Program-made: the position numbers and the translations under genes
The notes under the pieces: model-generated
Told to the model about the DNA's origin: nothing
The model's input: the letters and a program-made list of their open reading frames with translations, nothing else
Databases searched by the model: none
In this document: positions 1 through 64,000 of the stretch, piece after piece
How the letters are laid out: every line of letters starts with the position of its first letter
Position numbering within the stretch: the first letter of the stretch is position 1
Assembly: GCF_964204645.1 (NCBI RefSeq)
Contig: NC_134026.1
Location: 30,972,150-31,036,149, forward strand
Origin: Tubulanus polymorphus
Taxonomy: Eukaryota > Animalia > Nemertea
DNA length: 64,000 nt
Reading direction: 5' to 3'

Positions 1-417
1 TATGAACTTATAAATATACCGCCGATAAAGCCACTCCGTAAAACAACAGACACTAATTGTAACTTCACTAATGATCAGACCAGACTGTTTTTTTTCCTGT
101 TACGAAATTATTTCCTAGAAATAGTTTGAATGATCCGCGAAGATCTGATGAGGTAAGATTAGTGCCTTGATCGAGTGTGTACCCTCAGGATAGCTCTTAG
201 ATAGCTCTACTATTCATCATGTCTCTGACAGATAGTTTGCAGCCAGTAATTCCTCTTCTCCAGACGACAGTGAAAAAGGTCTTCACGAACCTTCTTCCTT
301 CTAGTTTAAGTTTACTTCGGAAAACTTTTCGTTCACGTAATAAGTAAAAAACCCACGCCGTGTTCAAAATGTACGAGATTAAAAGCAAATATCATTATTA
401 AAGAAATTAAAACCAAA

Positions 418-461
418 ACACACGATATTTCGAACTCTCTCTAGAGACCATCGTCAGGTGT
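418..461 (-). ncRNA. Minimal type I hammerhead ribozyme-like motif (Penelope-type remnant)
   Basis: Minus strand reads CACAC-CTGACGA-tggtctctagagagagttc-GAAA-tatc-GTGTG: core boxes and a stem I (CACAC/GTGTG), imperfect stem II; same family as 10650-10710. Confidence 0.55.
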
Positions 462-2439
462 GCTGCATTCCAACGAAAAATATTCCGTTCGAAGGAAATG
501 CTTTTCGTTCCCACGAAAAGAATATATTTATTATGAAAATGAATATATCGTAGAAAAGGGCCAAGCTGAAGGGAAAATGTGAGGGTGAATGTTTGGGAAA
601 ATGTGATCTGAAAAGATGCAATCTCCGGCAGGATTAGAGTAAAAACGTCCAGGTTTTAAAGGCTTTCGTCTTGACAAAAAGTGCAACGTCTATTGGGAAG
701 GCAGGGATGCGTTCCACGTGTTGTTGTGAGTTTAGAATTAAACACTTACTCAGCTCAATAACTGTTGAACTGAATCTAAAGGTTCAGACCTCCGATAATA
801 CCCTGCACAGAACATTCTAACGACACGATATCTAAAACTTCCCCTCTCTGCCCTCGTAACCGAAACAGTCCTCATCCGGTATTAGGCGTACTTTCATCAG
901 AAACAACGCGCGATACAAAACAAAAAAAAGGAATTGGCCAATTTTGCGAGAACAACTGAACGACGTCGCAGAGAAATGAAATTGGCGCAGCGCAAGACGA
1001 TAATAATGTGATAATGAAAGGAAGCTGACGCGCAGATTGTGCTGTTGAGATCCGAAGAAAGATTTGTCTCTGAGGTAGAAATCCAGTAATTCAAAGGTAA
1101 CCTGTCATTGGCTCATGCGTGACAGATCATGCGTTTATACCAACACCGACATAACAACATACAACATACAACATGCAACATGCAACACCCCATACAGTTA
1201 CTGTAAATCGGATTACTATTAGGGACTGCGCCCAGATTTCTACAAATTAAGTAAAATCCGAATTACGAAGAATTGTTAACACGGTTCCAGGTTAATTGGA
1301 CCAAATATTTCATCCGAATTAAATGAAAATCCGGATTTTAAAATTCTAATTATTAAGCGAGTTCTACCATACATGGCTATAAACGGGAGAATTCATGAAT
1401 TCATATACAGACCTCTTAACCGTCGATAGTAATAACTGTAATAATTGTAGGCGCCAATAATGATGAAGAGCATCCGAAAAGATGCCACCACAGACTGTTT
1501 TCAAATATATAGTAAAATCTAAAATGGAAAAATTCTTCTGATAAAATGATTTAATCATTAATATTATTACAGTTATTACCGTGATTAAGTCGGAATTAAA
1601 TGCCCACCGGGCGATAAAAAAAACCATAAAATTCAATTTAGAAAATTGTATGGTTTATAAAGCATGATTTCAAGGTTTAGACAAAAATGTATTATTATAC
1701 ATGATTATGGAATTTCATATAAAACGGATTATAAATATTCTATCAATGAAATATTGTCCAGAGTTCAACTTTCAAATTAGATCATCCATGATCAACAACT
1801 ATTTAATCAAACGTGAACAATATGAGGGCAACAAACTACGGACTTAAACACTGGCAATGACGTCACTACAATCAAGTTCAAAAGGGTCAATGCTTCAGCT
1901 CTGACATAGATAATAGAAGAAGGACGCTGCAAAGATGAATAAAAGCGACAATAGGACAATGCGAAGATCTACAAAATAAAAATACTGGCAATTTGACTCG
2001 TCAAAGGGGTTCAAAAAGTCACTGCTTCAATGGATGAAGGATTAAGGACGTTGCATAAAGCCAAATAAAAACGCAATGTCAGAGCTAGGTTCAAAAAAGT
2101 CACTGCCGAAATAAATGTGTTATGATGAAGGTGAATGTGATCACGTAATCCAACGACTGGATGGCGCATCACAAGCGTGAACATTGATCTGTGATAGATG
2201 ATGAATTCTGTTTGGCTGATAAATGCCCTGTCCAGTTTATATCACCCATTTGGCAACTGACAACATCTACGCCGGCGTCAAAGCTTATACCAAGCGCATG
2301 ATTCTAGATATGAAATTTGATGGATACGATTGCGCAGAGACTATTCGCAAATCAGTGACTGACCCTCCATCGCTTTCTGAGCTACATCAATACATCAATT
2401 TTTTCATATATCATGAGTAAATGTAAAGACAGATCGTAT

Positions 2440-2800
2440 TTTGAAGGTTAACTTGATTTTATCAAGTACGAGCTTTCACTTCAAGTGTGAGCAGTAGCTT
2501 ACATTCATTTACTCGATGAGAAGATGATTCACGTTGTGTTAATCTGGTGTAGAATTAATACAACCAGACCAGTAGTACCTGATCTCACACCTTACCATGA
2601 TCTCTAGGGTGAGATCGAAACGTCGTGTATTCTATATATTTTAGATTGGATAAATAAATTCTTGTTCTTAAATTCTTTTAATCTGTAGATAGTGGGTTTT
2701 TATCTTATCAGACGAGTAGTACTTTATAAGTGTGACTAGTTTATTTGAAGCATGAGCTTTCGCTACTAATGTAGCATCATCATTCCCATGGTGAATATAG
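2440..2800. mobile_element. Degenerate Penelope-like terminal-repeat remnants
   Basis: 2590-2700 is a near copy of 10660-10780 with a mutated core (cttacca for ctgacga); further degenerate hammerhead-like boxes at ~2465-2505 and ~2750-2785; related inverted segment at ~3170-3350. Confidence 0.5.
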
Positions 2801-3015
2801 GCCGACTAAACACTAAATCTAATGTCTATTTATTAATTGATGAGACCTGTTTTTCTGGGATATTTTGCTTACTTTTTGGGGTACATACCTCATTTATGTC
2901 TTAACAGAATGCCAAAAATCGCGGACAACAACTGAATATCCGATATATTTCCAGTTCTGTACCAATTAGATGGATTGGCAAAAAGACTCCTTAAGTCCTG
3001 TTGAATGAGAGAGAA

Positions 3016-3169
3016 AATCCTCCATTTTGTGAAATTTCTTGAATTTTTACATTGTCACCATGCCTACGAAATGAAGTTATTTTTCTTGTGGGGTCTCAAC
3101 AACTAAATCAGGGTGGCGTAGGCATGGTAACAATGTTCAAATCCAAGAAATTTCACAAAATGGAGGATT
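3016..3169. mobile_element. Foldback/MITE-like element
   Basis: ~53 bp imperfect inverted arms AATCCTCCATTTTGTGAAATTTCTTG...CATGCCTACG / CGTAGGCATG...CAAGAAATTTCACAAAATGGAGGATT around a ~48 bp spacer. Confidence 0.65.
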
Positions 3170-4159
3170 AGTAGCGAAAGCTCATGCGCCAAATAGAGAA
3201 GTTAACCTATATAGTACTACCATTCGTCTGGTTGTATTTATTACACACCAGACTACTCTACGAATCCTCTCGTTCATTTACCCGATGAAGCTGCTGCACT
3301 ATTAGTAATTAAACTCGTACTTCAAATAAATCTGCCTCCAAAAAGTACTATTCTTCTTTACGATTTATTGGGTTCAGTAAATTTACGACGGATCAGTATC
3401 GCATCATTCAGGTGATTAGAGTCTATAAAATGTGAAAGGCTTTCACAATGTCTATAGATATGCTATTATACGTGTTTTGAGCGATTCAAAAAGTAAGCCA
3501 AAATAAGTCAGATAATATGGTAATTTGAATTACATCTCCATACGGACCAATTGGCTAAAACTAAATTAAAATATATGTAATGCAATGCGATCTTGTTGCG
3601 TGGGTTTAGTCTCATCGGGTAGATGCCCTCTGAGGGGGAAATATACAGAATGTCTATCATATACTTAAGTATCATTTGCTTAATGAAAATTTATAAGGCA
3701 GTAATGTCAGACTTGTTATGCTTGATTGGTGAATGGATATTTATAGTTTGCAGTAAATCGTTGCCTGGTTACATTGTTTTATTGTTGTTTGCGAGGAGAG
3801 ATGTCAGACCGGGGTGACCGTGTCTCAGAACTAGGTCACTACCGGTATTGAATTCGCTATTATGATTGATTGAGTGATCAAAGTAACAACATATTTTTGA
3901 AATATCTACGGGAATTCGACCTAGTCCGATAATTTCACACGTTGTTGACAGAACGAAAATGTTCATCGTAAATTGCAATTTTAACTGTCGGGTCCAGGCA
4001 GCGGGCTTCAAATATCGAGGAAATGAACTTGGAATTTCGACTATTTGAACCAGTTCTAATACAAAACTGTTGAACTGGGATAAAATTGCGTGAAAACATT
4101 AATTTCTTCATCGATTAAGTATTTGATCGCCAGAAATAGTGTTTATAAAACAAAAATGA

Positions 4160-4310
4160 ATTAAGACCGTTAGATTGGTTATGGAACCAAATTGGTATTG
4201 TTAGGCTGGTCTTAAGTTGTTAGATTGGTTAAAGAACTAAAATGAGCTTAGACTGGTCTTAAGTTGTTAGATTGATTATAGAACTAATAGAACCAAGGTG
4301 GTTTTAGAAG
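4160..4310. repeat. Fragment of dispersed MITE family with internal tandem repeats
   Basis: GACTGGTCTTAAGTTGTTAGATTGGTTA units, also found at ~32520-32790, ~41640-41775, 51738-52062 and ~63219-63420. Confidence 0.7.
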
Positions 4311-4889
4311 ACGGGAATCAAGTCTGAGCCTTGACTATCTAATTGAGTCCAGGCATTTATACAGAGAATTAATAGACTACTGCGACATACAACTACAGAT
4401 ATAAGATTCAGTTCTATGCGTCGCGCAATCTCTCCTCGGTGATATGGAAAGTTCGCGTCAATATTTGGTTAACGGAAACCATCGCAAAATGACATGATCT
4501 TTCCTTCTGTTTTGATAAGTTCTGTCAATAGTCACCAAGATGATCGGCTCAGCGCTGTTCATGAATTACATTATCCGCTGTGCTTATGTGCAAAAAGATA
4601 TCTTTCACCCAGTAAGCCGCTGTGTTCATGTGATCTGAAGCAATTAATTTGAAAGAAATTGCCCTAGGGGGTAGCACTCCCAAAATACAAATACCAGACG
4701 TCGCGTAAGAGGCTTACAGCGAAAAACCTATTCAAATAGTTCTGATGCATTATTTTGCATCCAATTTTTCAAGGTGGTTCATTCAGTTTGTTTTTTAAAT
4801 CTAAAAAAGAAAACATGTCATCCAGTTCCATTGAGTTGTAACCTGTCATTTGAATTAGGGAGTATAAAGTGAGTATGAAGTGATTTGAA

Positions 4890-5060
4890 CTCAGAGTTAA
4901 CTCAACTCACAACTGTGGAACTGGACCATGAGTTCAGAGATAACTCATACTCACAACTGTGGAACTGGATCTTGAGTTCAGAGTTGACTCTAACTCACAA
5001 CTGTGGAACTGGATCTTGAGTTCACAGTTGACTCTAACTCACTACTGTGAACTGGATCCG
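4890..5060. repeat. Tandem repeats of AACTCACAACTGTGGAACTGGA-containing unit
   Basis: About 4 copies of a ~43 bp unit; same motif family at ~32030-32075, ~37480-37570 and ~57770-57872. Confidence 0.7.
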
Positions 5061-5243
5061 GATTTTTAGTTATTTATTGGTCAAACATATTTCTGATGAA
5101 ATCATTGGGAAACTTGAACCCGATCTATTGTAATAAAATGGTTACAACATAGAAAAAGCTGCAATATTTCAAATATTTTTCCGTTACAGATTCCGATCTC
5201 AACATGTGTTTTTAATGAACATATTTTCTATCATATTTTGTAG

Positions 5244-6055
5244 GTGCTTTGTGTCCAAGTTGTTACATACCAGAAATGGCTTTTAAGATATTTTTCTGGC
5301 TGGGATATTGTAACAGTACAATGAACCCTATAATCTACGCCTGTTCGAGTCGCGAATTCAAGCGAGCTTTCAAGCGAATCCTGCGCTGTCAATTTCGGCG
5401 ACGTCCTCGTAAGTTTCTGGATACCGCAGCCGAACCGAGTACATCAACTACCGAGATTTGTCGTTTATCGGTCGCTAATAGCAGCCGACATAAATCGAGT
5501 CCCGATTCGGAACGCGGACCTTTGCGCTGGTCGATGAAAAAGAGTTTCAGTAGCCATTTTCCCGGTAGTCGTAGGTCGTCGTTGGAAGATTCGCCGATTT
5601 TACCGTTAAGGCAAATCCTCGAACGTTCTTCGTCATCGTCGAGAAAACGGACGGGGAACGAAACGCTCAAACTGGACGAGGATGACGTTTATAACGGCGA
5701 TAACTCTGACGACGAGAAACAATCGGATTCGTTGAGTCCATCGAATTCGAAACATACATCGCTTAGTCACGTGAGCACTCCTCCGAGAAGTTTAAACGCT
5801 AGCAATAGCGGTAATTTTAACGGTTTGTGTCCCGGTAAAACCCCTCTTCCCGGCACGGGAGCGGCCGTTAACGGTCGCGTTAAACGTGGTTCCGGCGTCA
5901 TTAATTTCAGCAGTCATAAAATACCCGATATAAAGGTGCATAGTGCGGAAAATTGTTCAAGCGAAGCCAGATCTACTGTCGATGTGTCCTCTGAGAAACA
6001 TGCGGGAATCAGTAATCAGTTGCGGATGCCAAGAGCTAGGAGTCATTACTGGTGA
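5244..6055 (+). CDS. Terminal exon of alpha-1 adrenergic receptor-like aminergic GPCR (ECL3, TM7, helix 8, long Ser-rich tail)
   Basis: Acceptor ttttgtag at 5243; [30 protein letters not shown] resembles ADRA1 TM7 (FWLGYxNSxxNPIIYPCSSxEFKxAF); upstream exon(s) not found in this window. Confidence 0.85.
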
Positions 6056-6914
6056 CACGGTCCGGTCTCCTATCGGTACGGTATGTGACCAGCACTGATT
6101 CTCAGCAGAAACAGCCATTACTGATAATACCGGTCTCCCTGTACCGTCAGACCAGTTCTCAGTACGCCATGAGACCACCACTGATTTCTTGGTAACGGTT
6201 AAATCATTGTTTTGTTGATACGAGACGCGACCAAGATTTGTGTTAACGATATTCATAAAAACAGCGATGAATGTTTTTACGACGCAGAATAATTTCATGA
6301 TAAACACATTGGACCCAGTTTCACGAAAGAATTCGAGTTTGATGCGATTATGTGTGAATAAAAGAGTTTATACACAGGAGATAGTTTCTCAGAAACAAAC
6401 ACCACGATTTATCTATCCACCAGAGCCTGGTCCCAGTTTACTTAAACATTTACGACCATATCCTAATAGTCATACGTGACAATAGACCGGGTTCGAACCC
6501 GGGACACCCCCATTTGAAATAACTGTTTATATATTTTGCGAGATTGAGAATTCATGAACGTTGACAAAATATTTGTACATTTTGTATTCTCTCCACGAAT
6601 GTAAATAACCATGAAATATCGCGTCATTTCAAAGCAAAAAGAGCCAAGAGAAAATGCTACAATGTATTTATCACGTTATTTGACGTGAATATGAATAAAA
6701 CCTCGATTAACCCAATGAGAAAGAGTCGATAAAAAAGAACAGTTGCATAATAATGTTGAGGATATAACATCATATAGAAATCTCAATTGTTTATAATGAA
6801 AAGAATATATCATATATAATATATATATATGTATTAGTAAAATATTTTCAGTAAGTTGTTCGTTCTTTCTTACTGCCATCTCGCGGAGCAGGAGACATCA
6901 AATAATTCGATTTT

Positions 6915-7770
6915 TAGAGAATTATTGTTCAAGAGCTTCAATTCACTGTTCTAAGTTGTTAACTTTTTCACGAAATGTTTCAATGTTTTCTATCAGCGAT
7001 TCGAGGAATTTAACACGATTTTCTAAATCCATTAATTTCTCGCTCAGTGGTTTATTCGACGTTACAGGAGTCAAAGGCTCCTCGGTTGGTGCTGGAGTAG
7101 AGGGCTCCTCGGTTGGTGCTGGAGTAGCGGGCTCCTCGGTTGGTGCTGGAGTAGCGGGCTCCTCGGTTGGTGCTGGAGTAGCGGGGTCCTCGGTTGGTGC
7201 TGGGGTAGAGGGCTCCTCGGTTGGTGCTGGGGTAGAAGGCTCCTCGGTTGGTGCTGGAGTAGCGGGCTACTCGGTTGGTGCTGGGGCAGAGGGCTCCTCG
7301 GTTGGTGCTGGAGTAGAGGGCTCCTCGGTTGGTGCTGGAGTCGAAGGCTCCGCTGTTGGCGGTGTTCGAGTCGCATATCCTCTGATGCAAGGTTCACTAT
7401 CCCGAAAATGGCTACAGTTCATTTTTTCTGGCCATTGAAATCCGAGCGTGTCACAACCATTTCTAGCAAGTTCACAGAGTGATTTACACGGTGGTTCAGA
7501 AGAACAAGGTGGTGCGTACATAGCGCATAGAAACTCCCTTAAATTCGGACTGCATCTCACCTTAACCAACGGAAATAACTGATGTAACTCCAGACCTGCT
7601 TCTTCTTGGTTTTGATGATGAAAACTATTCGGCATTTTTGTTTTATCGTACGACAATCCTACTTTACATAGTGGTATCTGTATACGCTCACAAGTTTCAC
7701 GTCTGTTGATGTAGACACTTTCATTAACACCAAAATAAAACATTAGCATCAAAATCCAAATCAGAGACAT
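6915..7770 (-). pseudogene. Secreted Frizzled-CRD / mucin-repeat / coiled-coil paralog, truncated or pseudogenised
   Basis: Signal peptide and 10-Cys CRD closely matching 61513-62175; GAG>TAG stop at 7267 inside TEEPSTPAP repeats; a second stop (CGA>TGA, ~6943) in the coiled coil; 4-aa deletion (MNRF) in the CRD. Confidence 0.8.
7075..7360 (-). repeat. 27-bp coding minisatellite (TEEPSTPAP), about 10 copies
   Basis: GGCTCCTCGGTTGGTGCTGGAGTAGAG-type unit repeated. Confidence 0.9.
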
Positions 7771-7975
7771 TTTGCGGATCTGATCCGTTCACTGCAGTAC
7801 AGACTAACAACCAATATATACTGAATATATTTTAGCCTAAAAAGTGGTTTACTAACATTTTTTATGTGTGCTTCATGTATATCTATTTGTAGACTCAGGT
7901 CGTGTACAGCCCCTTATCCCCAGAATTTCGTTTGAACACATGTTATCACAGTTAGACACACAATATCCGTGTATG

Positions 7976-8122
7976 ATGATGACGAGAGATATCCCACAAT
8001 AACGAAAGTACGCCTGATGATGGCTAACAGTTGTTAGCCGAAACGTCGCTCCTCAAATACAATCATTCTGATATAGAATTTTTCAATCTTGGCTTCGTTA
8101 TTGTGGGATTTCTCTCGTCATG
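7976..8122 (+). mobile_element. Penelope-like remnant with hammerhead core, flanked by ~30 bp inverted repeats
   Basis: CTGATGA (8014)-t-GGCTAACA-gt-TGTTAGCC-GAAA-cgtc; flanks ATGACGAGAGATATCCCACAATAACGAA / TTCGTTATTGTGGGATTTCTCTCGTCAT. Confidence 0.65.
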
Positions 8123-8175
8123 TTATCAAAGGTCCAGGGGCCCTACTAGAAAATTAAAGAATTCTTCCTCTTCCA

Positions 8176-8199
8176 GGGTTAGGGTTAGGATTAGGGTTT
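8176..8199 (+). repeat. Short interstitial telomere-like (TTAGGG)n tract
   Basis: agggttagggttaggattagggtt. Confidence 0.5.
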
Positions 8200-8785
8200 C
8201 GTGGGGTCGTTAAATCTAATTTTCCCCACATCGACCCACCAAGAATAATTCTGTTCGTCGATCGTTTCGGGTCTCGAAGAAAATTCGTTCTTAGAAAATC
8301 CACTAGTAACAGGCCAGATCCGTGCATGCAATTATTTGTAAAATTTATCACATGCTTCAAGTTTACAAGCCCAAAACACGAATTTAAGCAAAAAACGAAA
8401 TCTATTATTTATGAATTGAGAATAAACGTGTCGGATTCTAGAAACAATTGTCAGGTTTATTTGTAGTTGCGATTATCATGTAGTGCCAATAGGGTTTGTG
8501 TTGGCGCAGCTTCGGCGGGAGGCAATCAAGCCCTGGTAGGCGAGGATCTGATCTGGAACGGGAACTTATAATACATGTACGGCTACGAAAGCTTATATAT
8601 AACTGGGCCGGGTCATGACACCATTGAATCAGTTCCTTAAAGATTGGTTAGAGCTGAGACGACCATCGGATAGATGTTACCCCCATATCGGATAGATGTT
8701 ACCCTATGGTGCAAAACCTGAACAGATTAGAGAATGATCCATTAATTTATTTCACACCCGAGCGAGTTTGGCGTCCGCCAGTATT

Positions 8786-9811
8786 TCATCTTCGACAAGA
8801 ATTGTAAACTTGATTTCTGAATTTATCATTAGTTGAAACGTAGATGAAAAAATTACAATAAGAGTTGATTTTTGACATGACGCCCCCGAAAGCAGAAAGA
8901 GCAAGTTGATTGGAGAAAAGTTCCTTGAATTTTCGTCTGATTTCACCAGTGCCTAACCTGGCATCTACGTGATGTAAGGCGTGGGGTATTTCCAGTAATA
9001 CAAATACCACGATTACAACCAGCGCCGTCTTAGTCGCCGCAAAGTCGTCATTTTTAACTTCTTTCTCAGGTTTTTGAACGAGTGTTTTACGTTCTTTGTT
9101 GATCGTATGAATTTTAGCGATGATAAAAGTGTTCGTTATCAGTAGAATGATCATCGGGACAAATGATTCCATCGAGGGCGTCACGATCCCTAGATAACGG
9201 CGTTTAATATCACCCGTGAAAGATCTCATCAACCAACCCGGTTGACCATACGGACATTTCTTCTCCACGTAAACCACTCCTTTATACAAAAAATTCATAA
9301 TACACAAACCCGCTAAACAAGTTATCAAAGTTAGTAAGGTGATGTTACAATTATATTTTGTCAGCCAAAGTCGCGACCTCAGCGGATGGAATATCTTTAT
9401 AAAACGTTCGATACCCAGTAAAGCTACCATGTTGTTGCGAATATATTTGGTGAAATGTCGTAAGGGTTGAGCTGCGAAGTGAACAAACGGAAAAATCGAC
9501 GCGCTTGGCACTCGTACCAATTCAGCACCGTAGATCATAACGCCGATTACGTAATGCATCTGTTCGGCTATGAAAGTCGCGAGTAAAAATGCTATATCGG
9601 CAAGACTAGCAATTTCCAGTAGATAGTACAACGAATGAAATTGTTGAATTTGAATTCTGCGCAGAATCACGAAACTGACGCCGTCTAAAATACACGCCAC
9701 AACGACCAACGGAAAATTGATATAAACTTGAAGAATGAATTTGTGAGCGATATTTTTCGGCGGGCAGTTGAATTCAGGTTGGACCGTAGATACGTTAGAA
9801 GTAAGATCCAT
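8786..9811 (-). CDS. Intronless rhodopsin-class (class A) orphan GPCR, peptide/chemoreceptor-like
   Basis: 341 aa with seven hydrophobic segments, LADxxFL in TM2, ERF (DRY variant) followed by HPL, NSYCNFFIY (NPxxY variant) and KFR helix 8. Confidence 0.85.
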   Translation of the reverse strand: MDLTSNVSTVQPEFNCPPKNIAHKFILQVYINFPLVVVACILDGVSFVILRRIQIQQFHSLYYLLEIASLADIAFLLATFIAEQMHYVIGVMIYGAELVRVPSASIFPFVHFAAQPLRHFTKYIRNNMVALLGIERFIKIFHPLRSRLWLTKYNCNITLLTLITCLAGLCIMNFLYKGVVYVEKKCPYGQPGWLMRSFTGDIKRRYLGIVTPSMESFVPMIILLITNTFIIAKIHTINKERKTLVQKPEKEVKNDDFAATKTALVVIVVFVLLEIPHALHHVDARLGTGEIRRKFKELFSNQLALSAFGGVMSKINSYCNFFIYVSTNDKFRNQVYNSCRR

Positions 9812-10314
9812 GATTATCCCACTCTGGCTGTTACTTGTCGCTGGTCGATAACAATTTTGTAACCACTCGTTGTTCGGGCTAATGATCGATTTCCTCCAAA
9901 TCGCTGATAATGAGGAACAATTTGAATTCTGAGCTCAACGACTGAGATCATTAAAGTCTCTTTCTAGTGAAAATCAATTGGAAATAAGGATTCATTAGAG
10001 TTAGAATCGTCTTCGAGCGCCTTGGGGGCCCTTCCGGATCGAAGAAAATAATTTAGGAAGCCAAAACTTATTCTATTTTGTCATTCTATATTGTTCATTA
10101 TCTAAGGCTATAAGATTCTTTCATCCTCTTGTACCCCTGCGCACCCAACCGGCCGGACCGTACCGCGCCGAACCGCAACTGTGGCCCACATGAGAAGCGT
10201 TGTTTTTTTCAGATAGGAAAGGAATCACCTGCTCGTTGCGAGAATAGGTACAATAAAGTCTTCATTTCATTGGATATTTAGACTGGTTGCCGTTTTCTAT
10301 TTTCGATCCCTAGA

Positions 10315-10475
10315 TTGCCAGGGTCGACTTATGTTGGTGTACGAAAATTCCGTTATCGTTGAGTATAGCGGCAGCACCTTACGTTCCCGGGCCAGCGCGT
10401 TGACTGCCAGGGTCGACTCGTGTTAGTGTATGGAAATTCCGTTATCGATTACAATAGCGGCAGCACCTTACGGTG
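10315..10475. repeat. Tandem duplication, two ~88 bp copies
   Basis: TGCCAGGGTCGACT...AAATTCCGTTATCG...TAGCGGCAGCACCTTACG occurs twice. Confidence 0.75.
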
Positions 10476-10649
10476 TAGCGAGACAGTTTCAAATCGTATT
10501 ACGCCAATGATTTATATTTGTGACTGTGCATTTAAAACTAATTGCCTTTAGTAGAGTTATCTTACTAGAAGATACACGTAGAAAAGATGTAATTACGCTA
10601 TCAACCATTTCAATGGTTAAAAAGATTAAAACCCACTATTAAACCCACT

Positions 10650-10710
10650 ATAAAATAAACACCTGACGATGATCTCTAGGGTGAGATCGAAACGTCGTGT
10701 TTATTTTATA
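10650..10710 (+). ncRNA. Minimal type I hammerhead ribozyme (Penelope-type)
   Basis: TATAAAATAAACAC-CTGACGA-t-GATCTC-tagggt-GAGATC-GAAA-cGTC-GTGTTTATTTTATA: 14-bp stem I, 6-bp stem II, intact core, palindromic minimal stem III. Confidence 0.8.
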
Positions 10711-11052
10711 TTTTAGATTGTTCGAATAAATAAATTCTTGATTTTAAATTCTTTTAATCTGTAGATAGTGGGTTTTAATCTTTGTATCCGTTCACCACGT
10801 TTGAGTGTGGATATCGTACTGTTTCAATGGTGTTTGTATGAGGAAGAAAACCAGTTTACAAAAACACATGAATAAAAACATTAAGTATTTTAGTTGTAGC
10901 TTTTTTGTGTCCGTCGATGTCTTTAACTTCATGTAATGTGGATAAAGTTTAGGGAAACGACACTTAAATGGCAAATAATTAGAATTGTTGAGGGGATCAT
11001 GTGCAACAATTAATATGATCTCTGATGGATAACATCTACATCCACTTCCAGT

Positions 11053-11218
11053 CAGGCTGAGAGGTTTGGAAGGGTTCAGGCTGAGAGGGTTGTCAAGGTT
11101 CAGGCTGAGAGGGTTGGCAAGGTTCAGGCTGAGAGGGTTAGCAAGGTTCAGGCTGAGAGGGTTGACAGGGTTCAGGCTGAGAAGGTTGGCAGGGTTCAGG
11201 CTGAGAGGGTTGACAGGC
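11053..11218. repeat. 24-bp minisatellite, about 7 copies
   Basis: CAGGCTGAGAGGGTTGGCAAGGTT unit. Confidence 0.9.
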
Positions 11219-11679
11219 CGTAGATTGATCTTGTATTAATCTCATCGGTGTTCATCTCTTTTGAGGAGATTCAATTATAAAAGATTCTATCTAATCCGTG
11301 GTCAGTGGGGAATGGACTCTTGCCCAAATTACTGCCCAAAGTCAATTGGTCGATATGAAACAACTACAAACACTTGAACAGGATTTTATTATTAAAAACA
11401 TCAGGTTTAAACCAATATCAAGAGTAAAACCTGCTTTGATGAAAACAAACAGAGCCAGACACTTGATAAATCACAGTAATAAAATCAAGACTAATCAAAT
11501 TAATCAACAACAAATGATAAGATAAGATATATTCAACTAACGAAGTATTAGATCATTAAAATAATTTAATGATAATAAATCCACCAGACATTTGACACTC
11601 TTTATAAAAACATCAGACTTAAACAAATACTATTAAACACAAACTAAACTTTAATAACTTTAATCTATTTTCCATTTTA

Positions 11680-11907
11680 CTTTAAGTGTTACATCATACA
11701 AAAAAGTATTGATACTAGACTCCGCCCAAACATCCGACCCTCTTAATGAAAACTACAGATTAAAGATATTTTTTCGATACAAAGATATTTTTTTCTATAG
11801 AAAGATATATTCTCAATACAAAGATATTTTTTTCAATTAACTTTAAGTGTTACACCACACAAATATGTATTGATACTAGACTCCGCCCAAACATCCGACC
11901 CTCTTAA
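11680..11907. repeat. Direct duplication of ~67 bp
   Basis: CTTTAAGTGTTACA...GTATTGATACTAGACTCCGCCCAAACATCCGACCCTCTTAA at ~11680 and ~11841. Confidence 0.8.
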
Positions 11908-14007
11908 CTACAATTACAACTTACAAAATGTTATAGTGAACAAAGATATTTTCAACTTACTTTAATAACTTTAATTAAATGTTTCATTATACAAATTGAA
12001 TCATTTGATTCACAGATACTACTTAGAATATAGCGTAGTACGCTACAATACGAACAATGTCTCCGATTCAGGAAATACCACAAATCTGATGCGAGAAATT
12101 CAAGATCAAGAAATGACCCTCTTGATCTTTATTAACAATGACAGACTATCTGAATCAAATCATCAATCGAGCATTCTATGATATCAATCATTTATTTTTG
12201 AAGTTGATGGATTTTGTTTAATTGTGTGTTGGATTTTATTTGGTTTAGTGTTTGTTTATCATTAATTGAGTCCATAGAATGCTTCTAAGCGATCGACACA
12301 AAGAGATCCGAGTCACTGCTTACCGTACGTACAGTCCTCAGTTGCCAGAGACTGCTCTTCGATTTTCAACAGAAAGCAGTATTTCATGTATCGGAAAAAC
12401 ACTTCTAACTTATAATCAATTCAATAATTCTCTAACAATATAAGATAATCATACAGTGGAATTTATTTTTCAGCATAATGTTTCAGGTAACAACAATTAA
12501 AAAGTATTGTAGCTACAAACACTAATTCCTTATTAACACGACTCATAAAATACCAAAAACACCGAAATACCCGACTTTGAAAACAGTATAAGAGGAAACT
12601 TGATTGTATTGAAGTCTTGATTATAAAGGAAAACTTGATGAAACTTGATTATATTCCATGAAGTATCCAGCATTCTATCATATCTTAAGTAGTTGGTTTT
12701 TGTATTTTTGTGTTTTCAGTGGTTTGTATTTCAATGTGTATTTAAGTTTTAAGTGTTTGATTGTTTATGTGTAGTTGAGCTGATAGAATGCTGAAATAAC
12801 ATCACGGTCCTCGACCGACCGGAGGCTCGTACACTACAGACGACACACATCCTCAGTCAATAATAAACTGCTCCTCTCTATTTCCGGCAGGGTATTTACC
12901 GAATTGGTATTCTATGAATCGTCAAATGTTACATTATCTATTGAAAACAGTTTAATTAAACCAAGTCGTCCACGTAAAAAACAGTGACTCCAAAAATGAA
13001 GAGTGTATGGTATAACACTTAGCTGGAGACAACCGCAAAGAAAACTGCTGTTTCCTGAATTCTGCGTGCCATCCTACTAAAATCCTCCGCACTAAAACCA
13101 GAGACATTCCTAAACACTAAGTTCACTCTGGAAAGCGCAAGGTAAACAATCTATAACTAATTTAATTCATTTTTTTACATTATTATTATTACTACTTAAA
13201 AAACTTAAGTTTTACATTGTTTTTTTTACATGTTTTTCTACATTAATATTATTGAAACTTGAGAAACTAAGTTTTATATATTTGTTTTTCATGTTTTTCT
13301 ACATTAATATTATTACTACTTGAAAAACTAAGTTTGACATTTTTTTTCAATCAAAAATTATTACAAATTTTTTTTTTTTTCGTTAATTTTCCAGCATCCA
13401 TAAAACAATGAATATTCACATTAAGTGAATGGGAGAGGGGGTTTTAAAGGAAACTTGATCTTTAATCGTTTATTAGGCACATCCTATCGTGCTGCCAACA
13501 CCGGGCTTGTTAGTTTAAAAAAAAATAAAAGGGTTTGTTAGTACGCTTTGCGCTTTGTGCCTAGGATGCTTAAATAAACACTTAAACGATCAAGTAAAAT
13601 ATTGATGAAAGTGAATTGAATAGTTTAAGGGGAGATGTTTTATGAATGAAAGGAAAACTTATTTTGATTTCACTAGAAAAAGATACCAGATGTTGTAAAT
13701 AGGACTCATACATAACACACAAATTCACACACAGATTTACACACAGATTCGTACATGACCAACAAATACACATCAGAATCACACCTACCTTACACCACCT
13801 CCATTTGCATCATACTGCATCTGTTTCATCGTGAATTTCGGGGCCCCTTTTTAGAAATGCGCACTACACTAAACAATTGTTCGCTGATCACTGCTGCTCC
13901 TTCGATATATTGTTCATAAAAACTCTGCTGCTCCTTAGATATATTGTTTGTAAACTCGGCTAATCCCGCATATATTGTTTGTTAACTTTGCTGCTCCTTC
14001 GATTGTT

Positions 14008-14833
14008 GCTGGTTAGTAGACTCTCGGCTGGTGGTAGACTCTCGGCTGGTGGTAGACTCTCGGCTGGTGGTAGACTCTCGGCTGGTGGTAGACTCTCGGC
14101 TGGTAGTAGACTCTCGGCTGGTAGTAGACTCTCGGCTGGTGGTAGACTCTCGGCTGGTAGTAGACTCTCGGCTGGTGGTAGACTCTCGGCTGGTAGTAGA
14201 CTCTCGACTGGTAGTAGACTCTCGGCTGGTGGTAGACTCTCGGCTGGTGGTAGACTCTGGACTGGTGGTAGACTCTCGGCTGGTGGTAGACTCTCGGCTG
14301 GTGGTAGACTCTCGGCTGGTGGTAGACTCTCGGCTGGTAGTAGACTCTCGGCTGGTAGTAGACTCTCGGCTGGTGGTAGACTCTCGGCTGGTAGTAGACT
14401 CTCGGCTGGTGGTAGACTCTCGGCTGGTAGTAGACTCTCGACTGGTGGTAGACTCTCGGCTGGTGGTAGACTCTCGGCTGGTGGTAGACTCTCGGCTGGT
14501 GGTAGACTCTCGGCTGGTGGTAGACTCTCGGCTGGTGGTAGACTCTCGGCTGGTGGTAGACTCTCGGCTGGTGGTAGACTCTCGGCTGGTGGTAGACTCT
14601 CGGCTGGTGGTAGACTCTCGGTTGGTAGTAGACTCTCGACTGGTAGTAGACTCTCGGCTGGTGGTAGACTCTCGGCTGGTGGTAGACTCTCGGCTGGTGG
14701 TAGACTCTCGGCTGGTGGTAGACTCTCGGCTGGTGGTAGACTCTCGGTTGGTAGTAGACTCTCGACTGGTAGTAGACTCTCGGCTGGTGGTAGACTCTCG
14801 GTTGGTGGTAGACTCTCGGCTGGTGGTAGACTC
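14008..14833. repeat. 18-bp minisatellite, about 46 copies
   Basis: GCTGGTGGTAGACTCTCG unit; stop-free in all frames, which explains the overlapping ORFs. Confidence 0.95.
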
Positions 14834-15041
14834 TTGGCTATAGAAAAATGACGATGCAAAATATATCAATAAAATTCGATGAGATATTACTGCTTGGATA
14901 AAACATTTAATCTAATAATGAAATCGAAATTTCTTACCATAGAATTAACTAGAAACCATGACCTTTCTTCAGTCTTATTGTGGTTACACTATTGTCTCTG
15001 CTGCTCCTAAACTGAATTCTGCCATTACTGAACGTCACTGC

Positions 15042-15315
15042 AACTCTGCTAACTATCTGGAACTCTGCTAACTATCTGGAACTCTGCTAACTATCTGGAA
15101 CTCTGCTAACTATCTGGAACTCTGCTAACTATCTGGAACTCTGCTAACTATTTGGAACTCTGCTAACTATCTGGAACTCTGCTAACTATCTGGAACTCTG
15201 CTAACTATCTGGAACTCTGCTAACTATCTGGAACTCTGCTAACTATCTGGAACTCTGCTAACTATCTGGAACTCTGCTAACTATCTGGAACTCTGCTAAC
15301 TATCTGGAACTCTGC
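15042..15315. repeat. 19-bp minisatellite, about 14 copies
   Basis: AACTCTGCTAACTATCTGG unit. Confidence 0.95.
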
Positions 15316-15814
15316 TGGGATTTTCTGATGTCATCATAGCTGCTAAATTCGTCATCAGTTATTGTCTGGTCATCTCATCTCATGGCTTCATTTTGAAACA
15401 TTCAGCTGGAAAGAAATGATATTTTTGAGGTGTACAATCCGTTCGAACATCTTATTATTTTACATGGAGAAGTTAAAATCAGTCCCTGTCGTTTACAATT
15501 GCAATAATTGTATTATTTGATCAGTGATTGTCAATAAACCCCCGATTGATTAGTATTAGTAGCGTTAGTTAATCACTATTTAAGACAGTGATCATTAACG
15601 TAGATTTCTCTGATACAAGATCAGTTAACGTTGATTTTATACAAAGTCCGCAGTGTCTTTAAAAAGACATTGAGATCCTACTGAACCTCATTGTCCGAGG
15701 AGTTTTGATTTTCTTTTGACATTTTTCGGGGCTGTCTATTCTAAGACGATTTTTCTTTGATTAGGCGGGAAAAGGACTAATTGGAGTTTGTTAAGTTGGG
15801 AGCTAATAGAGAGA

Positions 15815-16218
15815 CTGGTAACGCCACCTATTGCTCAGGCCTTTTAGTCTCTGCGCTCTGATAGGAATAGACAGTACTAAAAGGTGGATGTGCGAGTTCT
15901 AGGCGACTGGTAACGCCACCTATCGCTCGTCACCATCCTACCTTTAGCACTGAGAGTTGGGAGCTATAGGAAGGCTGGTAGCGCCACCTATTATTGCTCA
16001 GGCACCATAGTCTCTGCGCACTTACCCGATGCTCTGATCAAAGTTTAATGTATTTTTAGTTTTAGGGGAGTTTTTGAGATCTAAGAGCTATAGGAAGGCT
16101 GGTAGCGCCACCTATTGCTCGGACACCATCATCTCCGCACACTTACCCGAAGCTCTGATTGTAAGGTTTCAGTGATCTTGGGAGAGTTTGAGAGGATGGT
16201 AGCACCACCTATTGGTCA
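15815..16218 (-). promoter_or_regulatory. Cluster of five co-oriented CTCF-like motifs (repeated at ~20586-20989 and ~25405-25808)
   Basis: TGGTA(A/G)CGCCACCTAT(T/C)GCTC x5; reverse complement GCAATAGGTGGCGCTA resembles the CTCF core CCACTAGRTGGCGC. Confidence 0.55.
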
Positions 16219-17112
16219 GGAATGGTCTACTCTTTGTCTCTGATAAGGCTGAATGCGTGGCTACCACAAGTGGCCAAGTGTCAAGTCAAACACAACTCAT
16301 TGTGATAAGTAATTACAGTCTCATGGATGAAACCAACTTCTTATTAATGCATTTCAAGAGGCACAAAATGTGACAGAACACTTTTAAACCAGTGTGCACT
16401 AAATATCAGTAAATCATATGAAAATATCAACTTGTCATCAAAAAGTGAAGCTTTGATTGAAAGAGATCTTGAAATGACTCTTTTTGAAATTGAGATTCCA
16501 CAAACAAAGATTGAGCCTTCAGTAAGAAGACATTTCAAATATTGTCAAAACTCTTGATATTGAGAATCAAGTAACAAAGATTCACTGACAACACTTGATA
16601 TATCAATATCTACTAATTGATGATATATCAAAATACTGATAGAAGTGACACAGTAATTAGCAACTAACATTCATAATTTCACATCAAAGGTTTCTCAAAT
16701 TCTTTTTCATGGATGATATTATCAGCGACTGGCTCTGAAATTCTCGATATCCTACAGTTTTTTTCAGTCAATAAGAAAAACACAAAAATTCTAATGAGTT
16801 TTTTCCGTCAAATAGAAAAAACAGAACTGAAGTTTTTCCGTCAAAATGAAAAACTCAATGTTAAGTGATACAGTAATTTTGTATTTCAAGTTTCAGATGA
16901 AATAGCGACAACCATTATTCATGCAGGTTTCATCTCTCAAATATTATTAGTCTGGTTTTCTGAATTCAAACTTAAGGAGTAGCGCAGCAGCAGCAGCAGC
17001 AGCACCAAACAAACATAGAAATCACCAAATAATTTTGAGAAATTCTTTCACATTTTAACTGATGACATTCAGAATACAATACATGTGATTAAAACAAATA
17101 TAATGATTATGC

Positions 17113-17718
17113 AAATGAGATTGGAGAGAGTGCCACAAATGAATCGGGACTTTCATCTAATACGAGCACGCTGAAAACAGAAACATGTGTTAAATTGAAT
17201 GAGGCAAACCATAATGTATAAGACACGAATGAGTTCGCGGTGGTCCTTTTTGACCGGTTAAACTGACTTAACAAAGAAAGAATGGTGAAATGTTGAATTG
17301 TAAATTTGTACTCGGAGAAGTCCCAAAACGACACCTCATCACTCATTTATTTTATCTCTAACCTAATCTAAACCGGTGTAAATATTGAACTCAACAGAAC
17401 TTCACATAAAATGAGATTGAATCATTAAGATGAAATTTGAAATATACATCAAAATTACGATATTTTGATAAAGTGCCATTGAGTGTATAAAGGACTTCAG
17501 TCTAATACGAGTACAAACAAATTAACGGTAAAAAATATGTGAAAAATATGAATGAAGGTAAATTGATTGAAATCGAACCATTTATGCAGAGCATTACATA
17601 AAATAACTACTACATAAATAAGTTCACACTAGTGGCCTTGAATTAGACCAGATTGAAACTGATAAATCTTTAGAATTGTACTCGGACAAGTCCTGTATTA
17701 ATTTCAAAAAAGGCACTT
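17113..17718 (-). ncRNA. Two diverged copies of a putative ~240-nt structured RNA element (also in units 2 and 3)
   Basis: Shared nested stems GTGCC, GGACTT/AAGTCC, CGAGYAC/GTACTCG and an inner GGYC/GACC hairpin; mismatches resolve as G-U pairs on the minus strand. Confidence 0.45.
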
Positions 17719-20160
17719 CATTTTTTTCTAGTTCCTTATCATTCTATTGACACTGGTATCACTGATATTTATTATCAGCAAAAATATATTAAACTAAATT
17801 TGAAGTGAAGTTTCAAAGCGTCAAAGCTTTTACTCACTACACTTTATTTCCAGGGATTTCTACTTTTGATTGTTTGGTGCAAATTTAATCAATTAGAGTA
17901 TTTTAAATAACCAGACATTTTTTCATTTTGACTGAAACCTGCTCCAAGAAGGTTGCGCAGATTTGTATATAATTGATAATAAACAGATTAAATTTCTACT
18001 TAATTTCAATAATTCTATAAGATATTCATATCTATATAAATATCAATATTCAATATCGAAATTAATTTTTTCGACTTTACTTCAAATTGAATTCACTTAC
18101 GGAATTTCATTTTTCAAAACAATGAATTCGAAGGTAAGAACTTCCCTTGATTTTCTGAGAAACAATAGTTTTGTATCGAAATGATATTTCATGAACAAAG
18201 TGAGAAGGAAATTCAATCGATTCCTTTCAAAATAAAGATATAACTAACAAAGATGGAATGACGATTCTTTTACGATCAATTTTCACAAGATTCAGACGAT
18301 TGACTAAGATTAAAATGAGATACTTCAATTGATTCAATTCAACTTTTTAACTTCACTTCTAAAAGCATTTGATCATCATCGATATTGAAATATTGATGTA
18401 TAAAAATATTGGATTTATTGTGAATCCTTTGCAAAATAGAGATTTCAGTAACTAAGATGGAATGATGATTTTTCTTCAGAAGATCAAGATTTCACTATAA
18501 ATTCTGTAAGTTGACCTTAATTTGCCTAACACTTACTGGGAATCCAGAACTTTCAAACAAGTAAAACTAAATATCAACTCCACATCAAAATATGAGGCTT
18601 CATTAAAAGAGATCTCGATGATTCTTTTTTAAATTGAGATTGAGAAATCGGTAAGAAAATATTTGGAATATTGCAAATACTTAAGCGATTACGATTTCAA
18701 GTAAAAAAATACTGAACACCCCGAGATTTTACACATTTCTACAGAGACAATTAACAAATTAATTAAAAGAATTTATCTTTAAGAATTTATTTCAAATTGA
18801 GGAATAGGAACTTTGACGATAAAATGATTAAAACAGAGCTTGCGGAGATGATCTTATTACACGTAAAGGCACAAGACAAGCGTGCTCACCACTGAACCGA
18901 TAGAACTTAAGTCTAATTAGTCAGTGATTAAACAGCGCTTGATTTCGTTATACAAAATACTATGAGAAACTAGTAACTATTTTAAACAGTTTCTAGTTTC
19001 TATAATACACCTTTCACAGAGCTCACAGAGACAATTTGAACTTTGTTAGTAGGATTTAGGGGGGCTAGCGATCGAACTAATGGTTATACACCTTCATATA
19101 ATCTTTTCAGTCAAACAAACTGTAACAACTAATATTCTATATTATATTCTCTCCTATATTGAGTCACATTATTTCTCTATCACAGAACTTTATAAAGATA
19201 AACGTTTAATACTTTTTGGGCTAGTGAGACTATGTTTAGTTAGTACATCTAGCCAAGTGAACTAGCGTCCACGCGACTAGTGACTAAACAGCTTATAAAA
19301 TACTATAACGAGACAACTTATTTTCAGACGCTGCAAGCGTGCTCAGCATTAGACCTAGAGAACAAGTCAACTAGGCTAAAATATACACCTTTTAACAGTT
19401 ACACATTTCAGAACAGATACTGAATTCATAACAGCTTACAATGATTTAAGGCAAGCTCATTAAACCACTCAACATTTACAAGATTATTACTGATCAATAA
19501 CTATATCAAATTACTGCTTGGCAGATGTAATAAGAATTTACTAACACTTTTACAAAGCAAGTTCTTTCTATCTTAACACACGAGTAAAGCTAATATACGT
19601 TATATTAATTCCAGCACAGAGCTAACAGAGACAAGATCTTTTTTTGAACGATTTTGTTAGCAAAATTTTGGCCCAATAGAGGTTTTGTTATGAGGCTGAT
19701 AAAGAGAAAAGTCGTTTTACGATCTTTTCCTTTAAGTTTTCTTATGTGAAGTAATGATTGTGAACTCGTGCGGTGCAGACACAGAACATCGTTTAACGAT
19801 TTTGTGTCATTTGGATGATTTTTTTTCTTTTCACTTTCAGTTAGATATTAAGCGTTAGAAATCTAAGTTTTTTGAGAGGAGCTTTTAAAAAAGCTTTTCG
19901 ACACCTCATTCTTAGTGTATTTTTACACATTCTACTTTTGGGTTTTGTAAACCCTGTAGCGCTCCACTCTATCCTTTCTCTCCCGCAATAGAAAAATAAA
20001 TCAAACTTAGCTTTTTTATATTGCGACAATCATCAGTGTGGATCAACTGCGAGGTAGTGTGGATCAACTGGTGGTTCCACGATGCATCTGTTGGATTCTT
20101 CTGGTAGTATTTATGAACATGACTGTGCTAATTCCGCAGCATTACTTATCGTCTAGATTT

Positions 20161-23100
20161 ATTTTGAAACATTCAGCTGGAAAGAAATGATATTTTTGAG
20201 GTGTACAATCCGTTCGAACATCTTATTATTTTACATGGAGAAGTTAAAATCCGTCCTTGTCGTTTACAATTGCAATAATTGTATTATTTGATCAGTGATT
20301 GTCAATAAACCCCCGATTGATTAGTATTAGTAGCGTTAGTTAATCACTATTTAACACAGTGATCATTAACGTAGATTTCTCTGATACAAGATCAGTTAAC
20401 GTTGATTTTATACAAAGTCCGCAGTGTCTTTAAAAAGACATTGAGATCCTACTGAACCTCATTGTCCGAGGAGTTTTGATTTTCTTTTGACATTTTTCGG
20501 GGCTGTCTATTCTAAGACGATTTTTCTTTGATTAGGCGGGAAAAGGACTAATTGGAGTTTGTTAAGTTGGGAGCTAATAGAGAGACTGGTAACGCCACCT
20601 ATTGCTCAGGCCTTTTAGTCTCTGCGCTCTGATAGGAATAGACAGTACTAAAAGGTGGATGTGCGAGTTCTAGGCGACTGGTAACGCCACCTATCGCTCG
20701 TCACCATCCTACCTTTAGCACTGAGAGTTGGGAGCTATAGGAAGGCTGGTAGCGCCACCTATAATTGCTCAGGCACCATAGTCTCTGCGCACTTACCTGA
20801 TGCTCTGATCAAAGTTTAATGTATTTTTAGTTTTAGGGGAGTTTTTGAAATCTAAGAGCTATAGGAAGGCTGGTAGCGCCACCTATTGCTCGGACACCAT
20901 CATCTCCGCACACTTACCCAAAGCTCTGATTGTAAGGTTTCAGTGATTTTGGGAGAGTTTGAGAGGATGGTAGCGCCACCTATTGCTCAGGAATGGTCTA
21001 CTCTTCGTCCCTGATAAGGCTGAATGCGTGGCTACCACAAGTGGCCAAGTGTCAAGTCAAACACAACTCATTGTGATAAGTAATTACAGTCTCATGGATG
21101 AAACCAACTTCTTATTAATGCATTTCAAGAGGCACAAAATGTGACAGAACACTTTTAAACCAGTGTGCACTAAATATCAGTAAATCATATGAAAATATCA
21201 ACTTGTCATCAAAAAGTGAAGCTTTGATTGAAAGAGATCTTGAAATGACTCTTTTTGAAATTGAGATTCCACAAACAAAGATTGAGCCTTCAGTAAGAAG
21301 ACATTTCAAATATCGTCAAAACTCTTGATATTGAGAATCTAGTGACAAAGATTCACTGACTGCACGTGATATATCAATATCTACTAATTGACGATATATC
21401 AAAATACTGATAGAAGTGACACAGTAATTAAACTAACATTCATAATTTCACATCAAAAGTTTCTCAAATTCTTTTTCATGGATGATATTATCAGAGGACT
21501 GGCTCTGAAATTCTCGATATCCTACAGTGTTTTTCAGTCAAAAAGAAAAACACAAAAATTCTAATGAGTTTTTTCCGTCAAATTGAAAAAAACAGAATTG
21601 AAGTTTTTCCGTCAAAATGAAAAACTCAATGTTAAGTGATACAGTAATTTTGTATTTCAAGTTTCAGATGAAATAGCGACAACCATCATTCATGCAGGTT
21701 TCATCTCTCAAATATTATTAGTCTGGTTTTCTGAATTCAAACTTAAGGAGTAGCGCAGCAGCAGCAGCAGCAGCAGCAGCAAACAAACATAGAAATCACC
21801 AAATAATTTTGAGAAACTCTTTCACATTTTAACTGATGACATTCAGAATACAATACATGTGATTAAAACAAATATAATGATTATGCAAATGAGAGTGGAG
21901 AGAGTGCCACAAATGAATCGGGACTTTCATCTAATACGAGCACGCTGAAAACAGAAACATGTATTAAATTGAATGAGGCAAACCATTATGTATAAGACAT
22001 GAATGAGTTCGCGGTGGTCCTTTTTGACCGGTTAAACTGACTTAACAAATAAAGAATGGTGAAATGTTGAATTGTAAATTTGTACTCGGAGAAGTCCCAA
22101 AACGACACCTCACCACTCATTTATTTTATCTCTAACCTAATGCTATTAATAGAACTCCACACAAAAAAACATAAAACAGCCTTAAATAAATGATATTGAA
22201 TATGAATTTTACCTCAAAATACCTCAAAATTACTATATTTTGAAAAAGTGCCATTGAATGTTGAAGGACTTCAGTCTAATACGAGTACAAACAAATTAAC
22301 GGTAAAAATATATTCAAAATTTGAATGAAGGTAAATTGATTGAAATCGAACCATTTATGCAGAGCATTACATAAAATAACTACTACATAAATAAGTTCAC
22401 ACTAGTGGCCTTGAATTAGACAAGATTGAAACTGATAAATCTTTAGAATTGTACTCGGACAAGTCCTGTATTTATTTCAAAAAAGGCACTTCATTTTTTT
22501 CTAGTTCCTTATCATTCTATTGACACTGGTATCACTGATATTTATTATCAGCAAAAATATATTAAACTAAATTTGAAGTGAAGTTTCAAAGCGTCAAAGC
22601 TTTTACTCACTACACTTTATTTCAAGGGATTTCTACTTTTGATTGTTTGGTGCAAATTTAATCAATTAGAGTATTTTAAATAACCAGACATTTTTTCATT
22701 TTGACTGAAACCTGCTCCAAGAAGGTTGCGCAGATTTGTATTAAATTGATAATAAACTGATCAAATTTCTACTTAATGTCAATAATTCTATAAGATATTC
22801 ATATCTATATAAATATCAATATTCAATATCGATATTAATTTTTTTGACTTTACTTCAAATTGAATTCATTTACGGAATTTCATTTTTCAAAACAATGAAT
22901 TCGAAGGTAAGAACTTCCCTTGATTTTCTGAGAAACAATAGTTTTGTATCGAAATGATATTTCATGAACAAAGTGAGAAGGAAATTCAATCAATTCCTTT
23001 CAAAATAAAGATATAACTAACAAAGATGGAATGACGATTCTTTTACGATCAATTTTCACAAGATTCAGACGATTGACTAAGATTATATTTACATTCGAAA

Positions 23101-24980
23101 TTACATGAACAAAATGAGAAACTTCAATTGATTCAATTCAACTTTTTAACTTCACTTCTAAAAGCATTTGATCATCATCGATATTGAAATATTGATGTAT
23201 AAAAATATTGGATTCATTGTGAATCTTTTGCAAAATAGAGATTTCAGTAACTAAGATGGAATGGTGAGTCTTCTTTAGAAGATCAAGATTTCACTATAAA
23301 TTCTCTAAGTTGATCTTAATTTACCTAACACTTACTGGGGAATCCAGAACTTTCAAACAAGTAAAACTAAATATCAACTCCACATCAAAATATGAGGCTT
23401 CATTAAAAGAGATCTCGATGATTCTTTTTTAAATTGAGATTGAGAAATCGGTAAGAAAATATTTGGAATATTGCAAATACTTAAGCGATTACGATTTCAA
23501 GTAAAAAAATACTGAACACCCCGAGATTTTACACATTTCTACAGAGACAATTAACAAATTAATTAAAAGAATTTATTATTAAGAATTTATTTCAAACTGA
23601 GGAATAGGAACTTTGACGATAAAATGATTAAAACAGAGCTCGCGGAGATGATCTTATTACATGTAATGGCACAAGACAAGCGTGCTCACCACTGAACCGA
23701 TAGAACTTAAGTCTAATTAGTCAGTGATTAAACAGCGCTTGATTTCGTTATACAAAATACTATGAGAAACTAGTAACTATTTTAAACAGTTTCTAGTTTC
23801 TATAATACACCTTTAACAGAGCTCACAGAGACAATTTGAACTTTGTTAGTAGGATTTAGGGGGGCTAGCGATCGAACTAATGGTTATACACCTTCATATA
23901 ATCTTTTCAGTCAAACAAACTGTAACAACTAATATTCTATATTATATTCTCTCCTATATTGAGTCACATTATTTCTCTATCACAGAACTTTATAAAGATG
24001 ATGTTTAATACTTTTGGGCTAGTGAGACTATGTTTAGTTAGTACATCTAGCCAAGTGAACTAGCGTCCACGCGACTAGTGACTAAACAGCTTATAAAATA
24101 CTATAACGAGACAACTTATTTTCAGACGCTGCAAGCGTGCTCAGCATTAGACCTAGAGAACAAGTCAACTAGGCTAAAATATACACCTTTTAACAGTTAC
24201 ACATTTCAGAACAGATACTGAATTCAAAACAACTTACAATGATTTAAGGCAAGCTCATTAAACCACTCAACATTTACAAGATTATTACTGATCAATAACT
24301 ATATCAAATTACTGCTTGGCAGATGTAATAAGAATTTACTAACACTTTTACAAAGCAAGTTCTTTCTATCTTAACACATGAGTAAAGCTAATATACGTTA
24401 TATTAATTCCAGCACAGAGCTAACAGAGACAAGATCTTTTTTTGAACGATTTTGTTAGCAAAATTTTGGCCCAATAGAGGTTTTGTTATGAGGCGATAAA
24501 GAGAAAAGTCGTTTTACGATCTTTTCCTTTAAGTTTTCTTATGTGAAGTAATGATTGTGAACTCGTGCGGTGCAGACACAGAACATCGTTTAACGATTTT
24601 GTGTCATTTGGATGATTTTTTTTCTTTTCACTTTCAGTTAGATATTAAGCGTTAGAAATCTAAGTTTTTTGAGAGGAGCTTTTAAAAAAGCTTTTCGACA
24701 CCTCATTCTTAGTGTATTTTTACACATTCTACTTTTGGGTTTTGTAAACCCTGTAGCGCTCCACTCTATCCTTTCTCTCCCGCAATAGAAAAATAAATCA
24801 AACTTAGCTTTTTTATATTGCGACAATCATCAGTGTGGATCAACTGCGAGGTAGTGTGGATCAACTGGTGGTTCCACGATGCATCTGTTGGATTCTTCTG
24901 GTAGTATTTATGAACATGACTGTGCTAATTCTCCGTAGAATCTTCCGTTGGTCTCGCAGCATTAGTTATCGTCTAGATTT
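20161..24980. repeat. ~4.8 kb tandem macro-repeat, unit 2
   Basis: Highly similar to units 1 and 3, with scattered substitutions and indels. Confidence 0.95.
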
Positions 24981-27900
24981 ATTTTGAAACATTCAGCTGG
25001 AAAGAAATGATATTTTTGAGGTGTACAATCCGTTCGAACATCTTATAATTTTACATGGAGAAGTTAAAATCAGTCTCTGTCATTTACAATTGCAATAATT
25101 GTATTATTTGATCAGTGATTGTCAATAAACCCCCGATTGATTAGTATTAGTAGCGTTAGTTAATCACTATTTAACACAGTGATCATTAACGTAGATTTCT
25201 CTGATACAAGATCAGTTAACGTTGATTTTATACAAAGTCCGCAGTGTCTTTAAAAAGACATTGAGATCCTACTGAACCTCATTGTCCGAGGAGTTTTGAT
25301 TTTCTTTTGACATTTTTCGGGGCTGTCTATTCTAAGACGATTTTCTTTGATTAGGCGGGAAAAGGACTAATTGGAGTTTGTTAAATTGGGAGCTAATAGA
25401 GAGACTGGTAACGCCACCTATTGCTCAGGCCTTTTAGTCTCTGCGCTCTGATAGGAATAGACAGTACTAAAAGGTGGATGTGCGAGTTCTAGGCGACTGG
25501 TAACGCCACCTATCGCTCGTCACCATCCTACCTTTAGCACTGAGAGTTGGGAGCTATAGGAAGGCTGGTAGCGCCACCTATTATTGCTCAGGCACCATAG
25601 TCTCTGCGCACTTACCTGATGCTCTGATCAAAGTTTAATGTATTTTTAGTTTTAGGGGAGTTTTTGAAATCTAAGAGCTATAGGAAGGCTGGTAGCGCCA
25701 CCTATTGCTCGGACACCATCATCTCCGCACACTTACCCAAAGCTCTGATTGTAAGGTTTCAGTGATTTTGGGAGAGTTTGAGAGGATGGTAGCACCACCT
25801 ATTGCTGAGGAATGGTCTACTCTTCGTCTCTGATAAGGCTGAATGCGTGGCTACCACAAGTGGCCAAGTGTCAAGTCAAACACAACTCATTGTGATAAGT
25901 AATTACAGTCTCATGGATGAAACCAACTTCTTATTAATGCATTTCAAGAGGCACAAAATGTGACAGAACACTTTTAAACCAGTGTGCACTAAATATCAGT
26001 AAATCATATGAAAATATCAACTTGTCATCAAAAAGTGAAGCTTTGATTGAAAGAGATCTTGAAATGACTCTTTTTGAAATTGAGATTCCACAAACAAAGA
26101 TTGAGCCTTCAGTAAGACGACATTTCAAATATCGTCAAAACTCTTGATATTGAGAATCTAGTGACAAAGATTCACTGACTGCACGTGATATATCAATATC
26201 TACTAATTGACGATATATCAAAATACTGATAGAAGTGACACAGTAATTAAACTAACATTCATAATTTCACATCAAAAGTTTCTCAAATTCTTTTTCATGG
26301 ATGATATTATCAGAGGACTGGCTCTGAAATTCTCGATATCCTACAGTGTTTTTCAGTCAAAAAGAAAAACACAAAAATTCTAATGAGTTTTTTCCGTCAA
26401 ATAGAAAAAACAGAATTGAAGTTTTTCCGTCAAAATGAAAAACTCAATGTTAAGTGATACAGTAATTTTGTATTTCAAGTTTCAGATGAAATAGCGACAA
26501 CCATCATTCATGCAGGTTTCATCTCTCAAATATTATTAGTCTGGTTTTCTGAATTCAAACTTAAGGAGTAGCGCAGGAGTAGCGCAGCAGCAGCGGCAGC
26601 AGCACCAAACAAACATAGAAATCACCAAATAATTTTGAGAAACTCTTTCACATTTTAACTGATGACATTCAGAATACAATACATGTGATTAAAACAAATA
26701 TAATGATTATGCAAATGAGATTGGAGAGAGTGCCACAAATGAATCGGGACTTTCATCTAATACGAGCACGCTGAAAACAGAAACATGTGTTAAATTGAAT
26801 GAGGCAAACCATTATGTATAAGACATGAATGAGTTCGCGGTGGTCCTTTTTGACCGGTTAAACTGACTTAACAAATAAAGAATGGTGAAATGTTGAATTG
26901 TAAATTTGTACTCGGAGAAGTCCCAAAACGACACCTCACCACTCATTTATTGTATCTCTAACCTAATGCTATTAATAGAACTGTACACAAAAAAAACATA
27001 AAACAGCCTTAAATAAATGATATTGAATATGAATTTTACCTCAAAATACCTCAAATTACTATATTTTGAAAAAGTGCCATTAAATGTTGAAGGACTTCAG
27101 TCTAATACGAGTACAAACAAATTAACGGTAAAAATATATTCAAAATTTGAATGAAGGTAAATTGATTGAAATCGAACCATTTATGCAGAGCATTACATAA
27201 AATAACTACTACATAAATAAGTTCACACTAGTGGCCTTGAATTAGACCAGATTGAAACTGATAAATCTTTAGAATTGTACTCGGACAAGTCCTGTATTTA
27301 TTTCAAAAAAGGCACTTCATTTTTTTCTAGTTCCTTATCATTCTATTGACACTGGTATCACTGATATTTATTATCAGCAAAAATATATTAAACTGAATTT
27401 GAAGTGAAGTTTCAAAGCGTCAAAGCTTTTACTCACTACACTTTATTTCAAGGGATTTCTACTTTTGATTGTTTGGTGCAAATTTAATCAATTAGAGTAT
27501 TTTAGATAACCAGACATTTTTTCATTTTGACTGAAACCTGCTCCAAGAAGGTTGCGCAGATTTGTATTAAATTGATAATAAACTGATCAAATTTCTACTT
27601 AATGTCAATAATTCTATAAGATATTCATATCTATATAAATATCAATATTCAATATCGAAATTAATTTTTTTGACTTTACTTCAAATTGAATTCATTTACG
27701 GAATTTCATTTTTCAAAACAATGAATTCGAAGGTAAGAACTTCCCTTGATTTTCTGAGAAACAATAGTTTTGTATCGAAATGATATTTCATGAACAAAGT
27801 GAGAAGGAAATTCAATCAATTCCTTTCAAAATAAAGATATAACTAACAAAGATGGAATGACGATTCTTTTACGATCAATTTTCACAAGATTCAGACGATT

Positions 27901-29661
27901 GACTAAGATTATATTTACATTCGAAATTACATGAACAAAATGAGATACTTCAATTGATTCAATTCAACTTTTTAACTTCACTTCTAAAAGCATTTGATCA
28001 TCATCGATATTGAAATATTGATGTATAAAAATATTGGATTCATTGTGAATCTTTTGCAAAATAGAGATTTCAGTAACTAAGATGGAATGGTGAGTCTTCT
28101 TTAGAAGATCAAGATTTCACTATAAATTCTCTAAGTTGATCTTAATTTACCTAACACTTACTGGGGAATCCAGAACTTTCAAACAAGTAAAACTAAATAT
28201 CAACTCCACATCAAAATATGAGGCTTCATTAAAAGAGATCTCGATGATTCTTTTTTAAATTGAGATTGAGAAATCGGTAAGAAAATATTTGGAATATTGC
28301 AAATACTTAAGCGATTACGATTTCAAGTAAAAAAATACTTAACACCCCGAGATTTTACACATTTCTACAGAGACAATTAACAAATTAATTAAAAGAATTT
28401 ATCATTAAGAATTTATTTCAAATTGAGGAATAGGAACTTTGACGATAAAATGATTAAAACAGAGCTCGCGGAGATGATCTTATTACACGTACTGGCACAA
28501 GACAAGCGTGCTCACCACTGAACCGATAGAACTTAAGTCTAATTAGTCAGTGATTAAACAGCGCTTGATTTCGTTATACAAAATACTATGAGAAACTAGT
28601 AACTATTTTAAACAGTTTCTAGTTTCTATAATACACCTTTCACAGAGCTCACAGAGACAATTTGAACTTTGTTAGTAGGATTTAGGGGGGCTAGCGATCG
28701 AACTAATGGTTATACACCTTCATATAATCTTTTCAGTCAAACAAACTGTAACAACTAATATTCTATATTATATTCTCTCCTATATTGAGTCACATTATTT
28801 CTCTATCACAGAACTTTATAAAGATAAACGTTTAATACTTTTTGGGCTAGTGAGACTATGTTTAGTTAGTACATCTAGCCAAGTGAACTAGCGTCCACGC
28901 GACTAGTGACTAAACAGCTTATAAAATACTATAACGAGACAACTTATTTTCAGACGCTGCAAGCGTGCTCAGCATTAGACCTAGAGAACAAGTCAACTAG
29001 GCTAAAATATACACCTTTTAACAGTTACACATTTCAGAACAGATACTGAATTCAAAACAACTTACAATGATTTAAGGCAAGCTCATTAAACCACTCAACA
29101 TTTACAAGAATATTACTGATCAATAACTATATTAAATTACTGCTTGGCAGATGTAATAAGAATTTACTAACACTTTTACAAAGCAAGTTCTTTCTATCTT
29201 AACACACGAATAAAGCTAATATACGTTATATTAATTCCAGCACAGAGCTAACAGAGACAAGATCTTTTTTTGAACGATTTTGTTAGCAAAATTTTGGCCC
29301 AATAGAGGTTTTGTTATGAGGCTGATAAAGAGAAAAGTCGTTTTACGATCTTTTCCTTTAAGTTTTCTTATGTGAAGTAATGATTGTGAACTCGTGCGGT
29401 GCAGACACAGAACATCGTTTAACGATTTTGTGTCATTTGGATGATTTTTTTTCTTTTCACTTTCAGTTAGATATTAAGCGTTAGAAATCTAAGTTTTTTG
29501 AGAGGAGCTTTTAAAAAAGCTTTTCGACACCTCATTCTTAGTGTATTTTTACACATTCTATTTTTGGGTTTTGTAAACCCTGTAGCGCTCCACTCTCTCC
29601 TTTCTCTCCCGCAATAGAAAAATAAATCAAACTTAGCTTTTTTATATTGCGACAATCATCA
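24981..29661. repeat. ~4.8 kb tandem macro-repeat, unit 3
   Basis: Highly similar to units 1 and 2; similarity ends at GACAATCATCA ~29661. Confidence 0.95.
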
Positions 29662-29679
29662 CTGGGAGGTAGTGCTCTC

Positions 29680-29962
29680 AGTAGTTCTAGTAGTAGTAGT
29701 TCATTTTCTAGGAGTTCATCTTTTAGTTCTAATAGTTCATTGGACCCTAGTAGTGCCGTAGTTACTAGTAGTAGTTCATTTTCTAGGAGTTCATCTTTTA
29801 GTTCTAATAGTTCATTGGACCCTAGTAGTGACGTAGTTACTAGTAGTAGTTCATCTTCTAGGAGTTCATCTTCTAGTTAGAATAGTTCATTGGACCCTAG
29901 TAGTGCTGTGGTTTCTAGTAGTAGTTCATCTTCTAGTAGTTCTAGTAATTAGTTCATCTTCT
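29680..29962. repeat. ~75-bp minisatellite built of TAG/TTC sub-repeats, about 3.5 copies
   Basis: AGTAGTTCATTTTCTAGGAGTTCATC...TTGGACCCTAGTAGTG recurs at ~75 bp spacing. Confidence 0.85.
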
Positions 29963-31291
29963 CGATGTTCTAGGTCGTGGCTGGTCGACAACTTGGTTCA
30001 TCTTGCATTTGATGCATTCTTCTGACGGTCTCCATAAAAAAACACTTTCTGCGGCTGGAAATAAAGAAAATAGTAGATAATTTCTTGGAATCAGAATGTT
30101 AACGTTTACAATATGAAGCAAAGAAAAAAATATAGTTCAATCTCTGCGAGTAGAAACATGGATTATTACAACAAAATGAAAATAAATTGGGAATACAAAA
30201 AATTACGATTTATGAAAATGATTCTATGAAATTGTTATCAAAGTGTTCACAACAACTTTATTAGATGCAATGTTACTGGATATAAGACAATTACAATCAA
30301 TCCATAATTTAGAATTCAAACTTTCTCACCATGAAAACGGATGTTCTTGTTCTTGTTTTATTTAATTCAGCCCAGCACATCAGGACAGCATACAGGCAGC
30401 ACGGTGGCTCAGACATGAGTGCGGCGATTTAGACAGGGCGCCAACTGCTCTCAAACCTATTGACGCGTTACCGGATTAGGTTGGGAGACTATAGGCAACG
30501 GGCTGGCATTTTTACAGTGACCAATCAGAGAGAGCATCGTCCTTGAATAGATTCACCGCGCGAGGTCGAGGTTGACTCGTTCCGCTCTGGCCGACTCGAA
30601 ACCCTTCACCGCCGCCCGTTCCGCTAATAAACACCGGACTCGAACAGACCCTTCCACATTCATAGTGTATTTCATTATTACGATAGAAAGAATTAATCAA
30701 ATCTTAGAGATCTTAAAATCTAATTCTTAAAGTGGCCCGCCCGTCTCTCACTCGTGACAAAAAAGCATTTTTTCAACTGGATGTGGTTTAGACATTTTAA
30801 AACCCGATTTTCAATTAACTCAGATTTAAGACTGCACTTGGAATCAAGCCTCCAATCGGCTCCGAGAGGCAATATTATATCTCAGACAGTAGCGAGAGAG
30901 TCTGACTGATGTCATTTCGAATTCAAATTCTGGTGTCATCTCTGAATCCTCAAAGTCCCTGACTCGTTGATTCGTGATCAAACTCAATTAGATTCACTCT
31001 CTTATAGTCCCGAGAGGTCTCGGAGCCCGCGCCTCCTCAAAATTGAGAAAATTTTGAAAATTTGCCTGCTCAAATGGCATATTGATACCGGACCCATACG
31101 AAACTAGAAAAATATGGAAATTGTATCGACGGCGTAATCGATTCATTTTAAAAATAATATAGATCAATCTTTCGGACAAATCAGCTGATGTAAAATAAGT
31201 CTCAGTGGGGCTCGAATCGCCAAAAGTTTGTACAGGGCTGTCGAGACTGTGATTAAGAAATAACCGATTCAATATTCAATTCAATTCAATA

Positions 31292-33092
31292 ATGGGTCGC
31301 AGTAGAAGTCGTTCACCAAATCGTAGAGGTAAAAATCATTCGATTCTCAGCGTTCTGGTTCTCGATTCAAATGCAAGATGAAAATTCAGTTTAATTCAAT
31401 GATTTTGTGAAACTTTTGCGTTAATTAAAGTCTTTGATCGCGCTTAAAATTGCAGAGAAAATGAGTATAATTTTAGTTTGATAGTCGACCGCTAGGCGAT
31501 AGAATAGTCGATTTGTTTTCATTTGTTTCGTCGCCTTTTTGTAGAAACACGAAGAAGATCGAGATCAAGAGAAAGGGATCGAAAACGTGACAGAGACGTT
31601 AGAGATAGAGGTACTTGACTGTTTCATCTGAGAGTGAGAAATTGCCGAAATTCACAACTATATCCATAAAAAATGCAAAAATAGCTACAATGTTACTGAA
31701 AGTGAAAGAAAGCTTGTGGGAATGGAGAAGGCTCAAATAACAATATGCTTTTTAAATTTTAGAATTATCTCCAGTAGTTTTCGAGATATCGCAAATTTAA
31801 GTTTGAAAATTTTGAACGAAAAGTGTCTTCATGTTTCAATACGCTTAAACTGTGATCTAAAAGTCACTACTTGCTATTTACCACCACCTCCTCGTGTGCA
31901 TGCTGTGTGCTGGTCTTTTTGAAACGATTGTAGTCATCAATCAGTATCCAGATGCTTGATGCATAATTCTCATGCTGATGCATAAAGATTTTATATATTT
32001 CATGACACTGAACCCAGGAAATGAACTGTAGGAGTTCAAAGAGTTAACTCTAACTCACAACTGGAAAACTGGTCCAAAAAGAGTGGGTTCAAACAACTGC
32101 TAGAAATAAAATAAATCGGTGTAGAAATGTTTTCTCATTATATTTTACAGACAGGGATCGTTACAATAGAAGGTCAAGGTCGAGGTCACCGGTGATTCTT
32201 CCTCGTAGGAGGTCAAGGTCGCGATCTAGGTAAATATAGGCCTATATCTTACAGGGTTTCCCTGTGTTCTACTCTGCAGAAATGCCTAAGATGTTTTTTA
32301 TTTTTCCTTCAGGGATCGCTCAGAAAAACAGAATGTCAACACATCAGGTCCAACTAATCCGAAATTATTGTCGAAACCTGAAGTCAGCGGTGAGTTTGAG
32401 TTTTATTGAATTGAGAACCCAGTTTTACGCCTTAAATTACAGTTAAAACATTGGAAATAAACTCACTTTAACTCTTTGAATCAAACTAGACCTACGTGTT
32501 CTGTGTTTACAATTGAGTCCTGGTCCACTGTACTTCAATCTCTAAGTGAGGTCTAAAACCTTCAGACCGGTCTTAAGTTCTAAGTTTTGTTATAAAACTA
32601 GAATGAGCTTAGACTGGTCTTAAGTTGCCTTAGATTGGTTATAGAACCAAAATGAGCTTAGACTGGTCTTAAGTTGTTAGATTGGTTATAGAACCAAAAT
32701 GAACTTAGACTGGTCTTAAGTTGTTAGATTGGTTAGAATTAGACTGGTCTTGCTGTGGAAAAGCCTTGACTATGAAACTGGTCCAATACGTATGTTGTAT
32801 CTATTTACAGAGGCAGAAGCAGCTGAAATTTCTCCCGAAGATCAAGAGATGATGAAAGTTATGGGTTTTGGAGGTTTTGATACAACAAAGGTTTCTATTT
32901 CACTGCTGTTATTGAGAACTCTCTTCATGATGTAATTATTATAATATGACAAAACGATTTGCTGTTTACTTTCAGGGTAAACAAGTCGATGGCAATAACA
33001 TTTATCAAGCAAATTTATTACGAAAAAGACGTTACAGACAATACATGAACAGGAGAGGTGGATTTAATAGACCACTAGATTTTATAGCTTAA
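31292..33092 (+). CDS. SNRNP27: U4/U6.U5 tri-snRNP 27 kDa protein (6 exons: ~31292-31328, 31545-31610, 32151-32229, 32313-32389, 32811-32890, 32976-33092)
   Basis: [11 protein letters not shown]-rich N-terminus; [15 protein letters not shown]|GKQVDGN...[23 protein letters not shown]-terminal signature; GT-AG introns. Confidence 0.95.
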
Positions 33093-33339
33093 ATGATGTT
33101 GCGTAACCGTCCTGTGGTGCGAACTTTATGAACTCTGTAGTGTGTCGGTGTCCCCCTAGGGGTCACTGAAGCTCGAAGATACTGATATTTGTGAGAGATG
33201 TTTTATTTAAAAATCGATCTGCTATTATGTAAATGAACGGAAATAAATGTTGTAAATAACTTCGATTTTCTTTGTATTCGTTTGTGACTGTAGGTATATC
33301 CCCGCTGGTCACATCTGACGTCATTCGAGGATTTCCAAC

Positions 33340-35526
33340 ATGGCCGCGCCCATGAAAATACACGTTTTATTGAATATTTCTCGGTTTTTACGTTTTCCTA
33401 GTTTGCCTCTGATCGTATGTAGTCGGTTTAACGGTAGAATCAGTAAAGGGAAATTTAGGACGGTTTCCGAGGAGCAGAAACTAAAATTCCAGAGAAAAAC
33501 TGGCGGTAGACTGCGTGATCGTACTGAGTACCAAAATGAACCGATTTACAGCAGCCATAACCAACAAGAACTAAAAACTCCAACTTCAGAACTGAAATAT
33601 TTGAAACTTGAAGATGGGGACCGGCGATTTGTGTAAGTTACGAATTCTCGGTTTAAGTCGGATGTGAGAAGCATGGGTTTTTGGAGCGACTGCTGCAGTT
33701 TGTGTCCCTCTGTTATTACGTATCGCCTATCGGTACAAAAAGCCACACAGTAGAAAGGTGACCTTAGATGCAGTTAGACCGCCAGCATGTAAGCTCTCAG
33801 TACATCCAGTACTCAGAGCGCAGCTAATCGACGGCCACTCTCTGGACTTGATGAAACTTTATGATGAAGTTTTCCTGTCCAAGTTTTGGTCACCTTCCCA
33901 CTTCCCACTTGCGTTATTAGTACAGTTATGGTTGTCTTAGGTACAGACAACTGCAGTCTCTCATACGGTTATATTGAAAATTCAGTCGTTCTATTTTATT
34001 TTCTGTTTTAGTAAAGTTGTCAGCTCCGCAAAATCGAGGAAATATCGCGAGGAAGAAGAGTTAATTCTACTGGAAGGAAAACGACTGATAAATGATGCGT
34101 TATCTTCGGGAGTGAAATTAAAATCTCTTTATTTCACTCGGAAAGATCTGTTAAACGAACTTCAATCTTTATCGCAGTTAGAATACAAATATCAGTTATA
34201 CAAAATACAGTATCAAAGTTTAAAAATCTGGTCAGATGTAAAAACACCATCAGGATTACTGGGTAAATAGTGTAGAACCTATCTGTGCAGTAAAATTCAC
34301 ACATGGCTTCAATCAAACTTATCTTGAACTTGCTGTAAAATGAAATGAATTCTGATTTTGTTTGATCGTAAACTTGGAACTAATTTTGTCTCTCGTACCA
34401 GTTTGTAATAGTAAGGACTGGGCGAGGTTTACTGGTACGTGAAGTTTCTTCGACAGATCATCATCTCAATTATTGATTTCAAGTTTTTTTACTTGCAGCT
34501 GTGTTTAAGAAACCGCCTCCAGTCGCCGCGCCGCAATCACAATTCCCTTTAACCATCGTTTGTGATAACATCAGAGACCCAGGAAATATGGGGACAATCA
34601 TCCGATCAGCTGCAGCAGCTGGATGTCAGAGGATTCTATTCTCAAAAGGTTTTATTTGATATATTCAATTCACTGAATTCTGGGTGGTCACTGACCTGAC
34701 AAAACTTGAGGAATCAGAAAAAAACGGGGACAATTTGGGGAATTCAAATAATGTTATTGTTCTTGATCAATACTTGATTCAATGAAAAATATATGAATTG
34801 TAAGATTTTGAATCTTGAAATTTCTCTGATTCACTCCTGGAATTGTGTTATAACGTGGACAAATCAGCGAAAACTCAGGGGATTTAGGTAACTGGGTGGA
34901 AAGTGGCCTCACAGGAATGTAATGAACGTTTTAAGATAGTTTCAATTGTTAATTGTATTTTTGTAGGATGTGTTGATGTTTGGGAGCCGAAAGTATTACG
35001 TTCTGCAGCCGGTGCTCATTTCAAAATTCCTCTAATCGATAATCTCGAATGGTCGACGATATCCGCTTATATCCGACAAAATTCGGCGGTGTTCCTCGCG
35101 GATATCACTAAAAACAACGACGGAGACGAAATCAATCGCGATCAATTACTAGCGGAACTCGAGAATGAGGAAAACACGTACGAGATTCCGGATTCGGGAA
35201 TTGATAATGATAACGAAATTCGGTCGGAAAACAACGAGGACGATTCATCGTCCGAAACTGAATTTCATAAACACCTCGCTATTTCAAATAAACCGTATTA
35301 CGCTATAAACTACGCTAGGAACGATAGCGTAACGTTAGTGATCGGTGGTGAAACTGAAGGCATCAGTAGCGCCGCCTATAAACTCGTATTTGATAGATTC
35401 GGCGAGAAAGTCTTTATTCCGATGATTAAAGGAATCGATAGTTTGAATTCAGCGATCGCCTGCAGCGTCATCGCCTTCGAGATTAAGAGACAATTTCAAC
35501 AATTGAAAGATAATGAAAACGATTAG
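33340..35526 (+). CDS. MRM3: Mitochondrial rRNA 2'-O-methyltransferase, SpoU family (exons ~33340-33632, 34012-34262, 34499-34648, 34967-35526)
   Basis: Basic mitochondrial-type presequence; ILLEGKRLINDAL; DNIRDPGNMGTIIRSAAAAGC; DVWEPKVLRSAAGAHF; VIGGETEG; DSLNSAIACSVIAFE. Confidence 0.92.
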
Positions 35527-36518
35527 GAACAATTCACCGACTCTTCCTTCGATTCAACTCTTCCTTCGATTCAACTCTTTCTTCGATTCAACTCTGACAT
35601 CTTCGCAGAATTAGAGAATATATAAATATACAATGGATATTGATTGAGATATTGTTCTGTATTTATTGAGCACCTTTTACTACAATACTTCAATGTATGA
35701 TATGCAAATATATCATTAAGCCAAATTTACAAATGCGATTGTTACTAATATAAAATTGATGAAATCAATTGGATCAATATTAACAGTCAATATTTGTTGC
35801 TATAGAGATTGTTTGAATATTGAGCAGATTTTGGTGGGCGTTGTGTTGCTAATAGTGATGATTATTTTCACATTTCTCATGTTTTGATTTGAAATTAACA
35901 TAAAAACGTGCAGTACAACTTAATTGAATCGTCGCATTATTGAATTTGTCTTGAATTCAATCCGATTTAAGTGTTTATTTGGATAAGTCGTCAACATGTC
36001 CGAACTACGACAAGATAACCAAGTTTGCTGGTGGCGGAAAAGTTCCGTTTTAATAATCTCCTAATGTAAACAGTTAATATATAATTCTATAAAGATGAAA
36101 CAAACAAACAGCAGTTTGATTCAAATGGACGCTTCCTCTCGGTACAAACGTGTTACAAAAAAATCGATACAAATACAAGTACGGTACTTGAGTCTAAAAT
36201 ATCAACTTTAACAGTAAAATAATTCACTATAAAACTGATTTAGCACCTTTATTTCATACTTTCTCAGTTGACTGTGCCGCCTGCCACAAAGCCAATCTTA
36301 GGATTATCATGCGTCACCGAGCAAGGATTATCATTTTATCACATTACCTTTGGATTACCTTTTCCAATTCATGAGATAATGACCGATTGACTGGCCAGCA
36401 ATCTACACGCCCCCTCACAGAGATACAACAGTACCGATCGGCGATCTGAAGCAAGCGCACAGTCTAACGTACAAATCTATATTTACAAAAACCGGTTTTA
36501 ATAAAACAAAATGAGAAT

Positions 36519-39420
36519 CTAAACAGTATCGAAGCACATGATGTCATAACTGAAGACGGTTAGAACAATGATTGACAGGTACAATCTGACAGCTGCTGCT
36601 GCTGCTGTCGATGAAGAATGGAATAACGAACTTCCTCCATTGATCTGTAAACTCAGCGTTAAATTCTGTATAACATGTCGTCCTTCTTTAACGTGAATAT
36701 TCACTTTCTCTGAGGAAAAATTGGAATTCTCTGCCTGAAAAATTAACATATGCATGTTTAATAATGAAGTGCTGAATTCGTGGCTGGTTATTTCCAAGAT
36801 GATGTTTTATTCGTGTCTAGTTATTTCCGCGATGTTTAATTTGTGGCTAGTTATTTCCAAGATGATGTTTTATTCGTGTCTAGTTATTTCCGCGATGTTT
36901 AATTTGTGGCTAGTTATCTCCACAGATGCTTTATTCATGGGTGGTTATTTCCACGATGATGTTTTATTCGTGCCTAGTTATTTCTGCTTTTACCTTGATT
37001 TGATAATTTCCCGGTATCAGAATCCTCCAATATTCTCCTTGTCGCGACGTTTTTATGAATCGATGATTTAAACCATTCACAACAATGACAGCGTTAGCGA
37101 CCGGGTTTCCATGCAAATCTTTGACGTAACCATACACACCTCAAAAATATAAATTATCAATGAGGACATGAACATGGATGCTCGGTAGATTAAAATCTGG
37201 GCTGTTGACGATTGTTAAACTGTCAGTCTAACAATCGTCCATTGTTAAACTGAGCCTGAAATTAAACATCATATCACATACCTGTATAAACTTGCTGAAG
37301 AAAATGAATCATTGATTGTTTGTTCCTGTTCCAATGATCTTCTAACTGATTGTTATTGGGATATTTACAACAGGAAATCTCGAGTGTCAGTTCTAAACAT
37401 CCGGCATGGACATAATTATAATCCTGCATGCCACCTATATGTAAAATAGTGAATTAACTTTGAGCGGTTCTAAAATAACAGATCCAGTTTCACAGTTGTG
37501 AGCTATTGAAGTTAAAATTAGTTTATTTTCAATCAAGAGGACTCAAATCTCAACTCAGCAACTGTGGAAGTATGCCCCGGTTAATCTGGATGAGCACGGA
37601 TGATGGATACATACCCGCGACAGTGTACCAGTGAGCACCGTTAGTAATACCGCCCGGGAATATCTCTCCATCGCAGCCGATTGTTGCCATCGTCGGGTGA
37701 TTCGTAGCGTAAACTGACGCGATTCGTTTGAACAATGAATCGTCGGGGGAGGCGTGATATTCAGGTTCATCGTTTACGTAGCTTCCTGAAAATAGATTTC
37801 AAATCCGACCGACTAGCGACACCTGGCGATGGATCCTTGCTTGCCGCAGTAGAGAGAGTCGTTATTACAATAACCATAGCAAATCAAAAGTTCATAAATA
37901 CCTCCTTTTATGTTATCGTACGGATAATTAGCGACTAGGATTCCTCCGTGTAGTTGCGCCGATAAAACAAACGGTATTTCTTTCAACCATTTCATCACAG
38001 CTACAGTTTCAGGTTGTATCGGAGGATGAGGCGTCGAGGATGGCTCGAAGATGTACGGAAAATTCCGGTTCAAATCCTCATTGTTTGCGTTATATCTAAA
38101 CATTGAAAATATTCATCAGAAACGTTGAATAAGAACATAGCTCAGTGCTTAGTCCTATACAGCTCAGTGCTTAAGTAAAAATTTTGCTAGGAAATTTCAG
38201 CAAAAAGTGATCATATTATTAGATAAAATGTTTAATGTAAATACCAGGATGAGGGTTTGTAGCCGCAGTCGGACTGAGATGAAAGTCAGCACTTTTTCCT
38301 GGCATAGCACTTTTTGATTTAGGATTTTGTCTATGATAATTAAGCATCAATCAGGGCCTATCCTAGTTTTTTCCAAAAGCTTTTCAGACTTTGTCCGACA
38401 GACTCATTCGAAACCCTGTTAATAAGTCAATAGGGGTTAATATAACCTGAATTACACAGAGTGTGAATTATCAAACAAATCAAATCAGGGCAACACCATT
38501 AACAACAATAGAGGCAGTTAAAACAAACTAGAACTACGTGTAATTACCTTCCGACAATGTCGTAACAATCACCTTCATGTGCAATTTCAAAACCATCAGG
38601 ATTCATACTAATTAACAAGTGAATTCGAGTTGATTGAATTAATTTCGTAATCGTGGAATTTTTGCCGTATTCACTGAGCAAATAAACAGCTAAATGTAAC
38701 AATAATTCCTTCCCGACCGGCTGAAAAAATTCAACATTTTGAGTTTAGTTTGAATCTAGAGACAAAGAAAATCTGGTTAAAATCAAACTCAAACTGACTT
38801 TGCCACAGTTGGGACAATTATCAGATTCATTACTCATAACCAAATGAAGACAAATACTTTAAATTGGAAATAAAAATTGGGAATCAAAAATAGAGATGAC
38901 TTCAGTGAGGACCTAAACTAGTTTGACTACCGGGTACTTGAATAGATTACCTCATTTCCATGGATATTTCCGACATATTTAATTTCTGGAATGAGTGCAG
39001 AGTGGACAGCAGGACGAGTACCGATAGCTAGAACCCATAATTCACGCCCTGTTCAAAAATTTAAAAACTTAAACATTTAATTATATACAATAATAAGAAC
39101 AGCGGAACTGGATCCTAAACTGTGGAACTGGATCCTGAACTGTGGTACTGGATCCTGAACTGTGGAACTGGATCCTGAACTGTGGAACTGGATCCTGAAC
39201 TGTGGAACTGGATCTTGGATAGTTTTTGATACATACCTTGGACGGATTTGCCAATGCTATAAATGTGAGTTGTATTCGGATATTGTTTGTGAATATTCTG
39301 AAGTAATTGCGACATTGATGCGTATTCATGATATCCAAAATCGACAGAGATTGAATTCACCGAAATCAACAGCAAAACTGTAACAGTATAAAACAAGCAT
39401 AGCTTTGACTGTGACATCAT
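36519..39420 (-). CDS. CPM: M14B metallocarboxypeptidase, carboxypeptidase M-like, probably GPI-anchored (about 8 coding exons)
   Basis: Signal peptide; YSIGKSVQG|RELWV; GNIHGNE zinc motif; DLNRNFP; [19 protein letters not shown]; GITNGAHWY; [14 protein letters not shown]; single domain with hydrophobic C-terminus. Confidence 0.85.
36775..36980. repeat. Intronic ~32-bp tandem repeat
   Basis: TTCGTGTCTAGTTATTTCC...GATGTTT units. Confidence 0.75.
39101..39215. repeat. 20-bp satellite in carboxypeptidase intron
   Basis: GAACTGTGGAACTGGATCCT about 6 copies. Confidence 0.9.
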
Positions 39421-41095
39421 GAACCTGTTGAAAAAACAATAAACAGAGAAATAAATTTAATATCTTTTGAATAAGACTTCTCATTTTCAGCAATTTTATA
39501 ATCATTTTCTGATCTATAAATCGATGTGTAAAAATTAAACCAAACCCGATGAAAAAAAGGAATGACCTTTTCTATGTTCCACAACAAAATACTATTCTCT
39601 GATGGCAATCCTGCAAATGGACTTAATTCCTTTTACCAGTAGCAGCACTACCTCAGAGTCTGCACCTGCTATCGACGTTACATCACAGGTGGAATCAGAC
39701 ATGATGTTATATATAGATAATTATTGTCATCATGATAATAACTGTTTGCACTATAAACATAACTAATAATAATCTATAAGGGTCGAAACTGTATCACCAT
39801 GGTGATCAATTATACATCTTGTAACGCTGTATTGTGCATTAACATAACAGCTATGATCTCTGATAATATCATCATAAAAGGAAATATCGTTATATATGGT
39901 ATCAATAATATCCATCCCTGTAAACATATTATCTCTCATCTTTATGATAACAAGCTTCATTTAGGCCTATCAGTCTCCTGTATCAACTTAGAACTCAAAC
40001 ATCTAAATCAATGAAAGGTCACATCAGACTCTCCTGCTGGACTCACTGGTCGGTTAGGATTCCCCACAGATGCTCATCATGATAGCTAAGGGGTCCAAAA
40101 TCAAAGATTCGACCCACAGGTATCATACCAATGAAAATTTTGTTCAATCTTTAATTAGGCCTGTTGCGCCGTACCTATAATCGTAAGCTTTTGTAATCTA
40201 ATGACAGGCTGTGGTATTAAAAGCTTACCACCATTAATAGTTAATAAGTACTGATACAGACAGGTTTGGACGGGGTCCTAGGATACTGGTTGGAATATCT
40301 AATTTTGGACCCCTCTTCTATCGATTGTGATCCCGTGGTGGGTTTTTTTCACTTGTTGAGTGACTGAACTCAATACCATACTGAGTAATTAAAGGTCATC
40401 GTCATCCACTAATCAGGGTGTTTGGAACTTAACCTACTAAAATTACTCTGTGAGGAGGAGAGATACAGCAGCTGAGGGTCTAAATGTCATCATCTCCTCA
40501 GGCTCAGCATCTTCGCGGCACATCCGTAATGTGCTGCCCTCTACAGTAAATCATATTTACTAAACGATTTCTGTTTCACAATAACGCTGCGCTACTTCAT
40601 CTATTTTGTATCTGTGTTTGTCCGTAATTATAGCTTTACTGTCAAATTCATGATACGATGGAATGTGTACCGCACGTGGAGATGTTATTGTTTACATACT
40701 CGCATACCACGGTAAGAATACCGATTAGTGTCAAAGCCTAACCGTCAAGTGCTGCCCCTATGCAAAACATTGACGGCAAATATGCGAACTAACATTTTAC
40801 TCGCATGCCACAGTCGGGAATCACCGCGGTCGGGTTAGTTCACTGATTCGCCGTCAATGTAATATATAGAGGCAGCACGTTACGGTAGCCAAGCTCTGAC
40901 TTGACTACATAATCGGGAATAAAGATATTTCCTGATCAAATCCCGGTAGTGGGAAATTCAAAAATGTATGCTCTTACTCAACGTGTATCTTGAAATGTTT
41001 CTTCTCTATGATAGAAATAGCTGTTGCCCAACTGATTCAGGCACCAAAATCACCAAAAATGAAAAATCGAAACATTTATTATTTTCAAAGTCACT

Positions 41096-42115
41096 TCATT
41101 CCCATCTTTTATTATGATTTAAATGTTCCAAAGCATCAACAAGAAATCGATTTGGACGCATTGATTTTCCTGATATCGCTTCACGCAATTTCCTCCATTT
41201 TTCATCTTGTTTTTCTTTCATCGACCCGTGTTCTTGCTCCTTAAAAACAAACAAGAATCAAATACAGGAAAATTAAGAGACCTTTTCAAACTCAAAACTC
41301 ATCAAACTCTGGTTGGGATCTGTGGGTAACATTTCTAACTTTTACAAGAATAAGCTTATTGGACAAAATAGAGCCTTTGTTAACAGAAATTGCTTTATTG
41401 GACAGTTTATTGGATTTATTTTTGCACAAAATTGAGCGCCCCGACGCATGCCCCTGGACCCAGTTGCCCCAAAAAAGAGATGAAAAAAGGCAAACATGAA
41501 AGATTGAATGAAAGAATTATATGGATTTAAGTGCTTCACCCTGGACACAGTTTAACAACAAGGATTTCAATTACCGGTATCAACTCTAAAATCGATCTCA
41601 TTTCCACATCAATTCAATTTAATTTTCACTTAAACTCATCAGGACCACATGAGTTGCACAGTCGTGGCTTCAGTCCAAAAGTGGTCCAAAAGACTGGTCT
41701 TAAGTTGTTAGATTGGCTTAAGAACTTAGTTGGTTTTAGACTGGTCTTAAAGTCTAAGCTATGCAAATGACCCCTGAATTCAAAGATTCTAAACTTTCTT
41801 ACCCGAGTTAGATATGGAACGGCTAAATATTCTCTATTTTGTTCTTCTAATAAAAGTTGATTGACAGCAGCTCTTTTCTGTGAGATTGTAACTGGTTCAT
41901 ATAAACGATGCTTTCTGCAAAATAGAATAATTCATCAGTTCATATCAAGCAGATCAGTCATTCACTGCAGAATGAGTACCCTCCCTCAGGCCTCACGACG
42001 GTTGGTCCGGTTTTACTTACCCAGTCCAGATGTTGCCTGGCATGATCTTTGCAGGAACATATGGATCTCTAATTTTAGATTTCACAGTTTTTAGAAGATA
42101 CTGTGTCAGACGCAT
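41096..42115 (-). CDS. MRPL57: Mitochondrial ribosomal protein mL63 (exons 42115-42021, 41914-41803, 41239-41096)
   Basis: Spliced frame gives MRLTQYLL...PGNIWTG|KHRL...EEQNREYLAVPYLTR|EQEHGS...RFLVDALEHLNHNKRWE*, matching the MRP63 pattern (PGxxWxGKHR, PYxTREQE, LxHLNxxKxW); exon phases consistent; absent from the ORF track. Confidence 0.9.
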
Positions 42116-43079
42116 CTGAAAGTGAAAATGGAGTGAATTTGTTGAATAAAATGGACGAATTGATTCGATTGGTGCTGGTTGTTTGACCTTCTTGCTTCGT
42201 TTTGACTTACTTTTGTTAATGTGTGCGTCTGTTTCTGTGTTCGAGAAGTTTTTGCCTCTGTTGTTGTTGTTTATTTATTTCTGAAACAACACGATAGTCC
42301 GCGGTTGTCTGTACACTGTCCTTAATCACAGTTATAATTAGCAATCACACCGAAACGAATTTAATTGAATTGGTTTTACCCACGTAACCTTGGCCATACT
42401 TGCTTGCCAGAGCTGCTACTGGCAAGCGAGTAATAGATTAGTTTTCATATTTACCGCTAGCGTTATATTTAGGGGCAGCACCTGACAGTCCAAATCAGAC
42501 TAGTATATTGTATCGTTGTTGTCTAAAACTGATCAAATTCAAATATATTACTTATTTTTAGACTGAAAAAAGAAAATTATTTTCTTAATCTGGCTGATAA
42601 TTACAACAAAAATCATTTTTGTGTTAATTGTATTGCAGAAAAACATCAGTACAACCAACTCTTTCCACAAACCAGTTTTCCATTACCAAATTTTTGACTG
42701 AAGAAAAATAGATTTTTAGATTTCATAAATCTTGAATTTTCAATCTCTAGACACTTTTGAAATTCAGCTTCCTCGGAATGGCAGTATGATAAAAGCAACT
42801 CTTACAACAGTGGAACTCTGGATCCATGGCAACAATAGACTGGCTCCAAAAATATCTCTTCATAAAACAACTTTCAGGCATGGATTTAAATTGTGACAAT
42901 CTCAAAATATTTTTCGTTTTATTAGTAACAGAAAGTTTAGAAGTACAATAATGATGGCATAATGCCCCCAAAACAACATATTACACATCTCTTACCCATC
43001 CCAGCTCCGACTACCCTGGAATTCGCGTAGAACCTCAGAGAGAAGTTACTGGTCCTAGGAGTTCCGAAGCAAACGAAGT

Positions 43080-46000
43080 TTACTGCAATAAATGACTATA
43101 TGTTCTTGGTGAATTGTTGACGTTTTTATCAGGAGGTACAACAACATCAGTAGCGGCAGCAGCAGCAGCAGCGGCAGCGGCAGTGGGACAGATTTCAACG
43201 TGTAGGTCTTTGAGATAATTGTCTACAGATTGCTGACTAGTGTTCTGAGAAACCGGACTAGCAGCACTGGTAACGGGGTCGCTAGCCCTGGCAGTTGAGG
43301 ATGCTGTTGAATTATCATTGGACACCATATAAACATGTACTAAACCGGAGTCAGAATTATCATCGGACGGTTGACGAACTGTTAGTAAAATCACCTCTCC
43401 TGGTTTTAACGAACTGACATCGACACCGGCGGGAGGTAGCGACTGGTCGGGTACCGGGGGTGGACTCATTAACACACGCGGAGGACTCATTATTCTCGGA
43501 GATTCTATATCCCCCGACGACCCGATACTCTCGGAATGTTTTCGAACTCGCGACATTATCTGTTCAACGTTCATGTATTGGACTTGTTTCGGTGTGTGAT
43601 TCTGGGCGCTCGGCGTTCCAGCCACGACAGGACGACCACACGTCGGCGTACCAGTAGCATCGGCTGACAATACAGTTGATTTCCCCTTATTGTTTGTCTC
43701 CATGGTTTTTCTAGCAAATATAAATGATGAGAATTTTTGTAGAGGAGCCAGTGTCAACTTAGAATCACATCAGTAAACATGGAAACAGGTAGTTATGCGG
43801 TGTAGCAGGTTTAACTGATATTAGAAATCACAAGTTTCGGCAACTTGTGCATAGAGTTGCTTAATCAGGTCAATGAGTTCAATCAATGGAGATTCGAAAG
43901 TATCATTCACTACTACATGAATACTGTTGTTTTACTCATTTACCTGACAAAGCTACTCTATTAGACTAGTAGCGAAAGCTCGCAATCTCAGATCAGATAA
44001 TCGCAAAGGGATCATTCATTTATTACGTACGCATAAAATTTGAATTTTTCTACCCACCCCTCCCCCTCTGTACGCAAAATCGGCCATTTTTTCATATACA
44101 TTAAGCATTACAGTACGCAATTGCACTGACCCCTCCCCCTCCCCTAATGCGTACGTAATAAATGAATGACCCTAAATCAGTTAACCTACAATTACTATCT
44201 ATTTTCACACTTATTTACCTGTTCTTTACGGAATCTGCCGATCCATCTATACTTTCTTCCATTTCTTTCAGAATATCTTCAATTTCCGATTCATTTTCAT
44301 CCGAATTCGAATCACCATCAACTATTGAGAAATAAATATATCAACGATTCACTCCTGTTAGTTTTATCATTATAATTTTGCTAATCTCTAAATCAAGCCC
44401 ACAGCCAGCCCTGTATATGAGGGAGGTTTGATTTTCACAAAAGCGGAACTTTCAGAAGGTGCCCACATGCCATATTTTCAATCGAGGTTTGATCTAAAAT
44501 AGGATGTTTTGATTCAAACAACATTTTCAAATAAACTCTGAAGATGGTTTGAAGGATTGTTTAAATTGATATTGATAGTTTCTCTCAATCATATTCTTCA
44601 AGACTGGAAATAGTCGGAACTATTTACAAACCTGTTTTTTTAATTCGTTTTTTACGCGACCGCGTAGCGACTGTTGTTCCAGTTCCGGCAGTTCCTCCTG
44701 TTCTCGTTTCTTTTTGCTGTTTGCGTTTATTTGATTTTGGTTTTGGTTCGATCTCTTCGTCGGACGACTCGTCAAATATCGATGAATCGAAATTCCGTCT
44801 CTCGGCTGGAAAAATAAAAAAACTATTTATTATCGAAATTCATAGAGTATTTGAAACAGCCACAACAGAATCACAACTATAACAAATTCATCCTTGAAAA
44901 TAATATCATTACAATACGATTGATTATCTGATGAGGCCGAAATTGATTGTGCTATCATTTTTCAAGGATAAATTTTATTTTAGTTCTGAACGTTCGACTC
45001 TCTCTCTCTACTAAAAGAAACGGCCCTTTCTTTGTTAAGTCTTCTATGCATCTTGAGGAAGGTCAAAAATTGTGTGTAAACACAAACAAATCACAAACAA
45101 TTTTTCCGAACATTCCCCCTAAACAGTAAAGTTCAGATCAGTAAAAAGTTTGCGAGTTCAAAACAAATTGAAGAGAACATTTTAAAGGGTGTAATTTCAG
45201 ACATACCTATAGCCATATCAATCAGCGATTTATTTATTCTCTCTTCACGTTTGAATTTATTCTGAATTCAAAATAAAGTAAAAAGAATGAATTCTATTTT
45301 TCGATAAAAACAGAATGAATGATACTATTGAGAGTGATCGGTATTTCTTACCTTCAGTTGAGTTCGTGTTCTCTTTGGAAACATTTTCTGAATCAGCGAG
45401 AAATCTGTACCTAACGTACTGATTGCTTTATAGAATCTTTTAGTTTCTGCAAATGAAATTCAAGAGTTTCGATAAGTAGGTAAAACATGGCAAGGTTTTG
45501 ATGCAATCAGGTTCGATTCCCGGTCGAGGGAGGTACGACCAGGTTCAAACCCCTATATCAAATATACCTCTTTCAGTCCATGTTTTTGTAGGAATATAAT
45601 TTCTGTAACTCAGCGATGTTGTAAAATAATTCTCATCTTCTTCTACGGTATTGGTTTCGTTGATCGGGGATTTAGGGCCATCATTTTCAGCCGGGACGAA
45701 CAAACTAGAAATGTACATCACATTACATCATCAGTACGCACAGGTAGGCTCACCTAGATAGGCACAGGTAGGCTTATCTAGATAGACACTGATAGGCTTA
45801 TCTATCTAGATAGGCACAGGTAGGCTTATCTAGATAGGTACAGGTAGGCTTATCTAGATAGGTACAGGTAGGCTTATCTAGATAGGCACAGGTAGGCTTA
45901 TCTAGATAGATAGGCACAGGTAGGCTTATCTAGATAGGTACAGGTAGGCTTATCTAGATAGGCACAGGTAGGCTTACCTAGATAGGCACTGATAGGCTTA

Positions 46001-49000
46001 TCTATCTAGATAGGCACAGGTAGGCTTATCTAGATAGGTACAGGTAGGCTTATCTAGATAGGCACAGGTAGGCTTACCTAGATAGGCACTGATAGGCTTA
46101 TCTATCTAGATAGGCACAGGTAGGCTTATCTAGATAGGCACAGGTAGGCTTACCTAGATAGGCACTGATAGGCTTATCTATCTAGATAGGCACAGGTAGG
46201 CTTACCTAGATAGGCACAGGTAGGTTTATCTATCTAGATAGGCACAGGTAGGTTTATCTAGATAGGCACAGGTAGGCTTATCTAGATAGACACTGATAGG
46301 CTTATCTATCTAGATAGGCACAGGTAGGCTTATCTATCTAGATAGGCACAGGTAGGCTTACCTAGATAGGCACAGGTAGGCTTATCTAGATAGACACTGA
46401 TAGGCTTATCTATCTAGATAGGCACAGGTAGGCTTATCTAGATAGGCAGAGGTAGGCTTATCTAGATAGACACTGATAGGCTTATCTATCTAGATAGGCA
46501 CAGGTAGGCTTATCTAGATAGGCACTGATAGGCTTATCTATCTAGATAGGCACAGGTAGGCTTATCTAGATAGGTACAGGTAGGCTTATCTAGATAGGCA
46601 CAGGTAGGCTTACCTAGATAGGCACTGATAGGCTTATCTATCTAGATAGGCACAGGTAGGCTTATCTAGATAGGTACAGGTAGGCTTATCTAGATAGGCA
46701 CAGGTAGGCTTACCTAGATAGGCACTGATAGGCTTATCTATCTAGATAGGCACAGGTAGGCTTATCTAGATAGGTACAGGTAGGCTTATCTAGATAGGCA
46801 CAGGTAGGCTTACCTAGATAGGCACTGATAGGCTTATCTATCTAGATAGGCACAGGTAGGCTTATCTAGATAGGTACAGGTAGGCTTATCTAGATAGGCA
46901 CAGGTAGGCTTATCTAAATAGACACTGATAGCCTTATCTATCTAGATAGGCACAGGTAGGCTTATCTAGATAGGTACAGGTAGGCTTATCTAGATAGGCA
47001 CAGGTAGGCTTACCTAAATAGACACTGATAGGCTTATCTATCTAGATAGGTACAGGTAGGCTTATCTAGATAGGCACAGGTAGGCTTATCTAGATAGACA
47101 CTGATAGGCTTATCTATCTAGATAGGCACAGGTAGGCTTATCTAGATAGGTACAGGTAGGCTTATCTAGATAGGCACAGGTAGGCTTATCTAGATAGGCA
47201 CAGGTAGGCTTATCTAGATAGGTACAGGTAGGCTTATCTAGATAGGCACAGGTAGGCTTATCTAGATAGGCACAGGTAGGCTTATCTAGATAGGTACAGG
47301 TAGGCTTATCTAGATAGGTACAGGTAGGCTTATCTAGATAGGTACAGGTAGGCTTATCTAGATAGGTACAGGTAGGCTTATCTAGATAGGCACAGGTAGG
47401 CTTATCTAGATAGATAGGCACAGGTAGGCTTATCTAGATAGGTACAGGTAGGCTTATCTAGATAGGCACAGGTAGGCTTATCTAGATAGATAGGCACAGG
47501 TAGGCTTATCTAGATAGGTACAGGTAGGCTTATCTAGATAGGCACAGGTAGGCTTATCTAGATAGGCACAGGTAGGCTTATCTAGATAGATAGGCACAGG
47601 TAGGCTTATCTAGATAGGTACAGGTAGGCTTATCTAGATAGGTACAGGTAGGCTTATCTAGATAGGCACAGGTAGGCTTATCTAGATAGGCACAGGTAGG
47701 CTTATCTAGATAGATAGGCACAGGTAGGCTTATCTAGATAGGCACAGGTAGGCTTATCTAGATAGGCACAGGTAGGTTTGGAGTGTAGGACACATACCTT
47801 GCCTCATTGAGTATGATACTACCATCAGGTCCGACCGTAAGCTGAGGAGCAGGAGCTGCAGTCTGCTCTTCCTCTTCAAGCTCCTGCTGCTCCTTGCTAT
47901 GAGTTGATTCGTCATTGCCCGCCACCGACGAGCGATCATCTTCCGTTGCCCGAGGCGATGAAGATTCTATTGTTGTATCGTCACTCTCTTTCGATGTTTT
48001 CGCTTTTTTGTTTTTTAATGTGTATCTAGTGAAAAAGACGAGGTGAGTTATAAAACCATTATAACATACAATAAATAGACAATACAGTAAACCTCGCTCA
48101 ACTCTAACTCTGACAAACAACAAAATCATTTTCTGACTTGCAAACATATTTTCCGATACTCGAACTTACGCTTGAGTTTCTGCGGCTTCAAATGTTACAA
48201 TTCATTCATTTTTCATTGAATCCCGTATTGATAAAGAGACATGAATATTGAATATCCAATTTCCCTTAGTTTTCTGATTCCCCCGAGTTTTCCCGTTTTT
48301 ACACTTCAATGATCTATGATTAAGATATCGCAACAGCATATTTTCAAGTTATCAAGACAAAACGACCACTTTCCGCCCGTTTACAAATCCCAAGAGTTTT
48401 CAATGTGATAACTGCATAGGAAATTCTCATTCGAACTAAATAAAGTAGATCAGTCCCAAATGATGTGGATTTAACCCTTCAGTGCGTCTACACCGCAGTG
48501 CGGTGTATGAATCAGTAATAAGTAATTAGTTTTTGTTTTTGTTTTTATTTTTTTAAATGGCAGCACCTGTCAAACATAGTGAAATTCTAGTAACTAACGA
48601 TACACCGCGCCGCGGTGTAGACGCACTCTAGTGGTATTCCTGTTATTCAGCACACTAGGGCGGATTTTTTCAAAATTTTCAAATTATCTCCAGCACTATA
48701 GGGTATTGATTAGTCAGCACTGAAAGGGTTAAGCAGATTTTGAAGCGATTCTTACTTCATAGGGTTTGATGATGGATTCCAGTGAATGAGATCTCTCATT
48801 GTCATTTTAGTTCGATCTGGTGGATTCTCCGGGTCAAAACTCACTTTATAACGAGGAGCACGCGATTTTTTTGGCTGGAAAACAAAAAATGCAAAATATG
48901 AAATTTTGGGAATTCTCTTTCACGCGCTTTCTTATCATAGAAACTAACTTTGTACATGTAATTTCACTAGATTTCAAAGTTTAAAGTCCACAGTCGATTC

Positions 49001-50044
49001 AAGTATAAGCCATTTTGAAGAGTAATTTGAGACATCAGGAACTGAATTCTGAACTGTGGAACTGGACCCTGAGCTGTGGAATTGAGTCCAGAACTGTGGA
49101 ACTGTACCCAGAACTGTGGACCTGGATCCAGAACTGTGGAACTGGACCCTGAACTGTGGAACTGGACCCTGAACTGTGGAATTGAGTCCAGAACTGTGGA
49201 ACTGAGTTCAGAACCGTGGAACTGAGACCAGAACTTTGGAACTGAGTTCAGAACCGTGGAACTGAGTTCAGAACCGTGGAACTGAGTCCAGAACTGTGGA
49301 ACTGAGTCCAGAACTGTGGAACTGAGTTCAGAACTGTGGAACTAGTTCCAGAACTGTGGAACTTGATCCAGAACTGTGGAACTGGGTTCAGAACTGTGGA
49401 ACTGTATCCAGAACTGTGGAACTGGACTCAGAACTGTGGAACTGGGTCCTGAACTGTGGAACTGGACCCTGAACTTTGGAACCCTGAACTGTGGAACCTG
49501 GTGTAAATATTTACCTTGTGAGTTGTGGTAGTTTGAATTTTACTTGTTGATTTTTGAGTATTTTTTACTATGGTCTCCTTTTCAGCAGATGTAACTGTAA
49601 CTACTGCTGCTGCTGCTGCTGCTGTTGCTGCCGACGATACTGTTGTTGTTGTCGCTGATGTCGTTTTCTTTTCAACTATTGCTGCATCAGATTTTTTCAT
49701 CGTTATTGATTTGATGCTGAAAAAACAAAAATGAAAAATGTTTGTAAATATTCCCACAATTATTCTCGGTATTTCTAGACTGAATAATCAACTTACGGGT
49801 TTCGTTGTATAGGTGGAGGAGTTGTTACTACGGCAACCTCTGAATGCGATGTTGCTGCAACTGTTGCTGTGGTAACCACTGTTGCATTGTGACTGATTTT
49901 CTCGCCACTCGAAACGACAGGGCTGACGGCAGGTTTCTTAGCGACGGATGAAGACGTTTCCGCGGTAACGCTTTGACGAGTTGAAACACGACTGGACGAT
50001 TTAAGCGCCAGATTCGGCTTCACTTGAATTCTCGATCTACGCAT
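43080..50044 (-). CDS. BDP1: TFIIIB component B double prime (about 10 coding exons)
   Basis: MRRSRIQVKPNL N-terminus; PPDRTKMTMRDLIHWNPSSNPM; APQLTVGPDGSIILNEA; SANT domain TKRFYKAISTLGTDFSLIQKMFPKRTRTQLK|NKFKREER. Confidence 0.92.
44008..44172. mobile_element. MITE, PIF/Harbinger-like termini
   Basis: TIRs GGGATCATTCATTTATTACGTACGCA / TGCGTACGTAATAAATGAATGACCC, no ORF. Confidence 0.8.
45738..47777. repeat. ~2 kb intronic satellite with 24-bp unit and 28-bp variants
   Basis: CTAGATAGGCACAGGTAGGCTTAT repeated; fills one BDP1 intron almost splice site to splice site. Confidence 0.95.
48475..48728. mobile_element. piggyBac-like MITE
   Basis: TTAA target duplication on both sides; termini CCCTTCAGTGC / GCACTGAAAGGG; internal inverted repeat AGTGCGTCTACACCGC / GCGGTGTAGACGCACT. 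Confidence 0.85.
49038..49500. repeat. 20-bp satellite in BDP1 intron, about 23 copies
   Basis: GAACTGTGGAACTGRRYCCW unit, same family as 39101-39215. Confidence 0.9.
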
Positions 50045-50444
50045 GATGAGATTTCAAGTTTGTGAATTCCTAAAATAGAAATTCAAGCTTTCTTATACGA
50101 CATAGCAGCAGGGGGTACCCAGCAGGGGTATAGAACTATTTCAGACTCCCTGGCCTAATGTGGTTCACTTTTTAATTTTTGTGACGGTGGTAGCAATAAA
50201 TTTTAATTTGATTGCTTTTATCCCAGTTAAAAAGGTCGACGTATGTTTTAGATCGATGTCACTGATTCCCTTACGGATTCTCTGCAGCAGTGATTCATAT
50301 CAGTGATTCCTATCGAGAACTACGTTAAGAATGATGTAAAACATAGGCCTACCCACCACACAAACTTTTGAATTGTGACTGTCATGAATTGAATTGTTTT
50401 TCTAGCGGGAATTCTGTGAACTAACAGTCAGGCCAACCCAACGA

Positions 50445-50582
50445 GTTCCTACGTTTTACACCAACAACCGGTCTAGGGTTACTACACTCACAAGGCTAAC
50501 CCTAGGGTTTTATAAGCTTCACAACAAGAAGGCTAACCCTAGGGTTTCTACGTTTTACACCCAGGCCAAGCCTAGGGTTAGA
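50445..50582. promoter_or_regulatory. Repeated palindromic AACCCTAGGGTT motifs in the BDP1/TMEM17 bidirectional promoter
   Basis: CTAGGGTT four times (two full AACCCTAGGGTT palindromes) between divergent start codons about 600 bp apart. Confidence 0.5.
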
Positions 50583-50642
50583 GGGCCAGCAATTACAACA
50601 ATAAATTTCAAATTGAATTGAATTGTTGCTAATGAAGCTATA

Positions 50643-52525
50643 ATGGCGGCTCTACGTAAAACTCTCACTCAATTTACAGATGTTGTTTTTCCTACTCATA
50701 AACTGTCTCAGAGTCTCATTCCTGCGCATCATTTAATCAAATCAGGTAAAATATTTTCCCTTCACGAATTAGGTCCGCATTTCTCTTCTGAAATAGCCTA
50801 GAATCATCATGAATTTTTTGTTTTTGTCTGAAACTAGGCCTATATTTTATTTTCTTCTCATCCGACTCATGTTGGACTCAAACCTCGACTGTCAATGTCA
50901 GTGTCTAATGAAAGTTAAATTAATATTTTGTATTTTTGCAGGGAATGAATATGTATCTAGTTTACCGTTACAAATGGCTCTTTATTTTAACGGATTTTAT
51001 TTTCCGTTCTGGTTCATTTGTGTCATCATGTCATTTGTAATGAAGGTAAGGCATCAGGGAGGGAGGGGCTCAGTCAGTAACCTGTCTGTGGTTTGGTTTA
51101 ACGATCGGATAATTTCACAAACCACATAAGTATAAGCTCATCCAATTTTAAAAAGCTTACCACCAACGATTAGGTAACTAACTAGGAGGGGCTGTAGTGT
51201 AGTTGGTCAAAAGTTGGTTAGAGTTAACCACTGGATAGTCTAGTACCTAGCCGTGGTTCCACAAACAACACCCGTAACAACGACTGGTATTTAGACTAAC
51301 CAATGGATAGTTGATAGTCTATTCGCATCATCGCTATATTATCTTCAATTTTGGAAAACTTACGCAGAAAATAAAGTTACGGAAACTTATGTCGAGAAAT
51401 TTGAGAATTATCTGATTGATGAAATGAATTTATTTTACAGTATAATTACTTATCGATGCTGTATCGAATTATTCTGATCGCGATCATCCTTACGCTGACA
51501 ATTGTTGAAATAGTCCGACTATATATTGGATTCATGGGAAATCTCACTGAAAAGGTAACTATCACTATAAACTCTAGTTAATGCTTCAGTATCTTTCATC
51601 ATCATCAATATCATGGACGGTTAGAGGTCTATTGATGTGCGGCTCTTTTGGCAATAAATAGACATGATTAAGGTGACTGGATTTCTAAAATCTTTCTGCT
51701 TTATCTAAAAGTGCCTTAGTCATTTCTTCTGCCTCTGGGGCCGGTTCCATAGTCATTGCTTAGACTTAAGACCAGTCTAAAACTATCTTAGTTCTATAGC
51801 CAATCTAACAACTTAAGACCAGTTTAGCTTATTTTGGTTTTATAGCCAATCTAACAACTTAAAACCAGTTTAGCTTATTTTGATTTATAGCCAATCTAAC
51901 AACTTAAAAACCAGTCTAAAACTACCTTAGTTCTATAGCCAATCTAACAACTTAAAAACCAGTCTAAAACTACCTTAGTTCTATAGCCAATCTAACAACT
52001 TAAGACCAGTCTTAAGATTTAAGACCACTTTCGGGCTTAAGTCTCGACTATGGAACCAGCCTCTGATTCTTAAAGCATGTACGCAACTTCTAACATACGT
52101 TGGAGGAGAAGATCAGATTCTCTTAACAAATTGAAGATGATTGTCTTGTGATTGTCCTGCTGGATTTCAAAATTGTCTAAACCTGTCACAATGAATTTAT
52201 ATATTTGTAGGTTCCGGAGCTGGCTGGTTGTTGGTTACTGACGATTATCATCCAGTTTCCGTTGACATTGTTCATCTTATTAAACGAAGCCACTTGGATT
52301 TTACCACTAGAGCGCGCCGCTAACATCGTCCTTCTCGCGTTCCTCGTCGTTCAGATGATATCCGGTTATTTCGCGATTCGTTCCATGGTTCATTTACAAG
52401 TGACGAAATTTCATTTGAAACAATTTCATGACCTCGAAGATTTAGACGGCGGTTTGCCTTTATACGAGGAGAACGGCAGTGGAGAAAACATCAGACATAG
52501 AATCAATTCCTCAAATAGAGCTTAG
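50643..52525 (+). CDS. TMEM17: Ciliary transition-zone transmembrane protein 17 (exons ~50643-50745, 50942-51045, 51441-51554, 52211-52525)
   Basis: GNEYVSSLPLQMALYFNGFYFPFW; EIVRLYIGFMGNLTEK|VPELAGCWLLT; LPLERA; TKFHL. Confidence 0.9.
51738..52062. mobile_element. Full-length MITE with internal tandem repeats
   Basis: TIRs GGGGCCGGTTCCATAGTC / GACTATGGAACCAGCCTC enclosing about 5 copies of a ~43-bp TATAGCCAATCTAACAACTTAAGACCAGT unit. Confidence 0.8.
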
Positions 52526-53254
52526 ACTTTAAAGAAACTTTGTTCACTTTAGGGTAGATATTTACCGGGTCCCTATTACTCCTTGATTAATGGACAATGA
52601 TTTTAAAGATGCTTGAAACTCGTTTACAAAATGCACGAAACTCCTATCAATTTCGAGAATAGGCAATTTGAAATGTTCTCTTTTAAAACTCCATGAATGA
52701 CTGATCTGTAGAGACCCTGATTTATCATGTCAGTCAAAAATAGTGTGAATTTCAGATGATGTTATAGGTTACTAGTTAGACTAGACTTAAGTGTAGTTGG
52801 TATGTAGCTAATTCAGTCAAGGTAACCCCAGTATATTTTTAAGTCCCAGTTAATGCCGCCTGGACCATAAAACTAGGCCCATTGTATCAAAACAAGTTTA
52901 TAGTCAAATTTCTGATCGATTCAAATGTATATTTAAAGTGTAAAATGTATATTATTTTTGATAGTTATTTTCTTAATAAAAACTTCATATTTCATATAGC
53001 GTTAACTATTTGTGAACTTGTATTTTATGGTTTTTACAACGCGACAAGAAATCTAGTTCCACCTTCACAAATCCAGAATGAAAAAGATGAAATGTATTTT
53101 TAAGTTGGAAAATTTCACAGCGCAAATTTTCACACATGATTCTTTCATCGTGGTTTAACTCGAGATATACAACGCGATAATTTCGCTGGTTTTCGTCCTC
53201 CATAAAATCAATCAATAAATATCAATTATCATCTTATTGTAGACTTTCCATTAA

Positions 53255-55792
53255 TCAAGTTTTTGTTTCTCCCGAATTTTGTTCTAAATTTTTCCGGTAA
53301 CACGCTAAACTACAAAGTCGAACCGAAGTCTTTGAACAATTGTACTTTTTGGGATTATTGCAACCTTCAACACCACACATTTCCTTCGCTTTAGGTGGCC
53401 TGAAAATATATATCAAAATTCCTTAAAAAATCATCGATTCAATTAAGACACAGTGACCACTTTCAGCCAATTTACAAATTCCTCGAGTTTTCCCTGATTT
53501 TTTCATGTTATATCAGAAAATTCCGAGGATTTTCTTTGTTTAAAATGTTACGATTAATTCATTTTTCATTGAATAACGTATTGATAAAGAGATATGCGGT
53601 CAGTAAAATTATCCAAATTTTATCACTACTTACGGTAATGGTTCAGCTGATACAAGTGGATACTGAAATCCATGTGGAATACTGACTCTGATACCAGATT
53701 TATTTGATAAATATCTGACTCGAGGAATATTCATCTTCTTGGAACCTTTCGACTGAAAAACACCCAAACAATTGATACAATCAAACAATCATGTAGTAAT
53801 TTACTCATTATTTTTGTTTAGTCGCCGTTTATAAACTACATTATCAAAATTGCGATGATTTTCAACCCCTTCTGACGATGCATATTACCAAAAATGTATT
53901 TTTGATATTACATAATATGAGAGGAAAGGCAGTACAAGTACTTTTAGGATACAACACCCTCTATTATCATTATCATTATTATTACCATATTTAGTGCTCT
54001 GTACAAGGTACAAATACATGCTCCAAAGCACTTACAGCATATATTGGTTGACACAGACAATAACCGATTTATATGACAGATCCTAGAAGTTTGTAAATCC
54101 CCTAATAATCATGATCATCATCAATAATCATCATAATGTACAAAACAGGTCTCTACAAATGATGACGTGTGTCACATGCACCTCTATGAAGAAGAGGCCA
54201 ATGTTTGTCCCTGTCTTCCTCCCTACGGTTGAGTATGAATAGCATCTTACCCTCATTGCCTTATTCTTTGATTCCTGTTTCTTTAACAGGCGTTCTAATG
54301 TTAATTTCTGCAAAGAAGATGAAATAATCAGATTGTGAAAATAAATTATCTAAACCATCATCTAAAAACTAGTCAAATCATGTTTCAAATTCAAACCTTA
54401 TCTTTCTCCTGTTTTTCATGAGCCTGCTGCCGTCGTCTGCTGGCTGTTTGTTGGCGTCGAGCCAACTGTTCTTTAGTCAATTCCACTGATTTCGTTTCTG
54501 AAACATCAATCAAACGATCATTATCTCCAGTTTTCTAAAATGAAATTTCCCCGACTTTCCCCTGATATTCTGGTAAGAGGCGCCACCCTGTAATCACAAT
54601 TTCTGTACTATTGTTATTAAAAGGGCAGTTAGTGTTTTTACCGATTGGTAACTGTAACAATTCTTTTTCTTTTTTTCCGTGAAGTAACGCTTTCTGACGA
54701 GTTGTCAATAGTTTTTTATCTTTTGATTTTTTCAGTTCGCCATTATCATCTAAATCTCCTTTCTCTAAAGCATCTAACCACTGTTTCTCTTCATCTGAAG
54801 TATCATCATTTTCATCCTTTACTGAAATATCAAGTCAGAAAAAAAAACCATTGAATAAATTTTCATCTCAGGAGAGAAACACAATTTCAAAGTTGATATT
54901 TATTTACCGACCTCCTTTAGATGCCGAGATGGGTAGAACTTCAGCGCTTGCCAGGGCTGTTTTAGTAACGCTGTATAAAACAATACCATCAATTATTAGT
55001 ATAAAATAGTAAACCATATAAACGAAATGAATGATGTCATTCAGAAACTCTTCAGTAAAACTTGCTGCTGGTTATAGTTGTCACAATTATTTTAAAATTT
55101 GGATTCAATAATAGAAGAGACAACTTATCCGTAGCAAGTTTAACTGTAGCTTCAATAACTATATCTATACCTGGTCGTGCCCAAGGTTTCTTTACCAATT
55201 TTGATTTTAAGTTTGATGGCAGGTTTAGGGCTATCGTCATCGACACTGATATATTCAGATGACTGATCCGCTGTTTCGCCATGTTTACTCTTTTTGTGTT
55301 TCTTTTTATGTTTCTTGTGTTTTTTGTGAGGTGGTGTTTCTGTAAGAAATAACATGTAGCCGGTTTTTGTATGAACATAGAATTCAAGCTGGTATGCTAG
55401 ACACAGACACAGACCAGTTCAGCTCCAGCCGACAGGCCAGCAACATCCGACCAATCGGCACCACTCACTACTCCGGGGTGCCTGTGAGAGTGAGTATACC
55501 AGTATACTGGAGGGCTTTTTAACAGACAATCTGTCAAGAGAAGCTTGATGTAGTGGGCCCTAGCTGAGAAAAATTACATTTCTATGAGGAGAGGAGTGAA
55601 AACTAGACTCAGTTCAGTACCCAGTTCACAGACGGACTCTCTCTACTGACTACTCTCCTCACTCAGACTGCTCGCGGCGGTATTATTGTCTAAACTATTT
55701 ATTCTACCTGGCTCTAAATCAAGGCTCGGGGCCGGGCATACGGCAGTTGTATCTACGTCTTCTGATTCTACAACTCCTCTTTTCTTTCCCAT
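53255..55792 (-). CDS. INO80B: INO80 complex subunit B (PAPA-1 and zf-HIT), about 8 exons
   Basis: HKKHKKHKKKHKK; PAIKLKIKIGKETLGT; EEKQWLDALEKGDLDDNGEL; ARRQQTASRRRQQAHEK...TLERLLKKQ; C-terminal CGVEGCNNPKKYNCSKTSVRLCSLACYRKN. Confidence 0.92.
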
Positions 55793-56214
55793 TTTGTTCG
55801 ATTTTTTTCCTTGTTTCAGCAATTTATCGGTGTCTTTCACTAAATAGTGCGACGTATGCGACTTCCGGTTCATCAATAAAATTAGATTGCATTGAATTGC
55901 TGACTATAAAATAGTCATTTCAAACGGAAACATCGATTATAAGAAAAAAAAATTACTTTAGCTGACATAGTGGCTTACGTTAAAAATCCTTAAATTATTT
56001 GCTTTAAGCATGAACTACTTTAATTATTTTGATATTGAAAATTATTATTTTGATTATTTTTTTTGTTATTTAAACGCGGGTTTCTGTCATCATCGTTTCA
56101 GGTGCGCTCTTATATAACGCACACATGTTCATGTTCTCGTTACATGCGGAAACTTGTCTTGGAGTTTTTCTAGTGCTTATTTATTAGTCTTGGTTGCCAG
56201 CAGTTTTTTGTGTA

Positions 56215-58868
56215 ATGACTGGAAGTATGAATGAGTTGAAATCAGACTCTGCAGCAGCTGCAGCAGATGCTGGAGACAGTTTACTATCCATGCACAATAT
56301 ACGAGTTGTATCTATAATTCTCATGTCGTTCGTATGTTTCCAATGTATCGATCAATTTCTGTACGTTGTATTCGATAAGATTCTTCCTCTGCGAATATCT
56401 GAACGAATTGTAGCCGTTAGAAGCTCGCAATGGCGATTCAACAATATATTTATTTCGTTCATACATTCCTGTTTGTCTGGAGTCGGATCGGTTTTGTGGT
56501 AAGAAAAAGAGCTTTTACTTTTTATTTACCACTTTCTTCTTAGTAGTTAGTATTAGTAATTTCTAATAATACAAAGTTTGCCTTCTTCATGGGTGTGGCC
56601 GGGGCTTGGTTAATCTATATATTAGAAGGGCTTCGTGTAATTTGCGATAAGTCATTACAATTGGTTTTAAACGATACAAATGATGAGTAAGTCTGTCTAA
56701 TTAGTAATGGGAGGGGCTAAGGGGGGCCAGGGCTGTTGAGTAGGGTGAGTGTGTCCGTAAGGGTTAGACTCTTTAACTTGTTGTTAAACATAATGTCTCA
56801 AATTGTATTGTAGTTTTTACTGGTTTCCACACATGGCTGAAAATATGTTCACATCTCACAACATTTATTCAATTTGTCTGGTGTCATTTTCTACTGGTAA
56901 GAACCACTATAGTGCTGGATTTCAGATTCACAACTGTTAAAGAAATCAACTAGATTTAATTGAAGAACTGTTGAATGGGATCTTGTTTATAAATTAGGAT
57001 CAACACTTATTACAATATTGACTTGAGCTTTAGAGTTGAATTGAACCGTGTAGGCCTATGCTGTGCATTTCATATCCTGCAATCTCATTCATTATGAAAT
57101 ATTAATCGGGCATCATGACTTCATTGGTTGATTGAATTAACCACGTTGTCCTAATTCAGGATTTTTTTTGTTGGTTTGTAATCAAGCTAATTGTTTGTCC
57201 TAATTTCAGGATATTTTCTACATGATTTTGTTCATAATACACATGGTGATAGTAAACGTAGTGCTCAAGAAATAATGGGTCATCACGTAGTTGTAAGTTT
57301 GAACCTGTTTTAAATGTGAAATAAATGAAGAACATTTTAAACTTTGAATTCATTGTTAGAATGTTCATGATAAATACAATAGGAAGATAGATTGAATAGC
57401 GAAATTAATGGGTTTATCAGATTAACCAGCTGTTGGATTAATGCCAAATATTTGTGGTTAGATTTTTACCTGTATCAATTCAAATAGTAGTCAATATACA
57501 TAGTAGACAAATCAATATTCAAGTCAAGCTTTTGATTTTGAAAATAATTTCATCCAATTTTCATGGCAGAACCGTTTCATAGAAATTGAGAAAGAAATTT
57601 AGCCTAGCAAATGAGTTCTACGGAGCTGTTCGTCGGTTCATCTCAATAGTGAAATCAATCAGCTGAGAGCCAAGAACCATGAAAAGTTTGTTATAAATTT
57701 AACTTCATGTATCAGAATGCTGTTTTAATTGTGCACTGGTTAAAACTTCATCCACTTTAATCAACTGGAGCCAATTCAACAGTTGTGAGTTGGAGTAAAC
57801 TCAGAGTTAAAAAGTTAGTTTATTTTCAATGAGCAGACTCAAATCTTAATTCACACTGTGGAACTGGGTCCTGTTGGATCCTTGTTTACCTGATCCCCTT
57901 TGCTGAAAAGTGATTAAGTGTTTTTTCTTGTGTTTTAGGTGATGGCTTGTTTTAGTTTTAGTTTATTCGCGCAGAAATACATCACATATAGTTTAGTGTC
58001 GCTATTGGTTGAAGTAAACAGTATATTCCTGCACTCACGACAACTGATGCAGATTGCTAACATTTCACGCTCATCCATGACTTATCGGTTAAACAGTTTA
58101 GTCACAGTTGGTAAGTCATTCAATTCAGTCTAGAAAATATGTGATAATCCACAAGCAGTATTGGACCTGGTGGCATGCTCCTTGCTGCACCAGCAGTATC
58201 GCACCAGGTGGGGTGCTCCATGCTGCACCATCAGTATCGCGCCAAGTGGCGTGCTCCATGCTGCACCAGCAGTATCGCACCAGGTGGGGTGCTCCATGCT
58301 GCACCAGCAGTATCGCGCCAAGTGGCGTGCTCCATGCTGCACCAGCAGTATCGCACCAGATAGCGTGCTCCTTGCTGCACCAGCAGTATCACACCAGATA
58401 GTGTGCTCCATGTTGCACCAGCAGTATCGCACCAGGTGGGGTGCTCCATGCTGCACCAGCAGTATCGCACCAGGTGGGTAGCTCCATGCTGCACCAGCAG
58501 TATCGCACCAGGTAGCTATCGTCCCACCTATTCTCAATCATTTCTTAGTTCTAACTAGCGACACCAGGTGGATACTCATTTGCCACAAGTGGAATCTTTG
58601 ATTGCCACAGTCGACTCCAAACATCAAAACAAATCCACAAATTACACGTTTATAAATGTTTTGTTTGTTTGTTTCAGGTACTTATATATTTTTCCGTATA
58701 TCGACATTGAGTTGGCTGACTCGTTGGATCATGTTGAATAAGGATAGTATACCTATCCCAGCGTTCGCCCTCGGTAGTAGCGGCCTCTTTATAATGACTG
58801 TTATCAATATAGTTCTATTTATTCGTCTATTGAAATCAGACTTTTTTCGCAAAAACAAAGAAAGTTGA
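56215..58868 (+). CDS. TLC (TRAM/LAG1/CLN8) domain membrane protein, TLCD1/2-like (exons ~56215-56498, 56813-56896, 57210-57292, 57939-58110, 58678-58868)
   Basis: WRFNNIFISFIHS; STGYFLHDF; GHH; LLVEVNSIFLHSRQL; TYIFFRI; INIVLFIRLLKSDFF. Confidence 0.88.
58165..58515. repeat. 38-bp intronic minisatellite, about 9 copies
   Basis: GCTCCATGCTGCACCAGCAGTATCGCACCAGGTGGGGT unit. Confidence 0.92.
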
Positions 58869-59249
58869 ATCATAATTTTTTTTTTAGGTTGATATTTTTT
58901 GTCAAATTGTACAGTAAACTGGTTTGCTCAATTCATTATTTAATTAATGAATAGTTTTTCTGATTGTTAAAGTATAAGACCGAGCTGCCTCAGATCTAAC
59001 TGGACCAATAAATACCCTCTCATGTACTCGGAATTCTTGGGCAGACGGAGCAAGGATGGGTCGTCATTATATGAATTTTGAGTATGAAAATTTCTTTTAA
59101 ATGTATTTACGGTCAGGGGGCAGCAAGTGATAATCTGAAGCCGTCTGCTGCGCGGTAAACGCAGTCTGAGATCGATCGACTTATGTTTACTCAATGTGTA
59201 AAACAAGATTACTGTTGTATTTGTAGAAGAGTTTGATACTGTTAAAATA

Positions 59250-59399
59250 CAGCGGAACCTCGTAACAACGAACTCAGAAACAATGATTCATCAGATATAA
59301 CAAATATAGAATTTCGTCGCACATAAGAAAATTCAATCTATCGGTTATAATGAACATATTTTCTGGTCCCGTGAAGTTTGCTGTAACGAGGTTCTACTC
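59250..59399. mobile_element. Tc1/mariner (pogo/Tigger)-like MITE
   Basis: TA-CAGCGGAACCTCGT...ACGAGGTTCTACTC-TA imperfect TIRs with TA flanks. Confidence 0.6.
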
Positions 59400-60489
59400 T
59401 ATTTACTTGTTGTGGTTCAATTATATAGTTGTAGTTCACGTATTTGTAAGATCAAAAGTATTTTTAAAAAGCCAGTTTGCACTGAAATGTTTATTATAAA
59501 GGCAGCTTTGAAGATGGATACTGATTAAATCAATACGTGGTGAACTATAGGTATCAGTATCCTTTTCAGAATGTCTCGATTGATAGAACTTCGAAGTTTT
59601 AATAATTAATTTGTCACATTTTTTATGAAGATTTATTTTCGTAGATCTACTTAGAAGAATTATACATTTTACAAATAACCCTTGATAATTATAAGCTAAT
59701 GCGTAAATGTATCCGTCAAAAAAGGCTAGATATTCTTAATATGCAATGCTCAGGTAGCCTATTATCAGGGTTAACCCGTATCAGATCGGATGGTATTTAT
59801 CAGGGAGTTTTACAAAATGTGGTCAAAACTACCATTTTTGTAAATTTGTTTTGACATAGAACGAATACATGTAAAATAGCACATCATCAATATGATGTGC
59901 TATTTTACATGTGCATACTCAGGTGTGTACATTCTGTTGTTGGTATATCGATAATATGTGTTCCGTCCGATAGGTGGCGGCCATGAAGCTTCTGGCTTGT
60001 ACATGTAGTGTCCACGATAATAAATAAACATCTCTGTGATTGTTATTACTAGTAAACATGCCATTTTTTCGTCGATTTTATTTTTCATGGATCTGAGGAA
60101 ATCAACAGTCGCCAGCCAGTTTATCATCGAGAATTATTTCCCCTGACAAGAGACATTATGATTTTTAATTGAAAATGCAATACAAACACTACAGACATAG
60201 ACATTCATCGGTACACTTTCAAAAACTGATCGTCCACACTTCACTTGGGTTCAGAACATTCGATCAGGATGAGGACTTGCTGTGGCTGATTGCACAGGGA
60301 ACGGTTGGCCCGGGTCTGAAAACTACACTGAAGTCCTCGCGACATTGTAACACGTTTAGTCAAATGAACGACCTCATTATTATTGCAAATGCAACTATCG
60401 TCATTATTGTAATTGTAAATAACTAATAGATACAGAATTCAGCGCTGCCTGTATTATATATACTGCATTGAGTGGGATAGATCAGCAAA

Positions 60490-61059
60490 ATGTCTACGAT
60501 TTGGATTTTGATGTTTATGGCGCTTCATTTTAATGTCAACGATAGTGCCTACATCAAAAGAACTGACACCTGTCAGGATATAACGATTCCGATGTGTAAA
60601 ATAGGATTGTCATACAATCAAACAAAAATGCTGAATGTCTTCAATCGGAACCAAGAAGAAGCTCTTTGGGACTTGTTTTTTTGGCCGCGGATAAATTGCA
60701 GCGATTCCCTGAATGAATTTCTATGTGCACTATACGCACCGCCGTGTTCCTCGGAACCGCCGTGTAAATCGCTATGCGAAGAAGTTACAAAAGCGTGTGA
60801 AGCTGCGATGAATAGCCTGGGATTTCTTTGGCCACACAAACTGAGGTGCGAAAATTTCAAACGGGAAACATCTTGTATCGGAGCCCGAGGTATTGAAAAA
60901 TCTCAAAATCACGGACAGCTGAGTGTGATGACATTGATGGATCTGGAAAATCGTGTTGATTTCCTCGAATCACGAATAGAAAACAGTGAAACATTTCGCG
61001 ATAAAGTAAAAAATTTAGAGCAGCGAATTGAAGCTCTTGAACGCATTTTATTGAAGTAA
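60490..61059 (+). CDS. Intronless secreted Frizzled-CRD protein with C-terminal coiled coil (divergent paralog)
   Basis: Signal peptide, 10 Cys in Fz-CRD spacing, no TM segments, heptad tail [12 protein letters not shown]...[12 protein letters not shown]. Confidence 0.88.
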   Translation: MSTIWILMFMALHFNVNDSAYIKRTDTCQDITIPMCKIGLSYNQTKMLNVFNRNQEEALWDLFFWPRINCSDSLNEFLCALYAPPCSSEPPCKSLCEEVTKACEAAMNSLGFLWPHKLRCENFKRETSCIGARGIEKSQNHGQLSVMTLMDLENRVDFLESRIENSETFRDKVKNLEQRIEALERILLK

Positions 61060-61512
61060 CTATTTTAAATAATTCTGTAAAGAAACGATCAAATTTCAAC
61101 AACAACAAAGATATAATCTCTGCGGTTAAATGATCGTTCAACTCATAAATCTTTAATTTCTCTTTTTTGAGTCATTGAATAAAAGATCTTTCTTCAAGAA
61201 CTTCCACAAAAATCTGGTGATCTAGTTTTTTTTCGATTTTTCCTTTCCAACAACTTACACGAACCGGAGTTCGGAGTGAATCTGCTGTAATTTGTGCGGA
61301 TAGGGGTGAATTCTGTTCCCACAGTGTCAACAACAGTTTCGTCATTAATGTTGTCATATTTCCAGGGTAGCGGGTGATCTAATTGCAGAATTTACTAATA
61401 TTGCCTCCTCTAATGACGTATCAAATTGTATGGGTGACCTAAACCTTTATTGGCATTTGGTTAGACTGGTTGCTGGTAGTTGAAGCTGCGCTAAACCGAA
61501 TAGATCCACAAA

Positions 61513-62175
61513 ATGTCTCCAATTTGGATTTTCACGTTTTTTATGTTTTATTTTGGCGTCGGTGAAAGTTTTTTCAGGACAAGTGAAAACTGTGAGAATA
61601 TACAGATGCCACTGTGTAAAGTAGGATTGTCGTACAATCAAACAAGAATGCCGAATATGTTTCATCATCAAAACCAAGAAGAAGCAGGTCTGGAGTTACA
61701 TCAGTTTTTTCCGTTGGTTAAGGTGAGATGCAGTCCGAATTTAAAGGAGTTTCTATGCGCTATGTACGCACCACCTTGTTCTTCTGAACCACCGTGTAAA
61801 TCACTCTGTGAACTTGCAAGAAATGGTTGTGAAACCCTCATGAACAGATTCGGATTTCAATGGCCAGAAAAAATGAACTGTAACCATTTTCGAGATAATG
61901 AACCTTGTATCAGTGGAACTGCGACTCCAGCACCGCCAACAACACAGGAGCCGTCGACTCCACCACCAACCGAGGAGCCCTCTACTCCAGCACCAACCGA
62001 GGAGCCTTTGACTCCTGTGACGTCGAATAAACCGTTGAGCGTGAAATTAATGGATTTAGAAAATCGCGTTGAATTCCTCGAATCGCTGATAGAAAACAGT
62101 GAAACATTTCGCGATAAAGTGAAAAATTTAGAACAGCGAATTGAAGCTCTTGAACGTATTTTATTGAAGAATTGA
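61513..62175 (+). CDS. Intronless secreted Frizzled-CRD protein with Pro/Thr linker and C-terminal coiled coil
   Basis: Signal peptide; [35 protein letters not shown]...[14 protein letters not shown] (Fz1/2/7-like CRD); about 3 TEEPSTPAP repeats; coiled coil; no TM or NTR domain. Confidence 0.92.
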
Positions 62176-62660
62176 TTTATAAAATTTGAATGAACAATAT
62201 GTTTATACATAATTATATATATATATACATACACCTAGTGAAAAATACACGTTTGATCCTTACTGATGTACATCATCGAGTTGGAAATTTCGGATATTCT
62301 ATAATATTCTATAATATTTCATATCCATTAATTCTTTCTTAATTATTTTACTGTTTATCCATTCAGTTTTACCGAGGAGGTTTTTCCCATCTTCCTGGTT
62401 TTACCGTGGACAGTAAGAATCCAAACGAAAGATAAGAAAGAATGTACAGCCTAACGGCCAGTATGACTCATAACGGATTTGTGTTTAATCCCTGGAGAAG
62501 CCACGTTCATTCAAACTCTTGCCCTATAGTATATATTCCTTTTTTGTGACAGAAAAATAGCCACGGACTTGAAATTCAGAATTGCTTAAAACAATTCCTG
62601 TCAATGGGCCTTATTAAGAGACTGTGCAATCAGAATGATAGCGGGGATTGTTAGTGAATA

Positions 62661-62762
62661 GTCACCACACCCGACTGGTCACCAGTCACCACACCTGACT
62701 GGTCACCAGTCACCACACCCGACTGGTCACCAGTCACCACACCTGACTGATCACCAGTCACA
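62661..62762. repeat. 24-bp tandem repeat, about 4 copies
   Basis: GTCACCACACCYGACTGGTCACCA unit. Confidence 0.85.
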
Positions 62763-62804
62763 GCTACACATAACTGGAAACCACACGCAGGCCAATAAAC
62801 AACA

Positions 62805-62875
62805 ACTCATTGGTCTAGTGGTTAGAGCGTCGGACTTGTGCGCCGGTGATCACGAGTTCGCAACCCTACCTAGGT
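62805..62875 (+). other. tRNA-derived SINE head or tRNA pseudogene
   Basis: A-box TGGTCTAGTGG and B-box-like GAGTTCGCAACC at tRNA spacing, but acceptor and T stems do not pair well. Confidence 0.45.
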
Positions 62876-63218
62876 TTAGGGTTAGCTGGCGGATGAGGTA
62901 GAGATTACTTTTTGCGAATACACGTCCTTTCTGAAAGAAACTCCTCGAATAGAGACTAATCCTTAAAAGAGATATCTTGTTTTCCTTTTTATTAATCTCA
63001 GTAACGAATTGTAGCTGCCATCTGTGAAGAATACCGCTCCATTCAGAAAACATTTCTCGCGACAAGAACAAGTAATACACATATACAAATAACATAATAT
63101 ATAGGCTATTGGTCTTTATTTGATGATAATCTTTGGAAGAAATTACATTTATAAAAATAAAGATAAAACGATGACTTGATTGAACATACAGTGCATATTT
63201 ATAGAACTAAGAACTATT

Positions 63219-63420
63219 GGGGCCAGTTCCACAGTCATGTTTTGGCTACAAGACTAACTTCTATAACCGATCTAGCAACTTAAGACCAGTCTAAGCTCAT
63301 TTTAGTTCAATCACCAATATAACAACTTAAGACCAGTCTAAGCTCATTTTGGTTATATATCCAACCTAACAACTTAAGATGATAAGTCTTAAGATTTAAG
63401 ACCACTTTTTGGACTTTTGG
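63219..63420. mobile_element. Partial copy of the 51738-52062 MITE family
   Basis: GGGGCCAGTTCCACAGTCATG left end plus AACTTAAGACCAGTCT units. Confidence 0.7.
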
Positions 63421-63947
63421 TCAAGCTTTACTTTTGGTAACAGCTTTACTTCATCACTCGCATTGTACCAATGACAAAGAGATTGTACCTTTCCAGGATT
63501 CCAATTTCTAGCTGGTTAATAAAACAAATCTATTGTAGACCTACAGTACATAGACATAATCATTATACACAATATAAAATAATACTTCATACATTAGCTG
63601 TAAACACGAATATCGCACAAATAATATAGTACAGTATAACATAAAGGCAATATAGAAATCCCAAACTAAGAATGAAAAGAGTCTAAAATGTCTCCATGAG
63701 TTTATTATTTAGTTCAGCACATCAACTTTATCTAAATCGCCATCTTCAAGAATAAGTGTTTTCACAACTAGCCGAATAGTCATCTGCTGGAATACCAGAG
63801 TAATACAAGGAATTCAGCACTATCTCATGAAGAGTGCTAGTAGGATCTATCTCCAGGAAACATTGTGGACTTTTTAAATTCTTAGTATCGGATTATCATT
63901 TTTAACAACATGAACTCAGAGTGTTTTAAACAATATTACTCCGATAA

Positions 63948-63962
63948 ATGACGATGATGATA

Positions 63963-64000
<38 letters not shown>
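63948..64000. repeat. (GAT)n microsatellite
   Basis: Direct read to the window end. Confidence 0.95.

Follow-up and report, generated by a model that had tools for sequence, protein, structure and literature searches.

The stretch of DNA analysed here (the window) comprises 64,000 nucleotides of Tubulanus polymorphus contig NC_134026.1 (assembly GCF_964204645.1, positions 30,972,150 to 31,036,149). It harbors a non-coding cassette situated between a gene for a seven-transmembrane receptor (GPCR) and SNRNP27, with the following main features:

8786..9934, minus strand: single-exon 7TM receptor ORF, a neighbour outside the cassette
11034..30860, minus strand: the whole cassette, whose ends match within a few bases in the window copy and those at C1:4.57 Mb and C3:1.92 Mb
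11052..11217, unstranded: 24-bp minisatellite (x6.9) at the left end of the cassette
11715..11906, unstranded: 30-bp GC-box-like word in two copies, present in 7/7 cassette copies
14016..14839, unstranded: 18-bp minisatellite (x45.8), with a post-ATG frame that varies among copies
15038..15316, unstranded: 19-bp minisatellite (x14.7)
15387..20038, minus strand: macro-repeat unit 3 (self-alignment)
20039..24835, minus strand: macro-repeat unit 2 with spacer (self-alignment)
24836..29664, minus strand: macro-repeat unit 1 in the predicted order of transcription, with spacer (self-alignment)
29691..29942, unstranded: 75-bp minisatellite (x3.4) in predicted exon 2
31292..33092, plus strand: SNRNP27 (PF08648; spliced joints in read run X4), a neighbour outside the cassette

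The original prediction confined the feature to 11000..30420; the feature is real, yet its right limit was set too short, as the cassette reaches ~30860. The three 4.8-kb tandem units which it described are evident from self-alignment of the window (15387-24835 vs 20158-29664, 97.5% identity; 15387-20038 vs 24978-29664, 96.5%), with periods of 4829 and 4797 bp and a spacer of 119-142 bp that is absent from the third unit. Every window unit indeed holds a motif cluster, of five motifs, and internal diverged doublets, and the 75-, 19- and 18-bp minisatellites were recovered along with a fourth, of 24 bp. Contigs assembled from the reads of runs X2 and X3 extend past 29661 into spacer sequence, thus a head-to-tail junction exists outside the assembly, either here or at another multi-unit locus.

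The claim that the stretch lacks a recognisable protein ORF holds: all frames of at least 90 codons within 11000-30420 are minisatellite-derived, the three of them searched against Pfam gave no match, and no ORF is common to the seven cassette copies. A coding reading was considered and rejected, as the peptides following the exon-1 ATG (9-33 aa) are mutually unlike and the frame after the second ATG varies from copy to copy; post-ATG frames so different indicate that no protein is conserved.

The SNRNP27 ATG, at 31292, lies 432 bp off the cassette end, and the GPCR gene is 1100 bp distant on the other side. The head-to-head placement with SNRNP27 was correct as to the identity of the gene, but not as to its meaning: flanking genes are unlike at each of the seven loci, and the position is incidental since the other six copies adjoin other neighbours. 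An inverted-repeat piece at 10313-10474 was dismissed as a cassette end: oriented inward, it is a short dispersed element in its own right.

Seven dispersed copies and their movement

The cassette occurs at seven loci on six large contigs (the window copy W, C1a at C1:4.57 Mb, C1b at C1:25.99 Mb, C3:1.92 Mb, C5, C6 and C8), each composed of 1-4 units, in total 18 units that are 72-99% identical to each other. Hence, the view of a non-coding, gene-like macro-repeat with CTCF-type motifs stands by sequence evidence, while that of a single locus gives way to a dispersed seven-locus family. A motif 20-mer has 60 matches genome-wide, 60/60 inside these loci. This confinement, and the fact that promoter- and splice-like signals travel together with the units, argue that the cassette is not an ordinary high-copy transposon, the outcome that would have spoken against the original prediction. 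C4, C7, C9, C10, C11 and C12 gave no copy in a search that could miss very diverged ones, and C1 has two; as at least five large contigs are devoid of it, the cassette is not a one-per-chromosome pairing or centromere element. A 31-mer scan of metagenomes yielded 0 matches. All seven loci are located 0.5-6 Mb from a contig end (p=0.018 vs uniform placement; p=8e-4 vs 31 carrier-transposon sites, a post hoc comparison with contigs taken as chromosomes). Some copies are interrupted by transposons.

The C5 and C1b copies reside inside a Zisupton-type transposon, with common ends and 8-bp target duplications (exact at C5, offset by ~10 nt at C1b). Within this carrier family, 14 of the 17 members having both ends show a matching 8-bp duplication; the terminal inverted repeat of ~58 bp is imperfect (81%), its outer 9 nt being unlike, and the cargo consists of GPCR genes in one member and the cassette in two. 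The member on C11 contains a 248-aa transposase-like frame, itself without a Pfam match, which is 40-44% identical to CxC4/Ulp1 (KDZ) proteins and matches six proteins, five with CxC4 (PF18717), at E 1e-39 to 1e-50. Zisupton (KDZ) elements are characterized by 8-bp target duplications and terminal inverted repeats (PMC12730594). A Mutator-like carrier, associated with 9-bp duplications, was rejected as the duplication is 8 bp.

10484..31122, unstranded: wider segment common with the C5 copy inside the Zisupton-type transposon, comprising the cassette and the flanks of the window locus

The C5 and C1b copies were carried by a non-autonomous element of this type, the likely captor of the window locus plus its flanks, and the units would have expanded afterwards, mainly in place. 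Zisupton is the carrier for only two of the seven copies, whereas its end sequences are absent from the window and from the vicinity of C1a, C3, C6 and C8. Pack-type cargo capture is described mostly in plants in the literature searched; here, an invertebrate carrier holds the cassette as cargo. Since the predicted introns are retained in the copies, the cassette moved as DNA.

In W, C1a and C3, both ends coincide within a few bases amid unrelated flanks, and the left ends read A|TC. Helitrons start with 5' TC after A and terminate with a 3' hairpin followed by CTRR and then T. Besides a weak hairpin, the ends of these three copies have neither CTRR|T nor terminal inverted repeats, and target duplications are absent as well. 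The left-end 19-mer has five exact genome matches, each in a cassette copy; that end is therefore not common to a large family or an autonomous partner. Neither an LTR/LARD element nor a retrozyme agrees with units that are internal and number 1-4, with no terminal repeats and no hammerhead (Rfam).

Trees of different cassette parts conflict, and therefore the copies have exchanged DNA between chromosomes. In AU tests on clades named after the trees were viewed, a grouping of C5 with C1b is rejected by the unit data (p-AU 2e-9) and one of W with C5 by the 3' data (p-AU 5e-4); W and C1a are 94.6% identical in the unit vs 78.7% in the 5' part. The 17-unit tree omits one C8 unit and includes C1a_u2, misaligned by an insertion; later tests used one unit per locus.

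Promoter-, splice- and CTCF-like signals and predicted folds

The elements of interest within the window copy are as follows:

12165..12795, minus strand: two predicted stems of 11-12 bp, each enclosing an A/C-rich loop of ~100 nt, in 7/7 copies
14838..14937, minus strand: predicted intron 2, 100 nt, with a donor side resembling that of intron 1
15813..16218, minus strand: five CTCF-type motifs, unit 3
20584..20989, minus strand: five CTCF-type motifs, unit 2
24997..25021, minus strand: unit-end acceptor, also at 20177 and 15406
25094..25280, minus strand: conserved block ~100-280 nt ahead of the unit-end acceptor, with short hairpins and recurrent ACTAAY words
25403..25808, minus strand: five CTCF-type motifs, unit 1, of which 3/5 score 11-17 bits and four overlap a predicted hairpin
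26741..27300, minus strand: two domains of ~190-215 nt (26741-26931 and 27086-27300), whose ends are predicted to pair in an interrupted 16-bp helix
30055..30329, minus strand: predicted intron 1, 275 nt, with its donor word (30332-30323) invariant in 7/7 copies
30418..30660, minus strand: promoter-like block with CCAAT (30521-30525), an invariant 10-mer (30535-30544), and GGCGC and ACGCGT words

The minus-strand splice-like sites expected at ~30330/30055 and ~14938/14838 are present: the intron-like stretches 30329-30055 and 14937-14838 begin with ATG|GTRAGA donors and end with pyrimidine-rich YAG acceptors. The promoter-like block and the exon-1 donor are kept in all seven copies, and the intron-1 acceptor in six, being deleted in C1b. 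For predicted intron 2, the donor and an AG acceptor persist in 5/5 young copies; at this position C6 and C8 carry 3-4 different short GT-AG modules. Of the proposed single acceptor per unit, the unit-end acceptor itself was confirmed (17/18 units, with changes inside the pyrimidine tract), but not its being the only one, as units contain further splice-like sites. In the 5' region the seven copies are 64-94% identical, and 44% of alignment columns do not vary; the longest invariant runs there, two of 10 nt each, are the exon-1 donor and the promoter word. GTRAGT words number 120 on the minus vs 18 on the plus strand, counts that are not independent.

As for the read-derived contigs, run X4 contains GT..AG-spliced contigs of the neighbour genes, and five among its contigs listed fall on unit 1; these are strandless and may stem from carried-over DNA, the sequence being present in 18 copies. 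No cassette splice junction occurs among the 15 of 38 X4 joints listed; X4 gives no cover at 30094-30464 (the exon 1 region) and 30836-31577, which we weigh neither way. Runs X1-X3 show unspliced and intergenic contigs, whose summed depths are not copy numbers. Depth in X2 and X3 is uneven along the unit, and run X5 placed only 0 and 1 contigs.

We detected 3-8 CTCF-type motifs per unit and 5-23 per locus, 96 in total, all on the same strand; instances were found using the core itself, thus its invariance is partly by construction. With a JASPAR CTCF matrix, hits of at least 12 bits are 55/55 on the minus strand inside cassettes vs 17 plus/20 minus outside, and 1/500 column-shuffled matrices matched the number of hits in a unit. 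As a CTCF site the motif is sub-optimal, reaching 17 of 31 bits, and two of the five per window unit score below 10 bits. C6 and C8 carry further, different variants, AGATGGCAG and AGATGGCGC, on the identical strand; the three distinct variants share one orientation. The genome encodes a conserved CTCF gene (best PDB match human CTCF, E 3e-61; 88% to Lingula CTCF), and a CTCF pattern has 1006 matches genome-wide vs 21 for a reversed control. In the cassette motifs, invariance reaches 3-4 nt beyond the CTCF core, whereas dispersed CTCF sites show no such extension. A donor-like word lies 15-45 nt upstream of 49/96 motifs, GTAAG being found upstream of some in the unit-1 cluster.

Conserved positions cluster in short blocks and predicted stems, with 10 invariant runs of at least 20 nt vs 0.14 expected. 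For blocks set on C3/C6/C8, variation among W/C5/C1b amounts to 0.038 vs 0.073 elsewhere (p=1e-3); the effect persists after control for GC, CpG and gaps (odds ratio 0.55, p=0.011) and has the same direction in 3/3 further triplets. The block test was negative for the 3' part of the cassette (0.053 vs 0.060, p=0.79), and the rates between C6 and C8 are uncorrelated with the long internal branch (rho -0.01). Variation also tracks base composition (rho -0.27 to -0.35), and gene conversion alone can keep high-identity blocks alike.

The two-domain region recurs at 21915-22474 and 17141-17701. Its domain B favors a minus-strand fold (consensus z -3.4, with 8 consistent and 3 broken pair types, against z -1.4, with 1 and 9, on the plus strand), as does the motif cluster (z -4.9/-6.3 vs -1.9/-2.3). 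Covariation in domain B is thin, with both-side change in 1/16 pairs, a value reached by 191/500 shuffles. Variant hairpin arms beat a mutation null in 6/26 cases, mostly where indels inflate distance, and the strand test on stem changes (3 G.U, 1 A.C and 4 mismatch states) involves two overlapping stems and too few states. A domain-B covariance model gave 34 strong matches in 420 kb of sequence searched, all in the seven loci, and a genome search with a domain-B 16-mer revealed no additional locus. The suggestion that the stretch hosts small structured RNAs found no support among known families: Rfam returned only three Histone3 matches at chance level (E 0.13) and no hammerhead, and a tRNA search of the cassette detected none.

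Competing readings and known counterparts

The reading that we favour, tentatively and at somewhat short of an even chance, is that this protein-less family with promoter- and splice-like signals and same-strand CTCF-type arrays represents an independently evolved, mobile and multi-chromosome FIRRE/DXZ4-like type of lncRNA locus. Judging from its sequence, the cassette likely makes a nuclear non-coding RNA; by analogy, its arrays likely anchor chromatin loops. The DNA array would bind CTCF and halt cohesin coming from one direction, while a spliced minus-strand Pol II transcript would not leave the locus, where it would act as a structured scaffold. The sequence exchange between the loci suggests that they may cluster in the nucleus. 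An extended version, unlikely in so full a form, envisages a mobile ‘architectural cassette’, a self-contained non-coding gene that combines CTCF sites arrayed in one polarity with a structured RNA bound to its locus; spread by transposons to several chromosome ends, its copies would join in one nuclear hub, exchange sequence there, and form an independently evolved, multi-chromosome invertebrate counterpart of the DXZ4-FIRRE-ICCE hub.

Foremost among the rivals, though itself rather unlikely, is a selfish low-copy non-autonomous element, Helitron-like or other, which would keep its ends, insulator motifs and promoter for mobility or escape from silencing with no host role. It accords with the three loci that share both ends amid unrelated flanks and a Helitron-like A|TC left end, with the two copies moved by a known transposon type, and with flanking genes unlike at each locus; yet the W, C1a and C3 ends lack the remaining hallmarks, the left-end 19-mer is restricted to the family, and DNA movement needs neither splice sites nor RNA stems, which are the best-kept parts. 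We consider it improbable that the copies arose by duplication of a decayed gene or repeat region and evolve neutrally, their conserved blocks being due to gene conversion and uneven mutation and their CTCF match incidental. Inter-locus exchange, the dependence of variation on base composition, the negative 3' block test and the mucin-like open frames from minisatellites point that way, but the promoter block and the exon-1 donor are lost in no copy despite up to 36% divergence, three CTCF motif variants share one direction, the block effect survives composition control, and post-ATG frames unlike between copies leave no conserved protein.

It is also possible, with a low probability, that the RNA itself is the point, its donor-like words, ACUAAY and hairpins with an invariant GYUACCA loop serving a splicing-factor body (LL2R- or hsr-omega-like) or small RNAs, with the CTCF likeness secondary. 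The donor-like words upstream of about half of the motifs, the minus-strand folding bias and the invariance past the CTCF core agree with this, while the first motif type per cluster keeps the core and folds poorly (-4 to -10 vs -12 to -21 kcal/mol), no Rfam family, tRNA or hammerhead was found, and ACTAAY overall exhibits little strand bias. This RNA-centred reading and the favoured FIRRE/DXZ4-like one are not exclusive.

Among the mammalian loci, units measure 3 kb in DXZ4 and ~5 kb in ICCE, where they hold at most four CTCF motifs; the transcribed FIRRE, DXZ4 and ICCE loci contain CTCF arrays, Dxz4 motifs have a common polarity, conservation reaches beyond the CTCF core, and FIRRE has local repeats in exons and introns (PMC6985041, PMC6125249, PMC4820808). 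The cassette likewise has kilobase tandem units, several CTCF-type motifs of the same polarity and conservation past the core. In contrast to these X-linked loci, it forms seven homologous loci of 1-4 units on six contigs, and is mobile and AT-rich; its genome is of spiralian type, without known X inactivation, and paired YY1 sites are not evident. Homology to FIRRE, DXZ4 and ICCE is neither shown nor expected, and being spread over seven loci on six invertebrate contigs, the cassette is an analogue and not a member of that group. LL2R of the chicken lampbrush ‘lumpy loops’ is a one-strand tandem-repeat transcription unit with excess donor sites, for which a role in nucleating a condensate of splicing factors has been proposed (bioRxiv 10.64898/2026.03.19.712899). 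As described there, it is a single locus with a short repeat and a retrotransposon promoter, whereas the cassette is multi-locus, has complex 4.8-kb units and CTCF-type arrays, and brings a promoter-like block of its own. Primate core duplicons (LCR16a/NPIP, TBC1D3) consist of a ~10-30 kb transcribed core at dispersed, often end-proximal sites with interlocus conversion, and D4Z4 is a CTCF-binding macrosatellite near chromosome ends. Both carry protein-coding frames, unlike the cassette.

We found no such cassette family in the literature searched, which includes few subscription papers. If transcribed, the cassette would be a rare invertebrate architectural lncRNA, with paralogues that already point out which motifs are constrained, and would exemplify the transport of an entire non-coding gene, insulator array included, by a transposon. 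According to a 2023 review, which cites a single spiralian study, direct evidence of CTCF-driven loop extrusion is lacking in invertebrates (PMC10658181). A sharp Hi-C prediction follows from the seven natural arrays, which lie at known places in both orientations and hold 5 to 23 same-facing sites: stripes or boundaries on one side, their extent set by the number of units, and inter-locus dots. Relative to the nearest contig end, five of the seven loci face inward, a proportion that is not significant.

Cassette family and its seven loci

Self-alignment of the window bears out the three 4.8-kb tandem units of the original prediction, which lie head-to-tail at 15387–29664 with identities of 96.5–97.5% and periods of 4829 and 4797 bp. 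The 75-, 19- and 18-bp minisatellites are where they had been placed, each downstream of a pyrimidine-rich minus-strand acceptor, and SNRNP27 is indeed the right-hand neighbor. No recognizable protein ORF was expected, and frames of at least 90 codons within the region are all minisatellite-derived. Tandem units are also present beyond the assembly itself, since contigs from two public sequencing runs span the joint between unit and spacer; the feature is real. Read depth along the unit (window 24900–29700) is uneven in the same way in three runs of one sample (X2, X3, X4), rising over the motif cluster and the start of the unit and dropping in the middle, unlike in a further run (X1), where it is flat.

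The original prediction proposed searching the unit against its own genome (268 Mb, 77 contigs); this search matched six further places, and the unit is thus not confined to the window locus. Queries with the 5′ and 3′ parts match the same six places, all of which, when fetched and aligned, hold the entire cassette in the same order. No eighth locus was found genome-wide with three independent patterns.

Cassette copies on the large contigs of the assembly (C1–C12)
C2 (window copy, 11034–30860, minus strand): 3 units
C5:1.72 Mb: 1 unit
C1:25.99 Mb (copy C1b): 1 unit
C1:4.57 Mb (copy C1a): 3 units
C3:1.92 Mb: 4 units
C6:1.99 Mb: 3 units
C8:16.16 Mb: 3 units

Units cluster mostly by locus. Five copies form a young group with units 92–99% alike, and the C6 and C8 units are 72–79% identical to these. 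All seven loci lie 0.5–6.1 Mb from a contig end, which is a post hoc observation. The genes adjoining the cassette differ at every locus; thus, the putative promoter is part of the cassette, and the predicted head-to-head placement with SNRNP27, correct in position, is local to the window copy. The C3 copy carries a 6.1-kb insertion in its 3′ part (~1933300–1939500) with long overlapping frames of 770–982 aa, which we take to be DIRS-like in appearance, and the middle unit of C1a is interrupted by a ~3-kb element.

Gene-like anatomy and predicted RNA structure

On the minus strand, the cassette opens with a promoter-like block, whose words we take to be CCAAT and others, followed by a short predicted exon ending in ATG/GTGAGA, a predicted intron of ~210–275 nt and an exon with a variable minisatellite. 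Next come 1–4 units, each with a TTYCAG-type acceptor at its end and a spacer of 110–210 nt after it; one to four short predicted GT-AG introns and a 3′ part of ~3 kb complete the cassette. In the 5′ region, no invariant run shared by all seven copies is longer than those at the exon-1 donor and at a word of the promoter-like block, and 17 of 18 units retain the unit-end acceptor. No donor is evident immediately after the spacer; donor-like GTAAG words occur upstream of 49 of the 96 CTCF-type motifs. Since peptides following ATGs are short, or their frame differs from copy to copy, the cassette is, judged from its sequence, non-coding.

Contigs of X4 with GT..AG splicing were found for SNRNP27 and across an intron of the next gene. 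Unit 1 (24836–29664, first in transcription order) is matched by at least five X4 contigs of 212–537 nt, one bearing variants of other copies; they are compatible with transcription of the family, though strandless and possibly due to DNA carry-over. Among the 15 joints listed of 38 in X4, none is a cassette junction. Near the 3′ end (11715–11906), all seven copies retain a doubled 30-bp GC-box-like word, which might act as an additional promoter or as an antisense one.

The unit holds 10 invariant runs of length at least 20, against 0.14 from shuffled columns. Blocks delimited on one set of three copies show half the frequency of variation in a second set of three (p = 1e-3), and the effect persists after composition control (odds ratio 0.55, p = 0.011). 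The 3′ part does not pass this block test, and of three correlations between branch pairs, one is absent. The conserved blocks include an ACTAAY-rich block and a doubled ~200-nt domain. Each copy of this domain is closed by a predicted 16-bp helix (99% of cells paired, two-sided change in one pair only), and its predicted folding is stronger for the minus strand. Two predicted stems in the 3′ part are kept in 7/7 copies. These features are suggestive of conserved RNA structure in the cassette, rather than establishing it.

CTCF-type motif array and proposed mechanism

We found GAGCAATAGGTGGCGCTACCAG in 3–8 copies per unit (96 in total, 15 in the window copy). Scored with a matrix that we take to be JASPAR MA0139.1, the best sites reach ~17 of 31 bits (p ~ 8e-7), and matches of at least 12 bits are on the minus strand in 55 of 55 cases within cassettes, whereas outside they split into 17 plus and 20 minus. 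Shuffled matrices equalled the real one in 3/500 cases for best score and 1/500 for number of matches. Different CTCF variants occur in C6 and C8, again on the minus strand. A CTCF gene is present in the genome; its zinc fingers share 88% identity with their Lingula and Paralvinella counterparts, which suggests a spiralian. The CTCF pattern gives 1006 matches genome-wide versus 21 for the control, among them single sites whose G-C-A or A-A-T starts recur in the cassettes. Two findings speak against a CTCF role: two of five motifs in each window unit score below 10 bits, and invariance extends 3–4 nt past the CTCF core in cassette motifs, unlike in 20 dispersed sites. A hairpin overlaps most motifs, the first motif per cluster retaining the core and not the hairpin, and only 6 of 26 hairpin variant arms beat the mutation null. 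We regard the motif core primarily as a putative DNA site, to which the hairpin might add an RNA layer. Another tandem array of CTCF-like motifs lies at window 58150–58513, where the unit of a 38-bp minisatellite (x9.6) contains CACCAGGTGGCG.

In layout, the cassette resembles DXZ4, FIRRE and ICCE, the last described with ~5-kb units and up to four CTCF motifs (PMC6125249). Yet it falls outside this group, being neither single nor X-linked and having no homology to it. No invertebrate, multi-chromosome or mobile version of such a locus was found in the literature searched.

We tentatively favor a mechanism in which a CTCF array, a retained RNA and converging loci act together, a reading that is possible rather than probable and of which the sequence steps are shown. 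That the cassette is instead a selfish low-copy element seems unlikely; an RNA-only scaffold or small-RNA host is somewhat harder to credit, and neutral duplicates shaped by conversion are the most doubtful. Under the CTCF and retained-RNA mechanism, polar arrays bound by CTCF would stop cohesin arriving from one direction, in the way reported for Dxz4 (PMC6985041). A minus-strand transcript, spliced slowly or partially, would stay at its locus and could recruit RNA-binding proteins via repeated stems and donor-like words, such recruitment being described for FIRRE repeats (PMC4820808) and LL2R RNA (bioRxiv 10.64898/2026.03.19.712899). Cassette loci would come near enough to recombine.

Spread and exchange of cassettes

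The C5 and C1b copies share ends beyond the extent of the window copy (~390 bp left, ~250 bp right), which also occur in about 30 other elements of 2.5–10.6 kb. A matching 8-bp target duplication flanks 14 of 17 members with both ends, and in one member open frames carry C2H2 and OTU as well as a segment 40–44% identical to CxC4/Ulp1 proteins. In its duplication this carrier family is like Zisupton, described as making 8-bp duplications and having terminal inverted repeats (PMC12730594). The member with the C2H2, OTU and CxC4/Ulp1-like (transposase-like) frames, a 10.6-kb Zisupton-type element (C11:10328685–10339306), is a candidate autonomous partner of the ~30 non-autonomous copies. Another (C8:10803483–10812921) carries several GPCR gene pieces as further cargo capture; C1b also holds a GPCR fragment. 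As the C5/C1b cargo includes the window locus flanks (window equivalent 10484–31122), that locus was likely its donor.

No carrier ends were found at the window, C1a and C3 copies, which end at identical points (~11034 and ~30860); the left flank of the window copy recurs in a fragment 0.5 Mb away, and the shared sequence stops precisely at the first of these points. Such defined ends without carrier ends imply a second mechanism of spread, separate from the Zisupton-type carrier. The left end matches a Helitron start, but the right end does not. A short high-copy inverted-repeat element in the left flank (10618–10821) is absent from the C5 copy and from the paralogous flank at C2:31.48 Mb. 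The C3 and C6 copies are each bracketed by direct repeats of ~80–290 bp, 0.5–3.5 kb out, which could be insertion-route traces or local duplications.

The unit and 3′-part trees conflict (p-AU 2e-9 and 5e-4, for groups named after the trees had been seen), and the window and C1a copies are 94.6% identical in the unit versus 78.7% in the 5′ part; thus, copies on different chromosomes have exchanged DNA.

Elsewhere in the window, three paralogous genes (6943–7788, 60481–61059, 61504–62175) encode secreted proteins with a cysteine-rich domain, presumably frizzled-type, and a coiled-coil tail; one lies ~53 kb from the other two, inverted. A 2-kb satellite at 45738–47776 has periods of 24, 76 and 100 bp and partial inverted symmetry.

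Follow-up and report, generated by a model that had tools for sequence, protein, structure and literature searches.

The ~20-bp motifs that recur in the 64-kb stretch of DNA analyzed here (the window) are likely sites of the type that CTCF recognizes in this genome, and they form predicted CTCF-binding clusters inside the repeated cassette of a seven-copy, probably non-coding gene. We lean towards the explanation that these clusters serve the chromatin of the gene that carries them. Judging from sequence comparison, at least some of the sites in the window are probably bound by CTCF.

The motif array and its match to CTCF recognition sequences

With the pattern TGGTARCGCCACCTATYGCTC and up to three mismatches, 14 matches were found in the window, all of them on the plus strand, and none in 100 shuffled sequences. 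A fifteenth copy, at 20747, is an exact match to the 16-mer and carries a 3-nt insertion like those in the copies at 15976 and 25566. In the first cluster the motifs start at 15816, 15908, 15976, 16100 and 16197, at spacings of 92, 68, 124 and 97 bp. A first, sequence-only reading of this DNA had described a ~20-bp motif recurring five times at 70-125 bp, and this is confirmed, with 15 copies in one orientation where shuffling gives none; the recurrence of the cluster, placed by that reading near 20586 and 25405, was likewise recovered:

15816..16217, minus strand: cluster 1, five co-oriented predicted CTCF-type sites in modules of ~70-125 bp; the minus strand reads GAGCAATAGGTGGCGYTACCA; p 3e-9 to 2e-6
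20587..20988, minus strand: cluster 2, five predicted CTCF-type sites, from pattern, 16-mer and matrix matches
25406..25807, minus strand: cluster 3, five predicted CTCF-type sites, from pattern and matrix matches

Since the clusters sit in three tandem units, the fifteen sites are five modules in triplicate, one set per macro-unit. The full YAGRKGGCGC core is present in only 7 of the 15 sites, and six have a GGCGTT variant. In two sites T replaces C at one of the fixed core positions, and three have lost the C at -3 through insertion. The 5' CC half of the vertebrate motif is absent, with G at -4 in most sites. A 7-mer inside the motif resembles a miR-137 seed site, and was dismissed as chance.

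The same core is strongly over-represented in the genome as a whole. There are 4337 genome-wide matches to YAGRKGGCGCT versus 550 for the reversed control, 2166 versus 49 when C at -3 is added, and 5917 versus 56 for the GGCGTT variant, which amounts to an 8- to 100-fold enrichment depending on the variant; mobile repeats supply much of this excess. The core is accompanied by C at +12 in 1360 of the 4337 matches and in 62 of the 550 control matches. Only 769 of the 2166 genomic sites have the second C that the vertebrate motif shows at its 5' end, so the imperfect 5' end that had been noted in comparison with the bilaterian CTCF core is real, yet usual in this genome. It is also no objection to the assignment, because the invertebrate CTCF motif is reported in a preprint (bioRxiv 10.64898/2026.10.19.759930) to be without the vertebrate 5' part (5' CC) and to have a 3' C.

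For a count matrix, 102 distinct sites were collected from 20 stretches of 10 kb each (200 kb) on contig C1, all without family copies; this matrix replaced an unseeded EM matrix, which had drifted into purine-rich low complexity. Outside the seed its columns are C(-3) 0.61, A(-2) 0.47, A/C(-1), R(+11) and C(+12) 0.50. With this matrix, which derives from the genome's own sites and is partly circular (the seed dictates eight of its core columns, and only stretches containing YAGRKGGCGCT were chosen for training), all 15 window sites reach p<4e-6, and 86 of the 97 family sites reach p<1e-6. The commonest site, at 23.3 bits, outscores more than 90% of the training sites. At p<2e-5 the whole 64-kb window has 21 matrix matches, of which 15 are the array sites.

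One CTCF locus was found in the genome (C3:3429104-3432129) with a degenerate pattern built from a CTCF peptide. The best PDB match of its exons is human CTCF (E 3e-67 and 4e-61), and the best among named proteins are arthropod CTCFs. Its residues equivalent to R339, K365, Q418 and R448, which bioRxiv 2024.01.11.575070 describes as contacting DNA directly, are all retained (4 of the 4 base-contacting residues checked). At other positions the helix of finger 6 departs from the human one (QSNSLKAH here, QSGTMKMH in human), and the YDF motif is present; KTYQR was not found in the CTCF of this genome.

Conservation of cores and spacers

Among the modules of one unit the 11-bp core is 0.91 identical in the window (10 pairs), 0.93 on C6 (28 pairs) and 1.00 on C8 (10 pairs), while the module flanks are 0.66-0.77 identical (in unit 1, 0.66 upstream and 0.70 downstream of the core) against a shuffled gapped baseline of 0.63; this within-unit comparison is biased because the modules were located by their core. 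Comparison of aligned units is free of such selection. Between the window unit and that of C6, differences were found at 5 of 74 core positions and 57 of 361 positions in the rest of the array (p 0.045), and between the window unit and that of C8 at 3 of 75 and 60 of 338 positions, respectively (p 0.0013). In close paralogues the gap is small (11/594 in the core versus 137/4269 in the spacers), and gene conversion among them may be the source of their uniformity. That the spacers are far more diverged than the motif is thus borne out by alignment, and as the cores are much more conserved than the spacers, the array is not a product of plain minisatellite decay.

Information across the modules peaks at -1..+14, and module conservation reaches +13..+17, past the edge of the matrix. 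This outer conservation and a 12-bp hairpin round the core are left unexplained by CTCF binding; in the outer modules the core is kept and the hairpin lost. The array is also not the best conserved part of the unit, as three islands (below) are conserved above it. Taken together, the genome-wide enrichment, the matrix, the CTCF gene and the conservation of the core point to a protein-binding array of predicted CTCF type, and to that extent the sequence-only reading stands; its further proposal of a strong insulator or loop anchor is not supported.

The 4.7-kb unit and its seven-locus family

The clusters belong to larger tandem units:

15387..20038, no strand assigned: macro-unit 1, 4.7 kb, one of 18 in the genome
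20158..24835, no strand assigned: macro-unit 2, from repeat comparison
24978..29664, no strand assigned: macro-unit 3, from repeat comparison

These three units are 98.0-99.1% identical to each other and are separated by spacers of 119-142 bp. The unit is present 18 times at seven loci on six chromosomes: C1 has two loci (3 units and 1 unit), C2, which holds the window, has 3 units, C3 has 4, C5 has 1, and C6 and C8 have 3 each. Units within one locus are 95-99% alike across the family, and those of C6 and C8 are 77-80% identical to the units in the window. Each of the 18 units contains 4-8 sites, 97 altogether. All 80 exact matches to the 16-mer lie inside the seven loci, as do 89 of the 100 matches to a looser 15-mer. 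The family occupies six of the twelve chromosome-size contigs, and in all seven loci the distance to a chromosome end is 0.5-6 Mb (p 0.018 when combined, in a post hoc test).

Beyond their units the loci, each ~11-25 kb in size, have ~4.5 kb on the left and ~1 kb on the right in common, and the outer ends of these flanks are ragged; therefore the duplicated thing was a gene-like locus and not a transposon. A transposable element is ruled out by these ragged ends and by the lack of shared sharp termini, terminal repeats or a transposase domain. The sequences show a nested history of duplication. A ~100-bp module with a single site was copied in tandem to 4-8 modules, the 4.7-kb unit together with its short spacer was multiplied to 1-4 copies, and the complete locus of ~11-25 kb, including the promoter block, was duplicated to seven places on six chromosomes. 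Contigs of sequencing runs X1-X3, which may derive from the source sample, span the unit-to-unit junction; uneven depth of X2 and X3 over the unit was left out as uninterpretable. A 32-mer of the best conserved island gave no matches to metagenome contigs.

Other repeats were seen alongside the family. A retroelement of ~6 kb is inserted in the 3' flank of the C3 copy; its long frames overlap, and one of them encodes reverse transcriptase and RNase H. In the window a 47-48-bp tandem repeat family occupies 32564-32735, 4201-4287, 51764-52012 and 63259-63379; it is very high-copy, because its contig depth is thousands of times that of single-copy sequence.

The predicted host gene

Signals kept among the paralogous loci outline a gene on the minus strand:

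30440..30575, minus strand: promoter-like block with putative promoter function, kept in 7 of 7 loci; CCAAT box at 30521
30055..30329, minus strand: predicted first intron; donor ATG/GTGAG in all seven loci, acceptor in six of them
29665..30054, minus strand: predicted second exon; 75-bp repeat; no reading frame common to paralogues
20039..20157 and 24836..24977, minus strand: inter-unit spacers, candidate repeated non-coding exon, from splice signals
10822..15386, minus strand: flank shared by the family on its 3' side, with additional donor/acceptor pairs and tandem repeats that resemble exons

At the window locus the promoter-like block stands head-to-head with SNRNP27. It is the C1:26 Mb copy that has lost the acceptor of the first intron, by deletion. 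TTTCCAG-type acceptors precede the second exon and also stand at each unit's end, where TTTCTTTCCAG (at 20177, also at 15406 and 24997) would lead into the inter-unit spacer. Over the copies, the acceptors and the majority of donors are conserved. The repeats of the 3' flank comprise an 18-mer at 14016-14839 and a 19-mer at 15038-15316. The right end of the unit reads AAAAAG-CTAAGT or -ATAAGT, with no GT in any copy inspected, and the exon model is incomplete because this end has no usable GT donor. Donor look-alikes with C or A for G at +1 are found at 20003-20010, 24800 and 29629.

There is no open reading frame of at least 90 aa within the macro-units, Pfam gave no match in any of the 56 locus frames scanned (the 18-mer array at 13900-15300 was outside the scan), and paralogues do not agree in the short frames that their predicted exons contain. 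Run X4 is probably RNA, because it contains GT-AG joints for SNRNP27 and MRM3. Over the unit it consists of low-depth unspliced contigs with no predicted-exon joint among those listed, and such contigs cannot show absence. We think that the host is probably a transcribed non-coding gene, likely a lncRNA and possibly a pri-miRNA cluster.

Several elements of the unit apart from the array have been kept among its copies:

15515..15645, no strand assigned: island 1, where conservation within the unit is highest; 3/131 differences from a copy that differs at 733/2901 positions elsewhere
17100..17330, no strand assigned: island 2; 16/231 differences; ATGCAAAT at 17109, which we take to be an octamer, kept in 14 of 18 units
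19766..19815, no strand assigned: island 3, a conserved short inverted repeat; 1/49 differences
18877..18941, minus strand: candidate pre-miRNA-like hairpin of ~60 nt, family a, from its fold and its copies across the family

Between loci of 78% identity these islands stand far above the remainder of the unit in conservation. Island 1 folds weakly on the minus strand (z -2.4). The minus strand at 19856-19900 resembles the histone 3' stem-loop, with 20.9 bits (E 0.029) against a gathering score of 34 and thus below threshold, and this segment is itself duplicated in the C3 copy and in one C1 copy.

Hairpins related to family a are found on the minus strand at ~19233-19290 and ~19335-19385, and on C6 there are up to five tandem copies per unit. 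Over 20 copies of family a 97% of cells are paired, with covariation that is matched or beaten by 29 of 500 shuffles; the a+b+c apical stem has 21 double-change cells versus 8.1 (0 of 500 shuffles), compensatory changes between subfamilies that come from only two pairs. Under strict filters, an earlier loose scan having been too permissive, the density of hairpins is slightly above control (20 per five units on the minus strand versus 20 per eight control 5-kb strands). Rfam gave no match at gathering score in the 64-kb window and none at E<=5 in three paralogous stretches, and in unit 1 there are four sub-threshold matches. These comparisons lend modest support to the ~60-nt hairpin family as candidate pre-miRNAs.

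Alternative explanations

The clusters could be passengers. In that case a module with a chance CTCF-type site, derived perhaps from a mobile element, would have been multiplied and held uniform by gene conversion, so that CTCF may bind while nothing depends on the binding. This is in accordance with the abundance of mobile repeats with the same core, one of which has ATAGGTGGCGCTAC in common with the array, with the likeness of units within one locus, and with CpG decay, which strikes the core. We nevertheless regard it as unlikely, since the core is kept at 0.91-1.00 while its flanks are near the shuffled baseline, the core differs less than the spacer between distant loci, 4-8 sites were retained in every unit of the family, and the family module has no similarity to the 154-bp element of this genome.

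That element is a dispersed non-coding repeat of ~1.28 kb (on C1, e.g. 9302500-9305800), in which 4-5 canonical CTCF-type sites of one orientation follow each other every 154 bp. The repeat was present at 8 of the 8 places inspected, is unrelated to the family module, terminates in a short inverted repeat and CTAGT, and is presumably Helitron/Helentron-like. Most of the GGCGTT-variant matches, among those listed, are arranged in runs at 154-bp spacing, and the element likely accounts for most of the 5917 CNNYAGRKGGCGTT matches. A second repeat, ~1.56 kb long and often tandem (C1:15652000-15661999; 3473-6590 therein), has two divergent CTCF-type sites ~400 bp apart, one of them with 14 bases in common with the window motif.

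Another explanation puts the function in RNA: the module would be a minus-strand hairpin or short intron (a miR-451-like or mirtron-like precursor, or a protein-bound loop), and its match to CTCF incidental. Most modules do have the 12-bp hairpin round the core, and module 2 of the window locus forms an 81-nt, 32-bp hairpin (z -8.2). GG/GTAAGT stands upstream in 18/18 and 17/18 units and YAG downstream, giving GT-AG frames of 52-75 nt in 47 of the 97 modules, with the inner modules framed by GG/GTAAGT and CCTATAG; the conserved block is 21-22 nt long, and realistic pre-miRNA hairpins are present elsewhere in the 4.7-kb unit. However, 49 distinct modules (alignment A1, made after removal of three non-family rows, window 35339, L021:309 and L035:1789, from an initial 52) show no covariation (0.115 versus 0.115 shuffled, with 276 of 500 shuffles as high), their consensus fold has only -2.6 kcal/mol, and the conserved part of the hairpin is its loop. 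The long hairpin of module 2 is not retained on C6 and C8, the core occurs without the hairpin in outer modules, and Rfam gave nothing at gathering score. A mirtron is ruled out, as the excised intron-like pieces lack an end-to-end hairpin (z <=-2 in 3 of 34). An RNA-level element is therefore rather improbable in our view, and we regard the module hairpin and splice-like frames as relics of the ancestral module, which was possibly an exon plus a short intron.

The sequence-only reading had explained the array as a strong insulator or loop anchor between a GPCR region and a housekeeping block, which would have evolved to part the two. The window does have GPCR frames to the left of the array and SNRNP27 and MRM3 to its right, its matrix matches are concentrated in the array, two other copies of the family are also flanked by GPCR-like frames, and DXZ4 is described in PMC6985041 as having sites of one polarity together with boundary activity. 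The cassette, however, recurs at six other loci with unrelated flanks, and the GPCRs beside two of those copies are either 22-23% identical to those of the window or unrelated to them. Comparable four-site co-oriented arrays are widespread in the genome, and its CTCF is without KTYQR. According to bioRxiv 10.64898/2026.10.19.759930, invertebrate CTCF reportedly does not build TADs by loop extrusion and is no prominent orientation-dependent loop-extrusion barrier, and echinoderm boundaries are reported in PMC13317027 to have no motif orientation bias. Because the cassette occurs elsewhere, such arrays are common and invertebrate CTCF is reported not to be a prominent orientation-dependent barrier, the local-boundary reading is unsupported; a GPCR/housekeeping boundary is unlikely, and an anchor evolved for that separation quite improbable. 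Insulation of the fly type is still conceivable, because CTCF and Su(Hw) are given as ancestral arthropod insulators in PMC4208683.

The same neighborhood includes three related single-exon frames that encode only a Frizzled CRD (7267-7788, minus; 60481-61059, plus; 61504-62175, plus). They have a signal-peptide-like start and Pro/Thr repeats, and lie in inverted orientation 53 kb apart.

Proposed role and comparison with known systems

The explanation we lean towards is that of CTCF-binding clusters which serve the chromatin of their own, probably non-coding, host gene and would not form a boundary for its neighbors. Fingers 3-7 of CTCF would read the C-NN-YAGRKGGCGYT-N-C core. A nucleosome takes up 147 bp and the sites are 68-124 bp apart, so that there is no room for a nucleosome between them and each cluster would consequently form a single protein-occupied open patch of ~450 bp, which a conserved 3' splice site follows at a distance of 400-830 bp. 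When bound, the clusters may keep each copy of the host gene open or shielded at whatever place it has landed. That they matter for the host non-coding gene is, in our judgement, only somewhat more probable than the opposite. We find it very doubtful that the family is an invertebrate counterpart of FIRRE/DXZ4, in which CTCF clusters of a miRNA-bearing non-coding family would gather the copies of six chromosomes into a co-expression hub.

The role of CTCF beyond vertebrates and flies is still an open question, and the family offers a built-in comparison for it, with 97 near-optimal sites in 18 clusters, a varying number of sites (4-8) and units (1-4), and seven neighborhoods. It makes it possible to ask whether clustered co-oriented sites insulate, loop or merely open chromatin. 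The results also suggest that a multi-copy non-coding gene, with candidate microRNAs, has so far gone undescribed, and that a mobile element has spread CTCF-type sites by the thousand.

The individual sites resemble invertebrate (Drosophila-type) CTCF sites in the AGRKGGCG core, the weak 5' part, the consecutive arrangement and a 3' C, which may correspond to +9 or +12 here. Unlike homotypic CTCF clusters, the sites here come from tandem duplication of one module, multiplied by the macro-repeat. Non-autonomous rolling-circle elements (DINE-1/Helentron) are dispersed repeats with internal arrays, a description that fits the ~1.3-kb element of this genome; the family locus differs from them in its seven copies, ragged ends, promoter block and introns. 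With C19MC, whose layout of repeated non-coding exons and hairpin-bearing introns is described in PMC6346411, the family would share repeated short non-coding exons (candidates here) and repeated introns with related hairpins, whereas the candidate hairpins here have no Rfam family and the 4.7-kb units carry CTCF-type clusters and are dispersed over chromosomes.

The closest layout is that of DXZ4, FIRRE and ICCE, described as CTCF-rich X-linked tandem repeats (PMC6985041, PMC6125249 and PMC4820808): a large tandem repeat that is dense in CTCF motifs of a single polarity and belongs to a non-coding gene or accompanies one, with the motifs conserved and the surrounding sequence drifting. The likeness is one of layout only, without any sequence relation. 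Those are single mammalian X-linked loci that take part in inactive-X superloops, while here there are 1-4 units per locus at seven paralogous loci on six chromosomes, and the arthropod-like CTCF of this animal is probably no loop-extrusion barrier. In the literature searched, whose coverage is incomplete, no CTCF-clustered macrosatellite was met in a multi-copy non-coding arthropod gene. Clusters of CTCF sites, and macrosatellites rich in such sites, are both of known kinds, and what is new is their arrangement in a dispersed seven-locus invertebrate family with candidate microRNAs.

Follow-up and report, generated by a model that had tools for sequence, protein, structure and literature searches.

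The window (the whole 64-kb stretch of DNA analysed) carries on its minus strand two adjacent RNA elements, A and B, each approximately 240 bases long and each present in three copies. The copies of A lie at 17113-17348, 21887-22122 and 26713-26948, and those of B at 17470-17720, 22245-22493 and 27071-27319. The preliminary description of this DNA had quoted segments of six such copies, and these segments are found at the places and on the strand that it gave. The elements belong to a larger structure, referred to here as the host, the core of which (11670-30620, minus strand) is a predicted spliced, non-coding Pol II unit with ragged ends that occurs at seven loci. The genome is that of an animal, with rhodopsin-type receptors and U1, U2 and 18S genes. 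Elsewhere the window holds three related secreted proteins (7267-7788, 60481-61059 and 61504-62175) with a cysteine-rich frizzled-like domain (named by eye), a Pro/Thr repeat and a coiled-coil tail. A Penelope-type minimal hammerhead remnant is located at 10663-10693 on the plus strand, and similar remnants were identified near several of the loci and elsewhere. A tRNA scan of the window was blank.

On the minus strand, A and B have a common predicted fold. P1 (6 bp) leads to P2 (7 bp) and then to P3 (2 bp, a one-sided UAUUA bulge and 7 bp), and these nested helices close a variable U-rich domain that contains two small inner helices. A differs in having a further outer stem beyond this core. 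The span between the ends of P1 is 207-254 nt, and the core consists of 16 bp formed by strands of 16 nt and 23 nt, with the 5-nt bulge placed on the 3' strand and accompanied by an internal loop. This 23-nt 3' strand (17147-17169 in the first copy of A and 17492-17514 in the first copy of B, both on the minus strand) is the most conserved stretch of the elements. In A, an acceptor-like pyrimidine tract followed by CAG ends two bases upstream of it in 17/17 copies; in B, the tract before it is rich in U and lacks an AG. The inner GGUC/GRCC hairpin and the second inner helix, starting from GAAC, had been reported earlier as a shared module and are indeed both present, but mismatches are tolerated in them (as in the GGUC hairpin of the second copy of B). 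A long helix enclosing B matched a pattern in 2/12 units and was not recovered by RNAalifold.

Folding of single sequences favours the minus strand. For the window copy of A, the minus strand folds at -48.4 kcal/mol (z -2.2) and the plus strand has a z-score of +0.1, while for the window copy of B the corresponding values are -60.6 kcal/mol (z -4.8) and -2.9. When 33 of the 34 genomic copies were folded, the mean z-scores were -2.4 for A and -4.2 for B on the minus strand, compared with -0.4 and -2.8 on the plus strand, and the minus strand was the more stable in 31/33 copies (20 shuffles each). The bulge is predicted to be unpaired with a probability of 0.93-1.0 in each of three copies tested.

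The whole genome (268 Mb in 77 contigs) was searched both by pattern and by DNA comparison. The 5' core pattern has exactly 34 matches, which always occur as B-then-A pairs: 17 pairs at seven loci on six contigs, 14 of them in addition to the three in the window. Neither search found a solo A or B (one extra pattern match corresponds to the control rate). A covariance model of A and B was run over 724 kb only, such that remote paralogs elsewhere in the genome may be missed; it recovered the known copies and two hits with E 0.66. Neither the window nor 14 related loci produced an Rfam hit that reached the gathering score, and around A and B in a near and a far pair the scans gave only chance-level hits (E 2-9), in keeping with the earlier statement that no family could be assigned. 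In pattern searches of other collections, the 3' strand had two viral hits and the two-arm pattern one metagenome hit, all without the rest of the element, while the A-length two-arm pattern had no hits in viral contigs and the B-length pattern had none in prokaryote genomes. No homolog of A or B was thus found in viral, prokaryote and metagenome collections, which hold few animals, and literature searches (by word matching only) found no published work on this RNA.

Alignment indicates that A and B are tandem paralogs and not unrelated sequences. They had first been described as sharing little sequence except for paired segments; in fact they align throughout, with 63-68% identity over their entire length. 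Identical columns make up 45/48 of the paired positions and 64/108 of the unpaired positions (Fisher p 8e-6), a comparison that is partly circular because the stems were chosen from these very sequences. The three paired columns that differ between A and B remain paired. The three G·U differences (pairs 5/287, 9/283 and 42/246) and the single switch from G-C to A-U (pair 28/267) reported earlier are real.

Among the 33 aligned copies, P1-P3 are paired in 98.5-100% of cells (slid controls, for the whole structure, gave 31-53%) and 14 of the 22 pairs are invariant. Helix 5 of the structure, counted on 14 copies, is 95% paired. Seven pairs have a G·U variant on the minus strand and one has an A·C variant, a bias for which a rough binomial estimate (8/9 events) gives p 0.02; by parsimony, 18 changes fall in 44 paired columns and 180 in 144 unpaired columns. 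True covariation is weak, with a double-sided (compensatory) change at one pair only and in a single event across the 33 copies, and with pair-type counts that fail to exceed those of shuffles (250/500 and 471/500). The loop sequence UAUUAGA, at first called invariant, is unchanged in 32/33 aligned copies. The exception is B_C8b, a decayed copy that differs by one change; the 34th copy (C1a_2, a B) has a deletion through the core that cuts inside the loop.

Comparison of the near and far locus groups (12/17 units aligned) sets A apart from the rest of the unit. Its identity between the groups is 94.6%, the highest of 37 windows of the unit (240 nt for A; median 78.3%), and that of B is 82.8%. 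This high identity extends to the unpaired parts of A. A_C8a, a far copy, groups with the near set (95% identity to the near copies and 88% to its neighbour), a pattern suggesting that gene conversion can account for part of the identity. As 14/22 pairs never vary, sequence-specific recognition fits these data better than recognition of shape alone, and, because the bulge and its adjoining pairs are invariant while the inner linkers are variable, the bulge looks like a protein-binding site. Selection on an RNA fold with a protein-binding or catalytic loop had been suggested for these elements. The strand bias, the small number of stem changes and the position of A as the best-conserved window argue for the first part of this suggestion, a minus-strand fold with a probably protein-binding bulge, but not for catalysis (see below). 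We consider A and B to be a well-supported prediction of a real, conserved and strand-specific fold outside every catalogued family, with comparative evidence from one genome.

Each of the seven loci holds a complete ~19-kb host unit with a promoter, short stop-rich exons, one to four copies of a 4.7-kb exon-intron repeat and a tail, and the head and the tail are each found at the same seven loci as A and B. The head of the window copy (30055-30640, minus strand) has a CCAAT box at 30519-30526, a first exon end ATG/GTGAG at 30323-30332 and an acceptor at 30055-30065. The first exon ends with ATG/GTGAG at 7/7 loci, while the head acceptor is lost at one locus. The three tandem repeat units of the window (15387-20038, 20158-24832 and 24978-29664, all on the minus strand) are 96% alike and contain one A and one B each. 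Every unit starts with the donor-like sequence AAAAG(C/A)TAAGTTTG and ends at a conserved acceptor; in the first unit the predicted intron runs from the donor-like motif at 20001-20017 to the acceptor at 15406-15418.

This donor is odd in that it consists of G, then C, T or A, then TAAGT. The motif at 20001-20017, 24798-24814 and 29627-29643 (minus strand) has the variable C/A/T in place of the G of GT, and the same replacement is seen throughout the superfamily described below. The motif may be an atypical donor or a non-splicing U1 site. Shifted U1 pairing is known (PMC9311317). The U1, U2 and 18S genes of the genome were located, and no variant U1 with a 5' end matching the odd donor was found among 21 U1 loci, of which 17 have the standard 5' end and four lack it. 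The U1 genes (L113-L135; contigs C3 and C10) comprise several sequence variants, mostly on one contig, and have in common a ACACCGGT element near -60, with a TATA-like box ~30 nt upstream.

The predicted exons of the units measure 120-222 nt and occur in all three phases, and 10/12 of them have stops in every frame (the last exon of each locus being excluded). ATG-led ORFs in the host are 9-33 aa long and variable, no long ORF is conserved across the loci, and host ORFs are without a Pfam match. The exons 3' of the units are full of minisatellites that differ between loci. Since the exons are stop-rich, are of all phases and keep no long ORF, the host is likely non-coding and A and B are likely intronic, their location within an intron being predicted from conserved splice-like motifs. 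Further donors and acceptors are present inside the unit, including one within A, so that part of A may be exonic. The splice signals and the promoter lie on the strand favoured by the G·U bias. One RNA run is uninformative, as it gave no signal on the unit or on a control region containing a TRIM-like gene, and four others covered predicted introns and flanks as DNA would.

Other parts of the unit are also conserved. An island at 15482-15680 (minus strand; 94% conserved, 18 genomic matches) contains a short G·U-rich hairpin (15570-15594), a 7-mer complementary to the bulge strand (15553-15559) and three stacked CUAAY motifs, which we take to be branch-point or Quaking-like. C/D-like words are also present in this island, and its best rRNA match is 11 nt, compared with 9-10 nt in five shuffles. 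The region 15821-16210 (minus strand) holds five motif repeats, which we presume to be CTCF-like, with two conserved GGTAAGT donors among them; the five motifs are kept in 11-12/12 units. A histone stem-loop-like palindrome at 19880-19898 (minus strand) has an Rfam E-value of 0.058, below the gathering score.

Small nucleolar RNA host genes, such as the SNORD115/116-type arrays, have short, fast-changing non-coding exons and conserved intronic RNAs that are amplified together with an exon-intron unit. A and B likewise belong to an exon-intron unit that is amplified, in a host that is likely non-coding; however, they have neither a C/D box pair nor a guide-length match (10-21 nt) above shuffles. 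Box C near the 5' end together with box D near the 3' end was found in 0/33 copies, and the best perfect matches to the genome's own rDNA were 9-10 nt, within the shuffled range, as were those to U1 and U2. Derivation from U1 or U2 is also rejected, as 148-188 of 300 shuffled sequences did equally well in comparison with U2 (five copies tested). The sequence ACCGGT upstream of A and B resembles the U1-gene element, but its spacing varies by ~10 nt and a start directed by it would fall inside the stem, which argues against an snRNA-type promoter. Transcription by Pol III, which in Y RNAs goes with a 3' poly-U tail and no internal terminator, does not fit, given an internal run of at least 4 T in 33/33 copies (in 30, within the first 15 nt) and the lack of an A or B box. 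A MITE or other TIR transposon is excluded because the host has no inverted ends and no fixed ends (21 pairwise comparisons) and all 34 copies are inside it; the decayed MITE considered in the preliminary description would leave dispersed solo copies, TIRs or TSDs, none of which were found.

A likeness to the Ro60-binding stem of Y RNAs had also been proposed. As in Y RNAs and stem-bulge RNAs, the paired ends of A and B make bulged stems, and the domain thereby closed off is variable and rich in pyrimidines. Y RNAs, as characterized in PMC4726728, are Pol III transcripts of 100 +/- 20 nt in which a bulged C faces a bulge of 3 nt and the upper stem contains GUG-CAC, whereas A and B have 207-254 nt between the P1 ends and a 5-nt bulge on the 3' strand. 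The G that creates GUCCGAG is present in only 10/33 copies and UUGAC in 0/33, and the likeness is given up on the grounds of size, bulge geometry and internal T-runs.

Two systems with structured intronic RNAs offer parallels. The stable intronic sequence RNAs of the EBV IR1 (W-repeat) are, from the account in PMC7487152, structured intronic RNAs bound by host proteins and encoded in a tandem exon-intron unit of 5-8 copies. They differ from A and B in being viral, in having coding exons and in forming one very long hairpin, and no sequence likeness was detected (Rfam was blank). The CTEs of MPMV and of NXF1 intron 10 resemble A and B in having an intronic stem, an invariant protein-binding loop with conserved surroundings, a nearby splice-site-like sequence and, in the viral form, a duplicated loop, according to the description in PMC4338338. 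The CTE core is, by the same description, ~53 nt in length with a two-sided internal loop and belongs to a coding gene, while A and B are ~240 nt with a one-sided bulge, the comparison being one of geometry.

The host tail contains two hairpins on the minus strand. Hairpin 1 (12669-12792) has a long A-rich loop, and hairpin 2 (12170-12283) is its paralog with a C-G to G-C swap. These hairpins have ~30 bp of stem, made up of a near-invariant part of 12 bp, an internal loop of 2x2 and upper stems that covary, and their compensatory changes comprise three distinct upper stems in addition to the swap. Their geometry is close to that of a pri-miRNA with a 50-250-nt A-rich loop. The 16-mer pattern of the 3' arm has 122 matches in the genome (control, 0) and none in viral contigs. 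Shared kilobases were found at 17/20 further hairpin sites sampled and at 4/4 loci found via the tail, and the odd donor-like motif (which at these loci may also have T), the tail modules and ragged ends are common to the sampled loci. On this comparison, the tail hairpin appears to be the mark of a superfamily dispersed over about a hundred loci.

A small hydrophobic ORF is present in 17/24 superfamily loci and encodes 105-147 aa in 16 of these 17. Among the 17 copies (for example L052:1624-2010, plus strand), in-frame indels occur in the first ~100 aa and the tails are frameshifted. No homolog of this ORF was found. The combination of a small membrane protein and a hairpin RNA recalls poison-antidote gene families. 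Neither A nor B was found in the 24 related loci, and, since these loci have spread without them, A and B would be cargo carried by a single subfamily, and spread does not require them.

The ends of the host are ragged and repeat-rich with nested shared flanks and have no TIR, TSD or fixed terminus (no inverted ends were found, and 21 pairwise comparisons showed no fixed ends). Because promoter, introns and flanks travel together, copying likely takes place at the DNA level. Helitrons have a fixed 5' TC and a 3' hairpin with CTRR, while the ends of the host differ between locus pairs; one related pair starts at TC, and old insertions may blur the ends. On the 3' side, 15/31 host and related loci (e.g. 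L044, L072, L076, L082, L084 and L087) end 1-4 kb past the hairpin, either at a foldback element of one of two kinds or at a 76-bp satellite, a count made without a fair background control. The Dox family of the Drosophila simulans clade is similar in that multi-exon genes were copied to dispersed sites beside repeats without transposon ends, as outlined in bioRxiv 10.1101/2021.08.05.454923. The Dox genes of that outline are protein-coding and flanked by one satellite, whereas the repeats in the host flanks are of several types, and no drive is shown. In its spread beside repeats, the host is closer to the Dox family than to the giant transposons reviewed in PMC6431247.

Our preferred explanation, which holds about half of our confidence, is that A and B form a predicted protein-docking module on the intron RNA of a likely non-coding host. 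Both elements lie on one strand between a conserved donor-like motif and a conserved acceptor, and the unit exons have no shared ORF. In the sequence comparison, a variable U-rich domain is enclosed by their three nested helices, which leave a near-invariant bulge of 5 nt exposed. Pol II would transcribe the host, and the intron RNA, whether retained or excised, would keep A and B folded. A protein could then read the bulge and the invariant neighbouring pairs, such that the intron RNA would be stabilised or localised, as occurs with stable intronic RNAs and CTE-type elements. The duplication that gave A and B, the 1-4 units per locus and the seven loci would each supply more binding sites, and duplication of the fold at these three levels points to selection on dose.

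The same fold could instead be a cis-acting splicing switch of the host, pairing the start of a cryptic exon with the upstream intron to hide or expose the acceptor in A, with B as a relic or a helper. The acceptor-like tract that ends two bases before the 3' core strand in all 17 A copies is consistent with such a switch, as are the donor-like GGTGAG just 5' of P1 in 15/17 A copies and the conserved donors ~0.8-1.3 kb downstream of A. The bulge strand is also complementary over 7 nt to CUAAUAC, which is kept in 12/12 units among the stacked branch-like motifs, but in an AT-rich unit of 4.7 kb, a match of 7 nt is close to what chance would give (an estimated ~0.5 expected). As B keeps the common core without AG (9/9 B copies shown) and an ORF-less host offers little for regulated splicing to control, we think a switch improbable. 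No greater probability is assigned to the absence of any selection on RNA structure, with A and B representing an old foldback duplication kept alike by gene conversion among self-copying segments. Thin covariation, signs of conversion or mosaic copies, the broken copies C1a_2 and B_C8b and the ragged, repeat-rich host ends are what a neutral relic might leave. It would not readily produce ~35% divergence between A and B with 45/48 paired columns identical and the other three still paired, nor the bias of G·U over A·C, nor the conservation of a bulge that is unpaired.

Processing into small RNAs is more doubtful again. A and B would then be non-canonical precursors, with the 22-23-nt 3' core strand excised to serve as a guide, and the long-loop tail hairpins may be precursors as well; the facts that this 23-nt strand is the best-conserved stretch and that the host also carries hairpins with ~30-bp stems and real compensatory changes speak for it. 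Drosha and Dicer, however, require a duplex of ~22 bp with its arms in register within a stem of 33-35 bp. The A/B core has 16 bp over arms of 16 and 23 nt, broken and put out of register by the 5-nt bulge and the internal loop, unlike a conventional pre-miRNA, and the 3' strand is not the same in A and B close to its 5' end. We regard a self-cleaving ribozyme as very unlikely, and the catalytic loop once suggested for the elements has no support. The genome holds Penelope-type hammerhead remnants, and the arrangement of two conserved short segments about a variable insert is reminiscent of the minimal ribozymes of TS-like (twister-sister-like) type in PMC11620745, but the TS-like cores presented there need opposed 5- and 6-nt loops and a CA cleavage site, whereas the A/B loop is a one-sided UAUUA. 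Moreover, no hammerhead, twister, twister-sister, TS-like, pistol, hatchet or HDV-like family was detected at E <=10 in the near and far pair, and a hammerhead core is present in 0/33 copies. The least probable reading assigns the fold a role in single-stranded DNA while the host is being copied via a rolling-circle or comparable process. A G·T wobble would fit one DNA strand equally well and the host is dispersed with tandem internal units, yet A and B are situated mid-unit, away from the ends, the related superfamily spreads without them (24 loci), and no fixed Helitron-type ends were found.

A broader proposal, which we offer as speculative, is that A and B found a new class of intron-encoded RNA and that their host belongs to a self-spreading superfamily of about a hundred genes working mainly via RNA. 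Such genes would combine hairpins that have a long loop and an invariant core of 12 bp, donor-like U1 sites whose first base is disabled and subfamily cargo (A and B in this subfamily, a small membrane protein in the larger one), would have no transposase of their own and might be selfish or germline-regulatory. Few new families of structured RNA come from animals, and the introns of invertebrates have barely been surveyed; for the docking module that we favour, the 34 copies of A and B are natural variants for testing. The dispersed gene superfamily predicted here, with roughly a hundred loci and a near-invariant hairpin, is previously undescribed.

What the first reader, a model, noticed from the sequence alone, without database searches (positions are those of the whole stretch)
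60490..62175. Lineage-specific family of secreted Frizzled-CRD proteins with trimer-type coiled coils
Seen: intronless genes encoding signal peptide + Fz1/2/7-like CRD with a shortened loop ([11 protein letters not shown]) + variable Pro/Thr linker (0, ~3 or ~10 repeats) + near-identical coiled coil carrying RV(E/D)FLE and RIEALE. Known: canonical sFRPs pair the CRD with an NTR domain and Frizzleds with seven TM helices; RhxxhE is a described trimerisation motif of short coiled coils. Inference: multivalent soluble Wnt (or other lipid-ligand or toxin) traps or carriers of an architecture I do not recognise, possibly born by retroposition of a Frizzled CRD. The 60490 copy has deletions in the AGLELHQF helix region, suggesting altered ligand binding.
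Basis: partly seen in the sequence, partly recalled or inferred. Interest (0 to 1): 0.72.

Follow-up and report, generated by a model that had tools for sequence, protein, structure and literature searches.

The report
Secreted Frizzled domains on trimer stalks
Two neighbouring single-frame genes of an invertebrate join a Frizzled Wnt-binding domain to a strongly conserved coiled-coil tail instead of a membrane anchor, and they likely make secreted three-headed particles that would hold Wnt signals by their fatty tail.

Summary
Genes A (60490-61059) and B (61513-62175) encode a hydrophobic N-terminus, a ten-cysteine Fz1/2/7-type CRD, a Pro/Thr linker (B only) and a coil with two R-hxxhE motifs. 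The genome holds four copies. The '~10 repeat' copy C has two premature stops and loses the coil; copy D is a pseudogene. The coil is under strong purifying selection (A vs B dN/dS 0.04; 9 synonymous, 2 non-synonymous changes). A three-copy model scores 0.44 against a best control of 0.01; two and four copies were not tested. One sequencing run that looks like RNA covers both genes. B keeps 9 of 9 lipid-groove residues, but the Wnt index-finger site is remodelled in A, B and C; A also has a shortened groove helix. Retroposition is unsupported: the four Frizzled receptors of this genome are single-frame too, and B and D share upstream DNA. CRD-only secreted Frizzled relatives are published, and CRD-plus-coil proteins recur unannotated in other animals, but none examined has this tail. 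Verdict: a new variant of a known kind, most likely a trimeric, lipid-gripping Wnt carrier or sink. Ligand untested.

The parts
60490..61059 (+). Gene A, 189 aa: hydrophobic N-terminus, diverged CRD, short linker without repeats, coil
   Evidence: ORF; Pfam Fz 28-126, E 3.7e-21; a contig of run X2 covers 60539-61005
60571..60876 (+). CRD of A (Cys28-Cys129); 4 residues missing around the groove helix, Gln71 equivalent absent, Tyr125 equivalent is Leu
60931..61056 (+). Coil of A (residues 148-189) with R-hxxhE at 155-160 and 179-184
61513..62175 (+). Gene B, 220 aa (P0001): hydrophobic N-terminus, CRD, Pro/Thr linker, coil
   Evidence: ORF; Pfam Fz 27-129, E 5.5e-30; contigs of run X2 cover 61396-61642 and 61614-62053
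61591..61908 (+). CRD of B (Cys27-Cys132); lipid groove identical to the genome's Fz1/2/7 at 9 of 9 positions; index-finger site changed (Ile95 to Pro88, Leu147 to Pro131, loop 4 residues)
61909..62040 (+). Pro/Thr/Glu linker of B, 27-nt unit x 2.6 (61946-62015); likely flexible and O-glycosylated (inference)
   Evidence: pLDDT under 50 over most of 138-175
62041..62172 (+). Coil of B (residues 177-220) with R-hxxhE at 185-190 and 209-214; predicted parallel in-register trimer
6922..7770 (-). Copy C: same layout with 10.5 linker units, 4-residue deletion in the groove, TAG at 7269-7267 and TGA at 6945-6943; gives at most a 167-aa protein without coil. Copy D (pseudogene) lies outside the window at G000:C2:20294328-20295010 (L003)

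Best explanation
Genes A and B encode a Fz1/2/7-type cysteine-rich domain tethered to a conserved coiled coil, and the proteins are likely secreted as parallel trimers that would bind palmitoleated Wnt mainly through the lipid groove, acting as multivalent Wnt carriers or sinks. Shown: domain order, no membrane or NTR domain, selection on the coil, intact groove residues and a changed index-finger site in B. Predicted: self-association of the coil as three parallel chains. Inferred: secretion; that a weakened protein-protein site lowers one-to-one affinity and Wnt selectivity while three heads restore avidity; that A, whose coil is 95% identical and whose groove helix is shortened, co-assembles with B and changes the number or kind of active heads. 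The family arose by duplication of the 5' part of a Fz1/2/7-type gene, gained a tail of unknown origin and spread by DNA-level duplication; two of four copies have since decayed.
For: Architecture. Selection, A vs B: coil 9 synonymous and 2 non-synonymous changes in 41 codons, dN/dS 0.04, Fisher p 6.5e-6; CRD dN/dS 0.34, p 2.8e-5. Two R-hxxhE motifs that fit the published definition (PMC3653964, passages), shuffle p about 0.0016. Three-copy model: score 0.44, best of 3 controls 0.01, runs agree in 100% of contacts, pLDDT at least 80, with R185-E190' and R209-E214' among the best contacts; the mark was reached by 21 of 30 solved pairs and 0 of 23 single chains in microbes, 17 of 29 (animals 7 of 16) and 0 of 30 in eukaryotes. 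Groove residues of Fz8 (PMC6873803, passage) map to Q64, F65, P67, V71, M110, F113, F115, W117, P118 in B, the same as in the genome's Fz1/2/7. sFRPs act as lipid-shielding Wnt carriers (PMC13434646, passages); soluble CRD changes Wnt activity in a dose-dependent, biphasic way (PMC4068752, passages). Run X2, which looks spliced, covers both genes from CRD into the coil.
Against: No binding was tested. Wnt3a W333A (site 2) nearly abolished binding to Fz8-CRD (PMC4068752), so a changed site 2 may abolish Wnt binding rather than weaken it. R-hxxhE also occurs in dimers and antiparallel trimers (PMC3653964). Only the three-copy state was modelled, the calibration used two copies, and many such coils are solved, so the pass may be from memory. 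Run X2 is not on record as RNA; its status rests on one splice junction, with no tissue or stage. The tree does not resolve the source CRD. Half of the copies are broken, which suits a dispensable, fast-turnover family more than a core patterning gene.
Confidence: 0.45

Rival explanations
1. The trimer binds free fatty acids or another acylated or hydrophobic ligand and has left the Wnt pathway, for example as a lipid carrier in mucus, gland or body fluid.
For: Groove intact while the Wnt-specific protein site is changed. Fz5 and Fz7 CRDs are solved with free fatty acids (5urv, 5ury). Of 10 non-receptor Fz1/2/7-type proteins picked by hand, 9 have also lost the hydrophobic residues at Fz8 positions 86 and 95, which 13 of 14 and 14 of 14 receptors keep. 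Proteins with up to 13 such CRDs occur in shrimp, and multi-CRD ones in coral and pearl oyster.
Against: No alternative ligand is known. B stays close to the receptor CRD (short end branch). Site-2 residues vary among true receptors too (PMC4683279).
Confidence: 0.25
2. The trimer acts on Frizzled receptors rather than on Wnt: its CRDs pair with receptor CRDs across a shared acyl chain and cluster or block Fz1/2/7.
For: Groove surface identical to the genome's Fz1/2/7. The collagen XVIII CRD is reported to interact with Frizzled 1 and 8 (PMC3267734, title in search listing only). Lipid-bridged CRD dimers are recalled from the Fz5/Fz7 structures, not read here.
Against: No complex of B with a receptor CRD was modelled or tested.
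Confidence: 0.13
3. The trimer is a soluble decoy for a microbial toxin or pathogen protein that uses Fz1/2/7 as receptor.
For: Fz2 and Fz7 CRDs are solved with a bacterial toxin (entries 6c0b, 8qeo in the hit list). Gene birth and death and the diverged A copy fit a defence family.
Against: No sign of positive selection: CRD dN/dS 0.32-0.66 in all three pairs. No such toxin is known for this host. The family is small.
Confidence: 0.07
4. These are decaying duplicates without a selected function; the coil is alike only through recent copying or gene conversion.
For: 2 of 4 copies are broken. dS is lower in the coil (0.48) than in the CRD (1.0), which an old conversion could cause.
Against: Conversion would copy synonymous sites too, yet 9 synonymous against 2 non-synonymous differences remain. 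All 10 Cys are kept in A at 57% CRD identity. Among the 40 letter changes shown and the one gap row (outside the genes), an independent DNA sample showed no frameshift in A or B; 48 further rows were not shown.
Confidence: 0.05

Closest known systems
CRD-only frizzled-related genes fzCRD-1, -2, -3 of Platynereis dumerilii and one of Aplysia (PMC4669655; passages and first part of the Discussion read)
   Same: Signal peptide + Frizzled CRD, no NTR, no membrane domain; lineage-specific duplicates; proposed Wnt modulators.
   Different: fzCRD-1 groups with sFRP3/4 and ends in a possible NTR remnant; the word 'coiled' does not occur in the paper's main text. Here the CRD is Fz1/2/7-type and carries a selected R-hxxhE coil.
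Secreted frizzled-related proteins (sFRP1/2/5, sFRP3/4)
   Same: Soluble ten-Cys CRD; Wnt carrier or antagonist role is the working model.
   Different: No NTR domain; the CRD groups with Fz1/2/7, not with the genome's sFRP-like CRDs; predicted trimer.
Collagen XVIII variant 3 / FZC18 (PMC2270346, passages)
   Same: Secreted Frizzled CRD in a protein described as a likely homotrimer, next to a coiled-coil motif (DUF959); the released CRD binds Wnt3a and inhibits signalling.
   Different: There the coil is N-terminal, the protein is a large collagen and the CRD is cryptic until cleaved. Here a 190-220 aa protein has only CRD, linker and a C-terminal coil.
Unannotated CRD + linker + coil proteins P0005 and P0113 (unnamed ENA contigs) and L012 (this genome)
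   Same: Same domain order; P0005 and P0113 also keep the groove and have polar residues at Fz8 position 95.
   Different: Different tail sequences without R-hxxhE; P0005 + P0113 form their own clade and are not sister to A/B/C: probably independent fusions.
Short trimeric coiled coils with R-hxxhE (coronin 1, engineered cortexillin, L1 ORF1p; PMC3653964 passages, PMC5940361 search listing)
   Same: Two motifs that match the definition, with the expected Arg-Glu' contacts in the model.
   Different: No sequence homologue found, so no donor can be named.

Membership tests
Frizzled receptor | Ten-cysteine Fz CRD | tested here: met
   Pfam Fz over cut-off; 10 Cys in A, B, C; best solved relatives Fz2 and Fz7
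Frizzled receptor | Seven-pass membrane domain in the same product | tested here: not met
   Frames end at a stop after the coil; no membrane family; X2 contigs run from CRD into coil without a skip. An alternative splice form was not excluded.
sFRP | C-terminal NTR domain | tested here: not met
   No NTR match at E 0.1
sFRP | Binds and modulates Wnt | not testable with these tools
   Only residue mapping
CRD-only frizzled-related (fzCRD-type) proteins | Signal peptide + single CRD, no NTR or membrane domain | tested here: met
   the signal peptide is judged by hydrophobicity only (for B and C; by eye for A)
CRD-only frizzled-related (fzCRD-type) proteins | Lineage-specific duplicate of one ancestral frizzled gene | tested here: inconclusive
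   A/B/C are one clade (98/87) inside the Fz1/2/7-type group (96/90), unresolved against the genome's own Fz1/2/7; that gene is the only non-family DNA hit, 68%, E 4.9e-16
R-hxxhE trimeric coiled coil | Arg(g)-h(a)-x-x-h(d)-Glu(e) motif in a heptad helix | tested here: met
   Two motifs in A and B; helix with high pLDDT at 201-220; Arg-Glu' contacts in the model
R-hxxhE trimeric coiled coil | Three parallel chains in solution | tested here: inconclusive
   Three-copy model passes (0.44 vs control 0.01); two and four copies not modelled
Retrogene | Loss of introns present in the parent | tested here: inconclusive
   The candidate parent and the three other receptors have single open frames, so there is no coding intron to lose
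Retrogene | Poly(A) remnant and homology limited to the transcript | tested here: not met
   No A-tract in the 200 nt printed after the stops of A and B; B and D share 235 nt upstream, score 92 against a best shuffle of 40. Target-site duplications were not searched. The first origin is too old to exclude an RNA step.
Collagen XVIII | Gly-X-Y collagen segments and endostatin domain | tested here: not met
   Absent from the sequences

The most novel reading that the evidence does not exclude
These genes are one case of an undescribed, recurring design: Fz1/2/7-derived CRDs that keep the acyl groove, drop the Wnt index-finger site and are made multivalent. Here a captured R-hxxhE coil would let A and B form mixed trimers of tunable valency that carry or buffer any lipidated Wnt regardless of subtype, or serve a non-Wnt lipid ligand.
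Probability: 0.2. Interest if true: 0.7.

Novelty: new variant of a known kind. Interest (0 to 1): 0.45.

Why it matters
Lipidated Wnts need soluble carriers, and the known ones (sFRP, WIF1, afamin, glypicans) come mostly from vertebrates and flies. A natural 220-residue trimer with an intact groove and a changed protein site would test directly whether lipid contact plus avidity is enough to carry or block Wnt. It also points to many unannotated non-receptor Fz1/2/7-type CRD proteins in invertebrates and fish that databases label merely 'frizzled-like'.

Tried and rejected
Origin of the tail: genome search found only the 4 family loci (5 matches of 6 candidates); protein search of residues 165-220 found only B itself among 6 candidates of similar length and none of 29 longer candidates; Atlas search by features gave no usable hit and by structure only generic helices under its naming bar. 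A LINE ORF1 or C1q-type donor is therefore unsupported, not excluded. Metagenome scan: 3 loci of 202 pattern matches, none with the tail in the frames printed; one is a Fz5/8-like receptor. No RNA holder was listed for the stretch; this is no evidence either way. A control of run X2 on multi-exon neighbours was not obtained. An ancient clade of non-receptor CRDs appeared in the quick tree (25 of 78 rows, SH-aLRT 93) but not in the careful tree (40 of the 78 rows, 38 dropped as long or redundant); rejected as unproven, and no AU test was run. Coil calls for the oyster, two Elysia and Clavelina proteins were dropped: 52, 45, 30 and 34 of 200 shuffles reached their score; the lumpfish tail (1 of 200) is a Met/Lys run. 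The heptad score is home-made. Literature: searches listed no paper describing a CRD + C-terminal coil protein; only listings were seen for most, and subscription journals are missing. No supplements were read; those of PMC4669655 hold the fzCRD-2 and -3 sequences, which may carry such tails. PMC11414264 (passages) added nothing. Earlier findings of this scan: none.

Full report
The sequence. The window lies at G000:C2:30972150-31036149 of a 268-Mb animal genome; the taxon was not determined. Two ORFs lie head to tail on the plus strand: A, 60490-61059, 189 aa, and B, 61513-62175, 220 aa. Each begins with a hydrophobic stretch, has a Pfam Fz domain over the curated cut-off, and shows no NTR or membrane family. 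Both keep ten cysteines and the Asn-Gln-Thr sequon. B has a Pro/Thr/Glu linker with 2.6 copies of a 27-nt unit; A has none. Both end in a helical tail of about 44 residues.

The family. Searches of the genome with B, its tail, its DNA and Pfam Fz gave four loci (counts are lower bounds). It has TAG at codon 168 and TGA at codon 276 and lacks four groove residues, so it can make only a CRD with part of the linker. Copy D (L003) has ATA for the start, three frameshifts and stops. Two of four copies are intact.

The coil is under selection. Between A and B the tail has 9 synonymous and 2 non-synonymous differences in 41 codons (dN/dS 0.04, Fisher p 6.5e-6); the CRD gives 0.34 (p 2.8e-5) and the signal region 0.92 (Nei-Gojobori). 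B against C gives 0.66 in the CRD and 0.31 in the coil, neither significant. Each intact tail has two motifs that fit Arg-h-x-x-h-Glu as defined in PMC3653964 (passages); two motifs arose in 0.16% of 100,000 shuffles. [quoted passage not shown] Three copies of B 172-220 folded as an in-register bundle with score 0.44 against a best control of 0.01; runs agreed in 100% of contacts, pLDDT was at least 80, and R185-E190' and R209-E214' were among the best contacts. The mark was reached by 21 of 30 solved pairs and 0 of 23 single chains in microbes, and by 17 of 29 (animals 7 of 16) and 0 of 30 in eukaryotes. The calibration used two copies, such coils are widely solved so the pass may be from memory, and no other copy number was tried. 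Self-association is supported; 'trimer' rests on motif plus model.

Expression. No run was on record as RNA. In the one lay obtained (58560-62640), a contig of run X2 starts at 58677, on the AG of a splice acceptor, with 199 letters that fit nothing in the stretch, while contigs of X3 and X4 from the same sample read across that boundary. X2 therefore looks like spliced RNA. It covers A at 60539-61005 and B at 61396-61642 and 61614-62053, and has no depth at 60341-60477, 61026-61299 or after 62122. This rests on one junction; 778 pieces and 73 joints were not shown. An independent DNA sample (X5) covers all 30 bins.

The binding surfaces. I numbered the genome's Fz5/8 CRD on mouse Fz8 using residues named in two papers; all anchors fit without gaps. 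The acyl channel (Gln71, Phe72, Pro74, Ile78, Met122, Tyr125, Phe127, Trp129, Pro130; PMC6873803, passage) is identical between B and the genome's Fz1/2/7 at 9 of 9 positions. The index-finger cavity has Tyr48, Ile95, Leu97, Leu147 and Met149 as its hydrophobic core (PMC4683279, passages). B has Tyr, Pro, Ser, Pro, Ile where Fz1/2/7 has Tyr, Val, Thr, Leu, Val, and the loop after Ile95 is cut from 8 to 4 residues. Of 14 membrane-bearing Frizzleds checked, 14 have Val, Ile or Met at 95 and 13 have Phe at 86; A, B and C have Pro and Glu (the role of Phe86 at this site is recalled).

Origin. The careful tree (40 rows, 115 columns) gives A/B/C as a clade (98/87) inside the Fz1/2/7-type group (96/90) without resolving their sister. 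The genome's Fz1/2/7 is the only non-family DNA match. Retroposition is not indicated: all four receptors (subfamily labels are mine, from motifs and the tree) are single frames of 571-674 codons, B and D share 235 nt upstream, and no A-tract follows A or B. Of the other 11 flank comparisons, two passed the best shuffle only narrowly and nine did not. No donor of the tail was found.

How widespread. The search of 1.84 billion representatives listed 150 of 2691 hits. Among 159 stored proteins, four had a tail score of 0.5 or more on a home-made heptad scale: B, P0005, P0113 and a Clavelina protein. Of 13 tails tested by shuffling, B (1 of 200), L012 (1), P0113 (3) and a low-complexity fish tail (1) stood out, P0005 was marginal (12), and only B had R-hxxhE. 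P0005 and P0113 come from unnamed contigs. So CRD + linker + coil recurs, rarely and unannotated, probably by separate fusions. Non-receptor Fz1/2/7-type CRDs, single or in arrays, are common in shrimp, coral, molluscs, an annelid, hemichordates, a tunicate and fish.

Mechanism. The best reading is a secreted trimer whose heads grip the palmitoleate of Wnt. sFRPs shield this lipid and carry Wnt from Wntless (PMC13434646, passages), and soluble Fz8-CRD promotes or traps Wnt3a by dose (PMC4068752, passages). A weakened index-finger site would lower one-to-one affinity and selectivity, and three heads would restore avidity. The near-identical coil would let A and B mix. Against this, a site-2 mutation in Wnt3a nearly abolished CRD binding in the same paper, so these CRDs may not bind Wnt at all; the non-Wnt lipid rival stands at 0.25, receptor binding at 0.13, toxin decoy at 0.07 and decay at 0.05.

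Known and new. CRD-only secreted Frizzled relatives are described in Platynereis and Aplysia as a frequently used toolbox (PMC4669655), and collagen XVIII carries a Wnt-binding CRD beside a coiled-coil motif (PMC2270346, passages). These genes are neither sFRPs (no NTR) nor receptors (no membrane domain). Five searches listed no description of a CRD with a C-terminal R-hxxhE coil. Verdict: real, functional by selection, a new variant of a known kind; interest 0.45.

Noticed in passing
L012:1375-2100 (G000:C11:1323319-1323846 region): A second single-frame gene with signal-like N-terminus, diverged CRD, Pro/Thr linker and a short basic C-terminal coil (1 of 200 shuffles); unrelated tail, no R-hxxhE.
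   Followed up: partly
L013 (G000:C3:3845420-3845779): Another diverged CRD with a hydrophobic N-terminus, long branch in the tree; the rest of the gene was not traced.
   Followed up: no
window 15300-29900: Three tandem copies of a 4.8-kb unit, mostly 96-100% identical; no stop-to-stop frame over 82 codons in the first unit. Content unidentified; could be a recent triplication or an assembly effect.
   Followed up: partly
window 6922-7770 and 60490-62175: Copy C and the A/B pair lie in opposite orientation 54 kb apart, with unrelated genes between: a single-frame GPCR (8786-9811), a carboxypeptidase M14 exon (39115-39420), and exons that resemble BDP1, TMEM17, INO80B and a TLC-domain gene (names recalled, not tested).
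   Followed up: no
window 58560-58600, 59245-59400, 60160-60340: High-copy interspersed repeats: read depth in the hundreds to over a thousand against about 5-15 elsewhere; one lies about 150 nt upstream of gene A.
   Followed up: no
window 45738-47776: 2-kb array of a 24-nt unit, 81.5 copies, with inverted similarity inside the array.
   Followed up: no
P0014, P0015, P0017 and other hits: Uncharacterised proteins made of up to 13 tandem Fz1/2/7-type CRDs (Penaeus 13, Montipora 9, Pinctada 9): multivalency by tandem repeat instead of by coil.
   Followed up: partly
P0005, P0113, P0136, P0155: These CRD proteins share a C-terminal helix pattern (Lys-Leu-x-Leu-Glu-Ile) across unnamed contigs and Elysia, hinting at a second, wider CRD-plus-helix family.
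   Followed up: partly
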